Assembly: GCA_963665275.2 (NCBI GenBank)
Contig: CAXXIN010000016.1
Coordinates: forward strand, 224,001 to 288,000
Direction: 5' to 3'
Source: Negativicutes bacterium
GTDB lineage: Bacteria > Bacillota > Negativicutes > UBA1444
Length of the DNA: 64,000 bases
The translations under genes were made by a program, and so were the position numbers. A model generated the notes under the pieces. That model was not told the origin of the DNA. It did no database searches and saw nothing but the letters and a program-made list of their open reading frames with translations. Positions 1 through 64,000 of this stretch are shown here, piece by piece (position 1 is the stretch's first letter; each line of letters opens with the position of its first letter).

Positions 1-1942
1 CTAAGTGGATTGACGGTGGCTTTTGATTTGGCGCAAAAGGGTTACTCGGTGACGATCTATGAAGCTACTGAGCGCATTGGCGGGCGAATATGGACTTATA
101 GCGAACAACAGCTGCCGCGCCAGCTGATTGAAGCGGATCTGGCGGCACTTGCCGCATTGGGCGCTGAGGTGCGATGCAACGTGCGGGCTGGGACTGGCGA
201 AGCTGTCGACTACGACGTGCTACGCGAGCAATATGACGCGATATATGTCGGGACTGGCGTAATAGAGCGGGAGAAGTGGCAGGCCGAGATTGACCCGGCA
301 ACGCAGGCGACTAGGCAAGAAAAGATTTTTGCCGGGGGAGGGGTGACTCCTTATTCGCCCATCACTTCGGTGTTGCAGGGGCGGATTGCGGCGATTTCGA
401 TCGACCGTTTCTTGCAGAAGGCCTCGTTGACTGCAGGACGGGAATCGTTGGGTTCTTATGAGACTAAGCTTTTCACCAGTCTGAAAGGAGTTGTGCCGCG
501 GCTTGCAGCTCCGGCAGCTTCCGGGGTAATCGGTTATACTCAAGCGGAAGCCGGGACGGAAGCTCTACGGTGTTTGCAGTGCCAGTGCCTGGAATGCGTG
601 AAAGTCTGTGAGTATCTGGGACATTTCGGATCCTATCCCAAGCGATACGTACGCGAAATTTACAACAATGACACGATTGTGATGGGAATTCACCATGCCA
701 ATAAAATGGTGAATTCCTGTGCGCTGTGCGGCTTATGCGCAACGGTTTGTCCCAATGGACTGGACATGGGAACGGTTTTGTCTGGATGCACGGCAAGGTA
801 TGGTTGCCAAAGGCAAGATGCCGCCTTCGGCGCATGACTTTGCTTTGCGTGACATGGAGTTCAGCACCGGTGAACAATTTGCAATGGCACGTCATCAGCC
901 CGGATTTGCTGTGAGTCAGTATCTTTTTTACCCTGGCTGCCAGTTGGCGGCTTCTGCACCGGCTCAGGTCGAGAAGGCCTACGATTATTTGCGTCAGAAA
1001 CTCGACGGGGGCGTCGGTCTGATGCTGGACTGTTGTGGTGCGCCGGCCGAGTGGGCGGGGCGGCAGGACCTGTTTCAGTCAAAATTGCAGATGTTTGAAG
1101 TGGAGTGGCGCAGACTGGGTTCGCCTGTGATCATTGCCGCCTGTGCCAGCTGTTGCCGGATATTCGGGCAATTCTTGCCGCAGATCCCGGTGAAATCGCT
1201 ATGGGCGATTATTGATTCGGTGGGCTTGCCTGCGTTGGCAAGTGCTCCAGATGAGGATGCTCTGTGCATTCACGACCCGTGCTCTGCCCGCCAATCAGCA
1301 CAGATGCAGGATCAGGTGCGCAGACTGCTTGAAAAAACTGGCGTGACGGTGGAGGAACCGGAATTGACGCGGGATCTGACCACCTGCTGCAGTTATGGGG
1401 GCCTGATGTCTTTTGCCAACCCGGAAGTGGCGAAAAAGGTCGTGCAGGGCCGAATCAGCGCCAGCGCGAAAGATTTTGTCGTCTACTGCGCGATGTGCCG
1501 GGATAATTTTTCGTCCGGTGGCAAGAGAGCCCTGCATGTGATGGATATATTGTGGCCTGACGGTACAGACGCTGCGGCGCGCCTCGCACCTGACTTTTCA
1601 ATGCGGCGTGAAAACCGTGCGCGGCTGAAAATCAAGCTGCTACGTGAACTATGGGGGGAAACCATGAGTGAGGTCAATGAGTTGATCGCGATGGAAATTT
1701 CACCGGAGATGCGCAAGATAATGGAAGAGCGCATGATCCTGGTGGAGGATGTCCGGCAGGTGATTCTCCATGCCGAAACCTCCGGCGAAAGCTTGCTGGA
1801 TCAGGCGACCGGCCGACGGATCGCTCATTTCCGTCCGGGCAGCGTGACGTATTGGGTGGAATATTCTCGGCTCGGAGACGGATTCTTGGTGCACAAGGCG
1901 TACAGTCACCGGATGATGGTTATAGAGGAGGCGGGGGTGTGA
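1..1942 (+). CDS. Pyridine nucleotide-disulfide oxidoreductase / Fe-S dicluster / CCG-domain protein (5' end outside window; one frameshift near 775)
   Basis: ORFs 10..837 and 719..1942 join into one protein. Motifs: GltD-like FAD fold (AFDLAQKGYSVTIYE..IGG), ferredoxin motifs CLQCQCLECVKVC and CALCGLCATVCP, CCG motifs (YPGC, CCG, HDPC, CCSYGG). Confidence 0.85.
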
Positions 1943-2121
1943 CACTGGTTTGCGGTAAATGCGGCGTGCCTCTGATAGCGGGGAAAGTCACGGTCCGGTA
2001 CCTGGACAGCGCCTTTCCGGTGGAATTGCCGAAATGCCCAAAATGTGGACTGACTTACGTGCCGGAACCGCTGGCAATCGGTAAAATGCTGGAAGTGGAA
2101 AAAGCGCTGGAGGACAAGTGA
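1939..2121 (+). CDS. DVU_1557-family small CxxC redox/zinc-ribbon protein
   Basis: GTG start overlaps the upstream TGA; CGKC...CPKCG; C-terminus LAIGKMLEVEKALEDK is typical of the family. Confidence 0.8.
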   Translation: MTLVCGKCGVPLIAGKVTVRYLDSAFPVELPKCPKCGLTYVPEPLAIGKMLEVEKALEDK

Positions 2122-3260
2122 TCATGCCGGCGAAGCCCAAAATTGCTGCAATTATCCTGGCGGCGGGATATTCTTCGCGTATGAAGGAATGGAAGCCGTT
2201 GCTGCCCTTGGGAAATACATCAGTGATCGGGCACGTGATCAGCACGTTTCAAAAGGCTGGAGTTTCAGACATTGTAGTAGTGGCTGGTCATCGGGCGCCA
2301 GAACTGGCTGCGGCGATCCAGAGCAAGGCAGTGCGCTGCGTGGTGAATGAGCTCTACGACAAAGGCATGTACGAATCTGTCGTCACCGGTGTCCGGGCTT
2401 TGCCTGAGGATACAGAGGCTTTTTTCCTTTTGCCTGTGGATGTGCCGCTGGTCAAAAGCCATAGCATAAGGTTGCTGGCCCGTCATTTTGCCGCTGGCGC
2501 CGGTGGGATCATCTATCCGGTGTTTCAAGGACAACGGGGTCACCCACCGCTGATCAGTACCAGATTTGCACCGTTGATTCTGGCTGGATCCCCGCCTGGG
2601 GGACTGCGGGCCCTGCTTGAAGAGCATGACGAGTCGGCGCAGGAAGTGGCAGTGCTGGATGAAGGTATCCTGATGGACATGAATACGCAGGAGGACTACC
2701 GCCGAATCCAGGAGCGGTTACGGGACCGAACGACCCCTTCTCCGGATGAATGCGCGGCGATTCTGGTTCAGGCCGGCACACCGGAGGTCGTGGTGAAACA
2801 TGGACGTCAGGTAGCCAGCCTGGCAGGTGAAATATCAGCCCAGCTCAATCAGGCAGGCATGTTGCTGGATACTCGTCTGCTGCAAACAGCCGCACTCTTG
2901 CATGATCTGGCCAAAGGCAGAAAAAACCACGCACAGGTGGGTTGTCGCCTGTTGCAAAGCATGGGTTACCCTCAAGTGGCCAATATTGTTAAACGCCATA
3001 TGGATATGGAATTCGATGCGGAGTCAACACTGGATGAAGCTGGAGTGCTATACCTTGCTGACAAGCTGGTTTCTCAGGACCGGTTGGTTTCCCTTACGGA
3101 CCGCTTCATATCGGCATCAAAACGATATCCTGAAGCGCACCCGGCTCAGCCGTTTATTCGCCATCGCCTGGATACGGCTAACAGGATTGCCTCAGTGGTG
3201 GAGAAAATTATTGGTCAACCGCTGGACCGTATAATGAGAAAATTGGGAGCTAGTTATTGA
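2118..3260 (+). CDS. DVU_1551-family NTP transferase (MocA/MobA-like nucleotidyltransferase plus C-terminal HD domain)
   Basis: ILAAGYSSRM..K.LL, LPVDVP, GHPPL; C-terminal H..LLHDLAK...H...D HD signature. Confidence 0.85.
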   Translation: MIMPAKPKIAAIILAAGYSSRMKEWKPLLPLGNTSVIGHVISTFQKAGVSDIVVVAGHRAPELAAAIQSKAVRCVVNELYDKGMYESVVTGVRALPEDTEAFFLLPVDVPLVKSHSIRLLARHFAAGAGGIIYPVFQGQRGHPPLISTRFAPLILAGSPPGGLRALLEEHDESAQEVAVLDEGILMDMNTQEDYRRIQERLRDRTTPSPDECAAILVQAGTPEVVVKHGRQVASLAGEISAQLNQAGMLLDTRLLQTAALLHDLAKGRKNHAQVGCRLLQSMGYPQVANIVKRHMDMEFDAESTLDEAGVLYLADKLVSQDRLVSLTDRFISASKRYPEAHPAQPFIRHRLDTANRIASVVEKIIGQPLDRIMRKLGASY

Positions 3261-4652
3261 TGAAAAGTTCACCTGCGGTTTTATTAAGTGAAACACAGAG
3301 CCTTTGCCCGATATGTTTAAAGCGGGTAAAAGCCAAACGAGTGGCTTATGGCGATGATGTTTATTTGGAAAAAACCTGTGACCGGCATGGCGATTTTCGG
3401 GTAATTGTTTGGCGTGGCAATCCGCAGTACGGGAAGTGGAGCGTTGCCAGGCACCCTTCAACTCCGCCGGTCTGTGATACGCAGGTTGACAGAGGATGCC
3501 CTTATGACTGCGGACTGTGTCCAGACCATCGGCAACATTCCTGCTGCGTTTTGCTGGAGGTCACCAGTCGGTGCAATCTGGGCTGTCCGGTGTGCTTCGC
3601 GCAGGCAGGCAGTGCCTGTGATGATCCGACGCTTGCGGATATCGAGGGGTGGTACAAAAAACTATTAGCCAGCGGCGGTCCTTTCAACATCCAGCTATCT
3701 GGCGGTGAACCTACCATGCGGGATGATTTGCCGGAAATCATTGCGATGGGACGTTCGCTTGGCTTTGGATTTATTCAACTGAATACCAATGGCCTTCGCT
3801 TGGCAACGGAACCCGGGTATGTCCAAAAACTTAAAAACGCAGGATTGTCCTGTGTCTTTCTCCAGTTCGACGGGACGCGCAGCGACATTTACGAGAAGAT
3901 ACGGGGCAAGTCGATATTGGCAGCCAAAGAGGCGGTAGTGGCGAACTGCACGCAGCAGGGGCTTGGCGTTGTTTTGGTGGCGACACTAGTGCCCGGAGTG
4001 AATGCGAATAATATCGGCGATCTGATCAACTGGGGCTTGTCCCATGCCCCGACGGTCAGGGGCGTGCATTTCCAGCCCATCAGCTATTTCGGCCGCTATC
4101 CAATGACGCCTCAGGACTGCGACCGGATCACCCTGCCTGAATTGATGCGCGAAATCGAACGGCAGACGGATGGCAGGGTACAGGCGGCGGATTTGCGTCC
4201 CCCCGGCGGAGAAAATGCCTATTGTTCGTTTCACGGAAATTTTTGTAGTTATGCCGGATGGAGAGCTACAGGCCTTGGTGGCGGATAATCCATCAGGCTG
4301 CTGTCAGAGCGCTGTTGCTGGAGACGGTGCGAAGAAAGCGCAGGCCTTTGTGGCGAAACGGTGGACGTTGCCGGCTGAAAAAACAGCGGTGGCAGCGGAA
4401 AAATGTGTGGGCGATTGCTGTGGCGTTAATGTTGACAGCCTGGATTTTTTTCTAAACCGGGTGGAGCAGTATTCGTTCTGCATTTCGGCTATGGCGTTTC
4501 AGGATGTTTGGAACTTGGACCTGGACCGGTTGCGGGACTGTTTTATCCATGTGATGGCTCCTGATGGTAAGCTTATTCCTTTTTGCGCCTATAATCTGAC
4601 TTCCCAATCAGGAGTGGGGCTATATCGTGCTGGAGTTGTCAGCCAACCATGA
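3257..4652 (+). CDS. trsS: Radical SAM protein, TrsS family (frameshift near 4240)
   Basis: N-terminal SLCPIC..C..HG; CPYDCGLC; CNLGCPVC radical-SAM triad; SGGEPT; C-terminal MAFQDVWNLDLDRLRDCFIH..IPFCAYN lies in ORF 4170..4652. Confidence 0.85.
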
Positions 4653-5977
4653 TGCGAAAAACGCCACTGGACATGTGGCTGGAGAATAGTATCGGCTGCG
4701 GCGGGGGCATGCTGAATCAGGAGCGGCTTCGTCAATATCAGCAAGAACGGTTGGCGGCAACGTTGAAGTGGGCGGCGGAAAAAAGCCCATTTTACCGTCG
4801 CCTGCTGCCAGATTGGGCGGCGATGGGGCTGGAGACGATGGACTCATGGCCGGATCTCCCTTTTACGACGGCTGATGACTTGCGCCAGCAGATGGATCAG
4901 AGTTTCTGTGCCTGTCGCAAAGCGAGATCTGCCGTGTGGTGACATTGGATACTTCGGGAACGGATGGTCGGCCGAAACGCCTTTATTTTACAGCTGACGA
5001 ACAGGAAACAACAGTGGATTTCTTTGCAGTGGGCATGTCGACGCTCGTGGGTCAAGGAGACAGGGTGTTGATCCTGCTGCCGGGTGAACGCCCGGGTAGC
5101 GTAGTGGAATTGTTGGAACGCGCCTTGAAAAAATTGGGTGCGGTACCGATCCCCCATGGACCGGTGCAGAATCTGGCGAAAACGCTGGAGTTGCTGCAGG
5201 TGAAAGCCGTAGACACGCTGGTAGGAATCCCGACTCAGGTGCTGGCGCTGGCACGCTATTCGTTGATGCGTGCTGAACCTGTCCGGCTAAAAAGTGTATT
5301 GTTGAGTACGGATCATGCGGCAAAAACTCTGGTGCAGGCAATCGAAAAAAGCTGGCAATGCCAGGTGTTCGATCACTATGGCATGACCGAAATGGGTTTG
5401 GGTGGCGGCGTTGATTGCGAGGCTCACGCCGGCTATCATTTGCGGACGCGGACTTGTATTTTGAAGTGGTTGATACCGTGACAGGCGAACCGGCGCAGGA
5501 TGAGCCGAAGGAGAAGTCGTATTTACGACGCTGACGCGGCGGGGCATGCCGCTGATCCGCTATCGCAGCGGCGATATCGCCAGGTTTTTGCCGGAACCCT
5601 GTAGTTGTGGTTCAAGACTCAGGCGACTGGACTATATCCGCCGTCGCGTGGAGGGGCCCGCACAACTGGACGCGAATTGTGTTTTGACGATGGAAGAGCT
5701 TGACGAATGGCTGTTCGCAGTACCCGGAGTAATCGATTTCTTTGCCACTGTTGATTCCAGAAGCAAACCGGTGCAGCTTTCCATCCAACTGCTGACGATC
5801 GGAGAGGCGGCAGCGGCCCGGCGGCAGGCAAGGCAGCGAGTGGAGCTGCTGCCGGCACTGCGCGATTTGCAAGTAAATAAGGGCCTTACCCTTGATATTC
5901 AGGCGGTCGTCTGTGATGGAAGTCTGCCGATGGCTGCCGGGAAGCGAAAAATCAACAAAATAGGAGGATCGGCGTGA
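4649..5977 (+). CDS. DVU_1553-family AMP-dependent (phenylacetate-CoA-ligase-like) CoA ligase, split by several frameshifts
   Basis: Pieces 4649..4942, 4936..5481 and 5546..5977 carry SPFY..LPFT, TSGT.G.PK, YGMTE and MPLIRYRSGD..PCSCGS motifs. Confidence 0.8.
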
Positions 5978-6574
5978 GAAATAAGACGGTGTATCTGCTG
6001 CGGCACGGAAAGATAGCAGTTGGGGGAGAGCAGCGGCGCTACATCGGTCAAGCCGATATTCCGTTGGAGGCTGCAGGAATCTGCCAGGCAGAACGACTGC
6101 AAGGCCGGTTGGCGAAAATCGGATTCGCGGCTGTATATTGCAGCGACCTGGTGCGAAGCCGGGAAACAGCTAGAATCATTGCCGACAGAACGCAGGCATG
6201 CGTCGAGGTCCGGCCGAAACTGCGCGAAATCAATCTAGGGGGAATGGGAGGGGCTTACCTTTGACGAAGTCGCCCGACGTTTCCCGGGTGAGTTTGAGGC
6301 GCGCGGCAAAGACATCGCCTATTATCGCACGCCTGGAGGCGAAAGTTTCGCTGACTGCAGCCAGCGTATAGTAGCGGCTTTTCATGCAATCATGGCTGAA
6401 GCAGAGGAACCGGTGGTAATTGTCGGTCACGCCGGGGTCAACCGGTTGATCTTGTGTTATGTGCTGGGAATGCCGCTGACCAATCTTTTTCGAATTCGAC
6501 AGGATTATGGCTGTATTAATGTCATTCAGTATGCGGGGACCAGCGGACAGATAAAACTGATTAATTCGGTATAA
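5974..6574 (+). CDS. Histidine phosphatase family protein (CobC/PGM-like; frameshift near 6240)
   Basis: LLRHG, SDL.R..ETA, LREI.LG, GGESF, VGHAGV motifs. Confidence 0.85.
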
Positions 6575-6607
6575 GGGTGCTTGCGAGTTGCAAGGGAGGG
6601 AGATGCA

Positions 6608-7063
6608 ATGAAAGAAGAGGAACGTATATTCGAGCTCCATTTGCAGGGCTTTCACTGTGCTCAGATCTTGTTGATGATGGGCTTGGAACATCAGGGGAAA
6701 GAGGATCCTGATCTGATCCGGGCAATGAACGGTCTTTCCGGTGGTTTGGGTTTTCAGGGGAAAAACTGCGGCGCATTGAGTGGAGGAGCCTGTCTGTTGG
6801 CGCTGTTTGCCGGGCGGGGCAAGCTAGAAGAGACGGAACATCGCTCTTTGAATCTGATGATCCAACAGCTTGTGGAGTGGTTCGAAGTAGGGTACGGTGA
6901 GGAGTATGGAGGAATCGATTGCAGCAAAATATTGGGCGGAGATCCGTGGAACCGTATGACCCGTTGTCCGAAGCTGATCAGCGAAACTTATTTCATGGTA
7001 CGGGAACTGCTCAAGGAGAACGGCCTGGCTTTTCAGACCGACCTGACGGACGATGAAATCTGA
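6608..7063 (+). CDS. DVU_1555-family C-GCAxxG-C-C redox protein
   Basis: GFHCAQ, NCGALSGG, IDC and C near the C-terminus; RBS GGAGG upstream. Confidence 0.85.
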   Translation: MKEEERIFELHLQGFHCAQILLMMGLEHQGKEDPDLIRAMNGLSGGLGFQGKNCGALSGGACLLALFAGRGKLEETEHRSLNLMIQQLVEWFEVGYGEEYGGIDCSKILGGDPWNRMTRCPKLISETYFMVRELLKENGLAFQTDLTDDEI

Positions 7064-7074
7064 ATAAGAATGAC

Positions 7075-7105
7075 AAAAAAGCACCGTTTTGAAGGGTGCT
7101 TTTTT
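7075..7105. terminator. Bidirectional rho-independent terminator
   Basis: AAAAAAGCACC-loop-GGTGCTTTTTT between convergent genes. Confidence 0.8.
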
Positions 7106-7134
7106 AGATCCGGGAGCGATTTTGCGAAAGCGAA

Positions 7135-7447
7135 TTACACTGGCTGGATGAATACTTCCATGGCGCCGCCGCACACCATTCCAATATCAGCTGCGTCTGC
7201 ACCAAGCATGGAGATCGATACAATGCAGGGATGGCCGGTATCAAGGACCAACAGGGCCTTGAGTTTGGCTTCGGCTTCAGAGCAACCTCCACCGATCGTT
7301 CCATAAGTTTCCCCCACCAGGGAATACCAGCATTTTCGCACCCGCCTTGCATGGCGCCGAGCCCGCGGTGGAAATGATGGTCGCCAATGCTGTCGGTTGT
7401 TTGTTTTCCAGGCGCTGTGCCAGCATACGCAGCAAATCCTCAGTCAT
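7135..7447 (-). CDS. xdhC: XdhC/CoxI-domain small protein (frameshift near 7315)
   Basis: ALATIIST.GSAP.K.GAKMLV continues as GTIGGGC.E...CGG.MEVFI across ORFs 7277..7519 and 7135..7341. Confidence 0.8.
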
Positions 7448-8214
7448 GTTTCTCCTTCCTTGTCGCACTGAGCGGCTGACAGGTTCCGCCTTTGGCGGTG
7501 GATACGATCTCGGCTGCAATGCTTAACGCGATCTCCGCCGGAGATTGCGCATGAATATCGAGCCCAATAGGAGCCCGCACCCGTTGCAGCAATGCGGGAC
7601 CCGCTCCATCCTGGCGTAGTGCTTCAAAAACAGTGGCAACTTTATGCTTGCTGCCAATCATTCCGATATAGAAAGCTTCACTCGGCAATGCCTGTCGCAG
7701 GCATTCCAAATCATGCTGATGGCCCGCGCGTCACGATCACGATGGCTGTTGCCGGCGTATATTCAAGCTGCGCAAATGCATTTTGAAAGGAGTTGCATAT
7801 TACTTTCTGCGCAGTTGGAAATCTTGCTGCGTTAGCGAAATCCGGTCGATCATCCACGACTGTAACCGAGTATCCGACCTTGGAGAGGAACTCCGCTAAA
7901 GGTTGGCTGATATGTCCGCCGCCAAAGATAACCGCCTGTTGCTGGAATGAAAGTCTGTCCCAGAAAAAATCGAAGTCAGGCCGCCCGACAAGCTGAAACA
8001 GTTTTGGCCTCTCCCATACTGCGTTGGTTAGATGATGCAGAATGTCGGCCGTCACCTCAGCGTTTATTATGCAGCCTTTTGCAGGACCATCTGAATAAAT
8101 CAACGCTTGTTGTCCAATATATTCTTGGAAGGAGGACGGTCCTCGGACCAATGTGACAATAAATACGGGTTGCTCCGACTGGGCATCTTTCAGAAGCTCC
8201 GAAAACAAATTCAC
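7440..8214 (-). CDS. xdhC: XdhC-family molybdenum cofactor chaperone, Rossmann domain (frameshift near 7720)
   Basis: IFGGGHIS, VDDRP, IVTRG, YIGMIGS, APIGLDI..SPAEIALSI.AE. Confidence 0.85.
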
Positions 8215-8399
8215 CGTGTTGGGGTCAGCCCCTTTCGCTCATATTTATATCAACCTTTTTCTGTAACAGTCGCATTAAGCAAAGGTGGGGATTTACGGTT
8301 TATCTGGATACTTACAGCAACATTCTACCATTGTGCCCATTGTATTTCCAGTGATGAGTATATAATCGGCGAAATAGGTGGCTGTTATCCGACAAAGGA

Positions 8400-8454
8400 T
8401 TGACAGGCAAATATAACGATGTTATATTTATGTTCGCAGTATAACAATGTTATA
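8400..8454 (+). promoter_or_regulatory. Sigma-A promoter overlapped by two palindromic operators (likely TetR sites)
   Basis: TTGACA(8400)-17-TATATT(8423); palindromes AAATATAAC-gat-GTTATATTT (8409-8429) and TATAAC-aat-GTTATA (8440-8454). Confidence 0.8.
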
Positions 8455-8514
8455 TTTGCAAGATTCGTTGTCCGTATGCGCGTGCCAATCTATAACTAAA
8501 GCGAGGTTGTTGCG

Positions 8515-9905
8515 ATGAAAATTCTGGTACTCAACGGCAGTCCCAAGGGCGATCTCAGCGTTACCATGCAATACGTTGCTTTCCTGCAAAAAATGAATCC
8601 GGAGCATACACTCAAAATTATTAACATTGCCCAACAGATCAAAAAAATTGAGCAAAGTGAGTCCGACCTCAATGAAATCGTGGAGGAAATAAAAAACGCC
8701 GACGGTTTGCTGTGGGCTTTTCCGCTATACGTCTTTTTGGTTCATTCTCAATACAAGCGATTTATTGAACTCATCCAAGAAAGAAATGTTACGGATGCAT
8801 TCCGGGGAAAATATACCGCAGTGCTGACTACATCGATTCATTTTTTTGACCACACCGCGCATCAATATATGAGGGGGGATATGTGACGACCTGGATATGA
8901 ATTTCTGTGATTCATTCTCGGCCGGTATGCGTGATTTGTTTAAAGATCGTGAAAGAAACAATTTGCTGAATTTTTACAACGGATTTCTCGATGCAGGTCA
9001 AAGAAAAGCACCCTGCGCCAAGCTGTATGCGCCGTTGATCGATAATATTCCGGAATATATTCCCGGTCAGGGCAAAATTGCCGCTGGAGCAATCGACCCC
9101 AAACGCAAAATTGTCATTGTTACCGACGCGGGAGAACACCAGGTCAACCTCCAGCGGATGATCGAGCACTTTGCCGCCCAGTTTGCGGAGCATCCGGAAG
9201 TGGTGAATTTACACCAGATCGATATTAAAGGCAGTTGTCTGGGCTGCATCCGCTGCGGTTATGACAATCGCTGCGTCTATACAGGGCGTGATGGGTTCAT
9301 TGATATGTACAACAAGTTAAAAACAGCGGATGTTCTGGTTTTTGCCGGGACGATTCGTGATCGATACTTGTCATCCTTGTGGAAGACGTTTTTTGATCGT
9401 GCTTTTTTCAACACCCACATGCCTTCTTTTGCAGGCAAACAGCTTGCTTTTCTGGTGAGCGGGGCCCTTGCGGCAGTTGCCGAACCTCAGGCAAATCTTG
9501 GAAGCCTATGCGGAACTCCAACAAGCAAACCTGGCGGGAATCGTCACCGATGAGCAGCCCGAATCCAGCGCAACTGATTCCGCGCTGCAGGAACTAGCGC
9601 TGCGGAGCCTGAACTATGCCGAATGCAACTATAGAAGACCAAGCACTTTCCTCGGCGTAGGCGGAACCAAAATATTTCGGGATGAAGTCTGGGGGCCGCT
9701 CCGATTTCCATTTGTCGCCGATCACCAGTATTACAAACGGCATGGAGTGTACGATTTTCCACAGAACGATTATGCGTCCCGGGTGCGCAACTTCTTTTTA
9801 GGGCTGCTGGCGAAATTCCCAGCGATCCGCAAAGAGCTTTATGGGCAAAAAATGACCGAATATATGATTAAAGATTATAAAATGTTCATTGAAAGGGGAC
9901 GTTAG
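8515..9905 (+). CDS. NAD(P)H-dependent flavin oxidoreductase with two flavodoxin-like domains (iron-sulfur flavoprotein type; two frameshifts)
   Basis: MKILVLNGSPKG, AFPLY, CLGCIRCG...C; pieces 8515..8886, 8897..9553 and 9468..9905. Confidence 0.8.
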
Positions 9906-9909
9906 CAGG

Positions 9910-10566
9910 ATGGATAACGTTGATCAGGCCGATACTCGCAGCGTAATTCTGGCGCAGGCCCGTGAGCTTTTTTTAACGCTGGGGTACCATAAGACAACGA
10001 TGCGCAATATTGCCGAAGCGGCAGGGATTTCTACCGGGCCGCTGTATTTTCACTTCCGCGACAAGGCTGCAGTGTTCTTTTATATTTGCAGTGAGGCTTT
10101 TGACTGTCTGGGGGCTGAATTTTGTCGTATTTCCAAGGAAGTGGAGGGCGCCGGCGAGCGTCTCCGCAATATATTCTTGGCCTATAAGGCTTTTTACTAC
10201 CGGGAACCGCAGCTTTTTGCGATGATGCATTTGGCTACAGATCCCATGTCCGGAATTGGTCTGCCGGAGTCCCTGGCCGAGGCCTTGTTGCAAAAAGGGA
10301 TTGCATTGGTCAAGATTATGGAGGATATCATTCGGGATGGAATTACCTGCAAGGAGATCAGGCCGGTTGATCCGGCCAAGCTAGCCGTATACTTGTATTC
10401 GGTCGCCGAAGGGATTTTTGTCTCCAATCGCATGGGCGTTCTGAGGCAACAGAATATTGGCATGGATGAAATGATTGATGCTGCGATTGAATTGGTTGGT
10501 GTGGGAATGGTCGATATGGGCGGATCAGGAGTTGGAGCTCAGACAGGCACGATGAGGGGCGAGTAG
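9910..10566 (+). CDS. TetR/AcrR family transcriptional regulator
   Basis: ARELF...GYHKTTMRNIAEAAGISTGPLYFHFRDK HTH. Confidence 0.95.
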   Translation: MDNVDQADTRSVILAQARELFLTLGYHKTTMRNIAEAAGISTGPLYFHFRDKAAVFFYICSEAFDCLGAEFCRISKEVEGAGERLRNIFLAYKAFYYREPQLFAMMHLATDPMSGIGLPESLAEALLQKGIALVKIMEDIIRDGITCKEIRPVDPAKLAVYLYSVAEGIFVSNRMGVLRQQNIGMDEMIDAAIELVGVGMVDMGGSGVGAQTGTMRGE

Positions 10567-10666
10567 GCGGGAGAAGTCGAAAAAATATCGGTGAAATTGA
10601 GAAAAATATCATCAATAATGACGGACTCAGAATTTTTCAGAGTTTATCATGATTATGTGGAATAGG

Positions 10667-10709
10667 AACAAAGACGGTCCCGGCTAAATTTCCGGAACCG
10701 TCTTTGTTT
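10667..10709. terminator. Rho-independent terminator hairpin
   Basis: AACAAAGACGGTCCCGG...CCGGAACCGTCTTTGTT inverted repeat between convergent genes. Confidence 0.7.
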
Positions 10710-10832
10710 GTTAATAGGTCTAATTCCGCTGGCTTTCCGAGGCGCTCTTTTCGCGAAGTAGCAGTATAAGAAGTGATCCGATAGCTGAAACCTTTGGGTG
10801 GACAATTGAGTGAAAACAAATCGAGAATAATA

Positions 10833-11444
10833 TTATTTGTGAAATGTGGAAATCATATAATCAATAAAGGTCTGGGTCGATTTAGAAACATAACGTCCCT
10901 TTTTCCAAACTAAACCAATATTCAAGTTTAAAGAGGTCGCCATTGGAACCGTGAAAATTGATGGATCGTCAAGTACAGAAAGCTCCATAAGAAACGAGAT
11001 GCCGATATTGCGCGAGACAAGCGTTTTGATCGTTTGAATTTGGCTGGAGGAAAAGACGATGTTGGGAATAAAACCATTCTTTTTACACTGATCAATGATG
11101 ATATCACGCAACCTGGCGCCAGGCATTCTCATGATAAAACGTTCGTTTTGCAAATCGGGAAAGGAAACTGATTTTTGCAACCGCAAGGGATGCGCTTCTG
11201 CGACACAAAGTAACACATTCTGATTGAAGAGAAATTTTGTCCGCATAGTAGACAGGTTATCAGACAATACAACAATGCCGATATCAAGATCATCCTTTTC
11301 CAACAAGCTCACTATTTTTCCTGATTCGATTTCTGAGGCGACAAGGTTAAGGTGCGGGTAAAGTGAGTTGAATTCGCCGAAAATGCGTGGAAAAAGATAG
11401 TTTCCGATTTGCTGCTGCGTGAAATAAAAAGTAAGGTTGAACAA
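10833..11444 (-). pseudogene. LysR regulator remnant (substrate-binding domain only, HTH missing)
   Basis: YLFPRI...YP, LDIGI, GF.PNI.F, GIS.L motifs; no HTH-coding sequence upstream. Confidence 0.75.
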
Positions 11445-11456
11445 TTGCCTTCAATT

Positions 11457-11505
11457 AAAAAAGTGAGACGTGTGGATATTAAAAAAACCAACGTCTCTTT
11501 TTTTT
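11457..11505 (-). terminator. Terminator-like hairpin downstream of the DUF3999 gene
   Basis: AAAAAAGTGAGACGT...ACGTCTCTTTTTTT. Confidence 0.55.
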
Positions 11506-11655
11506 AGTTGTATTAGTGTGCTAAGCAATAATTTCTATGTAGAGGAGATTAGTGGAGATATTATCCGATAACGTGCGGCTCTATGACAATGTGGGCGAAG
11601 CGTCATAATACAAAACCAATCTTTTCTGCAATTGCCGTATTTACAACAAAGCGGG

Positions 11656-12897
11656 CTATGTATTCCGTTTGCTTAAGGTGCGAACTAATGTAAAAATCAA
11701 TACCAGTGAAATTGAAGCAATTGCGCCGTTAACCAAATAGTTATCCTGAATCTCCGGCCAAAATTTTGTTGTTCCCGTGTTGTCCAGGCTCGCTGCGATT
11801 ATACAGTTATCCTGGGGTTCTTTCTCGACGAAAATTTGCTGCAAGGCCATTTCATAGACCGGTTTCTCCGCTTTGGAATTGGCAAAATACAGACGGTAAG
11901 GGCCGGTGCCTAGATCTTGAAAGACCAGTTTATCCACAAAGTATTCGGCTCGAATTTCTTTAATTGGTAGCGGGCGATCATCCCTGTTGTTGATCTTGAT
12001 GACAAAGGCATTTGCAGACAGCTGTTTTCTTAACGAGATTCCTTTGTTGGCTATGTTTACCCCTGAAAATTGCAGGTTATAGATTTCCCCGGATTGTAAT
12101 GGGGATAGGCTCCTGACATCGTCGAAGATGGAGTAATTTCGTTGGAAATTATCTCCGACATCAAACACAATCCTTTTGATATGCAGCATATTCGGATTCC
12201 TCACGGTAATGATTGTTTCCCGCTGCTCATTTTTCATTTCGGTTTCCGGAATAAAGCTGCGCTCGTAACGACTCCACTCCGCCCGATATTTCGCATACGC
12301 CAGTTTCATCTCTCCCGGAACCAGATCGTCATTATTGTCCGGCATTTTAACCCGGTAGTAGGAAAATCTTCGAACTTCCCCAAGCAGAACTTCGTTGCGA
12401 ATCCGGCCATCCACTCTGTAAATTTGCCCATTCGTAACAAGCTGCCATTTCACATTGTCGTAGCTGCCATAAATCTCAATTTGCTTAACAAAGTTGCGAT
12501 TGGGAAGCAAACCAAACACCAGTTTGTTGGCTGTTGGATCAATGCCGGTCTGCACCGCAACTGCATAGTCGAAGTATCGATCGTCATCCTTTTTAAAGGA
12601 CAGAATGGAGCGGGTAGTGATCAATGTCTCATTCTGCTCCAGAGTAACATTGCCCGCCTGGATATAGAAAGGCACATGTTGGCTGGCATTGTCAACAAGT
12701 CTGAGATCAGCGAGATTTGGAAGTGCGTGTGCATAAACTTCGTCTGTAAGAAACACGGCTTTATATTTGTTGCTTCCATGAATTTCCAGCGGAGCGAAAC
12801 GACCCCAGTCGGACATGTCGGCTGCAAAGGCCAATGCTGGAATCCCCAACATTGCCACAAGGAATCCAACAAACCATGCCTTATTCATTTTTGCCAT
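11656..12897 (-). CDS. DUF3999-family exported protein
   Basis: Signal peptide, L.DLRL.D...VP motif, I.N.DD.PL, C-terminal TM helix; overlaps the DUF2339 gene. Confidence 0.7.
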   Translation of the reverse strand: MAKMNKAWFVGFLVAMLGIPALAFAADMSDWGRFAPLEIHGSNKYKAVFLTDEVYAHALPNLADLRLVDNASQHVPFYIQAGNVTLEQNETLITTRSILSFKKDDDRYFDYAVAVQTGIDPTANKLVFGLLPNRNFVKQIEIYGSYDNVKWQLVTNGQIYRVDGRIRNEVLLGEVRRFSYYRVKMPDNNDDLVPGEMKLAYAKYRAEWSRYERSFIPETEMKNEQRETIITVRNPNMLHIKRIVFDVGDNFQRNYSIFDDVRSLSPLQSGEIYNLQFSGVNIANKGISLRKQLSANAFVIKINNRDDRPLPIKEIRAEYFVDKLVFQDLGTGPYRLYFANSKAEKPVYEMALQQIFVEKEPQDNCIIAASLDNTGTTKFWPEIQDNYLVNGAIASISLVLIFTLVRTLSKRNT

Positions 12898-15403
12898 CGG
12901 TCTGCGTCTCCTTGTCGTTTTTCAGCCTCTGATAAATGAATGATATGCCTAACAACACGAACCCGAAACAGAAATAGGCGAGAATCTTGTTGAACGAGGT
13001 CAGGAAGGTCAAATCGTAGATAAAGAGCTTGGTGGTGGCCAACAACGACAGCGCAAGGCCGGTGCGCCGAACGTTGGCGTATTTATGGCGGAAACCGTAG
13101 TGGATCGCTGTCAAGCCGACCAAGAGATACATGAGGCTGAAAGTGAGGTTGGTGCTGCCCAAATGGAACTGCCGTGCGAGAAATAGAGTTACATCTCCTA
13201 GTCCGAACAGCAGCAAGGCCAAAGGATAAACTTCATAACTGCGATATTGACTCTGAATCAGATTGCGAGCGATCTCTCGCACAATCCCAAACATCATTAG
13301 ATTATATGCGATCAGAACAGCTAGCGCGACATATTCCTCGGCAGTGCCATGGCTTATATTCCTGACTGCAGGAAGCACCAGGTTGATGCCCAGCACAAGC
13401 ACGACGGACAAGGCATAAAACAGCTGGCTTATTCTCGCCACGGCCTTGTCCCGGACAAGCGACCAGCGTGGCAAGAGATACGCGAGAGCCATCGTGATTC
13501 CGGCAATCAGGAGGAGATAGTAGAAGCGTTGATAATAGCCAGGAGCCATTAACTGACGGAGCAGGTGTCCGCCAATATGCATCAGATATATCCAGACATT
13601 GAAGATGGCAAAGTATTTGAACCAGTGGATTCGCATCCAGTTCTTTCCGTAGCGGGCAAAGCCGTTTTTCTGAAGATCTAAAAGGTATAACCCTGAAATT
13701 CCGACCATGCCGGTGATCACGAAGAAGTATTTGAACTCGAAGAACGGCGTTGCATGGTGCGCAAGAAAGCGTAACCAATCAAACAGATAGAAAGCACCGA
13801 TGCATAATCCGAAAATCAACAAACCGGACTTTTCCAAGCGGGCTTCATTCTTTTTCAACCCGTAGAGGACCAAGATGACCCCTTCAACCAAGAGGCCCAT
13901 GGAGGTCCAGCGAACACCAAATTGGAAAGGGACCATCAGAATCGCAAAGGTTAACGCAGTCGCATAAAACAGGCCAAGCGCATATCTTTCTTCCGGCATC
14001 CGACGCGTGACCAAACGCGCCAGAGCGGCATAAACCAAGCAGAATCCCATCGCAAGCAGGCCCTGAAAATCTCCCCAGGCGGCTTGCTTAAATAATAGGT
14101 ACAGGATGGCGCAGCTGAGCAAAGTGTTGGCTCCCAATAAAATCACGTCCACCCGCCGCAGGCTTTGACGATATTTCAGCGGATAGGCCAGGATGACGCC
14201 GAGATACGTTGAAAATGAAGCAGCTGAATACATTATGGCGATCGGTTTATCGGCCGCACCAAAGGACAGGTAGAACAGGGACGGAATATGCAGCACCATA
14301 CTAACATAATGGATAATGCTCCACCGCTGGTGGAACGAGACCAACATCACGGAAAAATTGAGGGCGAATAGGTAACCCATTGCCGCATAATAAGAGTTTC
14401 CATGCAGGCCAAATGCCGCAATATAAGTGAAGAAAGGGAGGTATCCGCCAACCAGACCCAATGCGCAGATGGTTTGGGACCGATATCTCACTGAAAGGAT
14501 AACCGATGTAGCGGTAGTCAGAACTGACAATCCGATTCCCGCATCCAGTCCGATGATCTTCAATAAAAAATAACTGTAAAATATTCCGCAGTAAATGATT
14601 GAAATGCCTCCGCCTAATAAGCCGGTCGCAAAAATATCCTTGCCTTTTCGATAAAACCATTCGCCGCCCAGCAGGAAGAGTCCACCCAAAGCGAAGATGC
14701 CTGCACCTCGCATGGAATCATTGAACCATGTTGAGTATGTGTATTGTGCGGCAGTGCCGACCCCAAGCAGGATCAGTAAGATTCCCAGCTTGTTGACCCA
14801 GTTGAGGCCGACCTTCATCTCGAGTTCATTCTGCTTGATTCGTTTCTGAGCTACCTCTGGACTAATAGGCTCGGCAGCTAATTCGTCTAGTTGTCGTGTA
14901 TTTTCCTGGGCATGGGCTGCCAGTCCCGCATTAAATTGGTCGTTGCGTGCACACAGGATCTGCATGATGGTATTTTCATATATCGACAGGTCATGAATAA
15001 TGGTTTCCATTTCTCCATCAATCTCCCGATATGAGGTTTTTTTCAGTTCCGTGACTTTTTGTTTCACCTGTGCTTCAGCGGTAGAAAGGCGGTCTGCGTG
15101 CTCTTTGGTGGCGTCGGCAAAATAGGTCCGGAGTTTTTCTCTGGATATTTTAATAATCAATAGCTTCTCATCAAGCATCTGTTCCTGTAAACTCAGTTTT
15201 AATTGGAGATTTTCCTGGGAAACCTGTCGATACTGCATTTCCAGCGCTTTGCATAGGGCAGCCGTTTCGTCGATATTCTGGCGAAGTTCCTTGTTTTCGC
15301 GCAGCACATCTATATCCTGCACTTCTCGCAGTACTCGGTCATATTCGGTCAATAATCTCTCGTGTTGTTCGCGTAGGGTATTAAGCGCCAGGCTCAATTC
15401 CAT
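12881..15403 (-). CDS. DUF2339-family multi-pass membrane protein with N-terminal coiled coil
   Basis: E..VG.NW.NK.G start of the TM region, GGY.P, C-terminal KL..YDL...KI..F...G..LL..S..Y. Confidence 0.85.
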   Translation of the reverse strand: MELSLALNTLREQHERLLTEYDRVLREVQDIDVLRENKELRQNIDETAALCKALEMQYRQVSQENLQLKLSLQEQMLDEKLLIIKISREKLRTYFADATKEHADRLSTAEAQVKQKVTELKKTSYREIDGEMETIIHDLSIYENTIMQILCARNDQFNAGLAAHAQENTRQLDELAAEPISPEVAQKRIKQNELEMKVGLNWVNKLGILLILLGVGTAAQYTYSTWFNDSMRGAGIFALGGLFLLGGEWFYRKGKDIFATGLLGGGISIIYCGIFYSYFLLKIIGLDAGIGLSVLTTATSVILSVRYRSQTICALGLVGGYLPFFTYIAAFGLHGNSYYAAMGYLFALNFSVMLVSFHQRWSIIHYVSMVLHIPSLFYLSFGAADKPIAIMYSAASFSTYLGVILAYPLKYRQSLRRVDVILLGANTLLSCAILYLLFKQAAWGDFQGLLAMGFCLVYAALARLVTRRMPEERYALGLFYATALTFAILMVPFQFGVRWTSMGLLVEGVILVLYGLKKNEARLEKSGLLIFGLCIGAFYLFDWLRFLAHHATPFFEFKYFFVITGMVGISGLYLLDLQKNGFARYGKNWMRIHWFKYFAIFNVWIYLMHIGGHLLRQLMAPGYYQRFYYLLLIAGITMALAYLLPRWSLVRDKAVARISQLFYALSVVLVLGINLVLPAVRNISHGTAEEYVALAVLIAYNLMMFGIVREIARNLIQSQYRSYEVYPLALLLFGLGDVTLFLARQFHLGSTNLTFSLMYLLVGLTAIHYGFRHKYANVRRTGLALSLLATTKLFIYDLTFLTSFNKILAYFCFGFVLLGISFIYQRLKNDKETQTDGKNE

Positions 15404-15500
15404 GAGGATGCCTCCCTTCTTATTGAAACAACGTGAGAACTGCTTTTACCATCAAGGTAAAATACGTACTGCATCATACGGCGCCTCGTTTCATACGGTG

Positions 15501-16277
15501 TTACGCCTGCTCGTTCAATGAATCACAGGGAGGCTGAACTGCCAGGATGCCCGCCGCCGCCGCAAGATGCTTCAAGCTGTGACCGCTGATCATGTGAAGC
15601 GTGCTGTTAAATATGGCTGTGTCTTGCAGCTCAAACAGTTTGGCCAAGATATATGCCAGCAGCAGTGTCCAGTACATTCGGTCGCGACTTGCCTTGGCGG
15701 GGAACAGGATAAGCACCAAAGGAAGAAGCACCATGGGCAGATATTGGATCAGGATGTACAATCTAAGGTCCCCCGCGCCCATTATTTCGCTGACCCACCA
15801 GTACACAACGCTGAAGGCTCCGACAGAAACGACAAACCGAAACATTTGCTTTCCGAAACGGCCCCCAAAGCGTTCACCGCAAATGCAAGCGACGAGGGAG
15901 CCAAAAGCCAATGTCATCGGCAGTCGATCCCAGAACAAACTGTTGTTTGAAGGCTGCCAATGGTAGTACGCAGATCCAATGCCGACGCCAACGACCGCAG
16001 CAAAGAAAAAATCCCACATGAACACCTCGAAAGAAGATCGGTTCTTTCTGTTTCTTATCAGTCCCACAATTCCTGCAATAAGAAAGCCGGCATTGGAAAT
16101 TACGTTGCCGATGTTTGGAATCCCTCCATAGCTTAGCACATCGGCGAACTGGTGGTAGGCAGGATCTTGTGCAATTGGGGCCAAAGAAAAGATCTTGTAT
16201 GTAGCAATGAAAATTACGAGCAAGATAGCGCCGCAGCGCAGTGAATACGAGTGGGTGGCATCCATTTTATAAGTCAC
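15501..16277 (-). CDS. Ceramidase-domain (CREST family) membrane protein
   Basis: QDP.YHQFAD, NVISN, GSAYYH, WDRLPM, SGHSLKH motifs. Confidence 0.85.
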   Translation of the reverse strand: MTYKMDATHSYSLRCGAILLVIFIATYKIFSLAPIAQDPAYHQFADVLSYGGIPNIGNVISNAGFLIAGIVGLIRNRKNRSSFEVFMWDFFFAAVVGVGIGSAYYHWQPSNNSLFWDRLPMTLAFGSLVACICGERFGGRFGKQMFRFVVSVGAFSVVYWWVSEIMGAGDLRLYILIQYLPMVLLPLVLILFPAKASRDRMYWTLLLAYILAKLFELQDTAIFNSTLHMISGHSLKHLAAAAGILAVQPPCDSLNEQA

Positions 16278-16300
16278 AATAAACTCTCCTCACACTCAAA

Positions 16301-16348
16301 GTTAACGTTCGTTAACCTAAGTATAAAAGAGCTTGTCTACTTTGTCAA
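16301..16348 (-). promoter_or_regulatory. Sigma-A promoter and palindromic operator of the ceramidase-like gene
   Basis: Minus-strand TTGACA-17-TATACT; palindrome GTTAACG-tt-CGTTAAC at 16301-16316. Confidence 0.7.
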
Positions 16349-16479
16349 TGTATTTCTAAAATATTTATGCCCTGCACCGCCGAAGCGCAGAAACGTAATT
16401 CGTGCATGAAGAAATCAAAAAGCAGATTTCTGGAGCAAGACCTCATTTGAACGGAGGAAAGCATTGAACAGAAAAATAC

Positions 16480-16725
16480 ATGCTTGTCGTCAGCGAACCG
16501 GGCCTGTATTCTCTGGTGTTGGGATCGCGCAGGCCGGAGGCGCGGCAATTTCGCCGCTGGATTACCCACGAAGTCATTCCGGTGCTGCGATCAGGCGGGA
16601 GTTATTCTTTGCCCGTTCCTTCCGCCACCGGGCAACTGATTCAATTCTCCCGGCGCGATCTGCTCAATTTGGCCGTGGAAGCTGAAACGGAATGCGAGGA
16701 ACTGCGCGGCGCGCCGGAGAGCTGA
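16480..16725 (+). pseudogene. BRO-N phage antirepressor fragment
   Basis: VSEPGLYSLVLGSRRPEARQFRRWITHEVIP is the C-terminal half of BRO-N; the N-terminal half is absent. Confidence 0.85.
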
Positions 16726-16845
16726 TGAAGCCGCGAAAAGCTGGATTCGTTCGAACGCGTTGACAGTTTTTCGCCGCCCGTTCTATACTTAAGGCAGGCC
16801 AAGGCCAATACTATTGTCGTTGGGATTGAACTCGCGAATTTCATC

Positions 16846-17060
16846 TATGTCGGCGAACTGAATGTGTTGCATCCGTTTCGTGAGGGCAACGGTCGGGCGC
16901 TGCGCGCTTTTTTGCGAGAACTGACTTTGCAGCAGGGTTTGTTGCTGCGATTCGAAAAACTGGATCCCGAGGACTGGCTGCAGGCCTCCATCGCGGCCTA
17001 TACCGGTGACTTGTCGAAAATGCAGGCGCTGCTGGCGCGAATCGTCGAACCGATAAAGAA
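16846..17060 (+). pseudogene. Fic-domain protein fragment
   Basis: ELNVLHPFREGNGR Fic motif; N-terminal half missing. Confidence 0.85.
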
Positions 17061-17323
17061 ACCTGATTCACGTTGTTCCACGCTCCCTCACGTCCGTACC
17101 TCCGGCCCGTCCATTTTGGTGGCGGGCTTCGTCTTTTGCTGCGCGTCAGACGTGGAATCAACGATGACCGCTGTCGGCGCATGCACTTGCCACCGGGCAG
17201 CCTCGCCTTGCACTGTCGCATTCATTTCAACTGGTATTCTTTGCAGAGCGTTTGCAGGAATTTGCTGTGCAATGACCGAAGATACCTCTGTCTTCAAAAT
17301 AACGAAGATGAGGAGGATTGGCC

Positions 17324-18361
17324 ATGAAAAAATTTCTCAGCCGACTCTTATTCATTTTGATACTGTCTTTCTATCTACCAGCATCTGCCGAATCGGTTTT
17401 CCCTGGCGACAGCTGGGTTCAGGTTGAATCGCCGGAAAGTGTAGGCTGGTCAACTGGAAAACTTAAGATCGTTGGTGATTACGCTTTATCGACTGGCACG
17501 CAGGGCCTAATGATCATTCAGGGCGGAAAAGTAGTATATACCTATGGCAACGTTCAAGAACAATCGTATTTGCATTCTGTAAGAAAAAGTTTGCTCAATG
17601 GACTGATTGGTATATTTGTTGAATCTGGCAAAATTGATCCCCAAAGCACTCTTGAATCCCTGGGTATTGATGACTCACCACCTGCGTTGACCCAAACGGA
17701 AAAACAAGCACGCATAATTGACCTGTTGAAAGCACGATCCGGAGTGTATCACGCCGCAGCCGCCGAAACCCAAAGAATGAAAGAATTGCGTCCACTGCGC
17801 GGTTCCCATGCCCCTGGAAGCTATTGGTACTATAACAATTGGGATTTCAATGTATTGGGCGTAATTTTCGAAAAGAATACGAAGCAATCCATTGGGAAAG
17901 CATTTTTTGATACAATCGCACAACCTATTGGGATGCAGCAATTCAGTCCCAATTCAGTAGATTATCAAAAATCAACCGATTCAATTCATCCAGCTTATCG
18001 TTTTAAAATGAGCACACAGGATATCGCGCGTTTTGGACTGCTTTACTTGAACTATGGAGTGTGGAAAGACAAACAACTGATTCCTAAAAAATGGATTATC
18101 GACAGCACGACATCCTACTCAAATGCAAGCCCGGGTGTCGGCTATGGTTATATGTGGTGGCTTCCGACCAATGTAATCTACGGACAGGCGATCCCCGGCG
18201 TGGCTTGGCGTGCCGAAGGTGTTGGCGGTCAATATATCATCGTGATTCCCTCAATGGATTTAGTCGTTGCACATTTATCAAAATTTGACTCCACAGGTAT
18301 CGATTCTTATCCTACATTCAGAAATCTATTTCGTTTAATTCTCGAAGCACGTATGAATTAA
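17324..18361 (+). CDS. Secreted serine hydrolase (beta-lactamase/AmpC-like family)
   Basis: Signal peptide, SVRK (SxxK), YNN (YxN), ARFGLLYL, G.GGQ. Confidence 0.9.
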   Translation: MKKFLSRLLFILILSFYLPASAESVFPGDSWVQVESPESVGWSTGKLKIVGDYALSTGTQGLMIIQGGKVVYTYGNVQEQSYLHSVRKSLLNGLIGIFVESGKIDPQSTLESLGIDDSPPALTQTEKQARIIDLLKARSGVYHAAAAETQRMKELRPLRGSHAPGSYWYYNNWDFNVLGVIFEKNTKQSIGKAFFDTIAQPIGMQQFSPNSVDYQKSTDSIHPAYRFKMSTQDIARFGLLYLNYGVWKDKQLIPKKWIIDSTTSYSNASPGVGYGYMWWLPTNVIYGQAIPGVAWRAEGVGGQYIIVIPSMDLVVAHLSKFDSTGIDSYPTFRNLFRLILEARMN

Positions 18362-18741
18362 CAATTATTACATTATTGGCTTCGCTCCGATCCCCTCACG
18401 TTCGCTCTCCAGCCCGTCACATTTCGTGGCGGGCTTTCGTTTTTTGCCGCCTTCCGGGCGATACCAACCGCACCCAATGGAAACAGCACTGGGATTTGCC
18501 GCCGGGTTGCGCTACTGAATTCCCATAGTTTTTTCCCATGATGCCATGCGTGGCCGTCTGAAGCTGTTGAAAATACTTCTTTCTGTTTGTTTTGGAAATG
18601 GAATACCGGTTCAATGGAATCAATTGTTTGCATGAGGAAAGCCTCCTTTGCTTTTTATGCCGCTTAGTTACCCTCTCTCTATGGCATGTTATAATATAAA
18701 TAATTGAGCGAATCCTGCGCCGCAGGAGGAGGAATGAGCGA

Positions 18742-19476
18742 GTGGGTTCAGAAGATGCCAACCCTTGCAGAGTAATTTGCGAGAAACGAATTTGGCAAAA
18801 AAATCCTATCGAGCATGTGCATGACTATGCTCAACTCATCTTGCCGGTTCATGGCGCGCTGAGTATTTCTGTGGAAGGAACCCTCGACAAAACCATCCAG
18901 AATGAAGTGGTATTTGTTCCACCACGAGCCGTTCACACCTTCTCCTCATGTGAGAAAGGCAACGTCATTGCTTTTGATATCCAAGAGGATTGGAATAGGC
19001 AATGGCAAAACGTTAAAGGGTTTGCGCGCGAGATCGACAGGACATGGATGGCGCTGAGAACTTTGATAGAATATGAGCTGGCGAATGGACCTCGCCATTC
19101 TTTACAACTTGAAAAACTTGGCGATTACGCTGTACATTTGCTGGCTCTGTCTGAACCCCAATCCATTCGCTATATCAGGGAAAATTTCCGTGAATCTTTG
19201 AAAGTATCGTTTTTGGCGGCAATGGAAAACTTCAGTGTCGGCCACTACCATAAATGGTTCATTCGTCATACAGGCGCAACGCCAGTTGAATATATCCAGC
19301 GCCTACGAATCGAACGGGCCAAAGAACTCTTGCTAACAAGCGATATGTCTATTCATCACATTGCCTGGGATGTCGGATACACCAACCAAGCTACCCTGAG
19401 CCGCCTATTTGCCGAAGATATCGGGTTGTCTCCGGTAGCTTATCGAAGCAAGATGCGAGAATCGGTCAAAAACTGA
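18742..19476 (+). CDS. AraC family transcriptional regulator
   Basis: N-terminal cupin (H.H...Q), C-terminal double HTH (IAWDVGY.NQ..LSRLF...G.SP..YR). Confidence 0.92.
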   Translation: MGSEDANPCRVICEKRIWQKNPIEHVHDYAQLILPVHGALSISVEGTLDKTIQNEVVFVPPRAVHTFSSCEKGNVIAFDIQEDWNRQWQNVKGFAREIDRTWMALRTLIEYELANGPRHSLQLEKLGDYAVHLLALSEPQSIRYIRENFRESLKVSFLAAMENFSVGHYHKWFIRHTGATPVEYIQRLRIERAKELLLTSDMSIHHIAWDVGYTNQATLSRLFAEDIGLSPVAYRSKMRESVKN

Positions 19477-19551
19477 ACACAAACTCCCACATCCCATTGC
19501 CTACACTCTGCTACAATCGTGGCAGAGCTTTCTTTTGGGAGGAAATGAAGA

Positions 19552-20430
19552 TTGGCTAAGAATTCCACTTTGCTCAGCCTGCTTTGCGTTTTGGCTGCAG
19601 CCATGCTCTGGGGTACGACGGGAACCATTCAAGGCCTGCTGCCGTCCAGCCGTAATCCTGTCGTTGTGGCGGCAGTTCGAGTTTTGCTGGGAGCTACGGC
19701 TCTGTGGCTGTTTTGCCTAGTTAACGGAGTATCAATCAAGGCGCTTCTTGGGTTGCCCCGTTGGCGTATCTTCGGAGCCGGAACCGCTATCGCCAGTTAT
19801 AATCTGTTCTTCTTCGCCGGTGTCGCTCATGCCGGGGTCGGCGTAGGCACCGCTATCGCCATCGGTAGCGGCCCACTTTGGGTTTTGGCCTATGAGATTA
19901 TTTTCTCTGCGCGACGCACTTCATCCCGCAGTCTTACAGGGCAAGCAACTGCCATTGCGGGGCTGGCAATTTTGGTAATGGGAGACATGCAAGGACAAGT
20001 GTCGTTCCTTGGTTATGCGCTGTCCTTGTTAGCTGGCTTATCTTATGGAACCTATGTTTATCTCACTGGCGGGATTAGCAAGGAAACTAATTCCGCCCTG
20101 GTTGCCGCGACTACTTTCAGTGTAGCCAGTATTGTCTTGTCGCCAAGCCTGTTTTTGCTTTCAACGGCTTGGATCGACTACCGAAGTTTCGGTTATTTGG
20201 CTTTTTTAGGAATCGCCTCCACAGGCGTAGCCTTCTTCCTTTTCACTTATGGGTTACAACGGATTTCCGCATCTACGGCTGTAACATTGACCTTGGCAGA
20301 ACCTCTCACCGCTTGGTTTTTGGCAACGACTATTTTGGGCGAACCCGTGACTTTACCGAAAGTGATAGGAGCCGTCCTGCTGGTAGTCGGAATCCGAATC
20401 GTCGCTGGTGCGTCTAAGTCCTCTGAATAA
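19552..20430 (+). CDS. EamA/DMT family transporter
   Basis: Ten TM helices, LWGTTG, AEPL.A...LGE. Confidence 0.92.
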   Translation: MAKNSTLLSLLCVLAAAMLWGTTGTIQGLLPSSRNPVVVAAVRVLLGATALWLFCLVNGVSIKALLGLPRWRIFGAGTAIASYNLFFFAGVAHAGVGVGTAIAIGSGPLWVLAYEIIFSARRTSSRSLTGQATAIAGLAILVMGDMQGQVSFLGYALSLLAGLSYGTYVYLTGGISKETNSALVAATTFSVASIVLSPSLFLLSTAWIDYRSFGYLAFLGIASTGVAFFLFTYGLQRISASTAVTLTLAEPLTAWFLATTILGEPVTLPKVIGAVLLVVGIRIVAGASKSSE

Positions 20431-20448
20431 CAAGTGGTTTTCCCTGCC

Positions 20449-20661
20449 GGGGTCGCCTCTGCGGTTTTATCTGAATTAGAGAAACATGCCGTTTAGAATG
20501 ATGTGTTGCTTCTATCGACTCACGCCTCAATCACTTCCAAACCGTTTTTTGCAGCAAAGGGTTATTGGGTTGTAAGAGAACAACAAATCGAACGAGAAGA
20601 CCAAGTATTAACGAATTTTGTCATGGAAAAGCATCTCCAATCATCCGCAGCTTTTTTTTGA
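20449..20661 (+). pseudogene. GNAT acetyltransferase C-terminal remnant (YafP-like), not in the ORF track
   Basis: Translates GVASAVLSELEKHAV*NDVLLLSTHASITSKPFFAAKGY..EQQIER...LTNFVMEK; internal stop, no N-terminus. Confidence 0.75.
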
Positions 20662-21481
20662 ATCACAAACTCTATTGATTCGCAGCCCGGACCCTCCGGG
20701 CTGTTTTTATTTGCCCATCTTCCCGGCCAGCGCCAACACTGAGAAACTGGAAAAGCTTTCGCCCCGTACCGTGTTGATGCTGCATCACTTCTTGAAATCA
20801 AGCTTGCAGCAAGCCGTAGAGGATGCAGTCCTTTACCGCAACCCGGCAGGGCCCCTCAAGCGCCCACGGATGAAGGCGAAAGCCGATAAGTTCTTGGAAA
20901 CGGCGACTGTGCGCAAGCTGCTGCAAGACGCCAAAGGCTACCAGAAAACACTACTGCTGCTTGCCTGGACATCAGGCATGCGCCGCGAAGAAATCTTAGG
21001 GCTTTGTTGGTCAGACTTCAAAGCAGGGAATATCACGGTACGTCGTTCCGTGAAAAAAGGTCGGATTTTATCAACGGAACATAAAACGCCGTCCGCATAC
21101 CGGACGATTCCGCTACCGGCAGAAACCATCCGGGCACTGGCGGACAAAGAAAAAGACAAACCCCAAGTAGTCAATATGACTACTCCGGATTTGATCTTTC
21201 CGGCTGAAGACGGCAAACCCATCGAACTGATGGTATTGACCCGGTATTTTTCCAGACTTTGCAAACGCTGCAAAGTTGCAGCGACGCTTCACGATCTCAG
21301 GCATACTTACGCAACCAATCTTGCTATCGCTGGCGTGCATCCCGCTAGGGCCCAATATCTGCTCGGGCATTCCAAAGCCCAAATGACCCTGAACTGCTAC
21401 ACTCATATTCGCGGTGGCGATATGACGGGGATCGCAGAAATCGTGGAAAAATCAATGGTAGTCAAGGCAGTAGTCAAATGA
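20618..21481 (+). pseudogene. Tyrosine recombinase/integrase, 5'-truncated (catalytic domain intact)
   Basis: GMRREE, LHDLRHTYA, LGHS, T...Y.H catalytic residues. Integrase-like sequence starts only near 20740; arm-binding domain absent. Confidence 0.88.
21458..21477 (+). repeat. Integrase arm-type repeat pair GTAGTCAA (12-bp period)
   Basis: GTAGTCAA at 21458 and 21470. Confidence 0.7.
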
Positions 21482-21546
21482 CCGCTTGAACGGCACCGTC
21501 CGGATAAAAAGAAAAACGCCACAGTAACTGCAGCGTCTAACGTTTG

Positions 21547-21591
21547 CTTGGTGGGGGCATACTGGTTTCGAACCAGTGACCTCTTGAATGT
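21547..21591 (-). repeat. att core: duplicate of the tRNA-Val 3' half
   Basis: CTTGGTGGGGGCATACTGGTTTCGAACCAGTGACCTCTTGAATGT matches 36047-36090 apart from one extra G in the G run. Confidence 0.95.
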
Positions 21592-21974
21592 AAGTTGCCC
21601 AATATTGCGAAGATGAGTGGAGACTTTTCAGTAACAGCAGGAATTCTCACGATTTAGGGCAAGATGCATTCGGATGATTCCGGAACCCATTTTTAGAAAA
21701 ATTTTTAGAAGGATTTTGCGCACTTTCACATCATCACGTATCTGAAAAGTTGTATCCGGTCCGGATAGCACCACCATAATTAAAAAGTTTCATGGAAGCT
21801 CAATTTATGAAATTGATCTTCCATTTTTTTGTTTGGCGAGACCGTTCGCGACCGCTTGAAGGTGTGAGAGGTATCTGGGCATTGGGGGGTGAAAACCTGC
21901 AACTGTTCAACGAAAGTAAAAACAGAGGATAACCTCAGAAAAATAAGGCTTTCTGACAAGTTTAACCGTAATAT

Positions 21975-22028
21975 TTGACTACCGCTAAAAATTGTCTGAT
22001 CAACAAAAGTAGTCAGTGCGGTAGTCAA
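21975..22028. repeat. Integrase arm-type repeats (GTAGTCA[A/G])
   Basis: Inverted TTGACTAC at 21975; direct GTAGTCAG at 22009 and GTAGTCAA at 22021 (12-bp period). Confidence 0.7.
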
Positions 22029-22310
22029 AATCGCCGGGATTGAACTAGCCCCGGAAGATTCTTTGAATCGCCGCGACCCTGGGTCAATCCATCCCGTTTT
22101 ATTTCATCGTCGCAGAAATGAGGAGAGAAGAAAAAAGTAAAGGGCAGAAACAGCACAAAAAATATTTTGATTGCTGTATTTTTACGCCGCGCTCAGGCAT
22201 TCAAGAAATAAATTTTAATATTAGCAGGGAATGGAAAAATGAAAGAGAATTCATGAGGTAAATTATTCTTGTTAATGTCGATTATTAAATTTATTGGAGG
22301 AAGATACTTT

Positions 22311-23810
22311 ATGGGAGCGAATTTTCGAATTTTACATTTTTCAGATTTGCATTTTTCTAATGGGCGTGATTGTCAGGCTAGTAATCACAGCCATTCCATA
22401 GATATGTGCTCTGCAATTTCTAGCTTTGTCAAAAACAATAATGATTTCGATAAAGTAATAATATCAGGAGATATCTCAGATGGTGGCGATAGAGAAAGTC
22501 TACTTACGGCCCATGACTGGATCATGCATGATATGGGTATAGGAGCCAAAGAACGGATTGGATTACGCTTAAATGATAATCCTCAAAAATTAGGAATAGT
22601 CCCAGGAAATCATGATGCTTGGAATAATAGATCGGGGGGAAAGCTGATAAGTCGGTGGCAAAAGTCATTGGAGAATTATAACAGTATTTTTTACTATACG
22701 CAGCTTGGATAAAGAGTTATCTTGTATATATGATTGGATCGAGAAAGATGGAGTAGGTGTCTTTATTGCATACGTAGATTCTTGCTATTTTGGTGACGAT
22801 GATAATAGTTTATCTGATGTTTCAGAAAGGGTCGCGAGAGGTAAATTGTCTTCTCAGCAGGCTAAAATTCTATTAAATTGGTATGATAGAGGACTTAAAG
22901 GTAAGTTGCAGAAGCCCAATGAAGAATTTATATCATCTAGCCTTTTCCGTTCAAGCTTGAAAATAGTAGTAATGCATCACTATCTTTTCGAACCGCAGGG
23001 GTTGAGTGAGGAAGGATATTTTTTAAAGATAAAAGATAAAAAAAATGTTTTTAGTAATATTGCTATGGCTGATTTTGACGTTTTGTTGTGTGGACACAGG
23101 CATATCGCTGATTCAAAAGAATCGAGCTATGGAGATCATTTCGACAGACGAGCAAGGAATCGTTATATGTTCAATTGCTTCCGTCGCTTAATGGGGATTG
23201 ATGCGTTGCCGTTACAATTTGATGACAAACAAGGAGTAAGATTAACTAAAAAATTATCGGCAGTGATCCAAATTTTATGGCGGAAGTTTAGGATGGAAAA
23301 GAGGCATAAAAACTTAGTGCAAAAATACCGCATGAGAATATAAACGATTGTTATACAGATGAATTAATTGAAGCTTTGAAGAAAGGGATTGCGAATCCAG
23401 CTGATTTTCGGCAGGAAATAAAGGAATGCTTTTTTCGACAGAGCGTTGAAATAACAGAAACTCTTGCAGATAGCGAACTTGAAGATTTGCAGATGCAATT
23501 ATATTCAAAATTTACTTCAGAAGAGAGAAAAAAATTGGCAAAAATGGCAGAAAAACTAAATAAATATATTAAGAAACTCAATTCACGACCATTCTTGCAA
23601 GTTATGGCAGGATCGGCAACGAAAGCGTCTCTTCGAAATGAAAGTGCTCGTTCTTTCAATGTATATGAAATTGATTATGATAAGATGGGCTTTAGGTTTT
23701 CAATTATACAATATGATTGGGAAGATAATAAGTTCAAAAATAGCAATACAAGAATTAATTTCAATTTTTTGGATAGCAGAAAACTTGTTTTGGAAGATGC
23801 GGAAGGCTAA
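22311..23810 (+). CDS. Calcineurin-like metallophosphoesterase, about 500 aa (two frameshifts)
   Basis: SDLH, SGDISD, PGNHD, MHH, LCGHRH and terminal AGSAT..SFNVYEI spread over ORFs 22269..22712, 22705..23343 and 23376..23810. Confidence 0.8.
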
Positions 23811-23919
23811 GATTATTGCACCAGACCAATTTGAATTGCGAAGACAAAGAGTTAAGAGGCTTTTCAGTAAAAGCAGTCCAAAGATTTGTCAGGGATTCAA
23901 ACATAACTACAGCGCTGCC

Positions 23920-24265
23920 CGCCAGCCCTCCCGCCCCTGGCACGTTTTTTTGCTGGCTACCGTAGCCGCTATCGGCCAAGGCGACAAGGGGAGGGCTCTT
24001 TTGCGACCGCCTGCGCAGTAGCTCGCATCATGGCACAATAACAAAGCGGCTAAAATTACGAAGAGGAAAAGCAAACTGCCTGCGGCATGAGCTTTTGCTC
24101 CTGTCTCGCGGCAGTTTTTCGTATTCCATCGTATTTTTTTTGAGCCCTCACTCGGTGTTTTTTCTATTTAATAAATTGCTGTTTCAAAGGCGGCGCGAGC
24201 GCTGAGAGGGAAGACCTCAGGCAAGAAAAAGGCGCTCTGGAGACCGCGCGCAGCGCCGCCATCAC
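23920..24265. other. GC-rich multi-hairpin non-coding element
   Basis: Three nested inverted-repeat blocks (23924-23996, 24057-24123, 24189-24260). Confidence 0.55.
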
Positions 24266-24290
24266 AGACAATCTTCCAGTGAAGGAATTA

Positions 24291-25379
24291 TTATTTCAGG
24301 GTAACACCATTTTCAGGCAGAAGCACATTGAGCATAAAATCTATATGTGCCATAACTGAATCATGAAATTGTTTCCAGTCACTCTTCATAAATTCGTTGC
24401 TCATCTCAAACACCTCGTTCGGTGTGTGCCTGATATCGTCCTTACCTAAAGCAATACTTTTCCATGATCCAGGCCCTGATGAAATATAGGGAATATTTAT
24501 TTTACCAAACCCGAACCAATCTTCACTCAACGCTTGCTGCCATAATTCGTGTCTTTTATCCGCATTGTAGTGCGCAAAGCGAAGAAATGAATCCTTGAAT
24601 GCATTATATACATAATCAGGTATAACCGGTATATTTCCGTTTACATCTGATGCTTGATAGCGTTTTAGCACTATCCATATATTGGACACTGCATCCATAA
24701 ATCGCTCTATATTATGGACTCGTCCCGATGAGTTTCCTTCTCTATCTATATATTCCCACTCTAAATAAGGAATATCTGGACAGTGCAATGCCGTCAAATG
24801 CCCCAATGGAAAACGATTCATGTTGGCCGAGATTAATCTATCTGCAATATCATCCAACGGAGAAACAATCTTCAAAAAGCTATTGCCGGACTCCGAATCA
24901 AAGATATCACGCAATACATTGAGAGGGCTTACTACACCCGCAAACCCTTGATGTGCCCATGTATCAGCATATGAATGCAAGGTGATCCCCAAACGGTGTA
25001 AACTCTTATTGCCATTATTTATGCACTCGGCTACCATTTTTTGTGCAATTTCACTGTTAGGTCTACAAATCATTCTTGCCCGATACTCATATTCAGTACC
25101 CGCAAACGATCCTGGGTTGTTGCCTGGCACGAAATGAAACGGCAACCATGTATGATTATTAACCGCCTCATCCAAATTTTCATAGAACTCTTTGTTATCT
25201 GTGCACGTGACTGATCTCATGTGATAGTATGACGGCGCATTTGAAAAATAAATGAATCCACCATGGGTAGCATCGTCAACGTATTGCGAACTGTATGCAA
25301 TGGTAAAAGCATCTTCATGAGAAAATTCAGCGTACCTCGCAAGAACGTAAATAACATCAAAATGAAAGTCCTTTTGCAT
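24291..25379 (-). CDS. DUF6765-like protein (putative Zn-dependent phospholipase C/P1-nuclease fold)
   Basis: MQKDFHF...SQYVDD, PFHF.P, LHSYADTWAHQGF, GH...PD.P. Confidence 0.7.
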   Translation of the reverse strand: MQKDFHFDVIYVLARYAEFSHEDAFTIAYSSQYVDDATHGGFIYFSNAPSYYHMRSVTCTDNKEFYENLDEAVNNHTWLPFHFVPGNNPGSFAGTEYEYRARMICRPNSEIAQKMVAECINNGNKSLHRLGITLHSYADTWAHQGFAGVVSPLNVLRDIFDSESGNSFLKIVSPLDDIADRLISANMNRFPLGHLTALHCPDIPYLEWEYIDREGNSSGRVHNIERFMDAVSNIWIVLKRYQASDVNGNIPVIPDYVYNAFKDSFLRFAHYNADKRHELWQQALSEDWFGFGKINIPYISSGPGSWKSIALGKDDIRHTPNEVFEMSNEFMKSDWKQFHDSVMAHIDFMLNVLLPENGVTLK

Positions 25380-25661
25380 TTAATTTGCTCCCTTCTATAT
25401 TATTTGGTATCCACCCTTGTCATTTTCGCTGTCTTTTGCTTCTTGGCTTCACTAGAGTCCATTAACATGTAGACAGTCAGTTAATTTATAAAAAAGACCT
25501 CAGTGAAAAACACTGAAGCCCAAAAGTCTTTTAGGTTTTCAACACAAGACACGCTGTTTCATTATCAAAACTCAATTTGATCTATAGAACACAATTGAAA
25601 ACACATGGGGGGGAACCGGCATTGCGATTCTACTCAGTGATAGCTTCAGCAGTTTTGCCCA

Positions 25662-26012
25662 TTACCCAACAATTTGCATAATAAAATCTTTCCATTTTGT
25701 AAAAGTCTCAATTAGGGTCGGAGTAGTATTAATCGTTTGCATTGCCGAACCAATTCCAGCAAGAATTCCATGAACGCTTAATTTATTGCACCCTTCAGAT
25801 TTTACTTGTTCGGCAACCTGTGTCACCGCCGAAGAAATCTCGTTTTTCTTTTCACCTGGAGCGTTAGCAGATTGTATTATTTTGAGAAGCTCTTGCGTAA
25901 TATCTATCAGTTGCTGCTCTTGTCTATTATCGTTTATAACATTATCAGAGCCCAAACTCATATTTCCTTTGTTGCCGGTAACTGTTACTCCACCGAAATT
26001 ATTATTTGTCAT
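25662..26012 (-). CDS. Hypothetical protein: Gly/Asn-rich N-terminus plus helical bundle (frame open upstream to the A9 run at 26162-26170)
   Basis: Probable start MTNNNFGG with a GGGGG RBS; alternative GTG start at 26135 overlaps the upstream stop. Confidence 0.7.
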   Translation of the reverse strand: MTNNNFGGVTVTGNKGNMSLGSDNVINDNRQEQQLIDITQELLKIIQSANAPGEKKNEISSAVTQVAEQVKSEGCNKLSVHGILAGIGSAMQTINTTPTLIETFTKWKDFIMQIVG

Positions 26013-26131
26013 AGCACAACCCCCAACCGCCGCAACCGGGCCATTAATAATAATCTGAACTCCGGGAAACCCTGCTAAGGTACGGACAACTCCATCAGAC
26101 AGTAACTCTGGGCAAGTGATCGGTACTGGAC

Positions 26132-26527
26132 TCACATCTGCAAAAGATTGGCCATTGGATGTTTTTTTTTACCCCCTTGTCCCGCCTGTTGTACTAACCG
26201 CTCTTTATAATCACGACAAACCTCGAAAACTGGAAATACAAGCTCGCCGGTTACGTCAATATCTTCACCACAAGCACATTCCATCACGATATCCGATAAA
26301 GACGGCATGCAATCAACGATTTCAACCGTCCGTGCACATCCGTCTCGTGGGCATCTTATCTCCCAGCGCAATTGAAGTTTACCATCTTTAGCAAGCTTCA
26401 ATAACCGTTCAAAGACATCAGACAAAGGTAAACCCGTAAGTTTAGCCACATACGTCGGATAGAAACGAACAATTCTTGACGCAGCAATATCATCAACAGC
26501 ATCATCGATATCCCACTGTATTGTCAT
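26132..26527 (-). CDS. Hypothetical protein: winged-helix-like N-terminus plus Zn ribbon
   Basis: RFYP..VAK.TG.PL..VF..L; CP..GC and C.CG; GGAGGTGA RBS. Confidence 0.8.
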   Translation of the reverse strand: MTIQWDIDDAVDDIAASRIVRFYPTYVAKLTGLPLSDVFERLLKLAKDGKLQLRWEIRCPRDGCARTVEIVDCMPSLSDIVMECACGEDIDVTGELVFPVFEVCRDYKERLVQQAGQGGKKKHPMANLLQM

Positions 26528-26558
26528 TCACGGTCACCTCCGATGCACAATTTTCCCA

Positions 26559-27650
26559 TTATAAAATTATAACATTTTCCCGGACATACTTAACCGCTTT
26601 TTCAGTTGCTGACGTAAGAAATTGAATGCTATTTGTTGTAACCCCAACTCGAATCGTACAGTTTTCTGCAAACGGAATTTCGCCAATCGAAAAATTGATG
26701 TATCCGCCTTGTTGTTGCACGTGTGGCTTTAAATAATTAAAGAAAGCATGGTCTCGTAAATCGCTTTTACCCCCAAGGCCAACTTTTTCGAGCCCACTTA
26801 AAAACATTGTGGTAAATAATGTCCCCTGCGCTAAATCCAATTCCTGTTTTGCGGCTTGAAGGTTTCCTTCTAAAGAACGAATATCATCATCAAGAAAATA
26901 GGCATCAATTGCTGTAATGATCGCAATCAGATTTTTTGTTTCCTGGCCAGAAATATCTCCAATATTTGTTTCTGGCTTTGAAGTCGATTCGGTAAGTATT
27001 CCACCCAGCTTGTCTGCAATTGCACCAATATTCTTTCCATCTTTATCAACAATGTTCCGGGGGGTTATTGCAGTGTGTTGTTCAATCATTCCTGCTATCG
27101 TTGAGGCAAATTTTTTTGCAGAATTTGCCTCCGTTCTTATTTCAATGCAATTACTATCTTCATTCATATATACGGTTACAACTTTGGTAATCGGAATCAC
27201 TTCTCGCTGACTTCCAGAGAATTTGTTTATCGTCCCGATTTTATGAACAAACCGCAAATAATATTCTTCTTTTGACTGCCCCTCAATTGCCGATATCAAT
27301 ATTGGACTTTCAGTTATTTTTCCGGTGTCCGGCATCACTGCCTTTGAGAAAGGATTGAAGCGGGCTTTAGCCAATATTTTTTCTCTTGATCCCTTTAATG
27401 TTGCTCCGCCTTCGAGGTAATACCAAGTAACTGAGGTTTTCCCGCACAACGCCATTTCTTCATATTCTTTTAGGACAGCCTCTTTTCTATTTTTGTTTTC
27501 GCGAAGGAAGGCCCATATCCGCCCGCTCAATTCGGACTGCAAACCCTTTGGAGACAATTTTAATTCATTGCATATATCGACAAGGCTCTTTTTTGATAGG
27601 CGCTGCAAATCACTTTCGAGAATAGCCTCGGCTATTTTCAACAGAATCAA
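26559..27650 (-). CDS. Hypothetical protein with N-terminal SAP-like DNA-binding motif
   Basis: 363 aa; LSKKSLVDICNELKLSPKGLQSELSGRI fits the SAP pattern; AGGAG RBS. Confidence 0.75.
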   Translation of the reverse strand: MILLKIAEAILESDLQRLSKKSLVDICNELKLSPKGLQSELSGRIWAFLRENKNRKEAVLKEYEEMALCGKTSVTWYYLEGGATLKGSREKILAKARFNPFSKAVMPDTGKITESPILISAIEGQSKEEYYLRFVHKIGTINKFSGSQREVIPITKVVTVYMNEDSNCIEIRTEANSAKKFASTIAGMIEQHTAITPRNIVDKDGKNIGAIADKLGGILTESTSKPETNIGDISGQETKNLIAIITAIDAYFLDDDIRSLEGNLQAAKQELDLAQGTLFTTMFLSGLEKVGLGGKSDLRDHAFFNYLKPHVQQQGGYINFSIGEIPFAENCTIRVGVTTNSIQFLTSATEKAVKYVRENVIIL

Positions 27651-27852
27651 CTCCTGGTTATTTAATTTCCATTCATACTTTTCGTTTTCGTCTTATGATT
27701 TTCATTTATTTTCAAAAAATTATATTACATCAGATTATCCTTGCAGGAGGCGACACATGTATAGCCTACCGAGGCGATCCCGCAGGGTAAATCCTCTCGC
27801 GCTTCGCCACCCAGAGCAGATTGTATCAGGGTGTTTCCCTGTATTTTTTTGA

Positions 27853-27896
27853 TTTTCGCCACCATCAAAAAGTTCACAATTTGTTCGCTTTACATG
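27853..27896 (+). repeat. About 45-bp imperfect direct repeat, copy 1
   Basis: TTTTCGCCACCATCAAAAAGTTCACAATTTGTTCGCTTTACATG, preceded by a hairpin and T run. Confidence 0.8.
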
Positions 27897-27922
27897 GGGT
27901 GTCTCATCGACCATGATCAATC

Positions 27923-29125
27923 TTATGGCACGATTTTTATTATCAGATCTGTCGTCTTAACCCATGCATATACCCTGTTATCGCCTCGAATAAAATCTGA
28001 AGAGGTTTTTAATTTCTCAAGAGAATTTAGGGATTTCAGCAGGTTAGTTAGATGGTAGGTATTCTCAGGACTTTCTTCAGAGCTTTCTCGGAGCTGGCTT
28101 TCGATGGTGTTTTTGAGCGTTTGTTCAAGCCACACATAATCTTTCATTTTTATTTTTTCCATAGCGGCAACAAAGATTGCCTGTTTGTCATCAGTATGTC
28201 CCAGTTGATACACCACACCTCTTATTATTGCCATATAACGAATATAGGGCGGAAGGCCAATGTTGCTGCTAACTTGAAAGCAATAAAACGAGGCCTTAAA
28301 ATAGTTAGGGGGGGATTGATTTAAAGCAGCGTCAATTTCTTTTTTGGCGGAGCTAGCTTCGTAAATTGCAAATGCCTTGGGGAAGCTTGGAGAAACGCAG
28401 ATTAATTGTTGTGCTGTAATGAAAATAATAATTGAATAGGTTACTATCTTAATTATTATTTTGGGTTTAATTACGGTTTGTAGCTGTAGCCCGATGCAAA
28501 ATACTCTTGTCCATAGTATCAAAGAAACCATATAGAAAAGCATCTTAACAAATAATAATGGGCCGAAGTACCTAATAAGTGCGAAAATGAATGTGCTTAC
28601 TAAATCATCTTGGGACATTGATTGGTCGGGGTTGAGAAGCGGTTTTTCGAAGAGCCAATGTTCAATAGGGCTATAAATAAAGCTGTCTAGAAACGTCAAG
28701 GGAACAAGCAATCCGCTAGCGTAGAAGAATGATCTAAAAAGTTTCTGGTATTGCCACTGCCATTTTACCAATCTCCGACTCACAAGTTGCAGTATAAGTA
28801 TAAAAATAATAAAACCAGCAAAGAACAATAAAGGCTCAAAGAACAGCGTGTCCAGAGTAATAGGGGTCTTAATAGTTATAGCGGACAAGGTGTCCTTTAT
28901 TTTTTCGGTTTTTATAAAAGAACTCACAGCAGAAGAAAAAATGACATTTAAAACAAAGAAAAAAACAGGCGTAACAACATAGAAAGAAGGGTTGTTCAAA
29001 AGAAACTGCAGGGTCTTTTGTGGGGAAAAAGTTATTCTCTTGATTAAGATACAATAATCGATGATAGCTTGAATAAGCACTTCTGTTTTCTTAAGAATTC
29101 GATCTTCATAGGACACGCGATACAC
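27923..29125 (-). CDS. Hypothetical multi-TM membrane protein (Yip1-like N-terminal half, soluble C-terminus)
   Basis: 400 aa; about five hydrophobic helices followed by a helical soluble domain. Confidence 0.7.
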   Translation of the reverse strand: MYRVSYEDRILKKTEVLIQAIIDYCILIKRITFSPQKTLQFLLNNPSFYVVTPVFFFVLNVIFSSAVSSFIKTEKIKDTLSAITIKTPITLDTLFFEPLLFFAGFIIFILILQLVSRRLVKWQWQYQKLFRSFFYASGLLVPLTFLDSFIYSPIEHWLFEKPLLNPDQSMSQDDLVSTFIFALIRYFGPLLFVKMLFYMVSLILWTRVFCIGLQLQTVIKPKIIIKIVTYSIIIFITAQQLICVSPSFPKAFAIYEASSAKKEIDAALNQSPPNYFKASFYCFQVSSNIGLPPYIRYMAIIRGVVYQLGHTDDKQAIFVAAMEKIKMKDYVWLEQTLKNTIESQLRESSEESPENTYHLTNLLKSLNSLEKLKTSSDFIRGDNRVYAWVKTTDLIIKIVP

Positions 29126-29148
29126 CTCTCTGAAATTGATTTGTTTCT

Positions 29149-30423
29149 TTAATTATTGGGATAGGGAAGTATTTTATAATAATGTACAGGCAAATACTTC
29201 TCAATCTTTTTGAGAAAATCTAAGTAGGAGAAAGTTGCATTTGTTACCTCAATATGACTATCAAGCATTTTGCTGAAGTCATTATTCATTTTTATTTTTA
29301 ATTCATGTATATCTATTTGATGTTCATTTATTACTATTTTTCTTACTAGCTGCATTACTTTAGTAGCATCACTTGTAGGAGCTTCGAGGCTTTTACGCTT
29401 TGTAATTGATAGGTTTTCATAATCTAAGGAAGAGATGATAGTCAGTGTTTTATCATAATCATCTAGGAAATCGTTATATTGAGTATATGTTTCTATATTC
29501 TTATGAAGGAAATATCTATTTTTATTAAACATAGATTGATTAAGCTTCTTCTCTAACTTGTCGATATTTTTGCCTACCTTGGAGTTTTCCTTTTCTTTGT
29601 CCAACTTCCACATATATAAAAGTTGTTGTATTCTATTCGTAGCAAGAAAAAACTCCGCTTCACTTGAAATAGATGGTTCGCTTTTAATATAGGAGAGAAT
29701 TGAATTAACTGGTTCCTCAATTTGCTTATATTTTGAATGAGCAGAATTCACTATTGCGTTTGCATTATTGGTCTCATTGAAACATTCTAAGGTATAGAAC
29801 TCTGATGCGATTGGGTCTTCAAAAGCCATCAGTATATGTTTGGGGATATGAATATTTATATCGAAGTATGAAACCATAAATACAAGGACTATTCCAGTTG
29901 CTACAATCGTTAATCCACTAAGTACTTGCTTAAGCCTACTTTGAAAAAATAGCAAAACAAACTTGCCGACAAGAAAGAAAATAAAAACAATGATTGACAC
30001 TTCATATAAGAAATAAAAGAAATAACTTTCAGTATGAATGAAAGCTGATAACATAAGCAGCGGGATACTTCCGGTTATTGTCTGTTGGAAAACTACATAA
30101 TTCAAGCACACTTTTATCTTATTACCAAAATTTGAAAACAACATGGCTATAAGATACCCGAGCGACATAATCGGTAATTGAAACAATAGTAATCGTGCAT
30201 TAGCAATCAAGGAGTAGTCAAACGTAGGATTTTCAGATAAGAAGTATGTTTGTATTATGATAAAAAAAGCTATATATATGATTAATCTGTATGCATTAGC
30301 AATGAAGTTCTCATGTATTATTTTTTCAAAATACTTATTTCCATCCAGATAAAAAAGCAAGACATCATGTATAAATTTATTAACTTCAGCGAGGAGCTCA
30401 CGTGTTATTTTAAAAAAATCCAT
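29149..30423 (-). CDS. Hypothetical multi-TM membrane protein with coiled-coil C-terminus
   Basis: 424 aa; about five TM helices then a Lys/Asn-rich helical region; very AT-rich. Confidence 0.7.
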   Translation of the reverse strand: MDFFKITRELLAEVNKFIHDVLLFYLDGNKYFEKIIHENFIANAYRLIIYIAFFIIIQTYFLSENPTFDYSLIANARLLLFQLPIMSLGYLIAMLFSNFGNKIKVCLNYVVFQQTITGSIPLLMLSAFIHTESYFFYFLYEVSIIVFIFFLVGKFVLLFFQSRLKQVLSGLTIVATGIVLVFMVSYFDINIHIPKHILMAFEDPIASEFYTLECFNETNNANAIVNSAHSKYKQIEEPVNSILSYIKSEPSISSEAEFFLATNRIQQLLYMWKLDKEKENSKVGKNIDKLEKKLNQSMFNKNRYFLHKNIETYTQYNDFLDDYDKTLTIISSLDYENLSITKRKSLEAPTSDATKVMQLVRKIVINEHQIDIHELKIKMNNDFSKMLDSHIEVTNATFSYLDFLKKIEKYLPVHYYKILPYPNN

Positions 30424-30702
30424 ACTTTCCCCCTACTCACAATCTTTCAATATATTGTCTTGTTGCAATTATTATAAAAGATTCCGATTCCTGATTTTGA
30501 AAATCGTCAAGCTATATAGTTCTGTCAATTCACAAAATAACCTGCAATTTGTCCAATGAGTCGCAATTTTTTTGTTTTCTATGCCACCAGTTTCGTGAAA
30601 AATAGAAACGCCTTAAAACGGGGTTCGCAGAATCCGTTTTAAGGCCTGTTAAATAGCTTCCGAATGTTAAAGTACCGGGCAGTTTGCCCGGTGCTTTTCT
30701 GG

Positions 30703-30747
30703 TTTTCGCCACCATCAATAATTTAACAATTTGTTCGCTGTCACATG
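30703..30747 (+). repeat. About 45-bp imperfect direct repeat, copy 2
   Basis: TTTTCGCCACCATCAATAATTTAACAATTTGTTCGCTGTCACATG, preceded by a hairpin and T run. Confidence 0.8.
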
Positions 30748-30762
30748 ATGCAATCCATCAGC

Positions 30763-30789
30763 TATACTACAAATACAAACGTACGTTCG
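30763..30789 (+). promoter_or_regulatory. LexA/DinR SOS box downstream of a -10 element
   Basis: CAAACGTACGTTCG (30776-30789) has one mismatch to CGAACRNRYGTTCG; TATACT at 30763. Confidence 0.8.
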
Positions 30790-30819
30790 ATTAACGACGC
30801 AATAAGCGTGGGGGGAAAG

Positions 30820-30879
30820 GTGCGGACTATTCTGCATTGTGACTTGAATAATTTTTACGCCGTATCTTTTTTCAGATGA
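30820..30879 (+). pseudogene. dinB: First 14 codons of a Y-family DNA polymerase (DinB/UmuC)
   Basis: GTG start, then RTILHCDLNNFYA (Y-family motif I), five unrelated codons and a stop. Confidence 0.85.
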
Positions 30880-30905
30880 GCGGAAACGAGAGGAGACAGG
30901 TTGCA

Positions 30906-31538
30906 ATGAAAACGGTTTATATCTATGTGCAGGACACATTGGCGGATTGGGAAGCCGGTTACGCCATGGCGGAGCTTCATTCCGGCCGCTTTTTTCGGCT
31001 GGCGGCGGCGCCTTTGCGCCTAAAGACCTGCGCTCTGTCACGGGAACTGGTAACGACGATGGGAGGACTGCGGCTTTTACCGGACCTTACTGTCGACGAA
31101 ATTTGCCTGATCGATGCAGCCATGCTGATCCTGCCCGGGGGAGACGGCTGGCTGAATCTGCAAAACGAAATGATTTTGGAAAAAGCTGCGGCTTTTTTGG
31201 CCGCCGAAATTCCGGTGGCGGCGATCTGCGCGGCGACAGTGGCTCTGGGACGGGTCGGCCTGCTCAACCACCATCGCCACACAAGCAACGATTTGGAGTT
31301 TCTGCGAATGGCCTGCGGCGATTCTTACATCGGATCGGCTCTGTACGTAAAGCAGCCAGCCGTGATGGACGGCAATCTGATTACCGCTGCCGGGACTGCG
31401 CCGTTGGAGTTTGCTTGCCGGATTTTTGAGCGGCTGGATGTGTTTTCCCCGGCGACACTGGATGCCTGGTACTTGCTGCACAAGGAAAAGCAGCCGGAGT
31501 ATTACGATGTGCTGGTGGCGTCACTGCCGCTGCGCTGA
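30906..31538 (+). CDS. DJ-1/PfpI family (type 1 GATase-like, YdeA-like) protein
   Basis: ADWE, LILPGG, AAICAA, LITA.G. Confidence 0.92.
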   Translation: MKTVYIYVQDTLADWEAGYAMAELHSGRFFRLAAAPLRLKTCALSRELVTTMGGLRLLPDLTVDEICLIDAAMLILPGGDGWLNLQNEMILEKAAAFLAAEIPVAAICAATVALGRVGLLNHHRHTSNDLEFLRMACGDSYIGSALYVKQPAVMDGNLITAAGTAPLEFACRIFERLDVFSPATLDAWYLLHKEKQPEYYDVLVASLPLR

Positions 31539-31552
31539 GGGGGCGAGCGAAG

Positions 31553-31783
31553 ATGGGCAAGACGTTTGTGAGAGTGACGGCAGAACATGACCCGAGCGGG
31601 AAGACGAAACCTCTGTGGTTGAATTGGACCGACGGAAAGCAGTATGAGATCGACCGGGTAACGGATGTGAGGCAAGCACCATCGTTGAAGGGCGGCGGGT
31701 TGGGGATGCGGTATACGGTGAAGATCCGGGGGAAAGAAGTGTATTTGTTTGAGGACGAGGGACGATGGTTTGTGGAGGGGTGA
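31553..31783 (+). CDS. Small hypothetical protein typically found downstream of clostridial Y-family polymerases
   Basis: G...P....W.DG..YEIDRV.DVR.A.SLK.GG.G.RY..I.G....LF.....WFVE pattern. Confidence 0.75.
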   Translation: MGKTFVRVTAEHDPSGKTKPLWLNWTDGKQYEIDRVTDVRQAPSLKGGGLGMRYTVKIRGKEVYLFEDEGRWFVEG

Positions 31784-31890
31784 CCTGATGAAACTGGCAA
31801 GAGTACTGCAATAAAAAAAATCTGGCAGGTAATTGGAAACCGGAAGACGAAGAAATAGAAGAACATTTTTTTTCGAAAGGGCTAAGGGAT

Positions 31891-32238
31891 TTGAACGAGC
31901 AGAGCAGTCAAAAAGAAACAACTGACAAAGAAATTCAAAGTCAACTACGGGGATTGGTATTGTGGGAACTTGTATTCGATGGTGTCATAAGTTATCGCGA
32001 TACTGTGGAACGAACACATGGGATACAGTTCGAAATACGTTCAAAAGAGCAAGGACACAATGTTCCTCATTGCCATGCTTGTTATGGGAATCAGAACGTC
32101 TCCATATCGCTTCTCGATTTTTCAATATTAGCAGGAAATATTCCGTCGCAGAAGGCAAAATTTGCAGCGCGTTGGGTAAGAGATAACATTGATATCCTAA
32201 AACCATACTGGAACAAATATCACGCATTGGAAGTATAG
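31891..32238 (+). CDS. DUF4160-domain protein (orphan toxin-like)
   Basis: EQGHNVPHCHA.Y, I.L....ILAG.IP, W...N...L...W. Confidence 0.75.
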   Translation: MNEQSSQKETTDKEIQSQLRGLVLWELVFDGVISYRDTVERTHGIQFEIRSKEQGHNVPHCHACYGNQNVSISLLDFSILAGNIPSQKAKFAARWVRDNIDILKPYWNKYHALEV

Positions 32239-32424
32239 ATACGAAGTGTTTTCCTCAAACCAGAACTAAAACTGAAATAAGAGGAGACTGCTTAACCCAA
32301 CTTTTGGAATTAATATTCTGAGTGTGCAGGAGTCTAGCCGTTAAAGCATAATATAAGCTATGAAGTAATATTTTGTGAAGCATTAAAGCTGTTAATGTAA
32401 ATTTATGTAAGATAAGGAGTTTGC

Positions 32425-34591
32425 ATGAGCCAAAAGACACGACTGTTGATTCTAATCCTCTACATGGGTATTTTGTTGGCAGCGAACTCCATTGCATTTC
32501 ACCAGATATTGCCGATCAATGGAGCCAAGGGATTATGGTTTTACTCTGGATTCGCAAGCCTGCTGTTGGGAAACTTGCTTGTAACTCCATATTTCACCAA
32601 ACCTGTAGACGCGATATCATATGCGGTCGTTGCCATGATTGCTCTTTATTCCGTGAATGATTGGGACAAATGGATTTGGGTAGATCAGTTTGTATTCAGT
32701 GCCGTGATGCTATTCTCTCTTGCAGTTGCCGTCATTGGATTTATTACTATACTTACAAAAGACAACGAAACACATAGAGGCCGGGAGTGGTCAAATACTT
32801 TCCGGATTATATCTGATTTTATTGGCAATGAAACGGTTGTTTTTAGCAGCATAATACTTTTTGCGTTGATCGTTTTTCATCGACAATCAGCTTTGGAAAT
32901 GTTTGTTATAACTATGGCTTGGGTAATAACAGTTATAATAAAACCAGACCGACATTTTGGAGAATTGTTTGATCGATTAAAAAAAATATGGCAAGATACA
33001 TTTTCTTCTGACATTATTGGAGATGTTGCGGCATACCAAACCCCAAACATTGCTCTAGTTCGGCAACGCAGCAATAATTCAGTGCAGTTTGGAGAAGCGG
33101 TAATTTTTCGCGATCCACATGCACCAACAAAGGTCGGAGTAGCACTAGACTATGTTGGACGTGATGAATCGTTATTGCTACGCACTATGGTATTCGACGT
33201 TCCCGATTCCTGTAGCGAAACGGTTTCGGTTGCATGCAAATTAATCCCGGAAAATACCATGGGACGTTGTGCTCAACTGCTTTCAAATTCTACAGTTAGA
33301 GAATCGATACCAATCTTTAACCAATTACAGGATTTTGTTGGAATTGTTACAACGGAAACGTCGATTGATACCCTTTATTTTGAAGTAGTAAAAGAGGCAA
33401 ATCTCGAAGAGGGTAAGTTAGTTCAAGTTTCTATTAAGGGGAGAACCGGTACTCTATCAGGTTATTGAAGGGTTTACCAAAGAAGAGGTCGTTTTCCAGA
33501 AAAACACATTTGGTTTTGCTCGTGCCAAAGCGCAAAAAATCGGTGCATGGGATGAACGCGAAAAGAAATTCAATCCAGCTAAATGGATTCCAAGTATTAA
33601 TGCGCCGGTTTTTTTGAGAAGCATGGAAACGCGTGAAATCGATATTGCAGCAATAGGACATTTCCCTGGATCAAGTTACAATGTCCGAATCAAGAGTGTT
33701 AGCCATTTGGTTACGCACAACACCGCAATTTTAGGAATTTTAGGCGTCGGAAAATCTATGTTATCCATCGAGCTGGTGGAAAGAATGATTGCCGAGGATG
33801 TTAAGGTAATTTGTTTAGATCTAACCAATCAATATGCACAAGAACTAGTTGATTTCTATGACGCAACAGGTGAAGAAGAGAAGGAAAGAAACCTTGACAC
33901 CATAGGAATGGCAGGGGAGCGTGCAGTTAATCAAAACGTAGAAAACGGAGGTAGCATAAAACAATTTGCTGCTGCAATCGAATTAGATCTTAGGGAATTT
34001 ATCCTGGAATCTCCCAACACGTTGAAAATATATAATCCTGCTAGGTTCACTGTGTGGCGTCAAAGTGGCGGACTTTACCAAGGAAATGCGGCTATGGCGA
34101 GCCTGACTCCCACAGAAATCACCAAGATAGTATCTGAAGCGGCTTTGAAAATTGCTCAAGACTTGGGAATGACAGATAGAGCACGGATATGCTTAGTGTA
34201 TGAAGAGGCACATTCTTTAGTGCCCGAATGGAATTCTGTTGCAGCCGATGGTGATCGTGCAGCTACGAATGGTACTGCCAGAGCCATATTGCAAGGACGC
34301 AAATATGGGCTTGGTTGTTTATTAATAACACAACGAACTGCTAACGTAACGAAAACAATTTTAAATCAATGCAATACGATATTTGCTATGCGTACCTTTG
34401 ATGAAACTGGGAAGGATTTTTTGGCTAATTATATTGGGAACAATTACTCCAGCGTTTTGTCTTCTTTACAAGAGCGACACGCTGTGTTTTTTGGAAAAGC
34501 ATCAAGTTGTGATAATCCAGTTCTTATAAGGCTCAATGACAGAGGCGATTTTATAAGAGTTTTTCGGAAATCCAAGTCTCCTAACTATTAA
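32425..34591 (+). CDS. Membrane-anchored HerA-like (DUF87) ATPase, about 720 aa (extra G near 33440)
   Basis: About six N-terminal TM helices, HAS-barrel-like segment (LEEG.LV...VLYQV), Walker A GILGVGKS, Walker B VYEEAH, GRKYG and TQR motifs. Confidence 0.85.
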
Positions 34592-34740
34592 CATAATTGA
34601 ATAACCAGATTAAGAATATTGGTTGGATAATTTGAAAGTGAAGACGTTTGGAGTGCAAAGGGAACATAATTTACTATGAGCACTCTTGATTGTTCAAGAT
34701 TATCAAATAAATCTCTTAAATCATTTTAAGGATGTGAACT

Positions 34741-35817
34741 ATGGATAAGCAATCATCCATAATCGGGCTCTCAATTGTTTTGAACCGTGGTTTGAAAACA
34801 GAGCAAGAAACTGCATGTTTTGAAAATGTAACTCATGATATTTTGGTTGAAGGAATAAAGGAATATCTTTTACTTCATGCTAATTTGTTAGGAGACATGC
34901 ATATCGAAACATCTCAGGCATTGAATGATCATGGCGTGGATTTGATCTTAACGTCAAATCAAGTATGTAAAATTGGCATTCAAGTAAAAAGTCACTTTGA
35001 CGTTTCTGAAAAAGATTTTGCTACAAAAGTTAAACGTCAATATGCAGAATCTTTGGCACATGGTTTGGATAAATGGTATTTATTGATCTGTGCTCCTATG
35101 AAATCTGGGAAAAATGATTTTTCCGGAAAAATTAATCATCTTATAAATGAATTGAGCATGTTTAAAACCAAATATCACTGCGTTTTTGGCCCCCAATATA
35201 CTGCTGAAATTTACAAGAATTTTCAACCTATGAGCATAGATGAATTTAATTATTCATTACAAAAATACTCTTATGCGCAAACTGATATTGAAGCAATAAA
35301 AGAACTTATAAAAAATAATTTAAATTCAAGCCCAAAGGAGAATAGGGATAATTTTTCTTATAACGTAGATCCCTACAAGGCCATTGCACCTCAAAGTTGT
35401 AATGGAATTAATAAGGTTTTAGATTGGGGAAATTCAGAAGAAGAACTTAAGTGTGCAAAAAAGGATTTTATTGTATTATTAAATGTTTTGCAAAAAATTC
35501 CATTAAATACAAGGAAGTTCCTATCAATGGCGATAGAAAAGGCTGTTTTAAAGGGTGATAATCTGCATGCTTTAATATTTGAAATTCGTAATTCATGCAA
35601 TATTAGCGAAAAAGAATTTAGCGATCATGCGAAGTTACTTGAAAAATATCGGCTTATGGAACTAGATGGTGATGATTATGACTACATATTCATAAACAAT
35701 GGATCAATTAGGTGGCCCATTATGAAGGATTTAATAGTTTTTGCGGAAAGACAACATATTCCGATTGATCAAATAATTGTATGTTTAAATTTTGGTTTTC
35801 TAGACAAAATACAATAG
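34741..35817 (+). CDS. PD-(D/E)XK restriction-endonuclease-like protein with C-terminal helical/wHTH domain
   Basis: DHGVDLIL...IGIQVKS Mrr-type active site; the C-terminus (...IIVCLNFGFLD) resembles that of SMEK-domain proteins. Confidence 0.7.
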   Translation: MDKQSSIIGLSIVLNRGLKTEQETACFENVTHDILVEGIKEYLLLHANLLGDMHIETSQALNDHGVDLILTSNQVCKIGIQVKSHFDVSEKDFATKVKRQYAESLAHGLDKWYLLICAPMKSGKNDFSGKINHLINELSMFKTKYHCVFGPQYTAEIYKNFQPMSIDEFNYSLQKYSYAQTDIEAIKELIKNNLNSSPKENRDNFSYNVDPYKAIAPQSCNGINKVLDWGNSEEELKCAKKDFIVLLNVLQKIPLNTRKFLSMAIEKAVLKGDNLHALIFEIRNSCNISEKEFSDHAKLLEKYRLMELDGDDYDYIFINNGSIRWPIMKDLIVFAERQHIPIDQIIVCLNFGFLDKIQ

Positions 35818-35978
35818 CCCCAGTGGGGTCGCATCATGTTATCAAACTTCTCAGTGTCCATTCGACTGTCAATGCTAGTCAACTTCATAGAAGGTTGCCG
35901 AAAAGCCCCAAAATTAAGCTTATAATCTGTTTGCGGTCTATGAATCCGATGATTTGAAAATGAGCAATTTTTGAACTG

Positions 35979-35997
35979 TCTGGGTGTTTATCTGGGT
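35979..35997 (+). repeat. Arm-type repeat pair TCTGGGT (12-bp period)
   Basis: TCTGGGT at 35979 and 35991, next to the tRNA 3' end. Confidence 0.55.
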
Positions 35998-36005
35998 ATA
36001 GACAG

Positions 36006-36040
36006 AAAAAAGGCTTCCGACGAAATCGTCGGAAGCCTTG
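36006..36040 (-). terminator. tRNA-Val terminator (inside the island end)
   Basis: Minus strand AAGGCTTCCGACG-loop-CGTCGGAAGCCTTTTTT. Confidence 0.85.
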
Positions 36041-36048
36041 ATTTACCT

Positions 36049-36123
36049 TGGTGGGGCATACTGGTTTCGAACCAGTGACCTCTTGAATGTGAGTCAAGCG
36101 CTCTCCCCCTGAGCTAATGCCCC
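36049..36123 (-). tRNA. tRNA-Val (anticodon CAC)
   Basis: GGGGCATTAGCTCAG...CTTGA-CTCACAT-TCAAG...GGTTCGAAACC...GCCCCACCA; promoter TTGAAT-17-TATAAT at 36142-36170. Confidence 0.97.
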
Positions 36124-36213
36124 AAGCTCTAGTGCTCTTACATTATACCTGCACTGGAAGCAGAATTCAACCTGTAGCGCAAGAACTGTAAAAACTAATA
36201 TTTTGGGGATGAA

Positions 36214-36666
36214 TTAGTCGTTGCCTAAAAACGCCACAGGCTGAGCTAATTTTTGCAATAGGGTAGGCGCCAGCTTCAACGTTCGATACCGCTGGCCGGA
36301 GCCGCCATAGACGAAAGGGTGCTGCAAGAGCCTTTTATCAAAGATTCCGGGGAGGGCCAGCCCAACCATCGGGATGTCTCCGGGCGCAAATCCTGTAATG
36401 CTTTGAACCTTATCTTTATCCACCAATTTTACCTTTGACACGCCCAAAATAGTTGCCAGCGCTACCCAGTCTATGCGTTGACGGTCGCCTGAAAAGACAA
36501 GTGAAAAATAATTGTTATCGGCGTTAATAATCAAAGTGGGGGCTGTTTGTCCCGCTTCGATTCCCAAACATCTGACTCCATCCGCTACTGAAATGATCTG
36601 CTGGTCATGATAGATGAATTCATATTCGGTCGTTGAACGATCTAGGAAGCTTTTAATCGCGTCCAT
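36214..36666 (-). CDS. YbaK/EbsC family aminoacyl-tRNA deacylase
   Basis: TGF.PG.IP..G, D..L....VYGGSG. Confidence 0.85.
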   Translation of the reverse strand: MDAIKSFLDRSTTEYEFIYHDQQIISVADGVRCLGIEAGQTAPTLIINADNNYFSLVFSGDRQRIDWVALATILGVSKVKLVDKDKVQSITGFAPGDIPMVGLALPGIFDKRLLQHPFVYGGSGQRYRTLKLAPTLLQKLAQPVAFLGND

Positions 36667-36667
36667 G

Positions 36668-38275
36668 CTACCAGGCCGCCACAGCGCCGTCGGTGCGGGG
36701 CTCGGTACCTCCTGCGAGTACTCCGTTCTTATCACGCCAAATGATCTGACCCCGTCCCATGGACAAATTGCCAACGGAGCGCTGAATGTTGTGTCCTTTG
36801 CGTTCCAAGGCTTCTGCGATGAATTCGGGGAACAGGTGCTCCACCTCGACGGTTTTGTCTTTTGTCCACTGCCAGCGGGGCGCATCGAGGGAGGCTTGCG
36901 GGTTGAGGGCGAAGTCCACGGTGTTCATGACCATCTGCAGATGCCCCTGCGGTTGGACGAAGGCGCCCATGACGCCGAAAGGCCCGACGGCTTGGCCGTC
37001 CTTCGACAGGAATCCGGGAATGATCGTGTGATAGGGCTTCTTGCCGGGAGCGAGCACGTTGGCATGGGCCGGGTCCAGTGAAAAATTGCAGCCACGATTG
37101 TGCAGGGCAATGCCGGTGCCGGGAACGACGAGACCGGAGCCGAAGCCCATATAGTTGCTCTGAATGTAGGAAACCATATTTCCTTCACCATCAGCCGTTG
37201 CCAGGTAGACCGTGCCGCCTTTGGACGGCGAACCGGCGATCGGTGAGAGCGCCTGAGCGCCGATGAGTTTGCGGCGTTCGGCGGCGTAAGCGTCGGAGAG
37301 CAGGTCTTCCACGCTGGCCTTCATCTGCCGCGCATCAGTGATATATTTCATGCCGTCGGCAAACGCCAGCTTGATGGCTTCGATTTGCCTGTGGTAGGTT
37401 TCGACGCTTTCCTTGGTTTCGAACTCCATCCCCTTCAGGATGTTCAGGGCGAGGAGTGTGACCAGGCCATGACCGTTGGGCGGGATCTCCCAGACATCAT
37501 AGCCGCGATAATTCACCCGGATCGGCTCGACCCATTCGGGCTTGTAGGCTGCCAGGTCTGAGGCGCGGAGCCAGCCGCCATGCTCTTTAGCAAATGCGTC
37601 GATTTTTTCTGCGAGGTCGCCTTGGTAAAAATCTTGAGCGTTGCTGGCTGCGATCATTCGCAAGGTTGAAGCGTGGTTAGGAGAGCGCCACAATTCTCCG
37701 GCAACAGGCGCATGCCCATCGGGTGCAAAAGTATCGAACCAATGATGAAATTCCGGGCCGGTGGCGGCGCTGAAACGTTTGAACCCCAGCTGCCATTGTC
37801 TGCTGATGACCGGCGATACCGGATAACCGGTCTCGGCGTATTCGATGGCCGGGGCCAGAACCTCCGCGAGGGTCAGCTTGCCGAAGCGGGATACGAGTTC
37901 AGCCCAAGCGGCTGGAGTGCCGGGAACGGTGACAGGCAGCCAGCCGTTGGTTGGCAGTTGTTCTTTGCATCCGTGGCTGAGAGCGGTATCGAGCGTGAGA
38001 GCCATTGGGGCCGGGCCACTGGAATTCAGGCCGTAGAGGCGGTCTTTCATCCAGACGAGAGCGAACGCATCGCCGCCAATCCCGTTAGAAGTGGGCTCGA
38101 CGACGGTGAGGCAGGCGGCGGTGGCTACAGCTGCATCGACGGCGTTGCCTCCCTGTCGCAGGATGGATAGGCCCGCTTGTGCGGCTAGAGACTGCGACGT
38201 CGCAACCATGCCGTTTTTTGCATAGACCGTGCTGCGGCGCGACGGGTAAGGGTTGTATAAAGCATCATAATTCAT
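36668..38275 (-). CDS. ggt: Gamma-glutamyltransferase family protein (cytoplasmic, YwrD-like)
   Basis: GGNAVDAA, VEPTSNGIGGD, catalytic GTVY, KPYHTIIP, EPRTDG. Confidence 0.95.
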   Translation of the reverse strand: MNYDALYNPYPSRRSTVYAKNGMVATSQSLAAQAGLSILRQGGNAVDAAVATAACLTVVEPTSNGIGGDAFALVWMKDRLYGLNSSGPAPMALTLDTALSHGCKEQLPTNGWLPVTVPGTPAAWAELVSRFGKLTLAEVLAPAIEYAETGYPVSPVISRQWQLGFKRFSAATGPEFHHWFDTFAPDGHAPVAGELWRSPNHASTLRMIAASNAQDFYQGDLAEKIDAFAKEHGGWLRASDLAAYKPEWVEPIRVNYRGYDVWEIPPNGHGLVTLLALNILKGMEFETKESVETYHRQIEAIKLAFADGMKYITDARQMKASVEDLLSDAYAAERRKLIGAQALSPIAGSPSKGGTVYLATADGEGNMVSYIQSNYMGFGSGLVVPGTGIALHNRGCNFSLDPAHANVLAPGKKPYHTIIPGFLSKDGQAVGPFGVMGAFVQPQGHLQMVMNTVDFALNPQASLDAPRWQWTKDKTVEVEHLFPEFIAEALERKGHNIQRSVGNLSMGRGQIIWRDKNGVLAGGTEPRTDGAVAAW

Positions 38276-38415
38276 GGGGAACCCCTCCTTGCTTTTCACT
38301 CAATACAGTAACATTAGAAGGGGCTTTTTTCAATATGACTTGATTTATTGCACCTCAATGTGTAATCTTGATATATCGTAGCATCGGAGCAAACAAAGGA
38401 GTTGTAGTTGTTACC

Positions 38416-38772
38416 ATGAAAGAAACTTGGAAGTATGTCGGGGTAGGACTCGGCATCGGAGTGCTCAGCGGGTTGCTCGGGGTTGGCGGCGGGATCTTTT
38501 TGGTTCCCATCCTGACCTCTTATTTTGCGGTTGACCAGCATCTGGCGCATGGAACGTCGCTGGCCGTCGTTGTTCCCACAGCCATCATGGGAGCGACTGT
38601 TTATAGCTATCATGGGACGATGGATGTGCCGCTGGCGGCGCAATTGGCGGTCGGGGGCGTGATCGGGGCAGCAATCGGCGCCCGGGTGATGAAGAAAATT
38701 CCGGCGGCGCAGCTCAAGCGGATGTTCGGGGTCATGCTGATCCTGGTGGGCATAAGGATGGTGCTGGCATGA
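38416..38772 (+). CDS. TauE/SafE sulfite exporter, half-size subunit 1
   Basis: SGLLGVGGG..VP, A.GTSL. Confidence 0.85.
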   Translation: MKETWKYVGVGLGIGVLSGLLGVGGGIFLVPILTSYFAVDQHLAHGTSLAVVVPTAIMGATVYSYHGTMDVPLAAQLAVGGVIGAAIGARVMKKIPAAQLKRMFGVMLILVGIRMVLA

Positions 38773-39134
38773 ACGAGATGCTGATGATTCTGGCAATGGG
38801 TCTTTCCACGGGGGTTCTTAGCGGGGTGCTGGGCGTGGGCGGCGGAGTTGTCCTGGTTCCCATGATGGTGTTTTTGCTGGGAACCGAGCAGCATCTGGCC
38901 CAGGGGGTTTCGATGTTGTTCATCATTCCGACTGCATTATCCGGTCTCTATCATTTGGTCAAATGCAAACTGGTGGATTTCCGAGTGGCAATATTTATCG
39001 CCGCCGGAGCGCTGGTCGGCACTTTGATCAGCGCCAATTTTGTCCAATACATTGCAGCTGCCGATCTGAAAAAAATGTTCGGCGCTTTCGTCATTTATTC
39101 GGGTATTCGGATGGTTATGCCCAAGAAAAAATAG
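38769..39134 (+). CDS. TauE/SafE sulfite exporter, half-size subunit 2
   Basis: SGVLGVGGG..VP, AQGVS; ATGA overlap with the upstream gene. Confidence 0.85.
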   Translation: MNEMLMILAMGLSTGVLSGVLGVGGGVVLVPMMVFLLGTEQHLAQGVSMLFIIPTALSGLYHLVKCKLVDFRVAIFIAAGALVGTLISANFVQYIAAADLKKMFGAFVIYSGIRMVMPKKK

Positions 39135-39156
39135 CAGGATCGGAAGGAGAAAATGA

Positions 39157-41541
39157 ATGAAAAAAATACAACTGGCTGACGGCGCCATGGGGACGATGCT
39201 CCAGAGAATGGGGCTCGCACCTGGTGAATCGCCGGACTCTTGGGCTATACGAAATCCTGAAGCTATTTTGGCGGTGCACCGCGCTTATGTGGAGGCCGGC
39301 GCGGAGATGCTGACTTCCTGCACCTTTGGCGCTAATCGCATCAAACTTTCACATTACGGACTGGAAAAAGAAGTATTTGCGCTGAATGCCGCAGCGGTCA
39401 AAATCGCGCGGCAGGCAGGCGGTGATAAGGCGCGTGTAGGCGGGAATCTGGGACCAACAGGCAAACTAATTCGGCCTCTGGGCGAACTGTCATTTGATGC
39501 TGTTTTCGATGTTTATGCCGAGCAGGTAACGGCGCTGACGGAAGCCGGAGTGGACTATTTTATCATTCAGACGATGATCGACATTCAGGAAATGCGGGCG
39601 GCGCTCCTAGCGGCGAAGCAATACGGACGGGCGCCGGTCATTTGTCAGATGACGTTCGAAGCGTCGGGGCGGACGGTAACCGGAACCGACCCGGCGACGG
39701 CGGCAGTTACGCTGGAGGCGCTGGGTGCAGATATGATCGGCGCGAATTGTTCCCTGGGGCCTGATCAACTGCTGCCTGTTATCGAGAAGATGGTGGCGGC
39801 CACGTCGCTGCCTGTGACGTTGCGCCCCAATGCCGGGATGCCTGTGTTGCAGGAAGGTCGGACGATCTTCCCGCTCAGTCCTGAGCAGTTCGCAGCCTGG
39901 GCGCCGCGGATCGTGGATGCGGGCGTGACGGCGATCGGTGGTTGCTGCGGCACGACGCCGGCTCATATTGCAGCGGTGCGGGATGCCTTGCGGGGACTGA
40001 AGCCCATAGATGTTGCTTCGTCGTTGCGAGATGCGCACTGCCTGACCAGTCGTTCCAGCACTGTATATTTCGGCGCCGGATTCCCCATACGGATCATCGG
40101 CGAGAGAATCAATCCTACCGGACGCAAGGCGATGGCAGCCGAACTGCGCGAAGGGAACCTGACGACCGTCAAACGGGACGCGTTGGCGCAGCAGGAAGCA
40201 GGAGCCTCGATTCTGGATGTTAACGCCGGAGTGCCGGGGATCGATCAACCAGCGCTGATGGTGCGGTTAGTGGAGGAACTCTCCCAACTGGTGACGCTGC
40301 CGCTGTCGATCGACACGACCGATCCGGATACGTTGGAAGCAGGATTGCGGATTTATCCCGGCCGTGCGCTGGTCAATTCGGTGTCAGCGGAACCGGAGCG
40401 TCTGGAAAGATTCCTGCCGATTGCCAAAAAATATGGCGCGGCTGTATTGTGCCTGCCGCTGGCGCCTGGCGGTTTGCCGGCGAATGCGCGGGAGCGGGTG
40501 GATACGGTCCGCCGGATCATTGATGCAGCCATGGCGATGGGGTTCCGTCGCAAGGATCTGCTGCTCGATGCTCTCACCACGACTTTGGCGGCCAATCCGG
40601 TCGCTGCATTGGATGTGTTGGAGACTCTTCGCCTTTACGGGGCGGAGCTGGGATTGCCTGTTTCGATGGGCCTCAGCAATGTTTCGCATGGCTTGCCGCG
40701 ACGCGACCTGATGAATTCGCAGTTTTTCGCCATGGCGGCGGCGCAGGGCATGAGCATACCGATTCTCAACCCGCTCGATCCGATGATGAATGATGCGATC
40801 AGCGCCGTGCAGGCACTGCTCGGCAACGACCGGCAGGGACTGGCATACAGCAAACGATTTGCGGCGCAAGGACCGCAGGTATCGGCGCAGGCCAGCACTG
40901 CAACAGTCGCAGCGTCCCCGGTCGACCAATTGCGGCAGGCGGTACTGCAGGGCGAAAAAGAAGCCGTCAAAGGATTCGTCATGGCGGCGATTGCCGAAGG
41001 GCGTGATGCGGCCTATATCATCGACAACGGCCTGACGGCTGCGATGAACCGCCTGGGTGAGGATTTCGGCACTGGCCGCTGCTTCCTGCCGCAGGTGTTG
41101 CTGGCGGCAGAGGCGTTGAAACAAGGATTCCAAGTGCTCCGCGCTGCGCTGCCGGCAGAGAAAACCGAATCTCTGGGCAAAGTCATGCTGGCGACGGTGG
41201 CGGGAGATATTCATGATCTGGGGAAAAACATCGTTGCAGCGCTGCTGGAAAACAACGGTTTCGAGATCATCGACCTCGGCAAGGATGTGCCGGTGGAAAG
41301 AATCGTGGCGGCGGCGCGTGAGCACCAGCCTGATGTTGTTGGTCTGTGCGCCCTGATGACGACGACTTTGCCGCAGATCGACCGCAGCATTGCCGCATTG
41401 AAGGCGGCGGGGATTGCTGTCCGGACGATGGTGGGCGGCGCTGTGTTGACGGCGGAATATGCCAAGAAAGCCGGCGCGGATGTATATGCACCGGATGCGG
41501 TGGTGGCTGTAGCTTTAGCAAAGGGACTCGTGAACCGTTAA
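39157..41541 (+). CDS. metH: Cobalamin-dependent methionine synthase (Hcy, pterin and B12 domains; no reactivation domain)
   Basis: DGAMGT, GGCCGT, IGERINPTG, DIHDLGKN B12 motif. Confidence 0.92.
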   Translation: MKKIQLADGAMGTMLQRMGLAPGESPDSWAIRNPEAILAVHRAYVEAGAEMLTSCTFGANRIKLSHYGLEKEVFALNAAAVKIARQAGGDKARVGGNLGPTGKLIRPLGELSFDAVFDVYAEQVTALTEAGVDYFIIQTMIDIQEMRAALLAAKQYGRAPVICQMTFEASGRTVTGTDPATAAVTLEALGADMIGANCSLGPDQLLPVIEKMVAATSLPVTLRPNAGMPVLQEGRTIFPLSPEQFAAWAPRIVDAGVTAIGGCCGTTPAHIAAVRDALRGLKPIDVASSLRDAHCLTSRSSTVYFGAGFPIRIIGERINPTGRKAMAAELREGNLTTVKRDALAQQEAGASILDVNAGVPGIDQPALMVRLVEELSQLVTLPLSIDTTDPDTLEAGLRIYPGRALVNSVSAEPERLERFLPIAKKYGAAVLCLPLAPGGLPANARERVDTVRRIIDAAMAMGFRRKDLLLDALTTTLAANPVAALDVLETLRLYGAELGLPVSMGLSNVSHGLPRRDLMNSQFFAMAAAQGMSIPILNPLDPMMNDAISAVQALLGNDRQGLAYSKRFAAQGPQVSAQASTATVAASPVDQLRQAVLQGEKEAVKGFVMAAIAEGRDAAYIIDNGLTAAMNRLGEDFGTGRCFLPQVLLAAEALKQGFQVLRAALPAEKTESLGKVMLATVAGDIHDLGKNIVAALLENNGFEIIDLGKDVPVERIVAAAREHQPDVVGLCALMTTTLPQIDRSIAALKAAGIAVRTMVGGAVLTAEYAKKAGADVYAPDAVVAVALAKGLVNR

Positions 41542-41576
41542 CAAATTAATCTGACCCAAGAACTTTTCAAAACAGG

Positions 41577-41622
41577 AAGAGGCTGCAACATTCCGCAAAA
41601 GTCAGAGTGTTGTAGCCTCTTT
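41577..41622 (+). terminator. Terminator after metH
   Basis: AAGAGGCTGCAACA...TGTTGTAGCCTCTTT. Confidence 0.7.
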
Positions 41623-41725
41623 GATTGAATCTGATTCGTGTTCGCAGGATAGCAGGAATTAATTTCGATCACGTGGAATATTCGTGGGATAATAATGAAA
41701 ATTTCGAATAAAAGGATGTTGCAGG

Positions 41726-42490
41726 ATGGTATTCTTTTTCATGAACCTTGTCACGATTTCCGTATTGTCGGTAGCGGCCGTATTCCTGATGCTGTGGCTG
41801 CGGCGGCGGATCGGAACGGAATCGTTGCGACGCAACCATGAAGTAGCCGGCGTCGTATATTCGGTAGTCGGGGCGATATTTGCCGTGACAGTGGCGTTGA
41901 TCGTCGACACGGTGCACGATGAATACATCCTTGCTGACAAAAATGCCGCAACCGAGGCTGTGCAGGTTGCCGGCCTGTATCAACTGGCCGAATGGTTTCC
42001 TGGCGCCGGGGAAATCCGTCTGAAGGGTCAATTGAAACAATATGCACAGATCGTCGTTGAGAAAGAATGGAAACATGCGCTGAAGAATAGGGCAACAGAA
42101 CCAGCGCTGCCTGAAGCTGAGCGGGCTTTTCATGAAGTGTCGAACTCCGTACGAATGCTGGAACCCTTGACGTTGCAGCAACAGGCGGCTTATGGAGAAG
42201 CGGTTCAACGACTGACTGGGCTGCGGGAAGCACGTTACTATCGATTGCATGGGAAACGATCTGACCTGCCGTTCCCGCTGTTGTTTGCTGTCGTTTTCGG
42301 CGGCGTTGTCACGATCGGCTTTGCCATGTTCTTTTCAATGGACAGTTCGCGAGCCCAGATGGCGATGATCTTTTTTTTGTCAGCTCTGATTTGGAGCAAT
42401 GTCCTGGTGATTTCTCAGGTTCAATACCCGTTTAATGGCATCGATATCACGCCGCCGCGGGCTTTCATCGCCTGGTTGAGCAGCAATTAA
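41726..42490 (+). CDS. DUF4239 (bestrophin-like) membrane protein
   Basis: G..FAV..A.....V, EA, Y...VV..EW, R..R, YPF.G; sigma-H-like promoter at 41652-41679. Confidence 0.8.
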   Translation: MVFFFMNLVTISVLSVAAVFLMLWLRRRIGTESLRRNHEVAGVVYSVVGAIFAVTVALIVDTVHDEYILADKNAATEAVQVAGLYQLAEWFPGAGEIRLKGQLKQYAQIVVEKEWKHALKNRATEPALPEAERAFHEVSNSVRMLEPLTLQQQAAYGEAVQRLTGLREARYYRLHGKRSDLPFPLLFAVVFGGVVTIGFAMFFSMDSSRAQMAMIFFLSALIWSNVLVISQVQYPFNGIDITPPRAFIAWLSSN

Positions 42491-42497
42491 CCGGAGA

Positions 42498-43454
42498 CTA
42501 TATACCATCGCCGCAGATTCCCTTCTGAGCCTTCGGCGTGGAAAGTTCCTCCAAGTTAAAGGGCGTTCCCTGATAAACATAGTAGTTGAGCCAGTTGATG
42601 AACAGAAGGTTGGCTGCGCTGCGCCAACGAACGATTGGGGTCTGCTGCGGATCGTCATTGGGATAATAATTGGCTGGAACGTTGATCGGCGTGCCTTGCG
42701 CGATGTCGCGGTCGTATTCGGCCTTGAGCGTGAATGGATCATATTCGGAGTGCCCGGTTATGAACAGGTCCCGATATTTCTTGTCGATTACTGCATATAC
42801 GCCGGACTCCTCCGACTCCGACAGAATCGACAGGCCGGGAACTTTCTCGATATCTTCGCGACGGACTTCCGTATGGCGGGAGTGGGGGACATAGAAAATG
42901 TCGTCAAAGCCGCGAAACAGCATTTTTTCCTTCATATTTACGCGATGCGGGAATACGCCGAACATTTTTTGCGGCAAGGCGTACTTCGGGATCCCGTAAT
43001 GATGGTACAGAGCGGCCTGCGCACCCCAGCAGATGTGGAGCGTCGAGTAAACGTTGCGGCGACTCCAGTCCATGATTTCGCACAGCTCGTCCCAATACTC
43101 GACTTCTTCGAACGGGACTTGCTCCACCGGCGCGCCGGTAATGATCATGCCGTCATATTTGCGGTGCTTGAGTGAGCTGAAGGTTTCATAGAATTTGACC
43201 AGATGCTCTTGTGAAATATTCTTTGGGGCGTAGGTTTCTGTATACATGAAGTCGAATTCCACCTGCAACGGTGAATTTCCCAGCAAGCGCAGCAATTGGG
43301 TTTCCGTGGCTATTTTCGTCGGCATCAGATTCAGCAGCAATATTCGCAGAGGGCGAATGTCCTGTGAATAGGCGCGGTCCTCGTCCATGGCGAAAATGTT
43401 CTCTTGTTCCAGCGTGTGAACGGCTGGCAAATTGTTAGGAATCTTAATCGGCAT
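42498..43454 (-). CDS. metA: Homoserine O-acyltransferase, probably acetyl-specific
   Basis: MPIKIP..LPA, LNLMP.K, ICWGAQA, GHSEY. GAPVE has Glu at the specificity position associated with acetyl-CoA use. Confidence 0.95.
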
Positions 43455-43721
43455 GCTGTTCGCTCCTTCCTGTCAAATATCCAAAAGGCTTTATTTGCGC
43501 AATCGGCAAATAAAGCCCCATGTTTTTTGTATTATTGAGTATTATACCTTGTAAGCCAATGAAGATTCAAGCTGTTCATTTATCGTTTGGCGCGTTCCAG
43601 TAAAGGGGCGCTCTTTTTTTGCAAAAATTTATTTAATAAGTTTGACAAAATGTATAGTTTATTATACTATTTGCGTGAGAGAAAAAACGGAGTCGGGAGA
43701 GGGAGAGTGAGGGGGCAAACC

Positions 43722-43952
43722 ATGACCAAGACGATGACTCAGCTAAAAGTTGTCAACCGATTGCATGTTTTTCGCGCCGAACAAAGAATCACACAAGACC
43801 AGCTTGCCAAAGAAATCGGGGTAACTCGCGCAACGATTGTCGCAATTGAAGGCGGGGGATATAATCCTTCGCTGGAACTAGCTTTTCGGTTGGCGCGATA
43901 TTTTAAAACGGACATTCAGACTATTTTTTCGGTGGAGGAGGAAGCACAATGA
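43722..43952 (+). CDS. XRE-family HTH regulator
   Basis: TQDQLA..IGVTR.TI.AIE.G.YNPSLELAF. Confidence 0.92.
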   Translation: MTKTMTQLKVVNRLHVFRAEQRITQDQLAKEIGVTRATIVAIEGGGYNPSLELAFRLARYFKTDIQTIFSVEEEAQ

Positions 43953-44545
43953 AAAAGTGGGAATCGATCTTATTGAAGGGTTTTTTGTACGGATTGCCGA
44001 TTTTGGTGGTGTATGCCGTTTTTTCATACTCCATTGATTGGAAAAACGTACCCCAATCCGACAATTTTCTGAGGACGCTTTATGACTTGGGTGGGCTTAT
44101 TCTGGGCGTATGGATGATCTTGGCAGTTTCTTTGAGCCTTCGCCTGCTCTTTTCGGGAACTTTCCGCGAAGCGACTCTGGCAAAGCTTACCCTGATCAAG
44201 GAACGGGACGAACGGGAAAGCTTTTTGACCGGCAGGGCAGCCAAGTCCACCATGTTGGCGTCTATTGCCATCCTGATCTTTTTGTTCTGTTTATCCTGTT
44301 TTCAGGTTTATTACTATACGCTACCGCCGGAACAGGTCGTTGAAGGAAAAACCAAAGCAATTTCGCTGGGGATGCGACTTGATCTGTTTGCGGACGAAGC
44401 GGGCAGGGCCGCAGATACCGCCACTGGGGGCAAGAGTCTGTGGTCGTACAGCGGCTTGCCCTTTTCCAGCTCCAGTATTATCCTTGGGCTTATTATCTGG
44501 CAAATTGGGTTTTATCATTTTTCGATAAAACGAATGATGAAATGA
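43949..44545 (+). CDS. Hypothetical membrane protein (DUF2178-like DERE motif)
   Basis: Four TM helices, ERDERE; coupled to the XRE gene. Confidence 0.65.
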   Translation: MKKWESILLKGFLYGLPILVVYAVFSYSIDWKNVPQSDNFLRTLYDLGGLILGVWMILAVSLSLRLLFSGTFREATLAKLTLIKERDERESFLTGRAAKSTMLASIAILIFLFCLSCFQVYYYTLPPEQVVEGKTKAISLGMRLDLFADEAGRAADTATGGKSLWSYSGLPFSSSSIILGLIIWQIGFYHFSIKRMMK

Positions 44546-44548
44546 CGA

Positions 44549-45238
44549 TTATTGCTTTTCACTCTGTTCTGCAGGGCAAGTTTGCTCCATGATCGGCGGG
44601 GTGGAATTGCGGGCTGCCAGCCACATGGAAACAGCCAGGATGAGCAGACTGCCGATGACGATAGGCAGAGTCCAGAAGGCGGACGGTACGTATTCATAGA
44701 GTCCCAATATACCAAAACAGATGAATAAAATGGCGGCGCCCCACTTCATCGTACGCTCGGGGATCTTTTTACCCAACACGATACCGAATATGATCCCTAG
44801 CCCGTCGGCGACCATCATGCCTGCGGTTGTTCCGAGCCAGACCGGGAGAATGGTATTGAATTTTGCCGCTAAAGCGATGGTCGCAAGCTGGGTTTTATCC
44901 CCCATTTCCGCAATGAAAAAGGCAATGGCAACCGTCCAGAACGGGTTGAATTTGTCTTTTTCCGCTTCGTCACCCAGTTCATCGCCACGAATGGTCCAGA
45001 TTCCAAAAGCGATGAAGGAAATGGCTGCGCCGATTTGAATGTATGATAACGGAATAAATGCGGTCAGATAGTTGCCGACGAGGACGGCGAACAGATGATT
45101 CAGCACGGTAGCGACAAATACGCCCCACATGACGGTTTGCCAGCGAAAGCGGCAGGCGAAAGCCATGGCGAGAAGCTGGGTTTTGTCGCCCATTTCGGCG
45201 AGTACGACAAAGGCAAGGGATGTCAGAAATGCGGTCAT
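44549..45238 (-). CDS. TMEM165/GDT1 (UPF0016) Mn2+ exporter
   Basis: Two AEMGDKTQL motifs. Confidence 0.95.
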   Translation of the reverse strand: MTAFLTSLAFVVLAEMGDKTQLLAMAFACRFRWQTVMWGVFVATVLNHLFAVLVGNYLTAFIPLSYIQIGAAISFIAFGIWTIRGDELGDEAEKDKFNPFWTVAIAFFIAEMGDKTQLATIALAAKFNTILPVWLGTTAGMMVADGLGIIFGIVLGKKIPERTMKWGAAILFICFGILGLYEYVPSAFWTLPIVIGSLLILAVSMWLAARNSTPPIMEQTCPAEQSEKQ

Positions 45239-45282
45239 CAAAATAAGTCCTCCTTCTTCGAATAGGCAATAGTGCAGGCAAA

Positions 45283-45415
45283 ATAAAAAGCGAGACACTT
45301 CGGCCTGACGATATTCGTCAGGCCGAAGGTCTCGCTGATTGACTTTCGCCAACGGTTCGGCCAGGCATTTCTGCCAGTATGTTGACCGGACCTTAGACAG
45401 CTACTCCCCCTCGGG
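45283..45415 (-). ncRNA. yybP-ykoY manganese riboswitch with overlapping terminator
   Basis: Minus strand GGGGAGTAGC...GTCAACATAC...GCGAGACCTT. The terminator GCGAGAC...GTCTCGC-TTTTT shares the aptamer 3' strand. Confidence 0.93.
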
Positions 45416-45467
45416 ATTAATAAATCATATTCTATTCATATTGACGACGCTTGTCAAGTAGGTCAAA

Positions 45468-46649
45468 TTATTTTTTCAACAAGTCAATTGCCGCTACCGC
45501 CATCGATGTCGCCATGATGGCAATCGCATCTTCGTCAATAGCAAAGGTTGAGCTATGTCCCGGCGAAGTTAATCCTTTTTCAGGATTGCTGCTTCCAACG
45601 TAGAAAAAGGCGCCGGGGACTTTTTCCAGATAATAAGCCATATCTTCGCCGCCCATTGAAGGATCCGGCCGTTGCGAAACCTGATCGGGTCCCCATACGC
45701 GTTTTAGAGTATTTTCAACATGCCCGGTTATTTCAATGTTGTTGACGAGCGGCGGATAGCCGAAGTGATAGGAAAATCGATAATCAGCCCGCATGCTGGA
45801 GGTAACACCTGCGATGACTCGCTCGATACGCTCCGGCAGGCTTTGGCGCAGCTCCGGGTCTATCGCCCTCACGGTGCCTTTCATATTGATTTCATCCGCA
45901 ATGATGTTGTAAGCATATCCGCCGTTGATCATGCCGATCGAAACAACCACCGGCTTTATCGGGTTGATTTCCCGACTGGCAATTGTCTGCAAGGCATTTA
46001 CAACCTGACAGGCGACCGCTACGGCGTCCACGCCTTGATGCGGCGCCGCTCCATGGCAGCCTTTGCCGACAATGGCAATATCAATGGCGTCGAGACAGGC
46101 CATCGCCGGACCATAGCGGACCGCTAATTTCCCTACCGGCATATCCTGCCAAACGTGAGCGCCGACGATCGCATCGACACCTTCCAGCACACCTTGCTCA
46201 ATCATAGGTTTGGCGCCGCCCGGTCCTTCTTCGGCCGGCTGGAAAATGAGTTTGACTGAACCGGACAACTCTTGGCGAATTTCGCCCAGAACCATGGCAG
46301 CTCCCAGGAGCGAGGCTGTATGCACGTCATGTCCGCAAGCATGCATGACTCCTTCATTAACGGAGGCATAAGGCAAGCCTGTTTTTTCGGTCAGGGTCAG
46401 CGCATCCATGTCTGCACGCAGAGCAACCATTTTGCCGGGTTTTCCTCCATGAATAACAGCTACGACACCGGTCTCGGCAATGCCTGTTTGGTGTTCAATG
46501 CCCAGGTCGGTCAGTACTTTGCTGACATACCGGGCGGTGTCATGCTCTTGAAATCCAATCTCCGGGTGCTGGTGGAAATGCCGACGCATCTCGATTAGCT
46601 TGGGCTCCAGTTCTTTCACTCTTTGCTTGATCCAACTATCAGTTAGCAT
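45468..46649 (-). CDS. M20 family amidohydrolase
   Basis: LRADMDAL, HACGHD, FQPAEE, GGED. Confidence 0.95.
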   Translation of the reverse strand: MLTDSWIKQRVKELEPKLIEMRRHFHQHPEIGFQEHDTARYVSKVLTDLGIEHQTGIAETGVVAVIHGGKPGKMVALRADMDALTLTEKTGLPYASVNEGVMHACGHDVHTASLLGAAMVLGEIRQELSGSVKLIFQPAEEGPGGAKPMIEQGVLEGVDAIVGAHVWQDMPVGKLAVRYGPAMACLDAIDIAIVGKGCHGAAPHQGVDAVAVACQVVNALQTIASREINPIKPVVVSIGMINGGYAYNIIADEINMKGTVRAIDPELRQSLPERIERVIAGVTSSMRADYRFSYHFGYPPLVNNIEITGHVENTLKRVWGPDQVSQRPDPSMGGEDMAYYLEKVPGAFFYVGSSNPEKGLTSPGHSSTFAIDEDAIAIMATSMAVAAIDLLKK

Positions 46650-46676
46650 TGGCTCAGATCCTTTCTTTATTCTAAA

Positions 46677-47639
46677 TTAACCGGCAAAACTGCCAGTCAG
46701 GTGACACGCCACGAACCCGCCCTGGTTGTTAGGCAGTAACGCAGGTGCGGTCTCTTTGCAGATATCTTTGCGATACAGGCACCTGCCATAGAAACGACAG
46801 CCTGGAGCCGGATTGATGGGGCTGGGAATATCCCCGCAGAGGATAATCCGGTTCCGGCTGACATCCAGTTTGGGAATAGGGACAGCCGATAACAGCGCCT
46901 GCGTATAAGGATGCTGCGGTCGTTCAAAAATCGTTTTATTGTCGGCCAGCTCGACGATTTTCCCCAGATACATAACGGCAATTCTTTTGCTCATATGCTT
47001 CACTACGCTTAAATTGTGCGAAATAAACAAATAGGTAAGTCCGAAATCGCGTTGCAAGCCGCGCAAAAGGTTCAATATCTGCGCCTGGATGCAAACGTCC
47101 AAAGCCGACACGGGTTCATCCAATACGATGAATTCCGGATCCAGCGCCAAGGCTCTGGCCACCCCTATCCGTTGACGCCTGCCGCCATCCAGTTCATGCG
47201 GGTAGCTATTGATAAGCCTTGCCGCCAAGCCGACGGTATTCATCAGAAACAGGATTCGATCCTGAACTTGTTGCCGGGTTTGAAAAACGTTATTAACGTA
47301 CAGCGGCTCGGCGATCAGCTCGAACACTGTCAGGCGCGGATTCAGTGAAGAGTAGGGATCCTGAAACACGATTTGCATTTTTTTTCGTGCTTCTTTTACC
47401 TGCGCTTTATTCAATGCCAGCACATTGACGCCGTTATACAGGACTTCCCCGCCTGTCGCCTCCAATAAGCGAATCAACAGGCGCCCTGTTGTGGATTTGC
47501 CGCAGCCTGATTCCCCAACAAGCCCTAAAGTCTCCCCTTTGTCGATATGAAAATTTACATCATCCACCGCATGCAGAAGTCCTTTTTTTGTCGGAAAGTA
47601 TTTTTTAAGGTTTTTTACTTCCATCAACTTGTCTGTCAT
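46677..47639 (-). CDS. oppF: Peptide ABC transporter ATP-binding protein (OppF/DppF)
   Basis: GESGCGKS, QDPYSSLNP, YPHELDGG, C-terminal Cys motif. Confidence 0.92.
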   Translation of the reverse strand: MTDKLMEVKNLKKYFPTKKGLLHAVDDVNFHIDKGETLGLVGESGCGKSTTGRLLIRLLEATGGEVLYNGVNVLALNKAQVKEARKKMQIVFQDPYSSLNPRLTVFELIAEPLYVNNVFQTRQQVQDRILFLMNTVGLAARLINSYPHELDGGRRQRIGVARALALDPEFIVLDEPVSALDVCIQAQILNLLRGLQRDFGLTYLFISHNLSVVKHMSKRIAVMYLGKIVELADNKTIFERPQHPYTQALLSAVPIPKLDVSRNRIILCGDIPSPINPAPGCRFYGRCLYRKDICKETAPALLPNNQGGFVACHLTGSFAG

Positions 47640-47657
47640 AAAATCCTCCCGAGGTTA

Positions 47658-48620
47658 TTACTCAAACAAAAAACATGAAACATGGTGACCGGGATCCACT
47701 TCAATCCTGCGAGGGATCGATTGCGAGCAGCGGGGCAGGGCCGCGGGACATCGTGGATGAAAGGCGCAGCCTGGCGGTAGGTTGGTCGGATCGGGCATCT
47801 GTCCCTTGATTACTTGCAGATCCTCCTGCTCCCCGTCAATATCGGGAATGGAGTTAAACAGACCGATGGTGTAAGGGTGACGCGGCTGGGTGAACAGAGC
47901 GCGTTTGTCGGCGTACTCGACAACGTTCCCGGCGTACATAATGGCAACTTTGTCGCACGTGTCGGCAACAATTCCCAGATCGTGCGTAATCAAAAGCATA
48001 GAAGTTCCGATTCGGTCTTTAAGTTCTTGCATGAGCGCCAAAACTTGCGCTTGGATGGTAACGTCCAAAGCGGTTGTCGGCTCATCGGCAATCAGTAGGA
48101 CAGGATTGCAGGCCAAAGCTATCGCAATCACCACGCGTTGTTTCATGCCGCCGCTGAACTGGTGGGGATAGTCTTTCGCTCTTTCTGCTTGAATATCCAC
48201 CATTTCCAGCATTTTTTCGGCTTTTTCCATCGCTTGTACTTTGCCGATTTTCTCGTGAATTATGATCATTTCCGCGATTTGTTCGCCCACGGTCATATTC
48301 GGGTTTAATGAGGTCATAGGGTCCTGAAAAATCATGGCGATTTTTTTGCCGCGGATCGCTCTGATCTCGTCAACGGATGTAAGCAGCAAATCCTGCCCCT
48401 CAAAAAGGATCTGTCCCTGGATGATTCGGCCTGGCGACTCAATAAGGCGCATAACGGCCAAAGCTGTTGTCGTTTTCCCTGCCCCTGTCTCACCAACGAA
48501 TCCTAAGGTTTCACCAAAACCAAGCTCCATATTCAGATGATCGACGGCTCGAACCGTCCCATCCTCGACAGCATATTGTACAACCAGATCTTTTATTTCC
48601 AACAAGGGTGTCTGTGTCAT
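47658..48620 (-). CDS. oppD: Peptide ABC transporter ATP-binding protein (OppD/DppD)
   Basis: GETGAGKT, YPHQFSGGM, DEPTTALDVT. Confidence 0.92.
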   Translation of the reverse strand: MTQTPLLEIKDLVVQYAVEDGTVRAVDHLNMELGFGETLGFVGETGAGKTTTALAVMRLIESPGRIIQGQILFEGQDLLLTSVDEIRAIRGKKIAMIFQDPMTSLNPNMTVGEQIAEMIIIHEKIGKVQAMEKAEKMLEMVDIQAERAKDYPHQFSGGMKQRVVIAIALACNPVLLIADEPTTALDVTIQAQVLALMQELKDRIGTSMLLITHDLGIVADTCDKVAIMYAGNVVEYADKRALFTQPRHPYTIGLFNSIPDIDGEQEDLQVIKGQMPDPTNLPPGCAFHPRCPAALPRCSQSIPRRIEVDPGHHVSCFLFE

Positions 48621-48639
48621 AGCGAACCCCTTTCAACGC

Positions 48640-49521
48640 CTAATTTTTCAATTTCGGGTCAAGCGCATCACGCAGCCCATCACCAAGTAAGTTAAGGCCG
48701 AAAACAGTGATCATGATCGCCATGCCGGGGAAAACCGTCATAAACCAATAGTTCCGGATGAACGACCTGCCGCCGGATAACATCGCCCCCCACTCAGGGA
48801 CTGGCGGCTGTATTCCCAACCCGATAAAGCTGAGGGCGGCCGCGACGATGATGGCCGTAGCGACACCCAAGGTGCTCTGGACAATCAACGGAGCTAAACA
48901 ATTTGGCAGAATGTGCTTGAATATGATTCGGAGGTCACTTGAGCCAACCGCACGAGCAGCTTCCACAAATTCATAGTCGCGGATGGTCAAGACTGACGCA
49001 TGAACAATTCTCGCATAGCGCGGAATCGATGAAATCCCAACTGCGATCATGAGGTTGACTAAGCCCGGCCCCAGCGCGGCGACGATGGATATCGCCAACA
49101 AAATCGAAGGGATGGATAAGAGGATATCCATGGAACGCATGATCAATTGATCCAGCTTGCCGCCATAGTAACCGGCAATCGCGCCGAGAAAGCCCCCGAT
49201 AATAATGGAAATCCCGACGGAAAGAAAGCCGACCTCCAGCGAAATTCGGGCCCCATAGACTATTCGGCTAAAAATATCGCGGCCAAAATCATCGGTTCCA
49301 AACAAATGTTTAATACTAGGATATTGAAACGTCTCCTTGAGGTTTTGCTGGGCATAGGGATAGGGCGCAATAAATTCAGCAAAAATTGCAGTAACAAACA
49401 ACAAACCGATGATCACCAAACCGCACATGGCCATTTTGCTTCTTTTCAACCGACGCCACGTGACAAACAGCTGGCTTTGCTTCTTGGGGATTTTTTCAAC
49501 TATATCGCTTTGAGAACTCAC
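48640..49521 (-). CDS. oppC: Peptide ABC transporter permease (OppC/DppC)
   Basis: GTD..GRD, EAA motif, GDGLRDALDP. Confidence 0.92.
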   Translation of the reverse strand: MSSQSDIVEKIPKKQSQLFVTWRRLKRSKMAMCGLVIIGLLFVTAIFAEFIAPYPYAQQNLKETFQYPSIKHLFGTDDFGRDIFSRIVYGARISLEVGFLSVGISIIIGGFLGAIAGYYGGKLDQLIMRSMDILLSIPSILLAISIVAALGPGLVNLMIAVGISSIPRYARIVHASVLTIRDYEFVEAARAVGSSDLRIIFKHILPNCLAPLIVQSTLGVATAIIVAAALSFIGLGIQPPVPEWGAMLSGGRSFIRNYWFMTVFPGMAIMITVFGLNLLGDGLRDALDPKLKN

Positions 49522-49534
49522 CTGATTCACCCCG

Positions 49535-50465
49535 TTATTTATATTGAGATCGAATTCGCGGATTGACATACGCATACAGCAAATCGACGATGAGGTTAAT
49601 CACACAGAATGCAATGGCAATGACCAAAACTCCCCCTTGAACGATGGGGAAGTCCCGCATTTTTATCGCTTCGACCATTAACCTCCCCAGCCCCGGAATC
49701 GAAAAAATCGTTTCCGTCAGAACCGCGCCACCTAACAAGCTGCCGAATTGAAGGCCGACCACCGTGATGATAGGGACCAGTGCATTGCCTAACGCATGCC
49801 GCAGAATGATGACCGACTCGGTCTGCCCTTTGGCGCGGACCGTTCGGATATAGTCCTGCCGAATCACTTCCAGCATGCTGGACCGGGTCATTCTCGCAAT
49901 AATCGCCGTCGATAGACCGCCGAGAGCGATCATGGGCATGATCATTTGATCGATGCGGTCATAACCGGAAGCAGGCAACCAATTGAGCTGAACTGTAAAG
50001 AGTAGAATGAGCAATAGGCCCAGCCAGAAAATCGGCATGGAAGTTCCGATAAGCGCCAGAATCATCGCCACAGTATCAATGAGCGAATACGGTTTAATTG
50101 CAGAGATGATGCCGGCGGGAATCCCGATGACCATGGAGAAAATCACAGCCGTTGGTCGCCAATTTCATCGTGATGAAGAAGGCAGGGATTATTTCATTGA
50201 GAACCGGGCTGTTGCTGATATACGAACGTCCGATGTCTTGAAAAAGAATCAGGTTTTTCAAGAAAGTCGCGTATTGCACGATAAAGGGTTGATCCAATCC
50301 CATTTCCTGCCGCAATAGCAGGACTTGATCCGGGCTGGCCTGCGTACCCAAAATCAAGGCGGCAGGATCGCCTGGCGTCAGATAAAGCATGGTAAAAACG
50401 ATGAAAGTGACTCCCAAGATAACGGGTACTAAAAAAAGAATGCGGCGAAAAACATATTTTAGCAT
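49535..50465 (-). CDS. oppB: Peptide ABC transporter permease (OppB/DppB; frameshift near 50150)
   Basis: PGDPA, GLDQP in ORF 50094..50477; RSSMLEV...DY..T.RAKG in ORF 49535..50146. Confidence 0.9.
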
Positions 50466-50548
50466 TAGTACCTCCAAAACATACCTAACTCACTTGCAAG
50501 AACTAAGGGGCATAGCTTGGCTACACCCCTTGGTCAATCAGATTAATA

Positions 50549-52111
50549 TTATTCGAATGAGACGTTAAACAAATTGTGGACAGCACCGGGGCTGGCTTTA
50601 AAGCCTTTGACGTTCTTTTTGGCTCCGATCACCTGTTCGCCGTTCAAAAGGGGTAGGTAGGGAAGATCAGCCATGATAATCTGCTGAATTTCCTGATAAG
50701 CTTGTTTTTTTGCATCTCCGTCATCCATTGCTTTGGCCTTAACGATGAGCGCATCAACTTTGGGGTTGGAATAGAACGCTCTGTTTCCGGCTGCACCGAG
50801 GTTCTTGGAGTTGAATAGGGGGTCCAGGATTTGATCAGGGTCGTTGATCGAGACGGTCCAACTCATCAGGAACATGGAGTGTTCCCCTTTGCCGGTCTTC
50901 TCGAAATAAGCGCCCCATTCAAACACTTTGATCTCAATTTCAACGCCGACTTCTTTTAACATGTTCTGCATGATCTGCGCCATATCAATTCTTTCTTTGC
51001 GGTCATTGGTCCAGATTTCGAGTTTCAAGCCACTGGCATAGCCGGCTTCTTTCAAGAGCTGCCGTGCTTTTTCCGGATTGTATTCGTGCTGTTTCAGTGA
51101 ATTATCGGCATAAATCAAGTTGGGGGCGACCATTCCTGTCGCTGGTTTACCGACTCCGCGCCACGCAGATTCGACGACCGACTTGGTATCGATTGCATAG
51201 GAGAAGGCCTGCCGAACCCGGATGTCATCAAAAGGTTTTTTACCGGCGTTAAAGCCCATGTATGTCACAGAGTTGTCGATTACGCGGAAAAGTTGCAGAC
51301 CTTTATTATCTTCAACTCGTTTCACGTCATTGGTAGTAACATCCAGGGCGATGTCGACGCCACCGCTCTCCAGTTCAATCACCCGATTGGTTCCTTCGGG
51401 AATGATCCGAATGACAACGTCCTTAATTTTGCTTTTTTCGCCGTAATAATCATCAAAGCGAGTCAACGCGATTTGGTTGCCTCTCTTCCAGCTGACAAAC
51501 TTGTACTTGCCGGTTCCAACCGGATTTTGCCCATAGTCTTTGCCGGCACTTTTCACGGCTTTCTCATTTAACATCGACAAATTATCGGCGGAAAGAACCG
51601 CCAAAAATCCTGGATAGGGAGTTTTCAATTTGATGATAATGGTATAATCATCCACCACTTTGATGCCGCCGACATCGATATTGCTGACCAGCGAGCCAAT
51701 GGAAGCGCCCGCAGGCGTAACGGCGCGCTCGAAGGTGAACTTCACATCGCTGGCTTTGAATATTTCCCCGTTGTGGAATTTGACGCCTTTTCTCAGTTTA
51801 AACTCATAAGTCAAATCATCAATTTTTTTGTAAGACTCTGCCAATGCTGGTACAATTTTGTTACTTGCTTCATCCATTACCAGTAACGTATTGTAGATTT
51901 GGCGATTAATCTGGTTGGAAAAAATATCCCGGCTTCCCTGCGGGTCTAGACTTTTGGCATCCGATCCCATCGCTACTGTAAGGATGTCCTTTGTTTTCGC
52001 AGCGTCCGGCTTGCTCCCGGACCCCCCGCAACCGGCGATGACAGCCGCACTTACTACCAGCAAGATGATGAACAAACAAGCCCTGATGATTTTACCCATT
52101 CTTCCCAACAA
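50549..52111 (-). CDS. ABC transporter substrate-binding lipoprotein (family 5, GsiB/DppA-like)
   Basis: Lipobox IAGC, LDP, LRKGVKFHNG, PVGTG.Y. Confidence 0.93.
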   Translation of the reverse strand: MLGRMGKIIRACLFIILLVVSAAVIAGCGGSGSKPDAAKTKDILTVAMGSDAKSLDPQGSRDIFSNQINRQIYNTLLVMDEASNKIVPALAESYKKIDDLTYEFKLRKGVKFHNGEIFKASDVKFTFERAVTPAGASIGSLVSNIDVGGIKVVDDYTIIIKLKTPYPGFLAVLSADNLSMLNEKAVKSAGKDYGQNPVGTGKYKFVSWKRGNQIALTRFDDYYGEKSKIKDVVIRIIPEGTNRVIELESGGVDIALDVTTNDVKRVEDNKGLQLFRVIDNSVTYMGFNAGKKPFDDIRVRQAFSYAIDTKSVVESAWRGVGKPATGMVAPNLIYADNSLKQHEYNPEKARQLLKEAGYASGLKLEIWTNDRKERIDMAQIMQNMLKEVGVEIEIKVFEWGAYFEKTGKGEHSMFLMSWTVSINDPDQILDPLFNSKNLGAAGNRAFYSNPKVDALIVKAKAMDDGDAKKQAYQEIQQIIMADLPYLPLLNGEQVIGAKKNVKGFKASPGAVHNLFNVSFE

Positions 52112-52185
52112 CTCCCCTTCTATATTTCAATGGCAATAACACACAAACGGGATAAAACTGAAGCAAAGTGCACACATAAATAAGT

Positions 52186-52344
52186 AAAAAAATGAAGCCA
52201 TACGCATTAAAATGCGATGGCTTCGTGCCACCAAAACTCATGCGAAAAAAGAAAGTCATTCTCCTGAAAGAGGTTGATTTTTCTGGTAGCATGGAGTGTA
52301 GTGAATTATGACTGATTTTAGCAAAATCACCCGGCGAATGTCAA
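52186..52344 (-). promoter_or_regulatory. Promoter plus structured leader with intrinsic terminator upstream of the peptide ABC operon
   Basis: TTGACA-18-TAAAAT (52344-52315); terminator GAAGCCAT..ATGGCTTC plus U run (52224-52186). Confidence 0.65.
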
Positions 52345-52435
52345 TACGCCGGATCCTTGCGAGCGCTTGCTGTTGTCAGGATGCATCGGTATAGTATAAT
52401 GTAGTGCCATTATAAAAAGGATGAGGGGTAACCGA

Positions 52436-54055
52436 ATGCCAGGCAATGAAACAACCCATAACGCACCGGAGAAATCAGGGCGGCGGTTTCTGCAAGGGGC
52501 GTTGATTCTGACTATCGCCGGTGTGGTAGTGAAAATCATCGGCAGCTTGAACTGGATATTTTTGTCATGGATTCTCGGCGGGGAAGGCATCGGCATCTAT
52601 CAGATCGCTTTTCCGCTTTATTTATTGGCGCTGAGCCTATCGGAAGCGGGGATTCCGGTCGCGGTGTCGATCCTCACGGCGGAGCGGGCCGCGCGACGCG
52701 ATTTTCGGGGCGCAACGAGGGTGTTCCACCTATCTTTTCTGCTGTTGGCAGTTACCGGTCTTGTGCTGAGCCTTTTGCTGTATTTCGGGGCGGATTGGCT
52801 GATCGATCACCGGGTGATTCGGGATGCCCGGGCCTATTACTCGATTATCGCGCTGACGCCGGCGATTTTCCTGGTGACAGTGCTGTCTAGTTTCCGTGGT
52901 TACTTGCAGGGTTGGCAGATGATGACGCCGACGGCGGTCTCGCAAATCGTCGAACAAATGTTGCGCGTTTTCACCATGCTGTTGTTTGCCCATCTGCTAT
53001 TGCCGCGCGGCCTGGAGTTCGCAGCCGGCGGAGCCAGTCTGGGTGCGGCGGTCGGTGCGGTGGGGGCTTTGCTCGTGCTGATCTGGTATTACTACCGGCT
53101 GCAGCGCAAGCTGCAACCGGAAATGCAGACTCAACAGGAGCTTCAGAGCCAGGAAGGCAGTTTGCCTCTGCTGCGCCGCATTGCATCCCTCGCGCTGCCT
53201 GTTGCCTTGTCCAGCCTGATGCTGCCGGTAGTGGCCAACCTGGACCTGTTCATTGTGCCGCTGCGGCTCGAAGTGGCAGGCTTCACGGTGGGACAGGCTA
53301 CAGAGCGGTTCGGTTATCTCACGGGGATGGCTGTGCCGCTGGTCAATCTGGCGACCATCGTAACGGCATCGCTCGCCGTCAGCCTGGTACCCGCAATTTC
53401 GCAGGCCAAATCACTGGGTCAGCTGCAGGAAGTCGCTTACCGCACAGCGGGAGCGATGCGCCTGGCGAACATCACGACGATCCCGCTCAGTGTAATGCTG
53501 TGGATCATGGCGGAACCCGTCGTTACGATGATCTACCATGCGCCGGGGGCTGCCGGGGTTACCAAAGTAATGGCTTTCTCCATTTTTCTGCTCGGATTGC
53601 ACCAAGTTACGACCGGTGTACTGCAGGGAATGGGACGTACCAGTATCCCGGTCATCAACATGGGATTGGCTGCTGGAGTAAAAGTGGTCCTGAACTGGGT
53701 GCTGACGGCGATTCCCAGTCTCGGAATCCAGGGCGCCGCACTGGCGACGCTAGCAGATCTGGGATTGGCCGCTGCTCTGAACTTGTATTTTGTGTATCGT
53801 TATACCGGCTATTTCTTTGACTGCGGCGATCTGATGAAAAACATCGTTTCGGCTGCAGTAATGGGAGCGGTGATGCACTTCGGCTATCCTCCGGTGATGG
53901 ACTTGCTGGATAATCGATTTTTGGCGGTAGGTTTCGTTTCGTTGGTAGGAGCCTTCACTTACTTGGGCGTGATGATCCTGACAGGTGGCTTGAACCGGAG
54001 GGATTTGGCGCGGATTCCCGTGATCGGACCGAGAGTGTTCAAAGAAGTGGCGTAA
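52436..54055 (+). CDS. Polysaccharide biosynthesis / SpoVB-MurJ family flippase
   Basis: FLQGALILT.AG...K, G.EG.G.Y, GIP.A.S, SQI.EQ; about 14 TM helices. Confidence 0.9.
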   Translation: MPGNETTHNAPEKSGRRFLQGALILTIAGVVVKIIGSLNWIFLSWILGGEGIGIYQIAFPLYLLALSLSEAGIPVAVSILTAERAARRDFRGATRVFHLSFLLLAVTGLVLSLLLYFGADWLIDHRVIRDARAYYSIIALTPAIFLVTVLSSFRGYLQGWQMMTPTAVSQIVEQMLRVFTMLLFAHLLLPRGLEFAAGGASLGAAVGAVGALLVLIWYYYRLQRKLQPEMQTQQELQSQEGSLPLLRRIASLALPVALSSLMLPVVANLDLFIVPLRLEVAGFTVGQATERFGYLTGMAVPLVNLATIVTASLAVSLVPAISQAKSLGQLQEVAYRTAGAMRLANITTIPLSVMLWIMAEPVVTMIYHAPGAAGVTKVMAFSIFLLGLHQVTTGVLQGMGRTSIPVINMGLAAGVKVVLNWVLTAIPSLGIQGAALATLADLGLAAALNLYFVYRYTGYFFDCGDLMKNIVSAAVMGAVMHFGYPPVMDLLDNRFLAVGFVSLVGAFTYLGVMILTGGLNRRDLARIPVIGPRVFKEVA

Positions 54056-54084
54056 AAAGCGCTGTACTATTTGGACTATTTGAG

Positions 54085-55290
54085 CTACATCGATTCAAGC
54101 AGTTGCCGCGCAGCTGCGAGAACACCCTCGGCGTCCGCCGTGGGCGCACCTCCCTGCGCTTGGGTTGCAGTGCCGCCTCCCTTGCCGCCGAAGGGAGCGA
54201 AGCTTTTTTTCATCAGCTCGTTCATGGCGACTGTTGCATCCGGCGCGGCCGCGAATATGAAAGCAGTGCGCTCGCCGGTCCCGTCCGCCGCGGCCAGCAG
54301 GCAGATGCTGCCGGAAACCGCAGTGATGCGTAGAGCGAAATCCTGCAGGTCGGCCGTTCCGTAACCGGAAAACACGCGGGATATGATTCGCCTGGGACCT
54401 AGCGGTGTTGCTTCGGACAGCAGTCTCGCCGCCAGTTCCTCATGATAGGCTTTGCGGGCGACGCTCAGCTCTCGTTGGAGGGCTTCCTGTTTTTCGAGAT
54501 TTTTTTCGAATGCGCGTAGCGCCGCGTCGACCGGAGTAGAAAAACGAGTGGCCAGCGCCCGGGAAATTTCGTGTTTCAGCCGATAATCTTCCAGTGCTCT
54601 AGCGCCGCAGACGAATTCCACGCGGATATTGTTCTTGCGTTTTTCCCAGCCGCGAATTTTGAGCAGCCCCACTTCGCCGGTATGGCTGGCGTGGGTGCCG
54701 CCGCAGGGGCAGCAATCGCAGTTCGCGATGGAAACCAGCCGAATTTGTTCGAATTCCGGACCGGGCTCCTTGCGCATGGAGTAGGCGCTGAGTTCGGCAT
54801 TTTCAACGAATTTCGCGTCAATCAGACGATTCTCGAAAATGACGGCATTGGCGGCTGTTTCGACCGCATAGGCCTGCTCTGTCGAGAAGGCAGGTAGCGT
54901 TACGTCGATCTGGCAGGTGGCGGCTGTGAGGTGGAATCCGACATTTTCCGCCTGAAAATTGGACAGGAAAATGCCTGAGAGAATATGCTCTCCGGTATGT
55001 TGCTGCATGTGGTCAAAGCGCCGCTGCCAGTCGATCCGCCCCGTTACCGGTCCGTCGCCGGGGTCGCCGGCAGTGGTGTGGATAATTTCGCCGTCCCGCA
55101 TCTGGACACTGAGGACTGCTGTTTCGCTCAGAGTCCCGGTGTCACAGGGTTGACCGCCGCCTTCCGGATAGAAGGCGGTACGGTCCAGCACGATCGCATA
55201 TTGACCGCCAGACTGCGGTGTTTTGCTGAGGATGTTCGCTGTAAATTCCCGCAGATAGGCGTCCTGGTAATATAATTTTTCAGTCTGCAC
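54085..55290 (-). CDS. alaX: Alanyl-tRNA editing protein (AlaX-L, with DHHA1 domain)
   Basis: FYPEGGGQP.D.G, MQQHTGEH, CGGTH, GKGGG...AQGG. Confidence 0.92.
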   Translation of the reverse strand: MQTEKLYYQDAYLREFTANILSKTPQSGGQYAIVLDRTAFYPEGGGQPCDTGTLSETAVLSVQMRDGEIIHTTAGDPGDGPVTGRIDWQRRFDHMQQHTGEHILSGIFLSNFQAENVGFHLTAATCQIDVTLPAFSTEQAYAVETAANAVIFENRLIDAKFVENAELSAYSMRKEPGPEFEQIRLVSIANCDCCPCGGTHASHTGEVGLLKIRGWEKRKNNIRVEFVCGARALEDYRLKHEISRALATRFSTPVDAALRAFEKNLEKQEALQRELSVARKAYHEELAARLLSEATPLGPRRIISRVFSGYGTADLQDFALRITAVSGSICLLAAADGTGERTAFIFAAAPDATVAMNELMKKSFAPFGGKGGGTATQAQGGAPTADAEGVLAAARQLLESM

Positions 55291-55314
55291 AGATGTTTCC
55301 CTTGCCTTTCGCTG

Positions 55315-55812
55315 TTATTCGATCCAGGTGGACAGGATCTGGCCGAAGTACATCGTGTGATAGTCGCCGCTGGCATAGCAAGCGCTGTTCAAAGCGCCAT
55401 CTAGTGCAGGCGGGTTCATCGGTTGCTTGTACACTACCTTGCACTCGTAATGCAGACCGGCTCCGCCAATCACCGGAGTGGCGATTTTGAGTCCGGGCAG
55501 TTTCACCAGCCCGGCAGCGGCGAACTTATCGAGGTCGCGACCGGACTTGCTGCCGCAGATGCCAAGCGCCTTGCCCATGTCGGTGCGTGGAACGCTGACG
55601 GTGAATTCGCCGCTGGCCTCCAGCAGACCATAGGTGAAACGGGAGGGGCGAACCAGTACGCTGAAGATTGGCTGACTCCAGATGACACCGAGGGTTCCCC
55701 AACCGATGGTCATCGTATTGTCGCGACCGCCATGGCTAACAGTGAGAAAAGCCCCTTTGGGCAAAGTTTGAATGACTTGCGGCGCGTATTGATCAAAGGC
55801 TATTTCTTTCAT
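55315..55812 (-). CDS. Flavin reductase family protein
   Basis: NTMTIGWG, RPSRFT, CGS.SGRD.DK, YH. Confidence 0.9.
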   Translation of the reverse strand: MKEIAFDQYAPQVIQTLPKGAFLTVSHGGRDNTMTIGWGTLGVIWSQPIFSVLVRPSRFTYGLLEASGEFTVSVPRTDMGKALGICGSKSGRDLDKFAAAGLVKLPGLKIATPVIGGAGLHYECKVVYKQPMNPPALDGALNSACYASGDYHTMYFGQILSTWIE

Positions 55813-55977
55813 GCTGAAAACCTCCTAGAATTAATAATATCTGTATTGGCTTTTTTTGTGCAAAATCCTTGTTTGAATTGACTGCGAACATTTCAAGGCG
55901 CCTGTCTGCAGGCGGAAACCTAAAAAAACGCGGTGCAGCCGGAAAAACAAGTCGTCTTGTGTCGTGCAAAAAGACAC

Positions 55978-56255
55978 TTGCATTATGCCAAAGCATACAG
56001 TATAATCAATTATAAATTTATTCAGTGCAACGCGATGAACGGGATACTGCTGGTTACAGGATTTCAGAGAGCCGCCGGTTGGTGTGAGGCGGTAATCCAG
56101 ACAGACAGGTCCACCCGTGAGCGGCCGGTGATGAATCAGGACGGGGGCCGCCCGATACAGCGGACAGAGTCGGCCGAACTTCGGCAACTTGGGTGGCACC
56201 GCGGGAGAACCTCTACCTCTCGTCCCTATTATTGGGACGGGAGGTTTTTATTTTT
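55978..56255 (+). ncRNA. Serine T-box riboswitch with promoter and terminator
   Basis: TTGCAT-17-TATAAT; AGAGA and GGTGTGA stem I motifs; specifier TCC (Ser) at 56110; T-box AACTTGGGTGGCACCGCG at 56186; terminator 56215-56255. Confidence 0.93.
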
Positions 56256-56284
56256 ACCGCAAAATATGAATTGGAGTGATGATG

Positions 56285-57382
56285 ATGTCAACAACGGCAA
56301 AACGGGCGTACAATTTCAATGCCGGCCCTTCTGCATTGCCCTTGGCGGCATTACAGAAAGCGCAGGCGGAACTGTTGGATTTCCAGGGCGCTGGCATGTC
56401 CATCCTGGAGATGAGCCACCGCGGCAAGGAATATGAAGCGGTGCACAATCAGGCGATCGCACTGCTGCGTGAGCTGCTGGCGATTCCCGAAGACTATGAA
56501 GTGCTGTTCCTTCAGGGCGGCGCCAGCCTGCAGTTCGCGATGGTCCCGATGAATTTTCTCCCGGCGGGAAAACGTGCTGCGTATGTGATGACCGGCGTTT
56601 GGTCGGAAAAAGCCTACGCCGAGGCAAAACAACTGGGTGAAGTCTACGAAGCGGCCAGCAGCAAGAGCGACAAGCACAACCGCATTCCCTCATTCGATGA
56701 ACTGAAGGTTGACGCGGATGCGGCCTATCTGCATATTACTTCCAACAATACAATATACGGAACGCAGTGGCGGGACTTCCCCGATACCGGCGCTGTCCCG
56801 CTGATCGCCGATATGTCGAGCGATATTCTCTCCCGGCCTTTTGATGTCAGCAAGTTCAGTCTGATCTATGCCGGAGCGCAGAAGAACCTCGGACCGGCGG
56901 GTGTCACCGTCGTCATCATTAAACGCGATTTCCTGGCCACCGCGAACCCCAACATTCCGACGATGCTCCGCTACGGCACGTTCGCCAAGGAAAACTCGCT
57001 CTACAACACGCCGCCCACCTTCGGCATCTACCTGATGGGTCTCGTGCTGGAATGGATCAAGGAACAGGGCGGATTGGCGGCAATCACCCGGCGTAATGAA
57101 GAAAAAGCAGCCCTGATCTATGATGTCATCGATGCGAGCAATGGTTTCTACAAAGGCCATGCCGTTCCGGCAGATCGTTCGCGTATGAATATCACCTTCC
57201 GTCTGGCAAATGAGGAACTGGAAAAGAAATTCCTGGCAGAGGCGAAGCAGGCTGGCTTCGTGGGGCTTGCGGGCCATCGTTCGGTCGGCGGCTGTCGCGC
57301 TTCGGCTTATAATGCGGTGCCGGTGGAAGCCTGCCGGGCATTGAAGGACCTGATGCTGAAATTCCAGCAAGCAAATAGCTGA
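56285..57382 (+). CDS. serC: Phosphoserine aminotransferase
   Basis: NFNAGP, EMSHR, QGGA, GAQKN, NTPP, GHRSVGG.RAS. Confidence 0.97.
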   Translation: MSTTAKRAYNFNAGPSALPLAALQKAQAELLDFQGAGMSILEMSHRGKEYEAVHNQAIALLRELLAIPEDYEVLFLQGGASLQFAMVPMNFLPAGKRAAYVMTGVWSEKAYAEAKQLGEVYEAASSKSDKHNRIPSFDELKVDADAAYLHITSNNTIYGTQWRDFPDTGAVPLIADMSSDILSRPFDVSKFSLIYAGAQKNLGPAGVTVVIIKRDFLATANPNIPTMLRYGTFAKENSLYNTPPTFGIYLMGLVLEWIKEQGGLAAITRRNEEKAALIYDVIDASNGFYKGHAVPADRSRMNITFRLANEELEKKFLAEAKQAGFVGLAGHRSVGGCRASAYNAVPVEACRALKDLMLKFQQANS

Positions 57383-57428
57383 GTTGGCGCATAATAAACG
57401 AAATGATAATTTTGGAGGGAAAGACAAC

Positions 57429-59021
57429 ATGCCGAAGATACTCGTAAGCGATCCCGTGGCAAAAGCCGGGGTCGAGATTCTACAAAAGGTATATCCTGTC
57501 GATAGCCGGCAAAAATTGACCCCGGAAGAACTCATCGCCATCATTCCTGAATATGACGCGCTGGTCGTTCGCAGCGAGACCAAGGTGACCAAGGAAGTCA
57601 TCGCGGCGGCGAAAAATTTGAAGGTCATCGGCCGGGCCGGCGTCGGTGTGGACAACATCGATGTGGAGGCAGCCACTCAACGCGGAATCATCGTACTGAA
57701 CGCGCCGGAAGGCAACACCATCGCGGCTACCGAACATACGATGGCGATGATGATGGCCCTGGCCCGTAATGTGCCGCAGGCATACGCTTCCTTGCAAAAT
57801 GGCCTGTGGGAGCGATCGAAATTCACCGGAGTGGAAGTCCGTGGCAAGACCTTGGGGATTCTCGGTTTGGGAAGGATCGGCAGCGGTGTCGCCAAGCGGG
57901 CGCTGGCGATGGAAATGAAAGTAGTGGTCTATGACCCATTCATCCGGGCGGAACAGGCCGAGGCGCTCGGCGTCGAAATCGCCGATCTGGACGAGATCTT
58001 TGCCCAGGCGGATTTCATCACCCTGCATTTGCCCTTGACCGCCGACACCAAGAAATTGCTCAACAAAACAGCTTTCGCCAAAATGAAAAAAGGCGTGCGT
58101 ATTATTAATGTAGCCCGTGGCGGCGTGATCGACGAAGCAGATCTGGCGGCAGCGATCGAGGAGGGGATCGTGGCAGGCGCGGCGATTGATGTATTTGAAA
58201 AAGAACCGGTCGATCCCAACAACCCGCTGCTGAAATCTCCCAAAGTCATTGCAACCCCTCATCTCGGCGCTTCCACGGCGGAAGCCCAGGTCGGCGTGGC
58301 GGTTGACGTGGCTCATGGAGTGCTGGCCGCCCTGCGGGGTGAACCGGTGACAACGGCTGTCAACATGGCGCCGATTCCGGCTCATGTAATGGAAGTCATT
58401 CGTCCTTTCTTCAACCTGGCGGAGCGGATGGGTTGTCTGTCGGCAACGCTGGCGAACGGCCGCATCCAGTCAATTGATGTGGAATTCGCCGGCAACATCA
58501 GCGAAGTCGACACCAAAATGCTGACTGTGGCCGTGATCAAAGGTGCGCTCAGCCCCTTCCTACAGGAGTCGGTCAACTACGTGAATGCGCCGGGCCTCGC
58601 CAAGAGCCGCGGCATCAAGATCAAGGAAGTCAAGATCAAGGAGACCGACAATTTTGCCAACCTGCTCAAGGTTCGGGTGGTGACCGACAAGGATTACTGC
58701 TGCGTGAAAGGCACGTTGTTCGGCAAAGAAGGCCGCATCGTCATGATCAACGATTACCGGGTCGACTTTGTGCCGCAAGGCTGGCTGATGATCGGACCGC
58801 ATATCGACCGTCCGGGTATTATCGGCAAGGTCGGCACGTTCCTCGGCGCCAGCGGAATCAATATTGCGAGCATGCAAGTGGGCCGTTCCGAGAAAGCGGG
58901 CAACCAGATGATGGTGCTGTCAGTGGAATCCGCTATTCCGCAGACTGTTTTGGAACAGCTCAAGTCGGTCGACGGCATTCTGGGCGCCACGATGGTAAAT
59001 TTCGAATCCCTGCGCATGTGA
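57429..59021 (+). CDS. serA: D-3-phosphoglycerate dehydrogenase
   Basis: RAGVGVDN, GLGRIG, PHLGAST.EAQ, ASB and ACT domains. Confidence 0.97.
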   Translation: MPKILVSDPVAKAGVEILQKVYPVDSRQKLTPEELIAIIPEYDALVVRSETKVTKEVIAAAKNLKVIGRAGVGVDNIDVEAATQRGIIVLNAPEGNTIAATEHTMAMMMALARNVPQAYASLQNGLWERSKFTGVEVRGKTLGILGLGRIGSGVAKRALAMEMKVVVYDPFIRAEQAEALGVEIADLDEIFAQADFITLHLPLTADTKKLLNKTAFAKMKKGVRIINVARGGVIDEADLAAAIEEGIVAGAAIDVFEKEPVDPNNPLLKSPKVIATPHLGASTAEAQVGVAVDVAHGVLAALRGEPVTTAVNMAPIPAHVMEVIRPFFNLAERMGCLSATLANGRIQSIDVEFAGNISEVDTKMLTVAVIKGALSPFLQESVNYVNAPGLAKSRGIKIKEVKIKETDNFANLLKVRVVTDKDYCCVKGTLFGKEGRIVMINDYRVDFVPQGWLMIGPHIDRPGIIGKVGTFLGASGINIASMQVGRSEKAGNQMMVLSVESAIPQTVLEQLKSVDGILGATMVNFESLRM

Positions 59022-59050
59022 TTTCGCGCAGCACTGAGGAGTAGATAACG

Positions 59051-60283
59051 ATGGCCACAGTCAAGCCTTTTCGGGCCTTGCGCCCAGCTGCGGCGAACGC
59101 AGCCGATTTCACATCCCTCCCTTATGACGTGATGGATGCCGCCGAAGCGCGGGAGATGGTCGCGCAAAAGCCGCAAAATTTTCTGCGGGTAACCCGGGCG
59201 GAAGTCGACCTGCCGCCGGAAACGGACCCCCACTCCCCGGAAGTGTACGGTCAAGCCAGGAAAAAACTGGCGGAATACAGGGCATCCGGAATAATGAAAC
59301 AGGATTCAGGCAACTGCTATTACGTATATCGTCAGCAGATGGGAAAATTCGTTCAGACCGGCATTGGCGCCGTCTGTCAGGTGGCGGAATACGAAGCGGG
59401 CATTGTCCGCAAACACGAGCTGACGCGCCCGGACAAGGAACAGGACCGTGTGGAGCACATTCTGGCAACCGGTGCGCAGACGGGGCCGGTGTTTCTCGTG
59501 TATCGCCGCAACGCGGCAATTGCGGCGCAAGTGGCGTCGGTCATGGCCAAGGAGCCAGCCTGCGATTTCACGACCGAAGACGGAATCCGCCATACACTGT
59601 GGGTGATGGAGGATCCAGAGTCTATCTTCGCTGTTGAGCAGGCCTTCGCCGGAATGGACAGGCTGTATATCGCCGATGGTCATCATCGTGCTGCTGCGGC
59701 GGCCCGGGTGAGCCGCCTGAGTGATGGAAAAGGCGCAGGCAGTTTCCTGACTGTGCTTTTCCCTGACGATGAGGTGCATATCCTCGACTACAACCGGGTG
59801 GTTTATGATTGGGGCAATCTGTCGCCGGAAAAATTTCTCACTGAAATTGCGCAGAAATTCATCGTCGAGCCGGCCCGCGCCAAAGGCACCGATACGGGTA
59901 AGCCCGATCGCCTCCACGGTTTTGGCATGTATCTGGACGGGAGCTGGTATCAGCTGACGACTAAGCCCGGCAGCTTCGATCATAACAACGCCTTGGCGCG
60001 GCTCGACGTGAACATCCTGCAGAACAATCTGCTGGCCCCGGTGCTCGGCATCCAGGATCCGCGGACCGACAACCGGATCGGTTTCGTCGGCGGCATCCGC
60101 GGGATGGGCGAACTGAAAAAACTTGTCGATTCCGGGCGGGCCGTGGTGGCATTCTCACTGTTCGCGACTTCCATCGAAGATCTGATGTCAGTGGCGGATG
60201 CGAACGAGATCATGCCGCCCAAGTCAACCTGGTTCGAACCCAAGCTGCGTGACGGGCTGCTCGTGCACCTGATTGACGGATGA
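59051..60283 (+). CDS. DUF1015 family protein
   Basis: PYDV, HELT, IADGHHR, MPPKSTWFEPK. Confidence 0.93.
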   Translation: MATVKPFRALRPAAANAADFTSLPYDVMDAAEAREMVAQKPQNFLRVTRAEVDLPPETDPHSPEVYGQARKKLAEYRASGIMKQDSGNCYYVYRQQMGKFVQTGIGAVCQVAEYEAGIVRKHELTRPDKEQDRVEHILATGAQTGPVFLVYRRNAAIAAQVASVMAKEPACDFTTEDGIRHTLWVMEDPESIFAVEQAFAGMDRLYIADGHHRAAAAARVSRLSDGKGAGSFLTVLFPDDEVHILDYNRVVYDWGNLSPEKFLTEIAQKFIVEPARAKGTDTGKPDRLHGFGMYLDGSWYQLTTKPGSFDHNNALARLDVNILQNNLLAPVLGIQDPRTDNRIGFVGGIRGMGELKKLVDSGRAVVAFSLFATSIEDLMSVADANEIMPPKSTWFEPKLRDGLLVHLIDG

Positions 60284-60295
60284 AATGATCCAGAA

Positions 60296-60346
60296 AGAGG
60301 CTCCGGTTTCCGCGCCGAAAATGGCAGGACCGGAGCTTCTTTTTTT
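60296..60346 (+). terminator. Terminator of the ser operon
   Basis: GAGGCTCCGGT...ACCGGAGCTTC-TTTTTT. Confidence 0.75.
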
Positions 60347-60408
60347 GCGGGAACTATCATATATAGAATATAGCACAAGAAAAGATGACAAAATTATCAG
60401 TTTTATAA

Positions 60409-60435
60409 GCAGGAAATAAGAGTTGGAAATTGAAT
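60409..60435 (+). promoter_or_regulatory. Sigma-H-type promoter
   Basis: GCAGGAAAT...GAAT with a 17-nt spacer. Confidence 0.55.
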
Positions 60436-60487
60436 ACAATATAATAAAACTAGAATGGAAAATGTTTGCAAAAAAAGGGGACGATTA

Positions 60488-61057
60488 ATGATGAAGAAAC
60501 AGACACGCTGGGCACTCGTATCGGTATTGGCAATTTTGGCGGGAATCATGATGGGCGGGATCGCCGGGGCTGTCGGGCTGTCGGAACCTATTTTTGAATC
60601 ACCGGTACTGATCACTTCGATCGGTCAGAGCGCTGACGGGCAATTGGTCAAGGTGCTCGCAGACCGCGTCGGCATCAGCTATCAATATGACTCGTTGGCG
60701 CCGGCATCTGCGGTCGGTGACTACAAGACCGCTATTTTGGTCGTGGGAGGCAGCTCCAAAGGGCTGGGAGCCGCCGGTATCAACCAGGACCAGGAAGAAT
60801 CCAGAGCTAAAGCCATTATCGATGCAGCCAGATCTGCCGGAACCAAGATTTTGTTCATGCATGTGGGCGGAGATGCCCGTCGCGGGGATCTCACCGACCG
60901 TTTCGTCACGATCACCGCACCGGCGGCCCAGTACCTGATCGTGGTCGCCGACGGGAATAAGGACAACTTCATGACCAATGCCGCCGGCGGTGCGCCGATG
61001 GATATGGCGGATACCTTGGGTGATGCGGGAAGGCTGCTGAAAGCCGCATTCAAATAA
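60488..61057 (+). CDS. DUF6305-family exported protein
   Basis: Signal peptide; TS.GQS.D, GGSSKGLGAAG, H.GG..RRG...D, GN.D. Confidence 0.8.
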   Translation: MMKKQTRWALVSVLAILAGIMMGGIAGAVGLSEPIFESPVLITSIGQSADGQLVKVLADRVGISYQYDSLAPASAVGDYKTAILVVGGSSKGLGAAGINQDQEESRAKAIIDAARSAGTKILFMHVGGDARRGDLTDRFVTITAPAAQYLIVVADGNKDNFMTNAAGGAPMDMADTLGDAGRLLKAAFK

Positions 61058-61078
61058 GCGAAAAGAGGAAACGGAAGC

Positions 61079-62353
61079 ATGTCACATGAATCCTGGCTGC
61101 TGGGGCTGATGCTGGTGGCGTTTCTTGGGATGGTTTCCGGCCTGAAATGGCCGGTAGGGCTGTCACTGGCTGCAACCAGCGTCGTCGTCGCTGCCGCCGA
61201 TGGTCACGGAATCCCCCTGCGCCACCTAGTGGAAGGGATGTTCGGCTATATCGATGTTTCTCTGGTCCTGATCACGGCCATGATCTTCATGAAGGTCATC
61301 GAAAAAAACGGCTTACTCGATGCCTTGACCTGTGATCTCATGTTGCGGTTCGGTCGTTCGCCGGCGATGATGTTGACGATGATGACGATTATCATCATGT
61401 TCCCCGGAATGATCACCGGTTCCTGCACTTCTTCGGTACTCTCGACCGGTGTGTTGTTAGTGCCGGTGCTGCTGAAGATGAACATGCCGCGGGAAACAGC
61501 CGGAGCGATCGTGGCCATGGCCGCAGTCTACGGCATGATCGCGCCGCCGGTCAATATCGTGGTCATGATCATCGGCGGCGGTATTGATATGCCTTATATC
61601 GGTTTTGACTTGCCGCTTCTCTATATGACCCTGCCGCTGGCGATTTTGACAACGCTTTATCTGGGTTACGGCTATGCCCGCCGCGCTGATATGGCTTCCG
61701 TGGTCGAGGAGTTCGCCTGCCGGGAACGTGCGCCCGGCGGTTTTCTATTGTATCTGCCGCTGCTGACAGTCGTGGTTCTGATGATCGGCCCCAAGGCGCT
61801 GCCGGGCTGGTTCCCTGACCCGCGTCTACCGCTGACATTCGTGATCGGCGCTGGTCTGGCTCTCTTGTCCGGGCGAAAATTCAGCCTGCTCGAAGCCGCG
61901 CAGAATGGGGTGACGGAGATTCTATCGGTGGTCGGCATCCTCATGGGTGTTGGCATGCTGATCCAGATCATGACGCTGACCGGGATTCGCGGCGATATCG
62001 CCGTGACCAGCCTGAGTCTGCCGCCGTATCTGCTATTGGCTGGAATCGCAATCATGCTGCCTCTGTTCGGCGGGATCTCGGTATTCGGGGCCGCCAGCGT
62101 TCTGGGCGTGCCGTTTATCCTGACAATGCTGAGTCAGAACCTCATCATCACAGCTGCAGGAATGTCGTTGATCGCCGCTATGGGCAGTTTCATGCCGCCG
62201 GTGGCGCTGACCGCCGTTATCGCAGCGCAAGTCGTTGACGAGCCGGATTATCTGAAAATCGTGAAGCCCCTGATCCTTCCGTCCCTGGTCGCTATCGGTG
62301 TCGGGGTGCTCATGATCAAATACGCCACACAGATAGCGAGGATTGTACTATGA
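61079..62353 (+). CDS. TRAP/IT-superfamily large permease (DctM-like)
   Basis: About 12 TM helices; RHLVEG, PGMITGS, GMIAPP.N, MPP.A. Confidence 0.85.
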   Translation: MSHESWLLGLMLVAFLGMVSGLKWPVGLSLAATSVVVAAADGHGIPLRHLVEGMFGYIDVSLVLITAMIFMKVIEKNGLLDALTCDLMLRFGRSPAMMLTMMTIIIMFPGMITGSCTSSVLSTGVLLVPVLLKMNMPRETAGAIVAMAAVYGMIAPPVNIVVMIIGGGIDMPYIGFDLPLLYMTLPLAILTTLYLGYGYARRADMASVVEEFACRERAPGGFLLYLPLLTVVVLMIGPKALPGWFPDPRLPLTFVIGAGLALLSGRKFSLLEAAQNGVTEILSVVGILMGVGMLIQIMTLTGIRGDIAVTSLSLPPYLLLAGIAIMLPLFGGISVFGAASVLGVPFILTMLSQNLIITAAGMSLIAAMGSFMPPVALTAVIAAQVVDEPDYLKIVKPLILPSLVAIGVGVLMIKYATQIARIVL

Positions 62354-62366
62354 GAGGTGCGTCGTC

Positions 62367-62513
62367 ATGATGACCATCGTGTATCGGTTGATTTTGGTGG
62401 CGGCGGTCGTATTGATCGTCCGCGGCCTCTTCCAGGAAAAAGAGCTTAAAATGCAAATCAATGCCGCCTGGGTTCTGATACCGTTTATTTTACGCGCATT
62501 GATGCTGGCGTGA
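62367..62513 (+). CDS. 48-aa two-TM membrane protein (below the ORF-track cutoff)
   Basis: GAGGTG RBS; MMTIVYRLILVAAVVLIVRGLFQEKELKMQINAAWVLIPFILRALMLA; fills the gap in the operon. Confidence 0.7.
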   Translation: MMTIVYRLILVAAVVLIVRGLFQEKELKMQINAAWVLIPFILRALMLA

Positions 62514-62532
62514 GGGAGGGGCAGGTAGGACT

Positions 62533-63648
62533 ATGAAAGCAAGTAAGCTCACGGCAGCAGTTCTTTTGGCGCTCACGATCGGCATCGTCGCACTGGTGAC
62601 GCCGGATTTTCGGCGGATGCATGAGGAAGAGCCGATCCGCAAAGGCGCCGGCGTAACTACAGTAAAACAGCTGAGTGATTATTTTGAAGGGTTGAAGGGG
62701 ACCGCCGGCGATACGCAGGTTTTTGTACTCGATAGCGGCATTCCCGGCGGGACAGCGCTGTTGCTCGGTGGCACGCACCCCAATGAACCGTCGGGATTTT
62801 TGAGCGCAGTGCTGCTGATTGAAAATGCCAAGCCGACCAAGGGTCGCATGATCATCATCCCCCGCGCGAACAATAGTGGATTTTCCCACACTGATTACAC
62901 CGAGGGGGCTCCTCAGCGATTTCATCTGAAAGCCGCTTCCGGTGAGCGCTGGTTCCGGTTCGGATCCCGGGCCACCAATCCCACCGACCAATGGCCGGAC
63001 CCTGATATATATGTCCATGCAGCCTCGGGCCAGAAGCTCTCCGGCTCCGAGACGCGCAACCTGAACCGGGCTTATCCGGGAAGAGCAGATGGCACGTTGA
63101 CCGAGAAAGTGGCTTTCGGCATTGTTCAGTTGATTCGCCAGGAGAAGGTCGCCATGGCGATCGACCTGCACGAAGCCTCGCCGGAATATCCGGTTATCAA
63201 TGCGATCGTAGCCCATGACCGGGCCATGGATATCGCGGCGGAAGTGACGATCGGCCTGCAGATGGACGGCCTCAAGATCGGCCTGGAACCTTCGCCGAAA
63301 AGCCTGCGCGGACTGTCGCACCGCGAATGGGGCGATGCCACCGACACGTTGGCCATCCTGATGGAAACGGCCAACCCGGCGCAAGGGCGACTGCGTGGCG
63401 CTACGAACGAGCAGCTGGTGCTGACAGGCAAAGATCCGATGTATGAGCGGGCGGCAAAGCTGAACCGGCTGTTTGTTCCTTACGATGCGAAGGGGCAGCC
63501 GATTGAGTTGCGGGTGGCCCGACATGTTACAGCTGTGAACGAATTTCTGATGGTGCTGTCCAAGAAGAAACCACAGCAGGCCGTCGTTCTGGCCAAAGTT
63601 CCTTCCTATAGCGACATGGTGAAAAAAGGCATCGGACCCTACTTCTAG
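62533..63648 (+). CDS. Succinylglutamate desuccinylase/aspartoacylase (M14-like) exported deacylase
   Basis: GTHPNE, NLNR.YPG, DLHE, ET motifs. Confidence 0.88.
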   Translation: MKASKLTAAVLLALTIGIVALVTPDFRRMHEEEPIRKGAGVTTVKQLSDYFEGLKGTAGDTQVFVLDSGIPGGTALLLGGTHPNEPSGFLSAVLLIENAKPTKGRMIIIPRANNSGFSHTDYTEGAPQRFHLKAASGERWFRFGSRATNPTDQWPDPDIYVHAASGQKLSGSETRNLNRAYPGRADGTLTEKVAFGIVQLIRQEKVAMAIDLHEASPEYPVINAIVAHDRAMDIAAEVTIGLQMDGLKIGLEPSPKSLRGLSHREWGDATDTLAILMETANPAQGRLRGATNEQLVLTGKDPMYERAAKLNRLFVPYDAKGQPIELRVARHVTAVNEFLMVLSKKKPQQAVVLAKVPSYSDMVKKGIGPYF

Positions 63649-63700
63649 CGGCTACCTATGAAACGTTGCAACAAAAAATTAATAGGGGAGGCAAAAAGTG

Positions 63701-64000
63701 ATGCGTAAACTGAGATCCTGGCTTTCTTTGTCCCTGGTAGTGCTGTTCATGTTGTCGGTCGTCGCGACAGCGGTGGCCGGACCCTACGATCCACCCGAAA
63801 AAAGGGATGTGATCGCCAAGAATGGGGTGGTGGCGGCCGCGCATCCCCTGGCTGCCCAAGCGGGGCTGGAGGTGTTGAAGAAAGGCGGCAACGCCTTCGA
63901 CGCAGCCATTGCGACTTCGTTCATGCTGAACGTGGTTGAACCCAATGCTTCCGGCATGGGCGGCGGCGGATTCGCCGTCATCTATACAGCTAAGGACAAG
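63701..64000 (+). CDS. ggt: Secreted gamma-glutamyltransferase, N-terminal part (runs off the window)
   Basis: Signal peptide, then [36 protein letters not shown]. Confidence 0.92.

Follow-up and report, generated by a model that had tools for sequence, protein, structure and literature searches.

Hotspots of variable immune cargo associated with tRNA genes are known, for example, the P2/P4 hotspots (PMC9122126). In the 64,000-nucleotide window analysed here, 14.5 kb of AT-rich DNA lies between a tRNA-Val(CAC) gene and a copy of its 3' half, and this island resembles the P2/P4-type hotspots in the tRNA 3'-half repeat, the deviant GC content, the different cargo in relatives and the presence of CBASS or PDC-M34 in equivalent slots. 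By contrast with those hotspots, the only integrase of the island is truncated and lies outside the repeats, a genus-conserved core of normal GC content occupies the middle of the island, and several loci of the genome share the non-coding ends and a 76-aa gene. Several genes of the island look like candidate anti-phage genes, and none belongs to a validated defence system. The reading that we favour, with a probability of about 0.6, is that foreign DNA entered the genome at the tRNA-Val(CAC) 3' half, most likely in several insertions, and that the resulting variable slot carries independent candidate defence genes and operons. The features that delimit the island are the following.

20618..21481, plus strand: tyrosine integrase, 5'-truncated, outside the distal repeat (Pfam Phage_integrase, 3.6e-24)
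21549..21593, no strand: distal direct repeat, a copy of the tRNA-Val 3' half
21594..22100, no strand: conserved non-coding end sequences LE1 (21594-21786) and LE2 (21940-22096), with copies elsewhere
36005..36048, minus strand: terminator-like hairpin directly 3' of the tRNA
36049..36123, minus strand: tRNA-Val(CAC), the 3' half of which is the proximal repeat

The tRNA gene, detected by ARAGORN and scoring 68.7 bits with the Rfam tRNA model, is the only one in the window. Exact matches to a 28-nt core of its 3' half are found at only two positions, 21564 and 36063 (0 of 100 shuffles matched), within repeats that extend over 21543-21595 and 36042-36094; the limits given to the island in the initial annotation coincide with these two copies. 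The extra base at 21553 in the distal copy, missing from the contigs of three of four public runs, is an assembly error, and once it is removed the two copies have an exact 44-nt stretch in common. No internal att remnants were found between the repeats, which counts against a history of several insertions. The hairpin is kept beside tRNA-Val in five loci of relatives (L024-L027 and L029), and its conservation next to an intact tRNA is not predicted by simple attP/attB exchange unless the element carries the hairpin, as does the element that adjoins the same tRNA in the relative G007. The island had been described as integrase-less, which holds for the DNA between the repeats, where no integrase was found, but not for its border, since the truncated integrase lies 68 bp beyond the distal repeat. 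Its alignment to the G007 island integrase, a protein of 443 aa, is confined to residues 185-423. Because the integrase is missing or truncated, the island would now be fixed in place. A Bro-N fragment is located outside the island, at 16480-16725. The LE1/LE2 sequences, which have no match in Rfam, recur in the same genome (C17:178400-178632, 81% identity; C18:262068-262218; C6) and in the relatives G003, G006, G007, G009 and G010, and LE1 again directly follows a 3' tRNA fragment in G000:C17 and in G007:C14.

The GC content is 0.31-0.43 over 22-31 kb and 32-36 kb, about 15 points below the 0.52-0.60 on the right side of the tRNA, and a patch of normal GC (0.54) lies inside the island at 31-32 kb. 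The gene content consists of a metallophosphoesterase, a DUF6765 protein, three small or medium genes without a known family, two membrane proteins, DJ-1/PfpI, the 76-aa gene, a DUF4160 protein, a HerA/DUF87 ATPase and a nuclease-like 358-aa gene. The repeats, the GC content and these genes bear out the initial description of a tRNA-Val island with about 12 mostly AT-rich genes. In its structure, however, this is a mosaic, not one island: two AT-rich cargo arms flank a GC-normal, genus-conserved core that comprises the following features.

30703..30860, plus strand: 5' end and upstream sequence remaining from a Y-family polymerase (ImpB/UmuC) gene (matches L043 11785-11939)
30876..31538, plus strand: DJ-1/PfpI, GC-normal (Pfam, 1.9e-26)
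31553..31783, plus strand: p76 (76 aa), a multi-copy gene that accompanies ImpB and variable cargo

In 12 other genomes of the order, the only DNA matches were to the DJ-1/p76 patch, the non-coding ends by the distal repeat and about 90 bp of the hairpin region by the tRNA; the AT-rich cargo had none. The segment of L043 matched by the polymerase remnant overlaps the start of the 412-aa ImpB gene of contig C17, and an ImpB N-terminal fragment is found at the same place in G007:C14. DJ-1/PfpI is 65-82% identical at the DNA level in seven relatives, and p76 has copies on C18, C17, C6 and C3 of the same genome and in G005, G007, G010, G011 and G014. We infer a history in which horizontally acquired DNA was inserted at the tRNA 3' half, most likely in several events that left three layers: the LE1/LE2 end beside the displaced tRNA fragment, the core derived from a Y-family polymerase operon, and a cargo arm on each side of that core. 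The initial annotation allowed for frameshifts, and three were apparent; those at 22687 and 33438 are assembly errors because they are absent from the contigs of all four public runs (two studies), so that most of the island genes are intact. The third, near 23300-23376, persists in the contigs of all four runs, none of which has a reported indel there.

The tRNA-Val locus is variable, and its cargo differs among relatives. At the same tRNA, G007 carries a repeat-bounded 9.3-kb island with a full integrase and the PADLOC candidate system PDC-M34A/B (3.7e-72 and 4.2e-71), whereas G005 has a 518-aa gene without a known family, G014 has DUF6904 and ImpB, and G011 has HxlR and DJ-1; in G010, a housekeeping-type M50 peptidase gene is only about 240 bp away, so there is no island. 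CBASS is found behind the same end sequence at another locus of this genome: in G000:C17, a tRNA 3' fragment is followed by LE1, a CD-NTase (PADLOC, 7.8e-163), a patatin effector (1.2e-102), a p76-like gene and ImpB. Behind the same LE1 end in G007:C14, the cargo is metabolic (GntR, DcuC, octopine dehydrogenase). The view of this site as a defence hotspot thus stands as regards its variability and the PDC-M34 and CBASS systems in equivalent positions, and has to be amended as regards the mosaic around a genus-conserved core. The cargo arms may well represent a variable slot that holds known or candidate defence systems within the genus and elsewhere in this genome. The right arm consists of three genes.

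31891..32238, plus strand: DUF4160 protein (115 aa), toxin-like (Pfam DUF4160, 1.2e-11)
32425..34591, plus strand: HerA-type ATPase with a membrane anchor, a single 721-codon ORF without the spurious base 33438
34741..35817, plus strand: 358-aa protein with a predicted N-terminal Mrr-like PD-(D/E)xK nuclease domain and C-terminal winged helix (motif and fold matches)

The HerA-type ATPase is the best defence candidate in the island, with strong evidence from the neighbourhoods of its homologues. It resembles the SIR2-HerA (Nezha, Gao19) and DUF4297-HerA systems as a member of the HerA clade that has an N-terminal beta-barrel and has kept the Walker motifs, and differs from them in that it has no SIR2 or DUF4297 partner and that, in the predicted model, some 190 residues of membrane helices precede the barrel. 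Both pieces of the gene are covered by intact homologues of 713 and 765 aa, and the family includes 385 representatives at E <= 1e-30, mostly of about 710-765 aa; among 400 other genomes sampled in the phylum, only one has a relative at this threshold. Walker A, Walker B and a QGRK motif are invariant. Profile matches extend to solved defence HerA structures (8wiv, 3.4e-21; 9c1m, 3.8e-19; 8xau, 1.6e-16), and the N-terminal model (pLDDT 90) shows a helical bundle followed by a barrel that aligns to the HerA N-terminal barrels of 8wet, 9c1m and 4d2i (Z 7.5). The PADLOC HerA models match with E-values down to 1.5e-24 but cover only the C-terminal third, about 115 residues of models of 576 aa. Among 78 metagenomic loci, many on short contigs and considered without a matched control, 30 have an immediate neighbour with a restriction-modification (RM) or defence Pfam domain and 48 have none; in 22 of the 30, the neighbour is a DNA methyltransferase or specificity subunit, and the remainder include RVT, TIR, AbiH, AbiGi, Mrr, HNH and AAA_15. 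The surroundings of both close plasmid homologues are those of defence genes, either a type I RM operon with an adjacent CBASS or AbiE together with two RT genes. The 78 loci revealed no constant partner gene, a search of IMG/VR viral contigs found no family member, and in the island the gene is not adjacent to an RM system. Scoring of homologues by defence neighbourhood, which had been proposed as a check, comes out in favour of this family in 30 of 78 loci and both close plasmid homologues, but not in the other 48 loci, nor for DUF6765, with its metabolic surroundings.

The N-terminal membrane helices combined with an FtsK/HerA-type ATPase are also reminiscent of type IV coupling proteins, so that the protein could be a DNA-transfer pump left by a conjugative element rather than an immune protein. 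A weak Pfam match to TrwB_AAD_bind (0.0038) points the same way, as does the typing as conjugative of 177 of the 359 plasmid records with tblastn matches, although all but 2 of these records are below 60% identity and probably represent other DUF87 families. We consider this origin highly improbable: none of 128 immediate neighbours in the 78 loci has a relaxase, VirB4, TraG or other T4SS Pfam domain at E <= 1e-5, Pfam and PHROGs found no transfer genes in the island, the HerA-type barrel is present, and the nearest solved relatives by profile are defence proteins. As a defence protein, the ATPase would act alone, as a hexameric motor anchored in the membrane by its helical bundle that would engage invading DNA and then block it or set off membrane damage; the membrane domain would have to be the effector.

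For the 358-aa protein, the closest described enzymes are the Mrr-type (type IV) restriction endonucleases. The residues D67, Q81 and K83, invariant in 18 sequences, form a D...QxK motif, which we take to be a variant of PD-(D/E)xK. For the N-terminal domain of the AF2 model (pLDDT 85), structural alignment picks out the Mrr-like nuclease domain of LlaBIII (Z 8.5, rmsd 4.1, 125 residues) and the type II/IIS endonucleases PaqCI (Z 8.3) and BstEII (Z 8.2); for the C-terminal domain, it picks out winged helices (Z 8-9.6). All these scores are in the range that the structure-comparison tool terms middling. Like the Mrr-type enzymes, the protein is encoded by a gene that stands alone in mobile surroundings; unlike them, it has neither Pfam Mrr_cat nor any other Pfam match at E <= 0.01, and it carries its winged helix at the C-terminus instead of the N-terminus. 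A search of 5.8 billion proteins gave only 27 relatives, IMG/VR viral contigs gave none, and in six of nine loci (L013, L014, L015, L019, L020, L021) an integrase, transposase, recombinase, toxin-antitoxin gene, PLD nuclease or ResIII helicase is within 5 kb. This mobile-element context is suggestive of a defence role, in which the winged helix would bind DNA and the nuclease domain would cut it in the manner of a type IV restriction enzyme.

The third candidate is an operon in the left arm, which lies next to two membrane-protein genes.

26559..27650, minus strand: SAP363, first operon gene (363 aa, SAP-like N-terminus; phrog_38742, 2.7e-32)
26132..26527, minus strand: p131, second gene, Cys-rich (46% identity to residues 1-118 of a 292-aa pAT1 protein)
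25662..26135, minus strand: p157, third gene (weak partial PADLOC match to PDC-M14B, 3.6e-7)
27923..29125, minus strand: membrane protein, 400 aa, five hydrophobic segments
29149..30423, minus strand: membrane protein, 424 aa, four hydrophobic segments
27834..27889 and 30684-30739, no strand: 56-nt direct repeat (84% identity) around the two membrane-protein genes

A search of 5.8 billion proteins yielded only two relatives of SAP363. Homologues of SAP363 are on plasmid pAT1 and two viral contigs, and its match to SAP_new25 (7.7e-5) is below the cutoff. Homologues of p131 directly follow SAP363 in the viral contigs L131 and L132, and p157 matches the C-terminal part of the fused 292-aa pAT1 protein and a 153-aa gene in L131, so that the operon order is kept in all four known loci (the window, pAT1, L131 and L132). 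Apart from the window, these loci are on phage or phage-plasmid DNA, a context suggestive of a defence candidate, and the operon would be an accessory module that temperate phages bear as well. Except for a chance-level PADLOC match, the 400-aa membrane protein has no family match in Pfam, PADLOC, NCBIfam or PHROGs, and the six relatives of the 424-aa protein are all unnamed. A population variant lacks both genes: contigs of runs X3 and X4 join 27898 to 30756.

This variant, the phage-borne relatives of the operon, the truncated integrase, the ImpB/p76-type modules and Bro-N fragment typical of mobile elements, and the one real frameshift, in the phosphoesterase gene, would all fit a decayed temperate phage or integrative element, the genes of which are leftover accessory, lysogenic-conversion or junk genes without a defence role. 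This is possible but unlikely, given that PHROGs detected no structural, replication or lysis gene among the 16 island ORFs, with only the integrase receiving a functional label, that most genes are intact once two of the three frameshifts are recognized as artefacts, and that no member of the HerA family turned up in IMG/VR, whereas the family does adjoin RM genes. Moreover, this explanation overlaps with a defence role because phages often carry defence genes as accessory genes at such positions.

The initial annotation had recognised no RM, CRISPR, CBASS or retron genes, and PADLOC gave no model for any of these in the 18 ORFs scanned. PADLOC, Pfam and NCBIfam detected no complete known defence system in the island, and no module reaches the curated threshold of any PADLOC or NCBIfam defence model (the DS9_1 match, for example, reaches 44 bits where the cutoff is 420). 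With every such match sub-threshold, the arms might be accessory DNA of an ordinary, strain-specific kind (genes for membrane, stress or metabolic functions) at a recombination-prone tRNA, the defence labels being over-read from domains as common as the P-loop, PD-(D/E)xK and metallophosphoesterase domains; DJ-1, DUF6765 and the phosphoesterase have non-defence relatives, and metabolic cargo does follow the LE1 end in G007:C14. We regard this as quite unlikely in view of the HerA neighbourhoods, the CBASS and PDC-M34 systems in equivalent slots and the patchy distribution of the HerA, nuclease and SAP363 families across phyla. The proposal of several separate defence modules has strong neighbourhood evidence behind it for HerA and suggestive contexts for the nuclease and the SAP363 operon, and is weakened for DUF6765, with relatives among metabolic genes, for the frameshifted phosphoesterase and for the membrane proteins almost devoid of relatives; the original interpretation as a whole is partly supported. 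DUF6765, DJ-1 and p76 are probably not defence genes.

The DUF4160 protein has its domain in common with the DhiT type II toxin (NCBIfam NF048015, toxin_DhiT) but scores 44.5 bits against a cutoff of 100, has a 40-residue N-terminal extension and lacks an adjacent small antitoxin ORF (no plus-strand ORF of at least 50 aa in 32238-32421); this orphan, toxin-like gene is one of the further candidates. The remaining genes of the left arm are as follows.

22269..23343, plus strand: metallophosphoesterase, catalytic part (Pfam Metallophos, 1.1e-8; 357-codon ORF without the spurious base 22687)
23376..23810, plus strand: C-terminal piece of the same gene, split off by the persisting frameshift
24291..25379, minus strand: DUF6765 protein (362 aa; Pfam DUF6765, 8.4e-85)

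Phosphoesterase motifs are visible in the translation of the first of these, and the second is colinear with an intact 490-aa homologue in a Ralstonia megaplasmid, and the gene is a further candidate, deprived of its C-terminal domain by the frameshift. Relatives of the DUF6765 protein are present in 127 Ralstonia megaplasmids, among metabolic genes.

The AT-rich DNA between the tRNA-Val repeats (21547-36090) is a variable tRNA-linked cargo locus, a known kind of object, and is devoid of classical defence systems; one gene or more in it is a well-supported defence candidate, and a further two or three are plausible. The only tRNA gene in the window, as predicted by ARAGORN, is tRNA-Val(CAC), and a copy of its 3' half is found at the far end of the locus, so that the locus runs from the intact tRNA to a direct repeat of the tRNA's 3' part, as in tRNA-integrated islands.

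Features of the island, in window positions
21549-21593: copy of the 3' half of tRNA-Val(CAC), the distal repeat
21594-21786: LE1, conserved non-coding end sequence
21940-22096: LE2, conserved non-coding end sequence
27650 down to 25662, minus strand: three-gene operon SAP363-p131-p157
27834-27889 and 30684-30739: 56-nt direct repeat, 84% identity, flanking two membrane-protein genes
30867-31784: DJ-1 gene and p76, a gene for a 76-aa protein
31891-32238: DUF4160 gene
32425-34591: membrane-anchored HerA-type ATPase gene
34741-35817: gene for the 358-aa putative nuclease
36049-36123, minus strand: tRNA-Val(CAC)

The 28-nt core of the repeat is present in exactly two copies in the window, with no third at up to three mismatches and no match in any of 100 shuffles, and the whole 3.97-Mb genome also holds two copies at this threshold. 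One base of the distal copy, 21553, is missing from the contigs of three of four public sequencing runs, and its removal yields an exact stretch of 44 nt common to the two copies. The GC content is 0.31-0.43 inside the island, except at 31-32 kb, where it is normal, versus 0.52-0.60 to the right of the tRNA, and the AT-rich cargo is absent from the close relatives (12 other genomes searched). The tRNA is the only RNA family detected in 20000-37000. There is no integrase between the repeats, nor any remnant of one inside the island beside the distal repeat (tblastn with three integrases); a Phage_integrase ORF ends 68 bp outside that repeat and is truncated, since its alignment to a 443-aa integrase is limited to residues 185-423. 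The initial annotation was thus accurate as to the AT-rich stretch between the tRNA-Val repeats, the genes listed in it and the lack of an integrase inside. No contig joining 21593 to 36049, as expected of an excised or empty site, was seen, which carries little weight given that contigs break at the repeats. To the left of the integrase, the region 8000-21500 is of intermediate GC content (0.41-0.51) and encodes FMN reductases, TetR, DUF3999, DUF2339, ceramidase-like, beta-lactamase-family, AraC and EamA proteins, along with a Bro-N fragment (16480-16725); it may be an older, decayed island and the former home of the truncated integrase.

The single island originally described is better represented as a mosaic of cargo arms around a conserved core. 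When the island DNA was searched against the 12 other genomes of the order, three parts yielded matches, namely, the DJ-1 and p76 genes (65-82% identity, seven relatives), a non-coding stretch beside the distal repeat and a hairpin region of ~90 bp beside the tRNA; the AT-rich cargo had no DNA match in any of these genomes. Within the window's own genome, further copies of p76 are found on contigs C18, C17, C6 and C3, LE1 is repeated on C17, and LE2 on C18 and C6; both ends also recur in five relatives. LE1 also comes directly after a hairpin and the 3' fragment of a different tRNA on C17 and on contig C14 of the relative G007. On C17, a 412-aa ImpB/UmuC gene is matched by the segment 30703-30860 in its start and the region upstream of it; the GC-normal core is therefore a Y-family polymerase operon, with DJ-1 in place of most of the polymerase gene. 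The order is, then, truncated integrase, repeat, LE1 and LE2, left cargo arm, ImpB remnant, DJ-1, p76, right cargo arm, hairpin and tRNA, and we infer that several insertion events built this mosaic; no internal att remnants were found in the island. In two runs (X3 and X4), contigs lack 27899-30755, the joint running from 27898 to 30756 with six other letters in between, at a depth of 7.9 beside about 45 in X3, so a variant in the population, or else a closely similar paralogous locus, is without these 2.86 kb, which encompass the two membrane-protein genes. In one contig each of X2 and X3, position 21998 is joined to 31779 on opposite strands, connecting the LE2 region to the p76 end, inverted, with 48 nt on one side; this might represent a paralogue or a p76/LE2 locus free of cargo and, at the 90% likeness threshold, may come from another locus. 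The non-coding DNA between the phosphoesterase and DUF6765 genes (23920-24262) is 74% identical to 77801-78140 of contig C14 of the same genome and partly matches C18; it is another dispersed repeat.

The HerA-type and phosphoesterase genes appeared to be broken at homopolymer runs. Comparison of 21400-36200 with the Logan contigs of four public runs from two studies showed that the contigs of all four are a single base shorter at each of 22687 and 33438, so that two of the three apparent frameshifts are assembly errors; no indel was seen in any run near 23300-23376, where the second phosphoesterase break lies, or at the p131/p157 junction. Without the extra base at 33438, the HerA gene is a single ORF of 721 codons, and without that at 22687, the phosphoesterase reads through 357 codons up to the remaining frameshift, which is real and cuts off the C-terminal domain. 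Thus, apparent pseudogenes in long-read assemblies can conceal intact candidate immune genes. Together with 21553, these positions are single-base homopolymer insertions relative to the public short contigs, and other split genes of the window may be assembly artefacts as well, namely, XdhC (7440-8214), the pieces of an AMP-binding enzyme (4649-5481), a truncated LysR (10833-11444) and TauE (38769-39134).

The defence scans with PADLOC (2023 models) and Pfam covered all island ORFs of at least 75 aa and detected no signature protein of CBASS, restriction-modification (RM), CRISPR-Cas or retrons within 21594-36048, as the initial annotation had it. The frameshift repair envisaged there ahead of the scan was realized in part: it revealed the intact HerA gene, but the scans were run on ORF pieces with the two artefactual frameshifts uncorrected. 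We put at roughly 0.3, and thus consider rather doubtful as a whole, the compound possibility that the HerA-type gene is a new type of single-protein anti-phage system, that the SAP363-p131-p157 operon and the 358-aa nuclease are undescribed modules, and that LE1/LE2, p76 and ImpB delimit slots for such cargo.

The HerA-type protein is the best candidate. Its pieces match Pfam DUF87 (6.5e-8) and PADLOC HerA models (up to 1.5e-24), the latter over about 115 residues only, and both pieces are spanned by intact plasmid-borne homologues, one from Aminobacter (713 aa) and one from Arcobacter (765 aa). An exhaustive search retrieved 385 cluster representatives at E <= 1e-30, mostly of about 710-765 aa, in which the ATPase occupies approximately residues 340-725; the Walker A, Walker B and QGRK motifs are invariant in 23 sequences, and the family profile matches the solved structures of defence HerA proteins (8wiv, 3.4e-21; 9c1m, 8xau, 8yho). 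The AF2 model of residues 1-338, built from 42 sequences (pLDDT 90, pTM 0.73), consists of an eight-helix bundle followed by a beta-barrel that aligns to the N-terminal barrels of HerA (Z 7.5; 8wet, rmsd 3.2 over 88 residues; 9c1m, 4d2i) and also to those of F1-ATPases; the bundle retrieved no specific structural match, only generic helical bundles and a weak NADPH-oxidase hit. A relative at E <= 1e-30 is present in one of 400 other sampled genomes of the phylum, and none was found in the IMG/VR viral contigs.

A metagenome scan returned 543 relatives, of which the best 80 loci were kept and two (L055 and L069, near-duplicates of L054 and L068) dropped; the 128 ORFs immediately upstream or downstream in the remaining 78 loci were scanned with Pfam. 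An RM or defence domain is encoded by an immediate neighbour in 30 loci: Type I S or M subunits (8 loci), Eco57I/MmeI/TaqI_C-type (7), N6_N4 (4) and DUF1156 (3) methyltransferases, HNH (2), reverse transcriptase (2), and TIR, AbiGi, AbiH, Mrr, AAA_15 and a ResIII/SNF2-only locus (1 each), with L066 (Eco57I-type methyltransferase and reverse transcriptase) and L109 (N6_N4 methyltransferase and AbiH) counted twice. Given that only a small fraction of the genes in bacteria serve in defence, these 38% are far above expectation, judged by this general background rather than a matched control. None of the neighbour families is present throughout, and even the largest cluster has only 18 proteins in 14 loci, and no T4SS protein was found among the 128 neighbours. 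The Arcobacter plasmid has the gene within a type I RM operon, next to a CBASS cyclase and a 2TM effector, and in the Aminobacter plasmid, it neighbours AbiEi/AbiEii and two RT genes. Its frequent location in RM operons would point to a backup to restriction, for example, one that fires when restriction is evaded.

The known systems closest to this protein are SIR2-HerA and DUF4297-HerA (Gao_Her), with which it shares the HerA ATPase with a HAS-type beta-barrel. In those systems, however, a SIR2 or DUF4297 effector gene is adjacent, whereas PADLOC and Pfam detect none beside the island gene, which is flanked by DUF4160 and the nuclease, and neither domain occurs among the 128 neighbours of the relatives. 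A two-gene system of HerA and the nuclease was rejected: none of the 11 genome loci of the nuclease family contains a HerA relative (tblastn), and the nuclease family is absent among the HerA neighbours, save one unrelated Mrr_cat gene. Conceivably, the HerA motor would act as the sensor of invading DNA and the helical membrane domain of the same protein as the effector, in place of the SIR2 or nuclease partner. Full-text literature searches turned up no account of a HerA defence gene with a membrane anchor. Should the gene protect against phage, it would demonstrate that anchoring in the membrane lets a HerA motor function with no separate effector, and a large family that current defence-finding models do not recognize as a system would acquire a name.

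The 358-aa protein has no Pfam match and only 27 relatives among 5.8 billion proteins, none with a Pfam domain on record. D67, Q81 and K83 are among its 28 invariant columns, and in the AF2 model (pLDDT 85), the N-terminal domain aligns with the nuclease domains of restriction enzymes (LlaBIII, Z 8.5, rmsd 4.1 over 125 residues; PaqCI, 8.3; BstEII, 8.2; EcoT38I, Foldseek E 8.6e-3), and the C-terminal domain with winged helices (Z 8-9.6). The protein may belong to the Mrr-like PD-(D/E)xK nucleases: the motif is invariant, and the N-terminal fold matches (Z 7.8-8.5, Foldseek E 8.6e-3) agree with this, although these Z values, like those of the winged helices, are in the tool's middling range. 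The 11 genome loci are from Paenibacillus, Kouleothrix, Flavobacterium, Anaerospora, Prolixibacteraceae and Saprospira; nine were examined, leaving out L016 (twin of L015) and L023 (partial match). In six of the nine, an integrase, IS200 transposase, serine recombinase, toxin-antitoxin gene, PLD nuclease or ResIII helicase lies within 5 kb; among the remaining loci, one has DUF4238 and one housekeeping-like neighbours. No relatives were found in viral contigs.

SAP363 matches phrog_38742 (2.7e-32) and has no match in the phage collection; a word-indexed search produced only two relatives. The Aneurinibacillus phage-plasmid pAT1 carries, following its lysis genes and close to an Abi gene, a 41%-identical SAP363 gene followed by a 292-aa protein in which p131 and p157 are fused. 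Two IMG/VR contigs also have SAP363, with a homologue of p131 and another small gene behind it, in one between the replication genes and the terminase and in the other after the endolysin. The operon is thus conserved in all four known loci, three of which are phage DNA. Of PADLOC PDC-M14, only a partial match of component B to p157 was obtained (3.6e-7, profile positions 154-265 of 267), and component A has no match in the island. This phage-borne operon and the winged-helix nuclease would be two further defence modules.

The DhiT/DhiA systems pair a toxin with an adjacent antitoxin; the island DUF4160 scores 44.5 bits against the curated DhiT cutoff of 100, and no antitoxin ORF accompanies it, the 187 bp up to the HerA gene being free of ORFs. 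The metallophosphoesterase retains complete catalytic motifs, and an intact 490-aa homologue is carried by a Ralstonia megaplasmid in a stretch of low GC content. Its similarity to anti-phage models is at the domain level only; the 147-aa piece used in the scan scores 44.2 bits against the 420 of DS9_1 (NCBIfam NF053862), and the match does not extend beyond the metallophosphoesterase domain. DUF6765 relatives are found among metabolic genes in 127 Ralstonia megaplasmids, and DUF6765 retrieves nothing from PDB by sequence; its pairing with the phosphoesterase was dismissed, the metallophosphoesterase next to the Ralstonia DUF6765 not being homologous to that of the window. No paralogy was detected between the two membrane proteins, of which the 424-aa one has six unnamed relatives. 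The notion of several separate, possibly undescribed defence modules, with relatives in defence neighbourhoods, is accordingly supported for part of the cargo: the HerA neighbourhoods and the mobile and phage contexts speak for it, whereas some genes, such as DUF6765, are probably not defence genes.

The view of this tRNA as a hotspot is supported by the 3' side of tRNA-Val(CAC), which differs in every relative examined, and by the CBASS and PDC-M34 genes in equivalent slots.

Contents beside tRNA-Val(CAC) in other genomes of the order
G005: p76, then an AT-rich 518-aa gene without a known family
G007: 9.3-kb repeat-bounded island with a full integrase, resolvase, DUF5343 and HEPN_Swt1
G010: M50 peptidase gene about 240 bp away, hence no island
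G011: HxlR and DJ-1
G014: DUF6904, ImpB and p76; beyond them, ParE and a nucleotidyltransferase

The DUF5343 and HEPN_Swt1 genes of G007 correspond to the PADLOC candidate PDC-M34A/B (3.7e-72 and 4.2e-71). That island (L024; G007:C28, 4783-14237) is bounded by a direct repeat of about 86-89 nt, which includes the hairpin 3' of the tRNA, and its integrase is inside the element, beside the distal repeat, making it a useful comparison for the integration mode of such elements. In the window's own genome, the same LE1 end on C17 is followed by a CBASS cyclase (7.8e-163), a patatin effector (1.2e-102), and then a p76-like gene and ImpB. This CBASS is complete (C17:178400-183900; L043, 6401-11940), with a CD-NTase containing an AGS_C domain, the effector and a second SMODS protein, and extends from a tRNA 3' fragment and LE1 to p76-like and ImpB, an architecture that matches that of the window's island. 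Metabolic genes lie behind LE1 on contig C14 of G007; therefore, the slot is not reserved for defence. The LE1/LE2 ends with p76 and ImpB would mark an integrase-poor family of cargo slots that shuffles defence modules in the genus, and the recurring ends and the 76-aa gene provide a handle for finding further slots and candidate systems in this poorly studied group. On C18 (L044, 8877-11918), an AT-rich 1013-aa ORF between p76 and LE2, with a weak HSDR_N_2 match only and none in PADLOC, is another candidate cargo gene. A further tRNA-linked island of lowered GC content is present on C6 (19600-35000), where an integrase (283-aa ORF), p76 fragments and a copy of LE2 come after tRNA-Leu(CAA).
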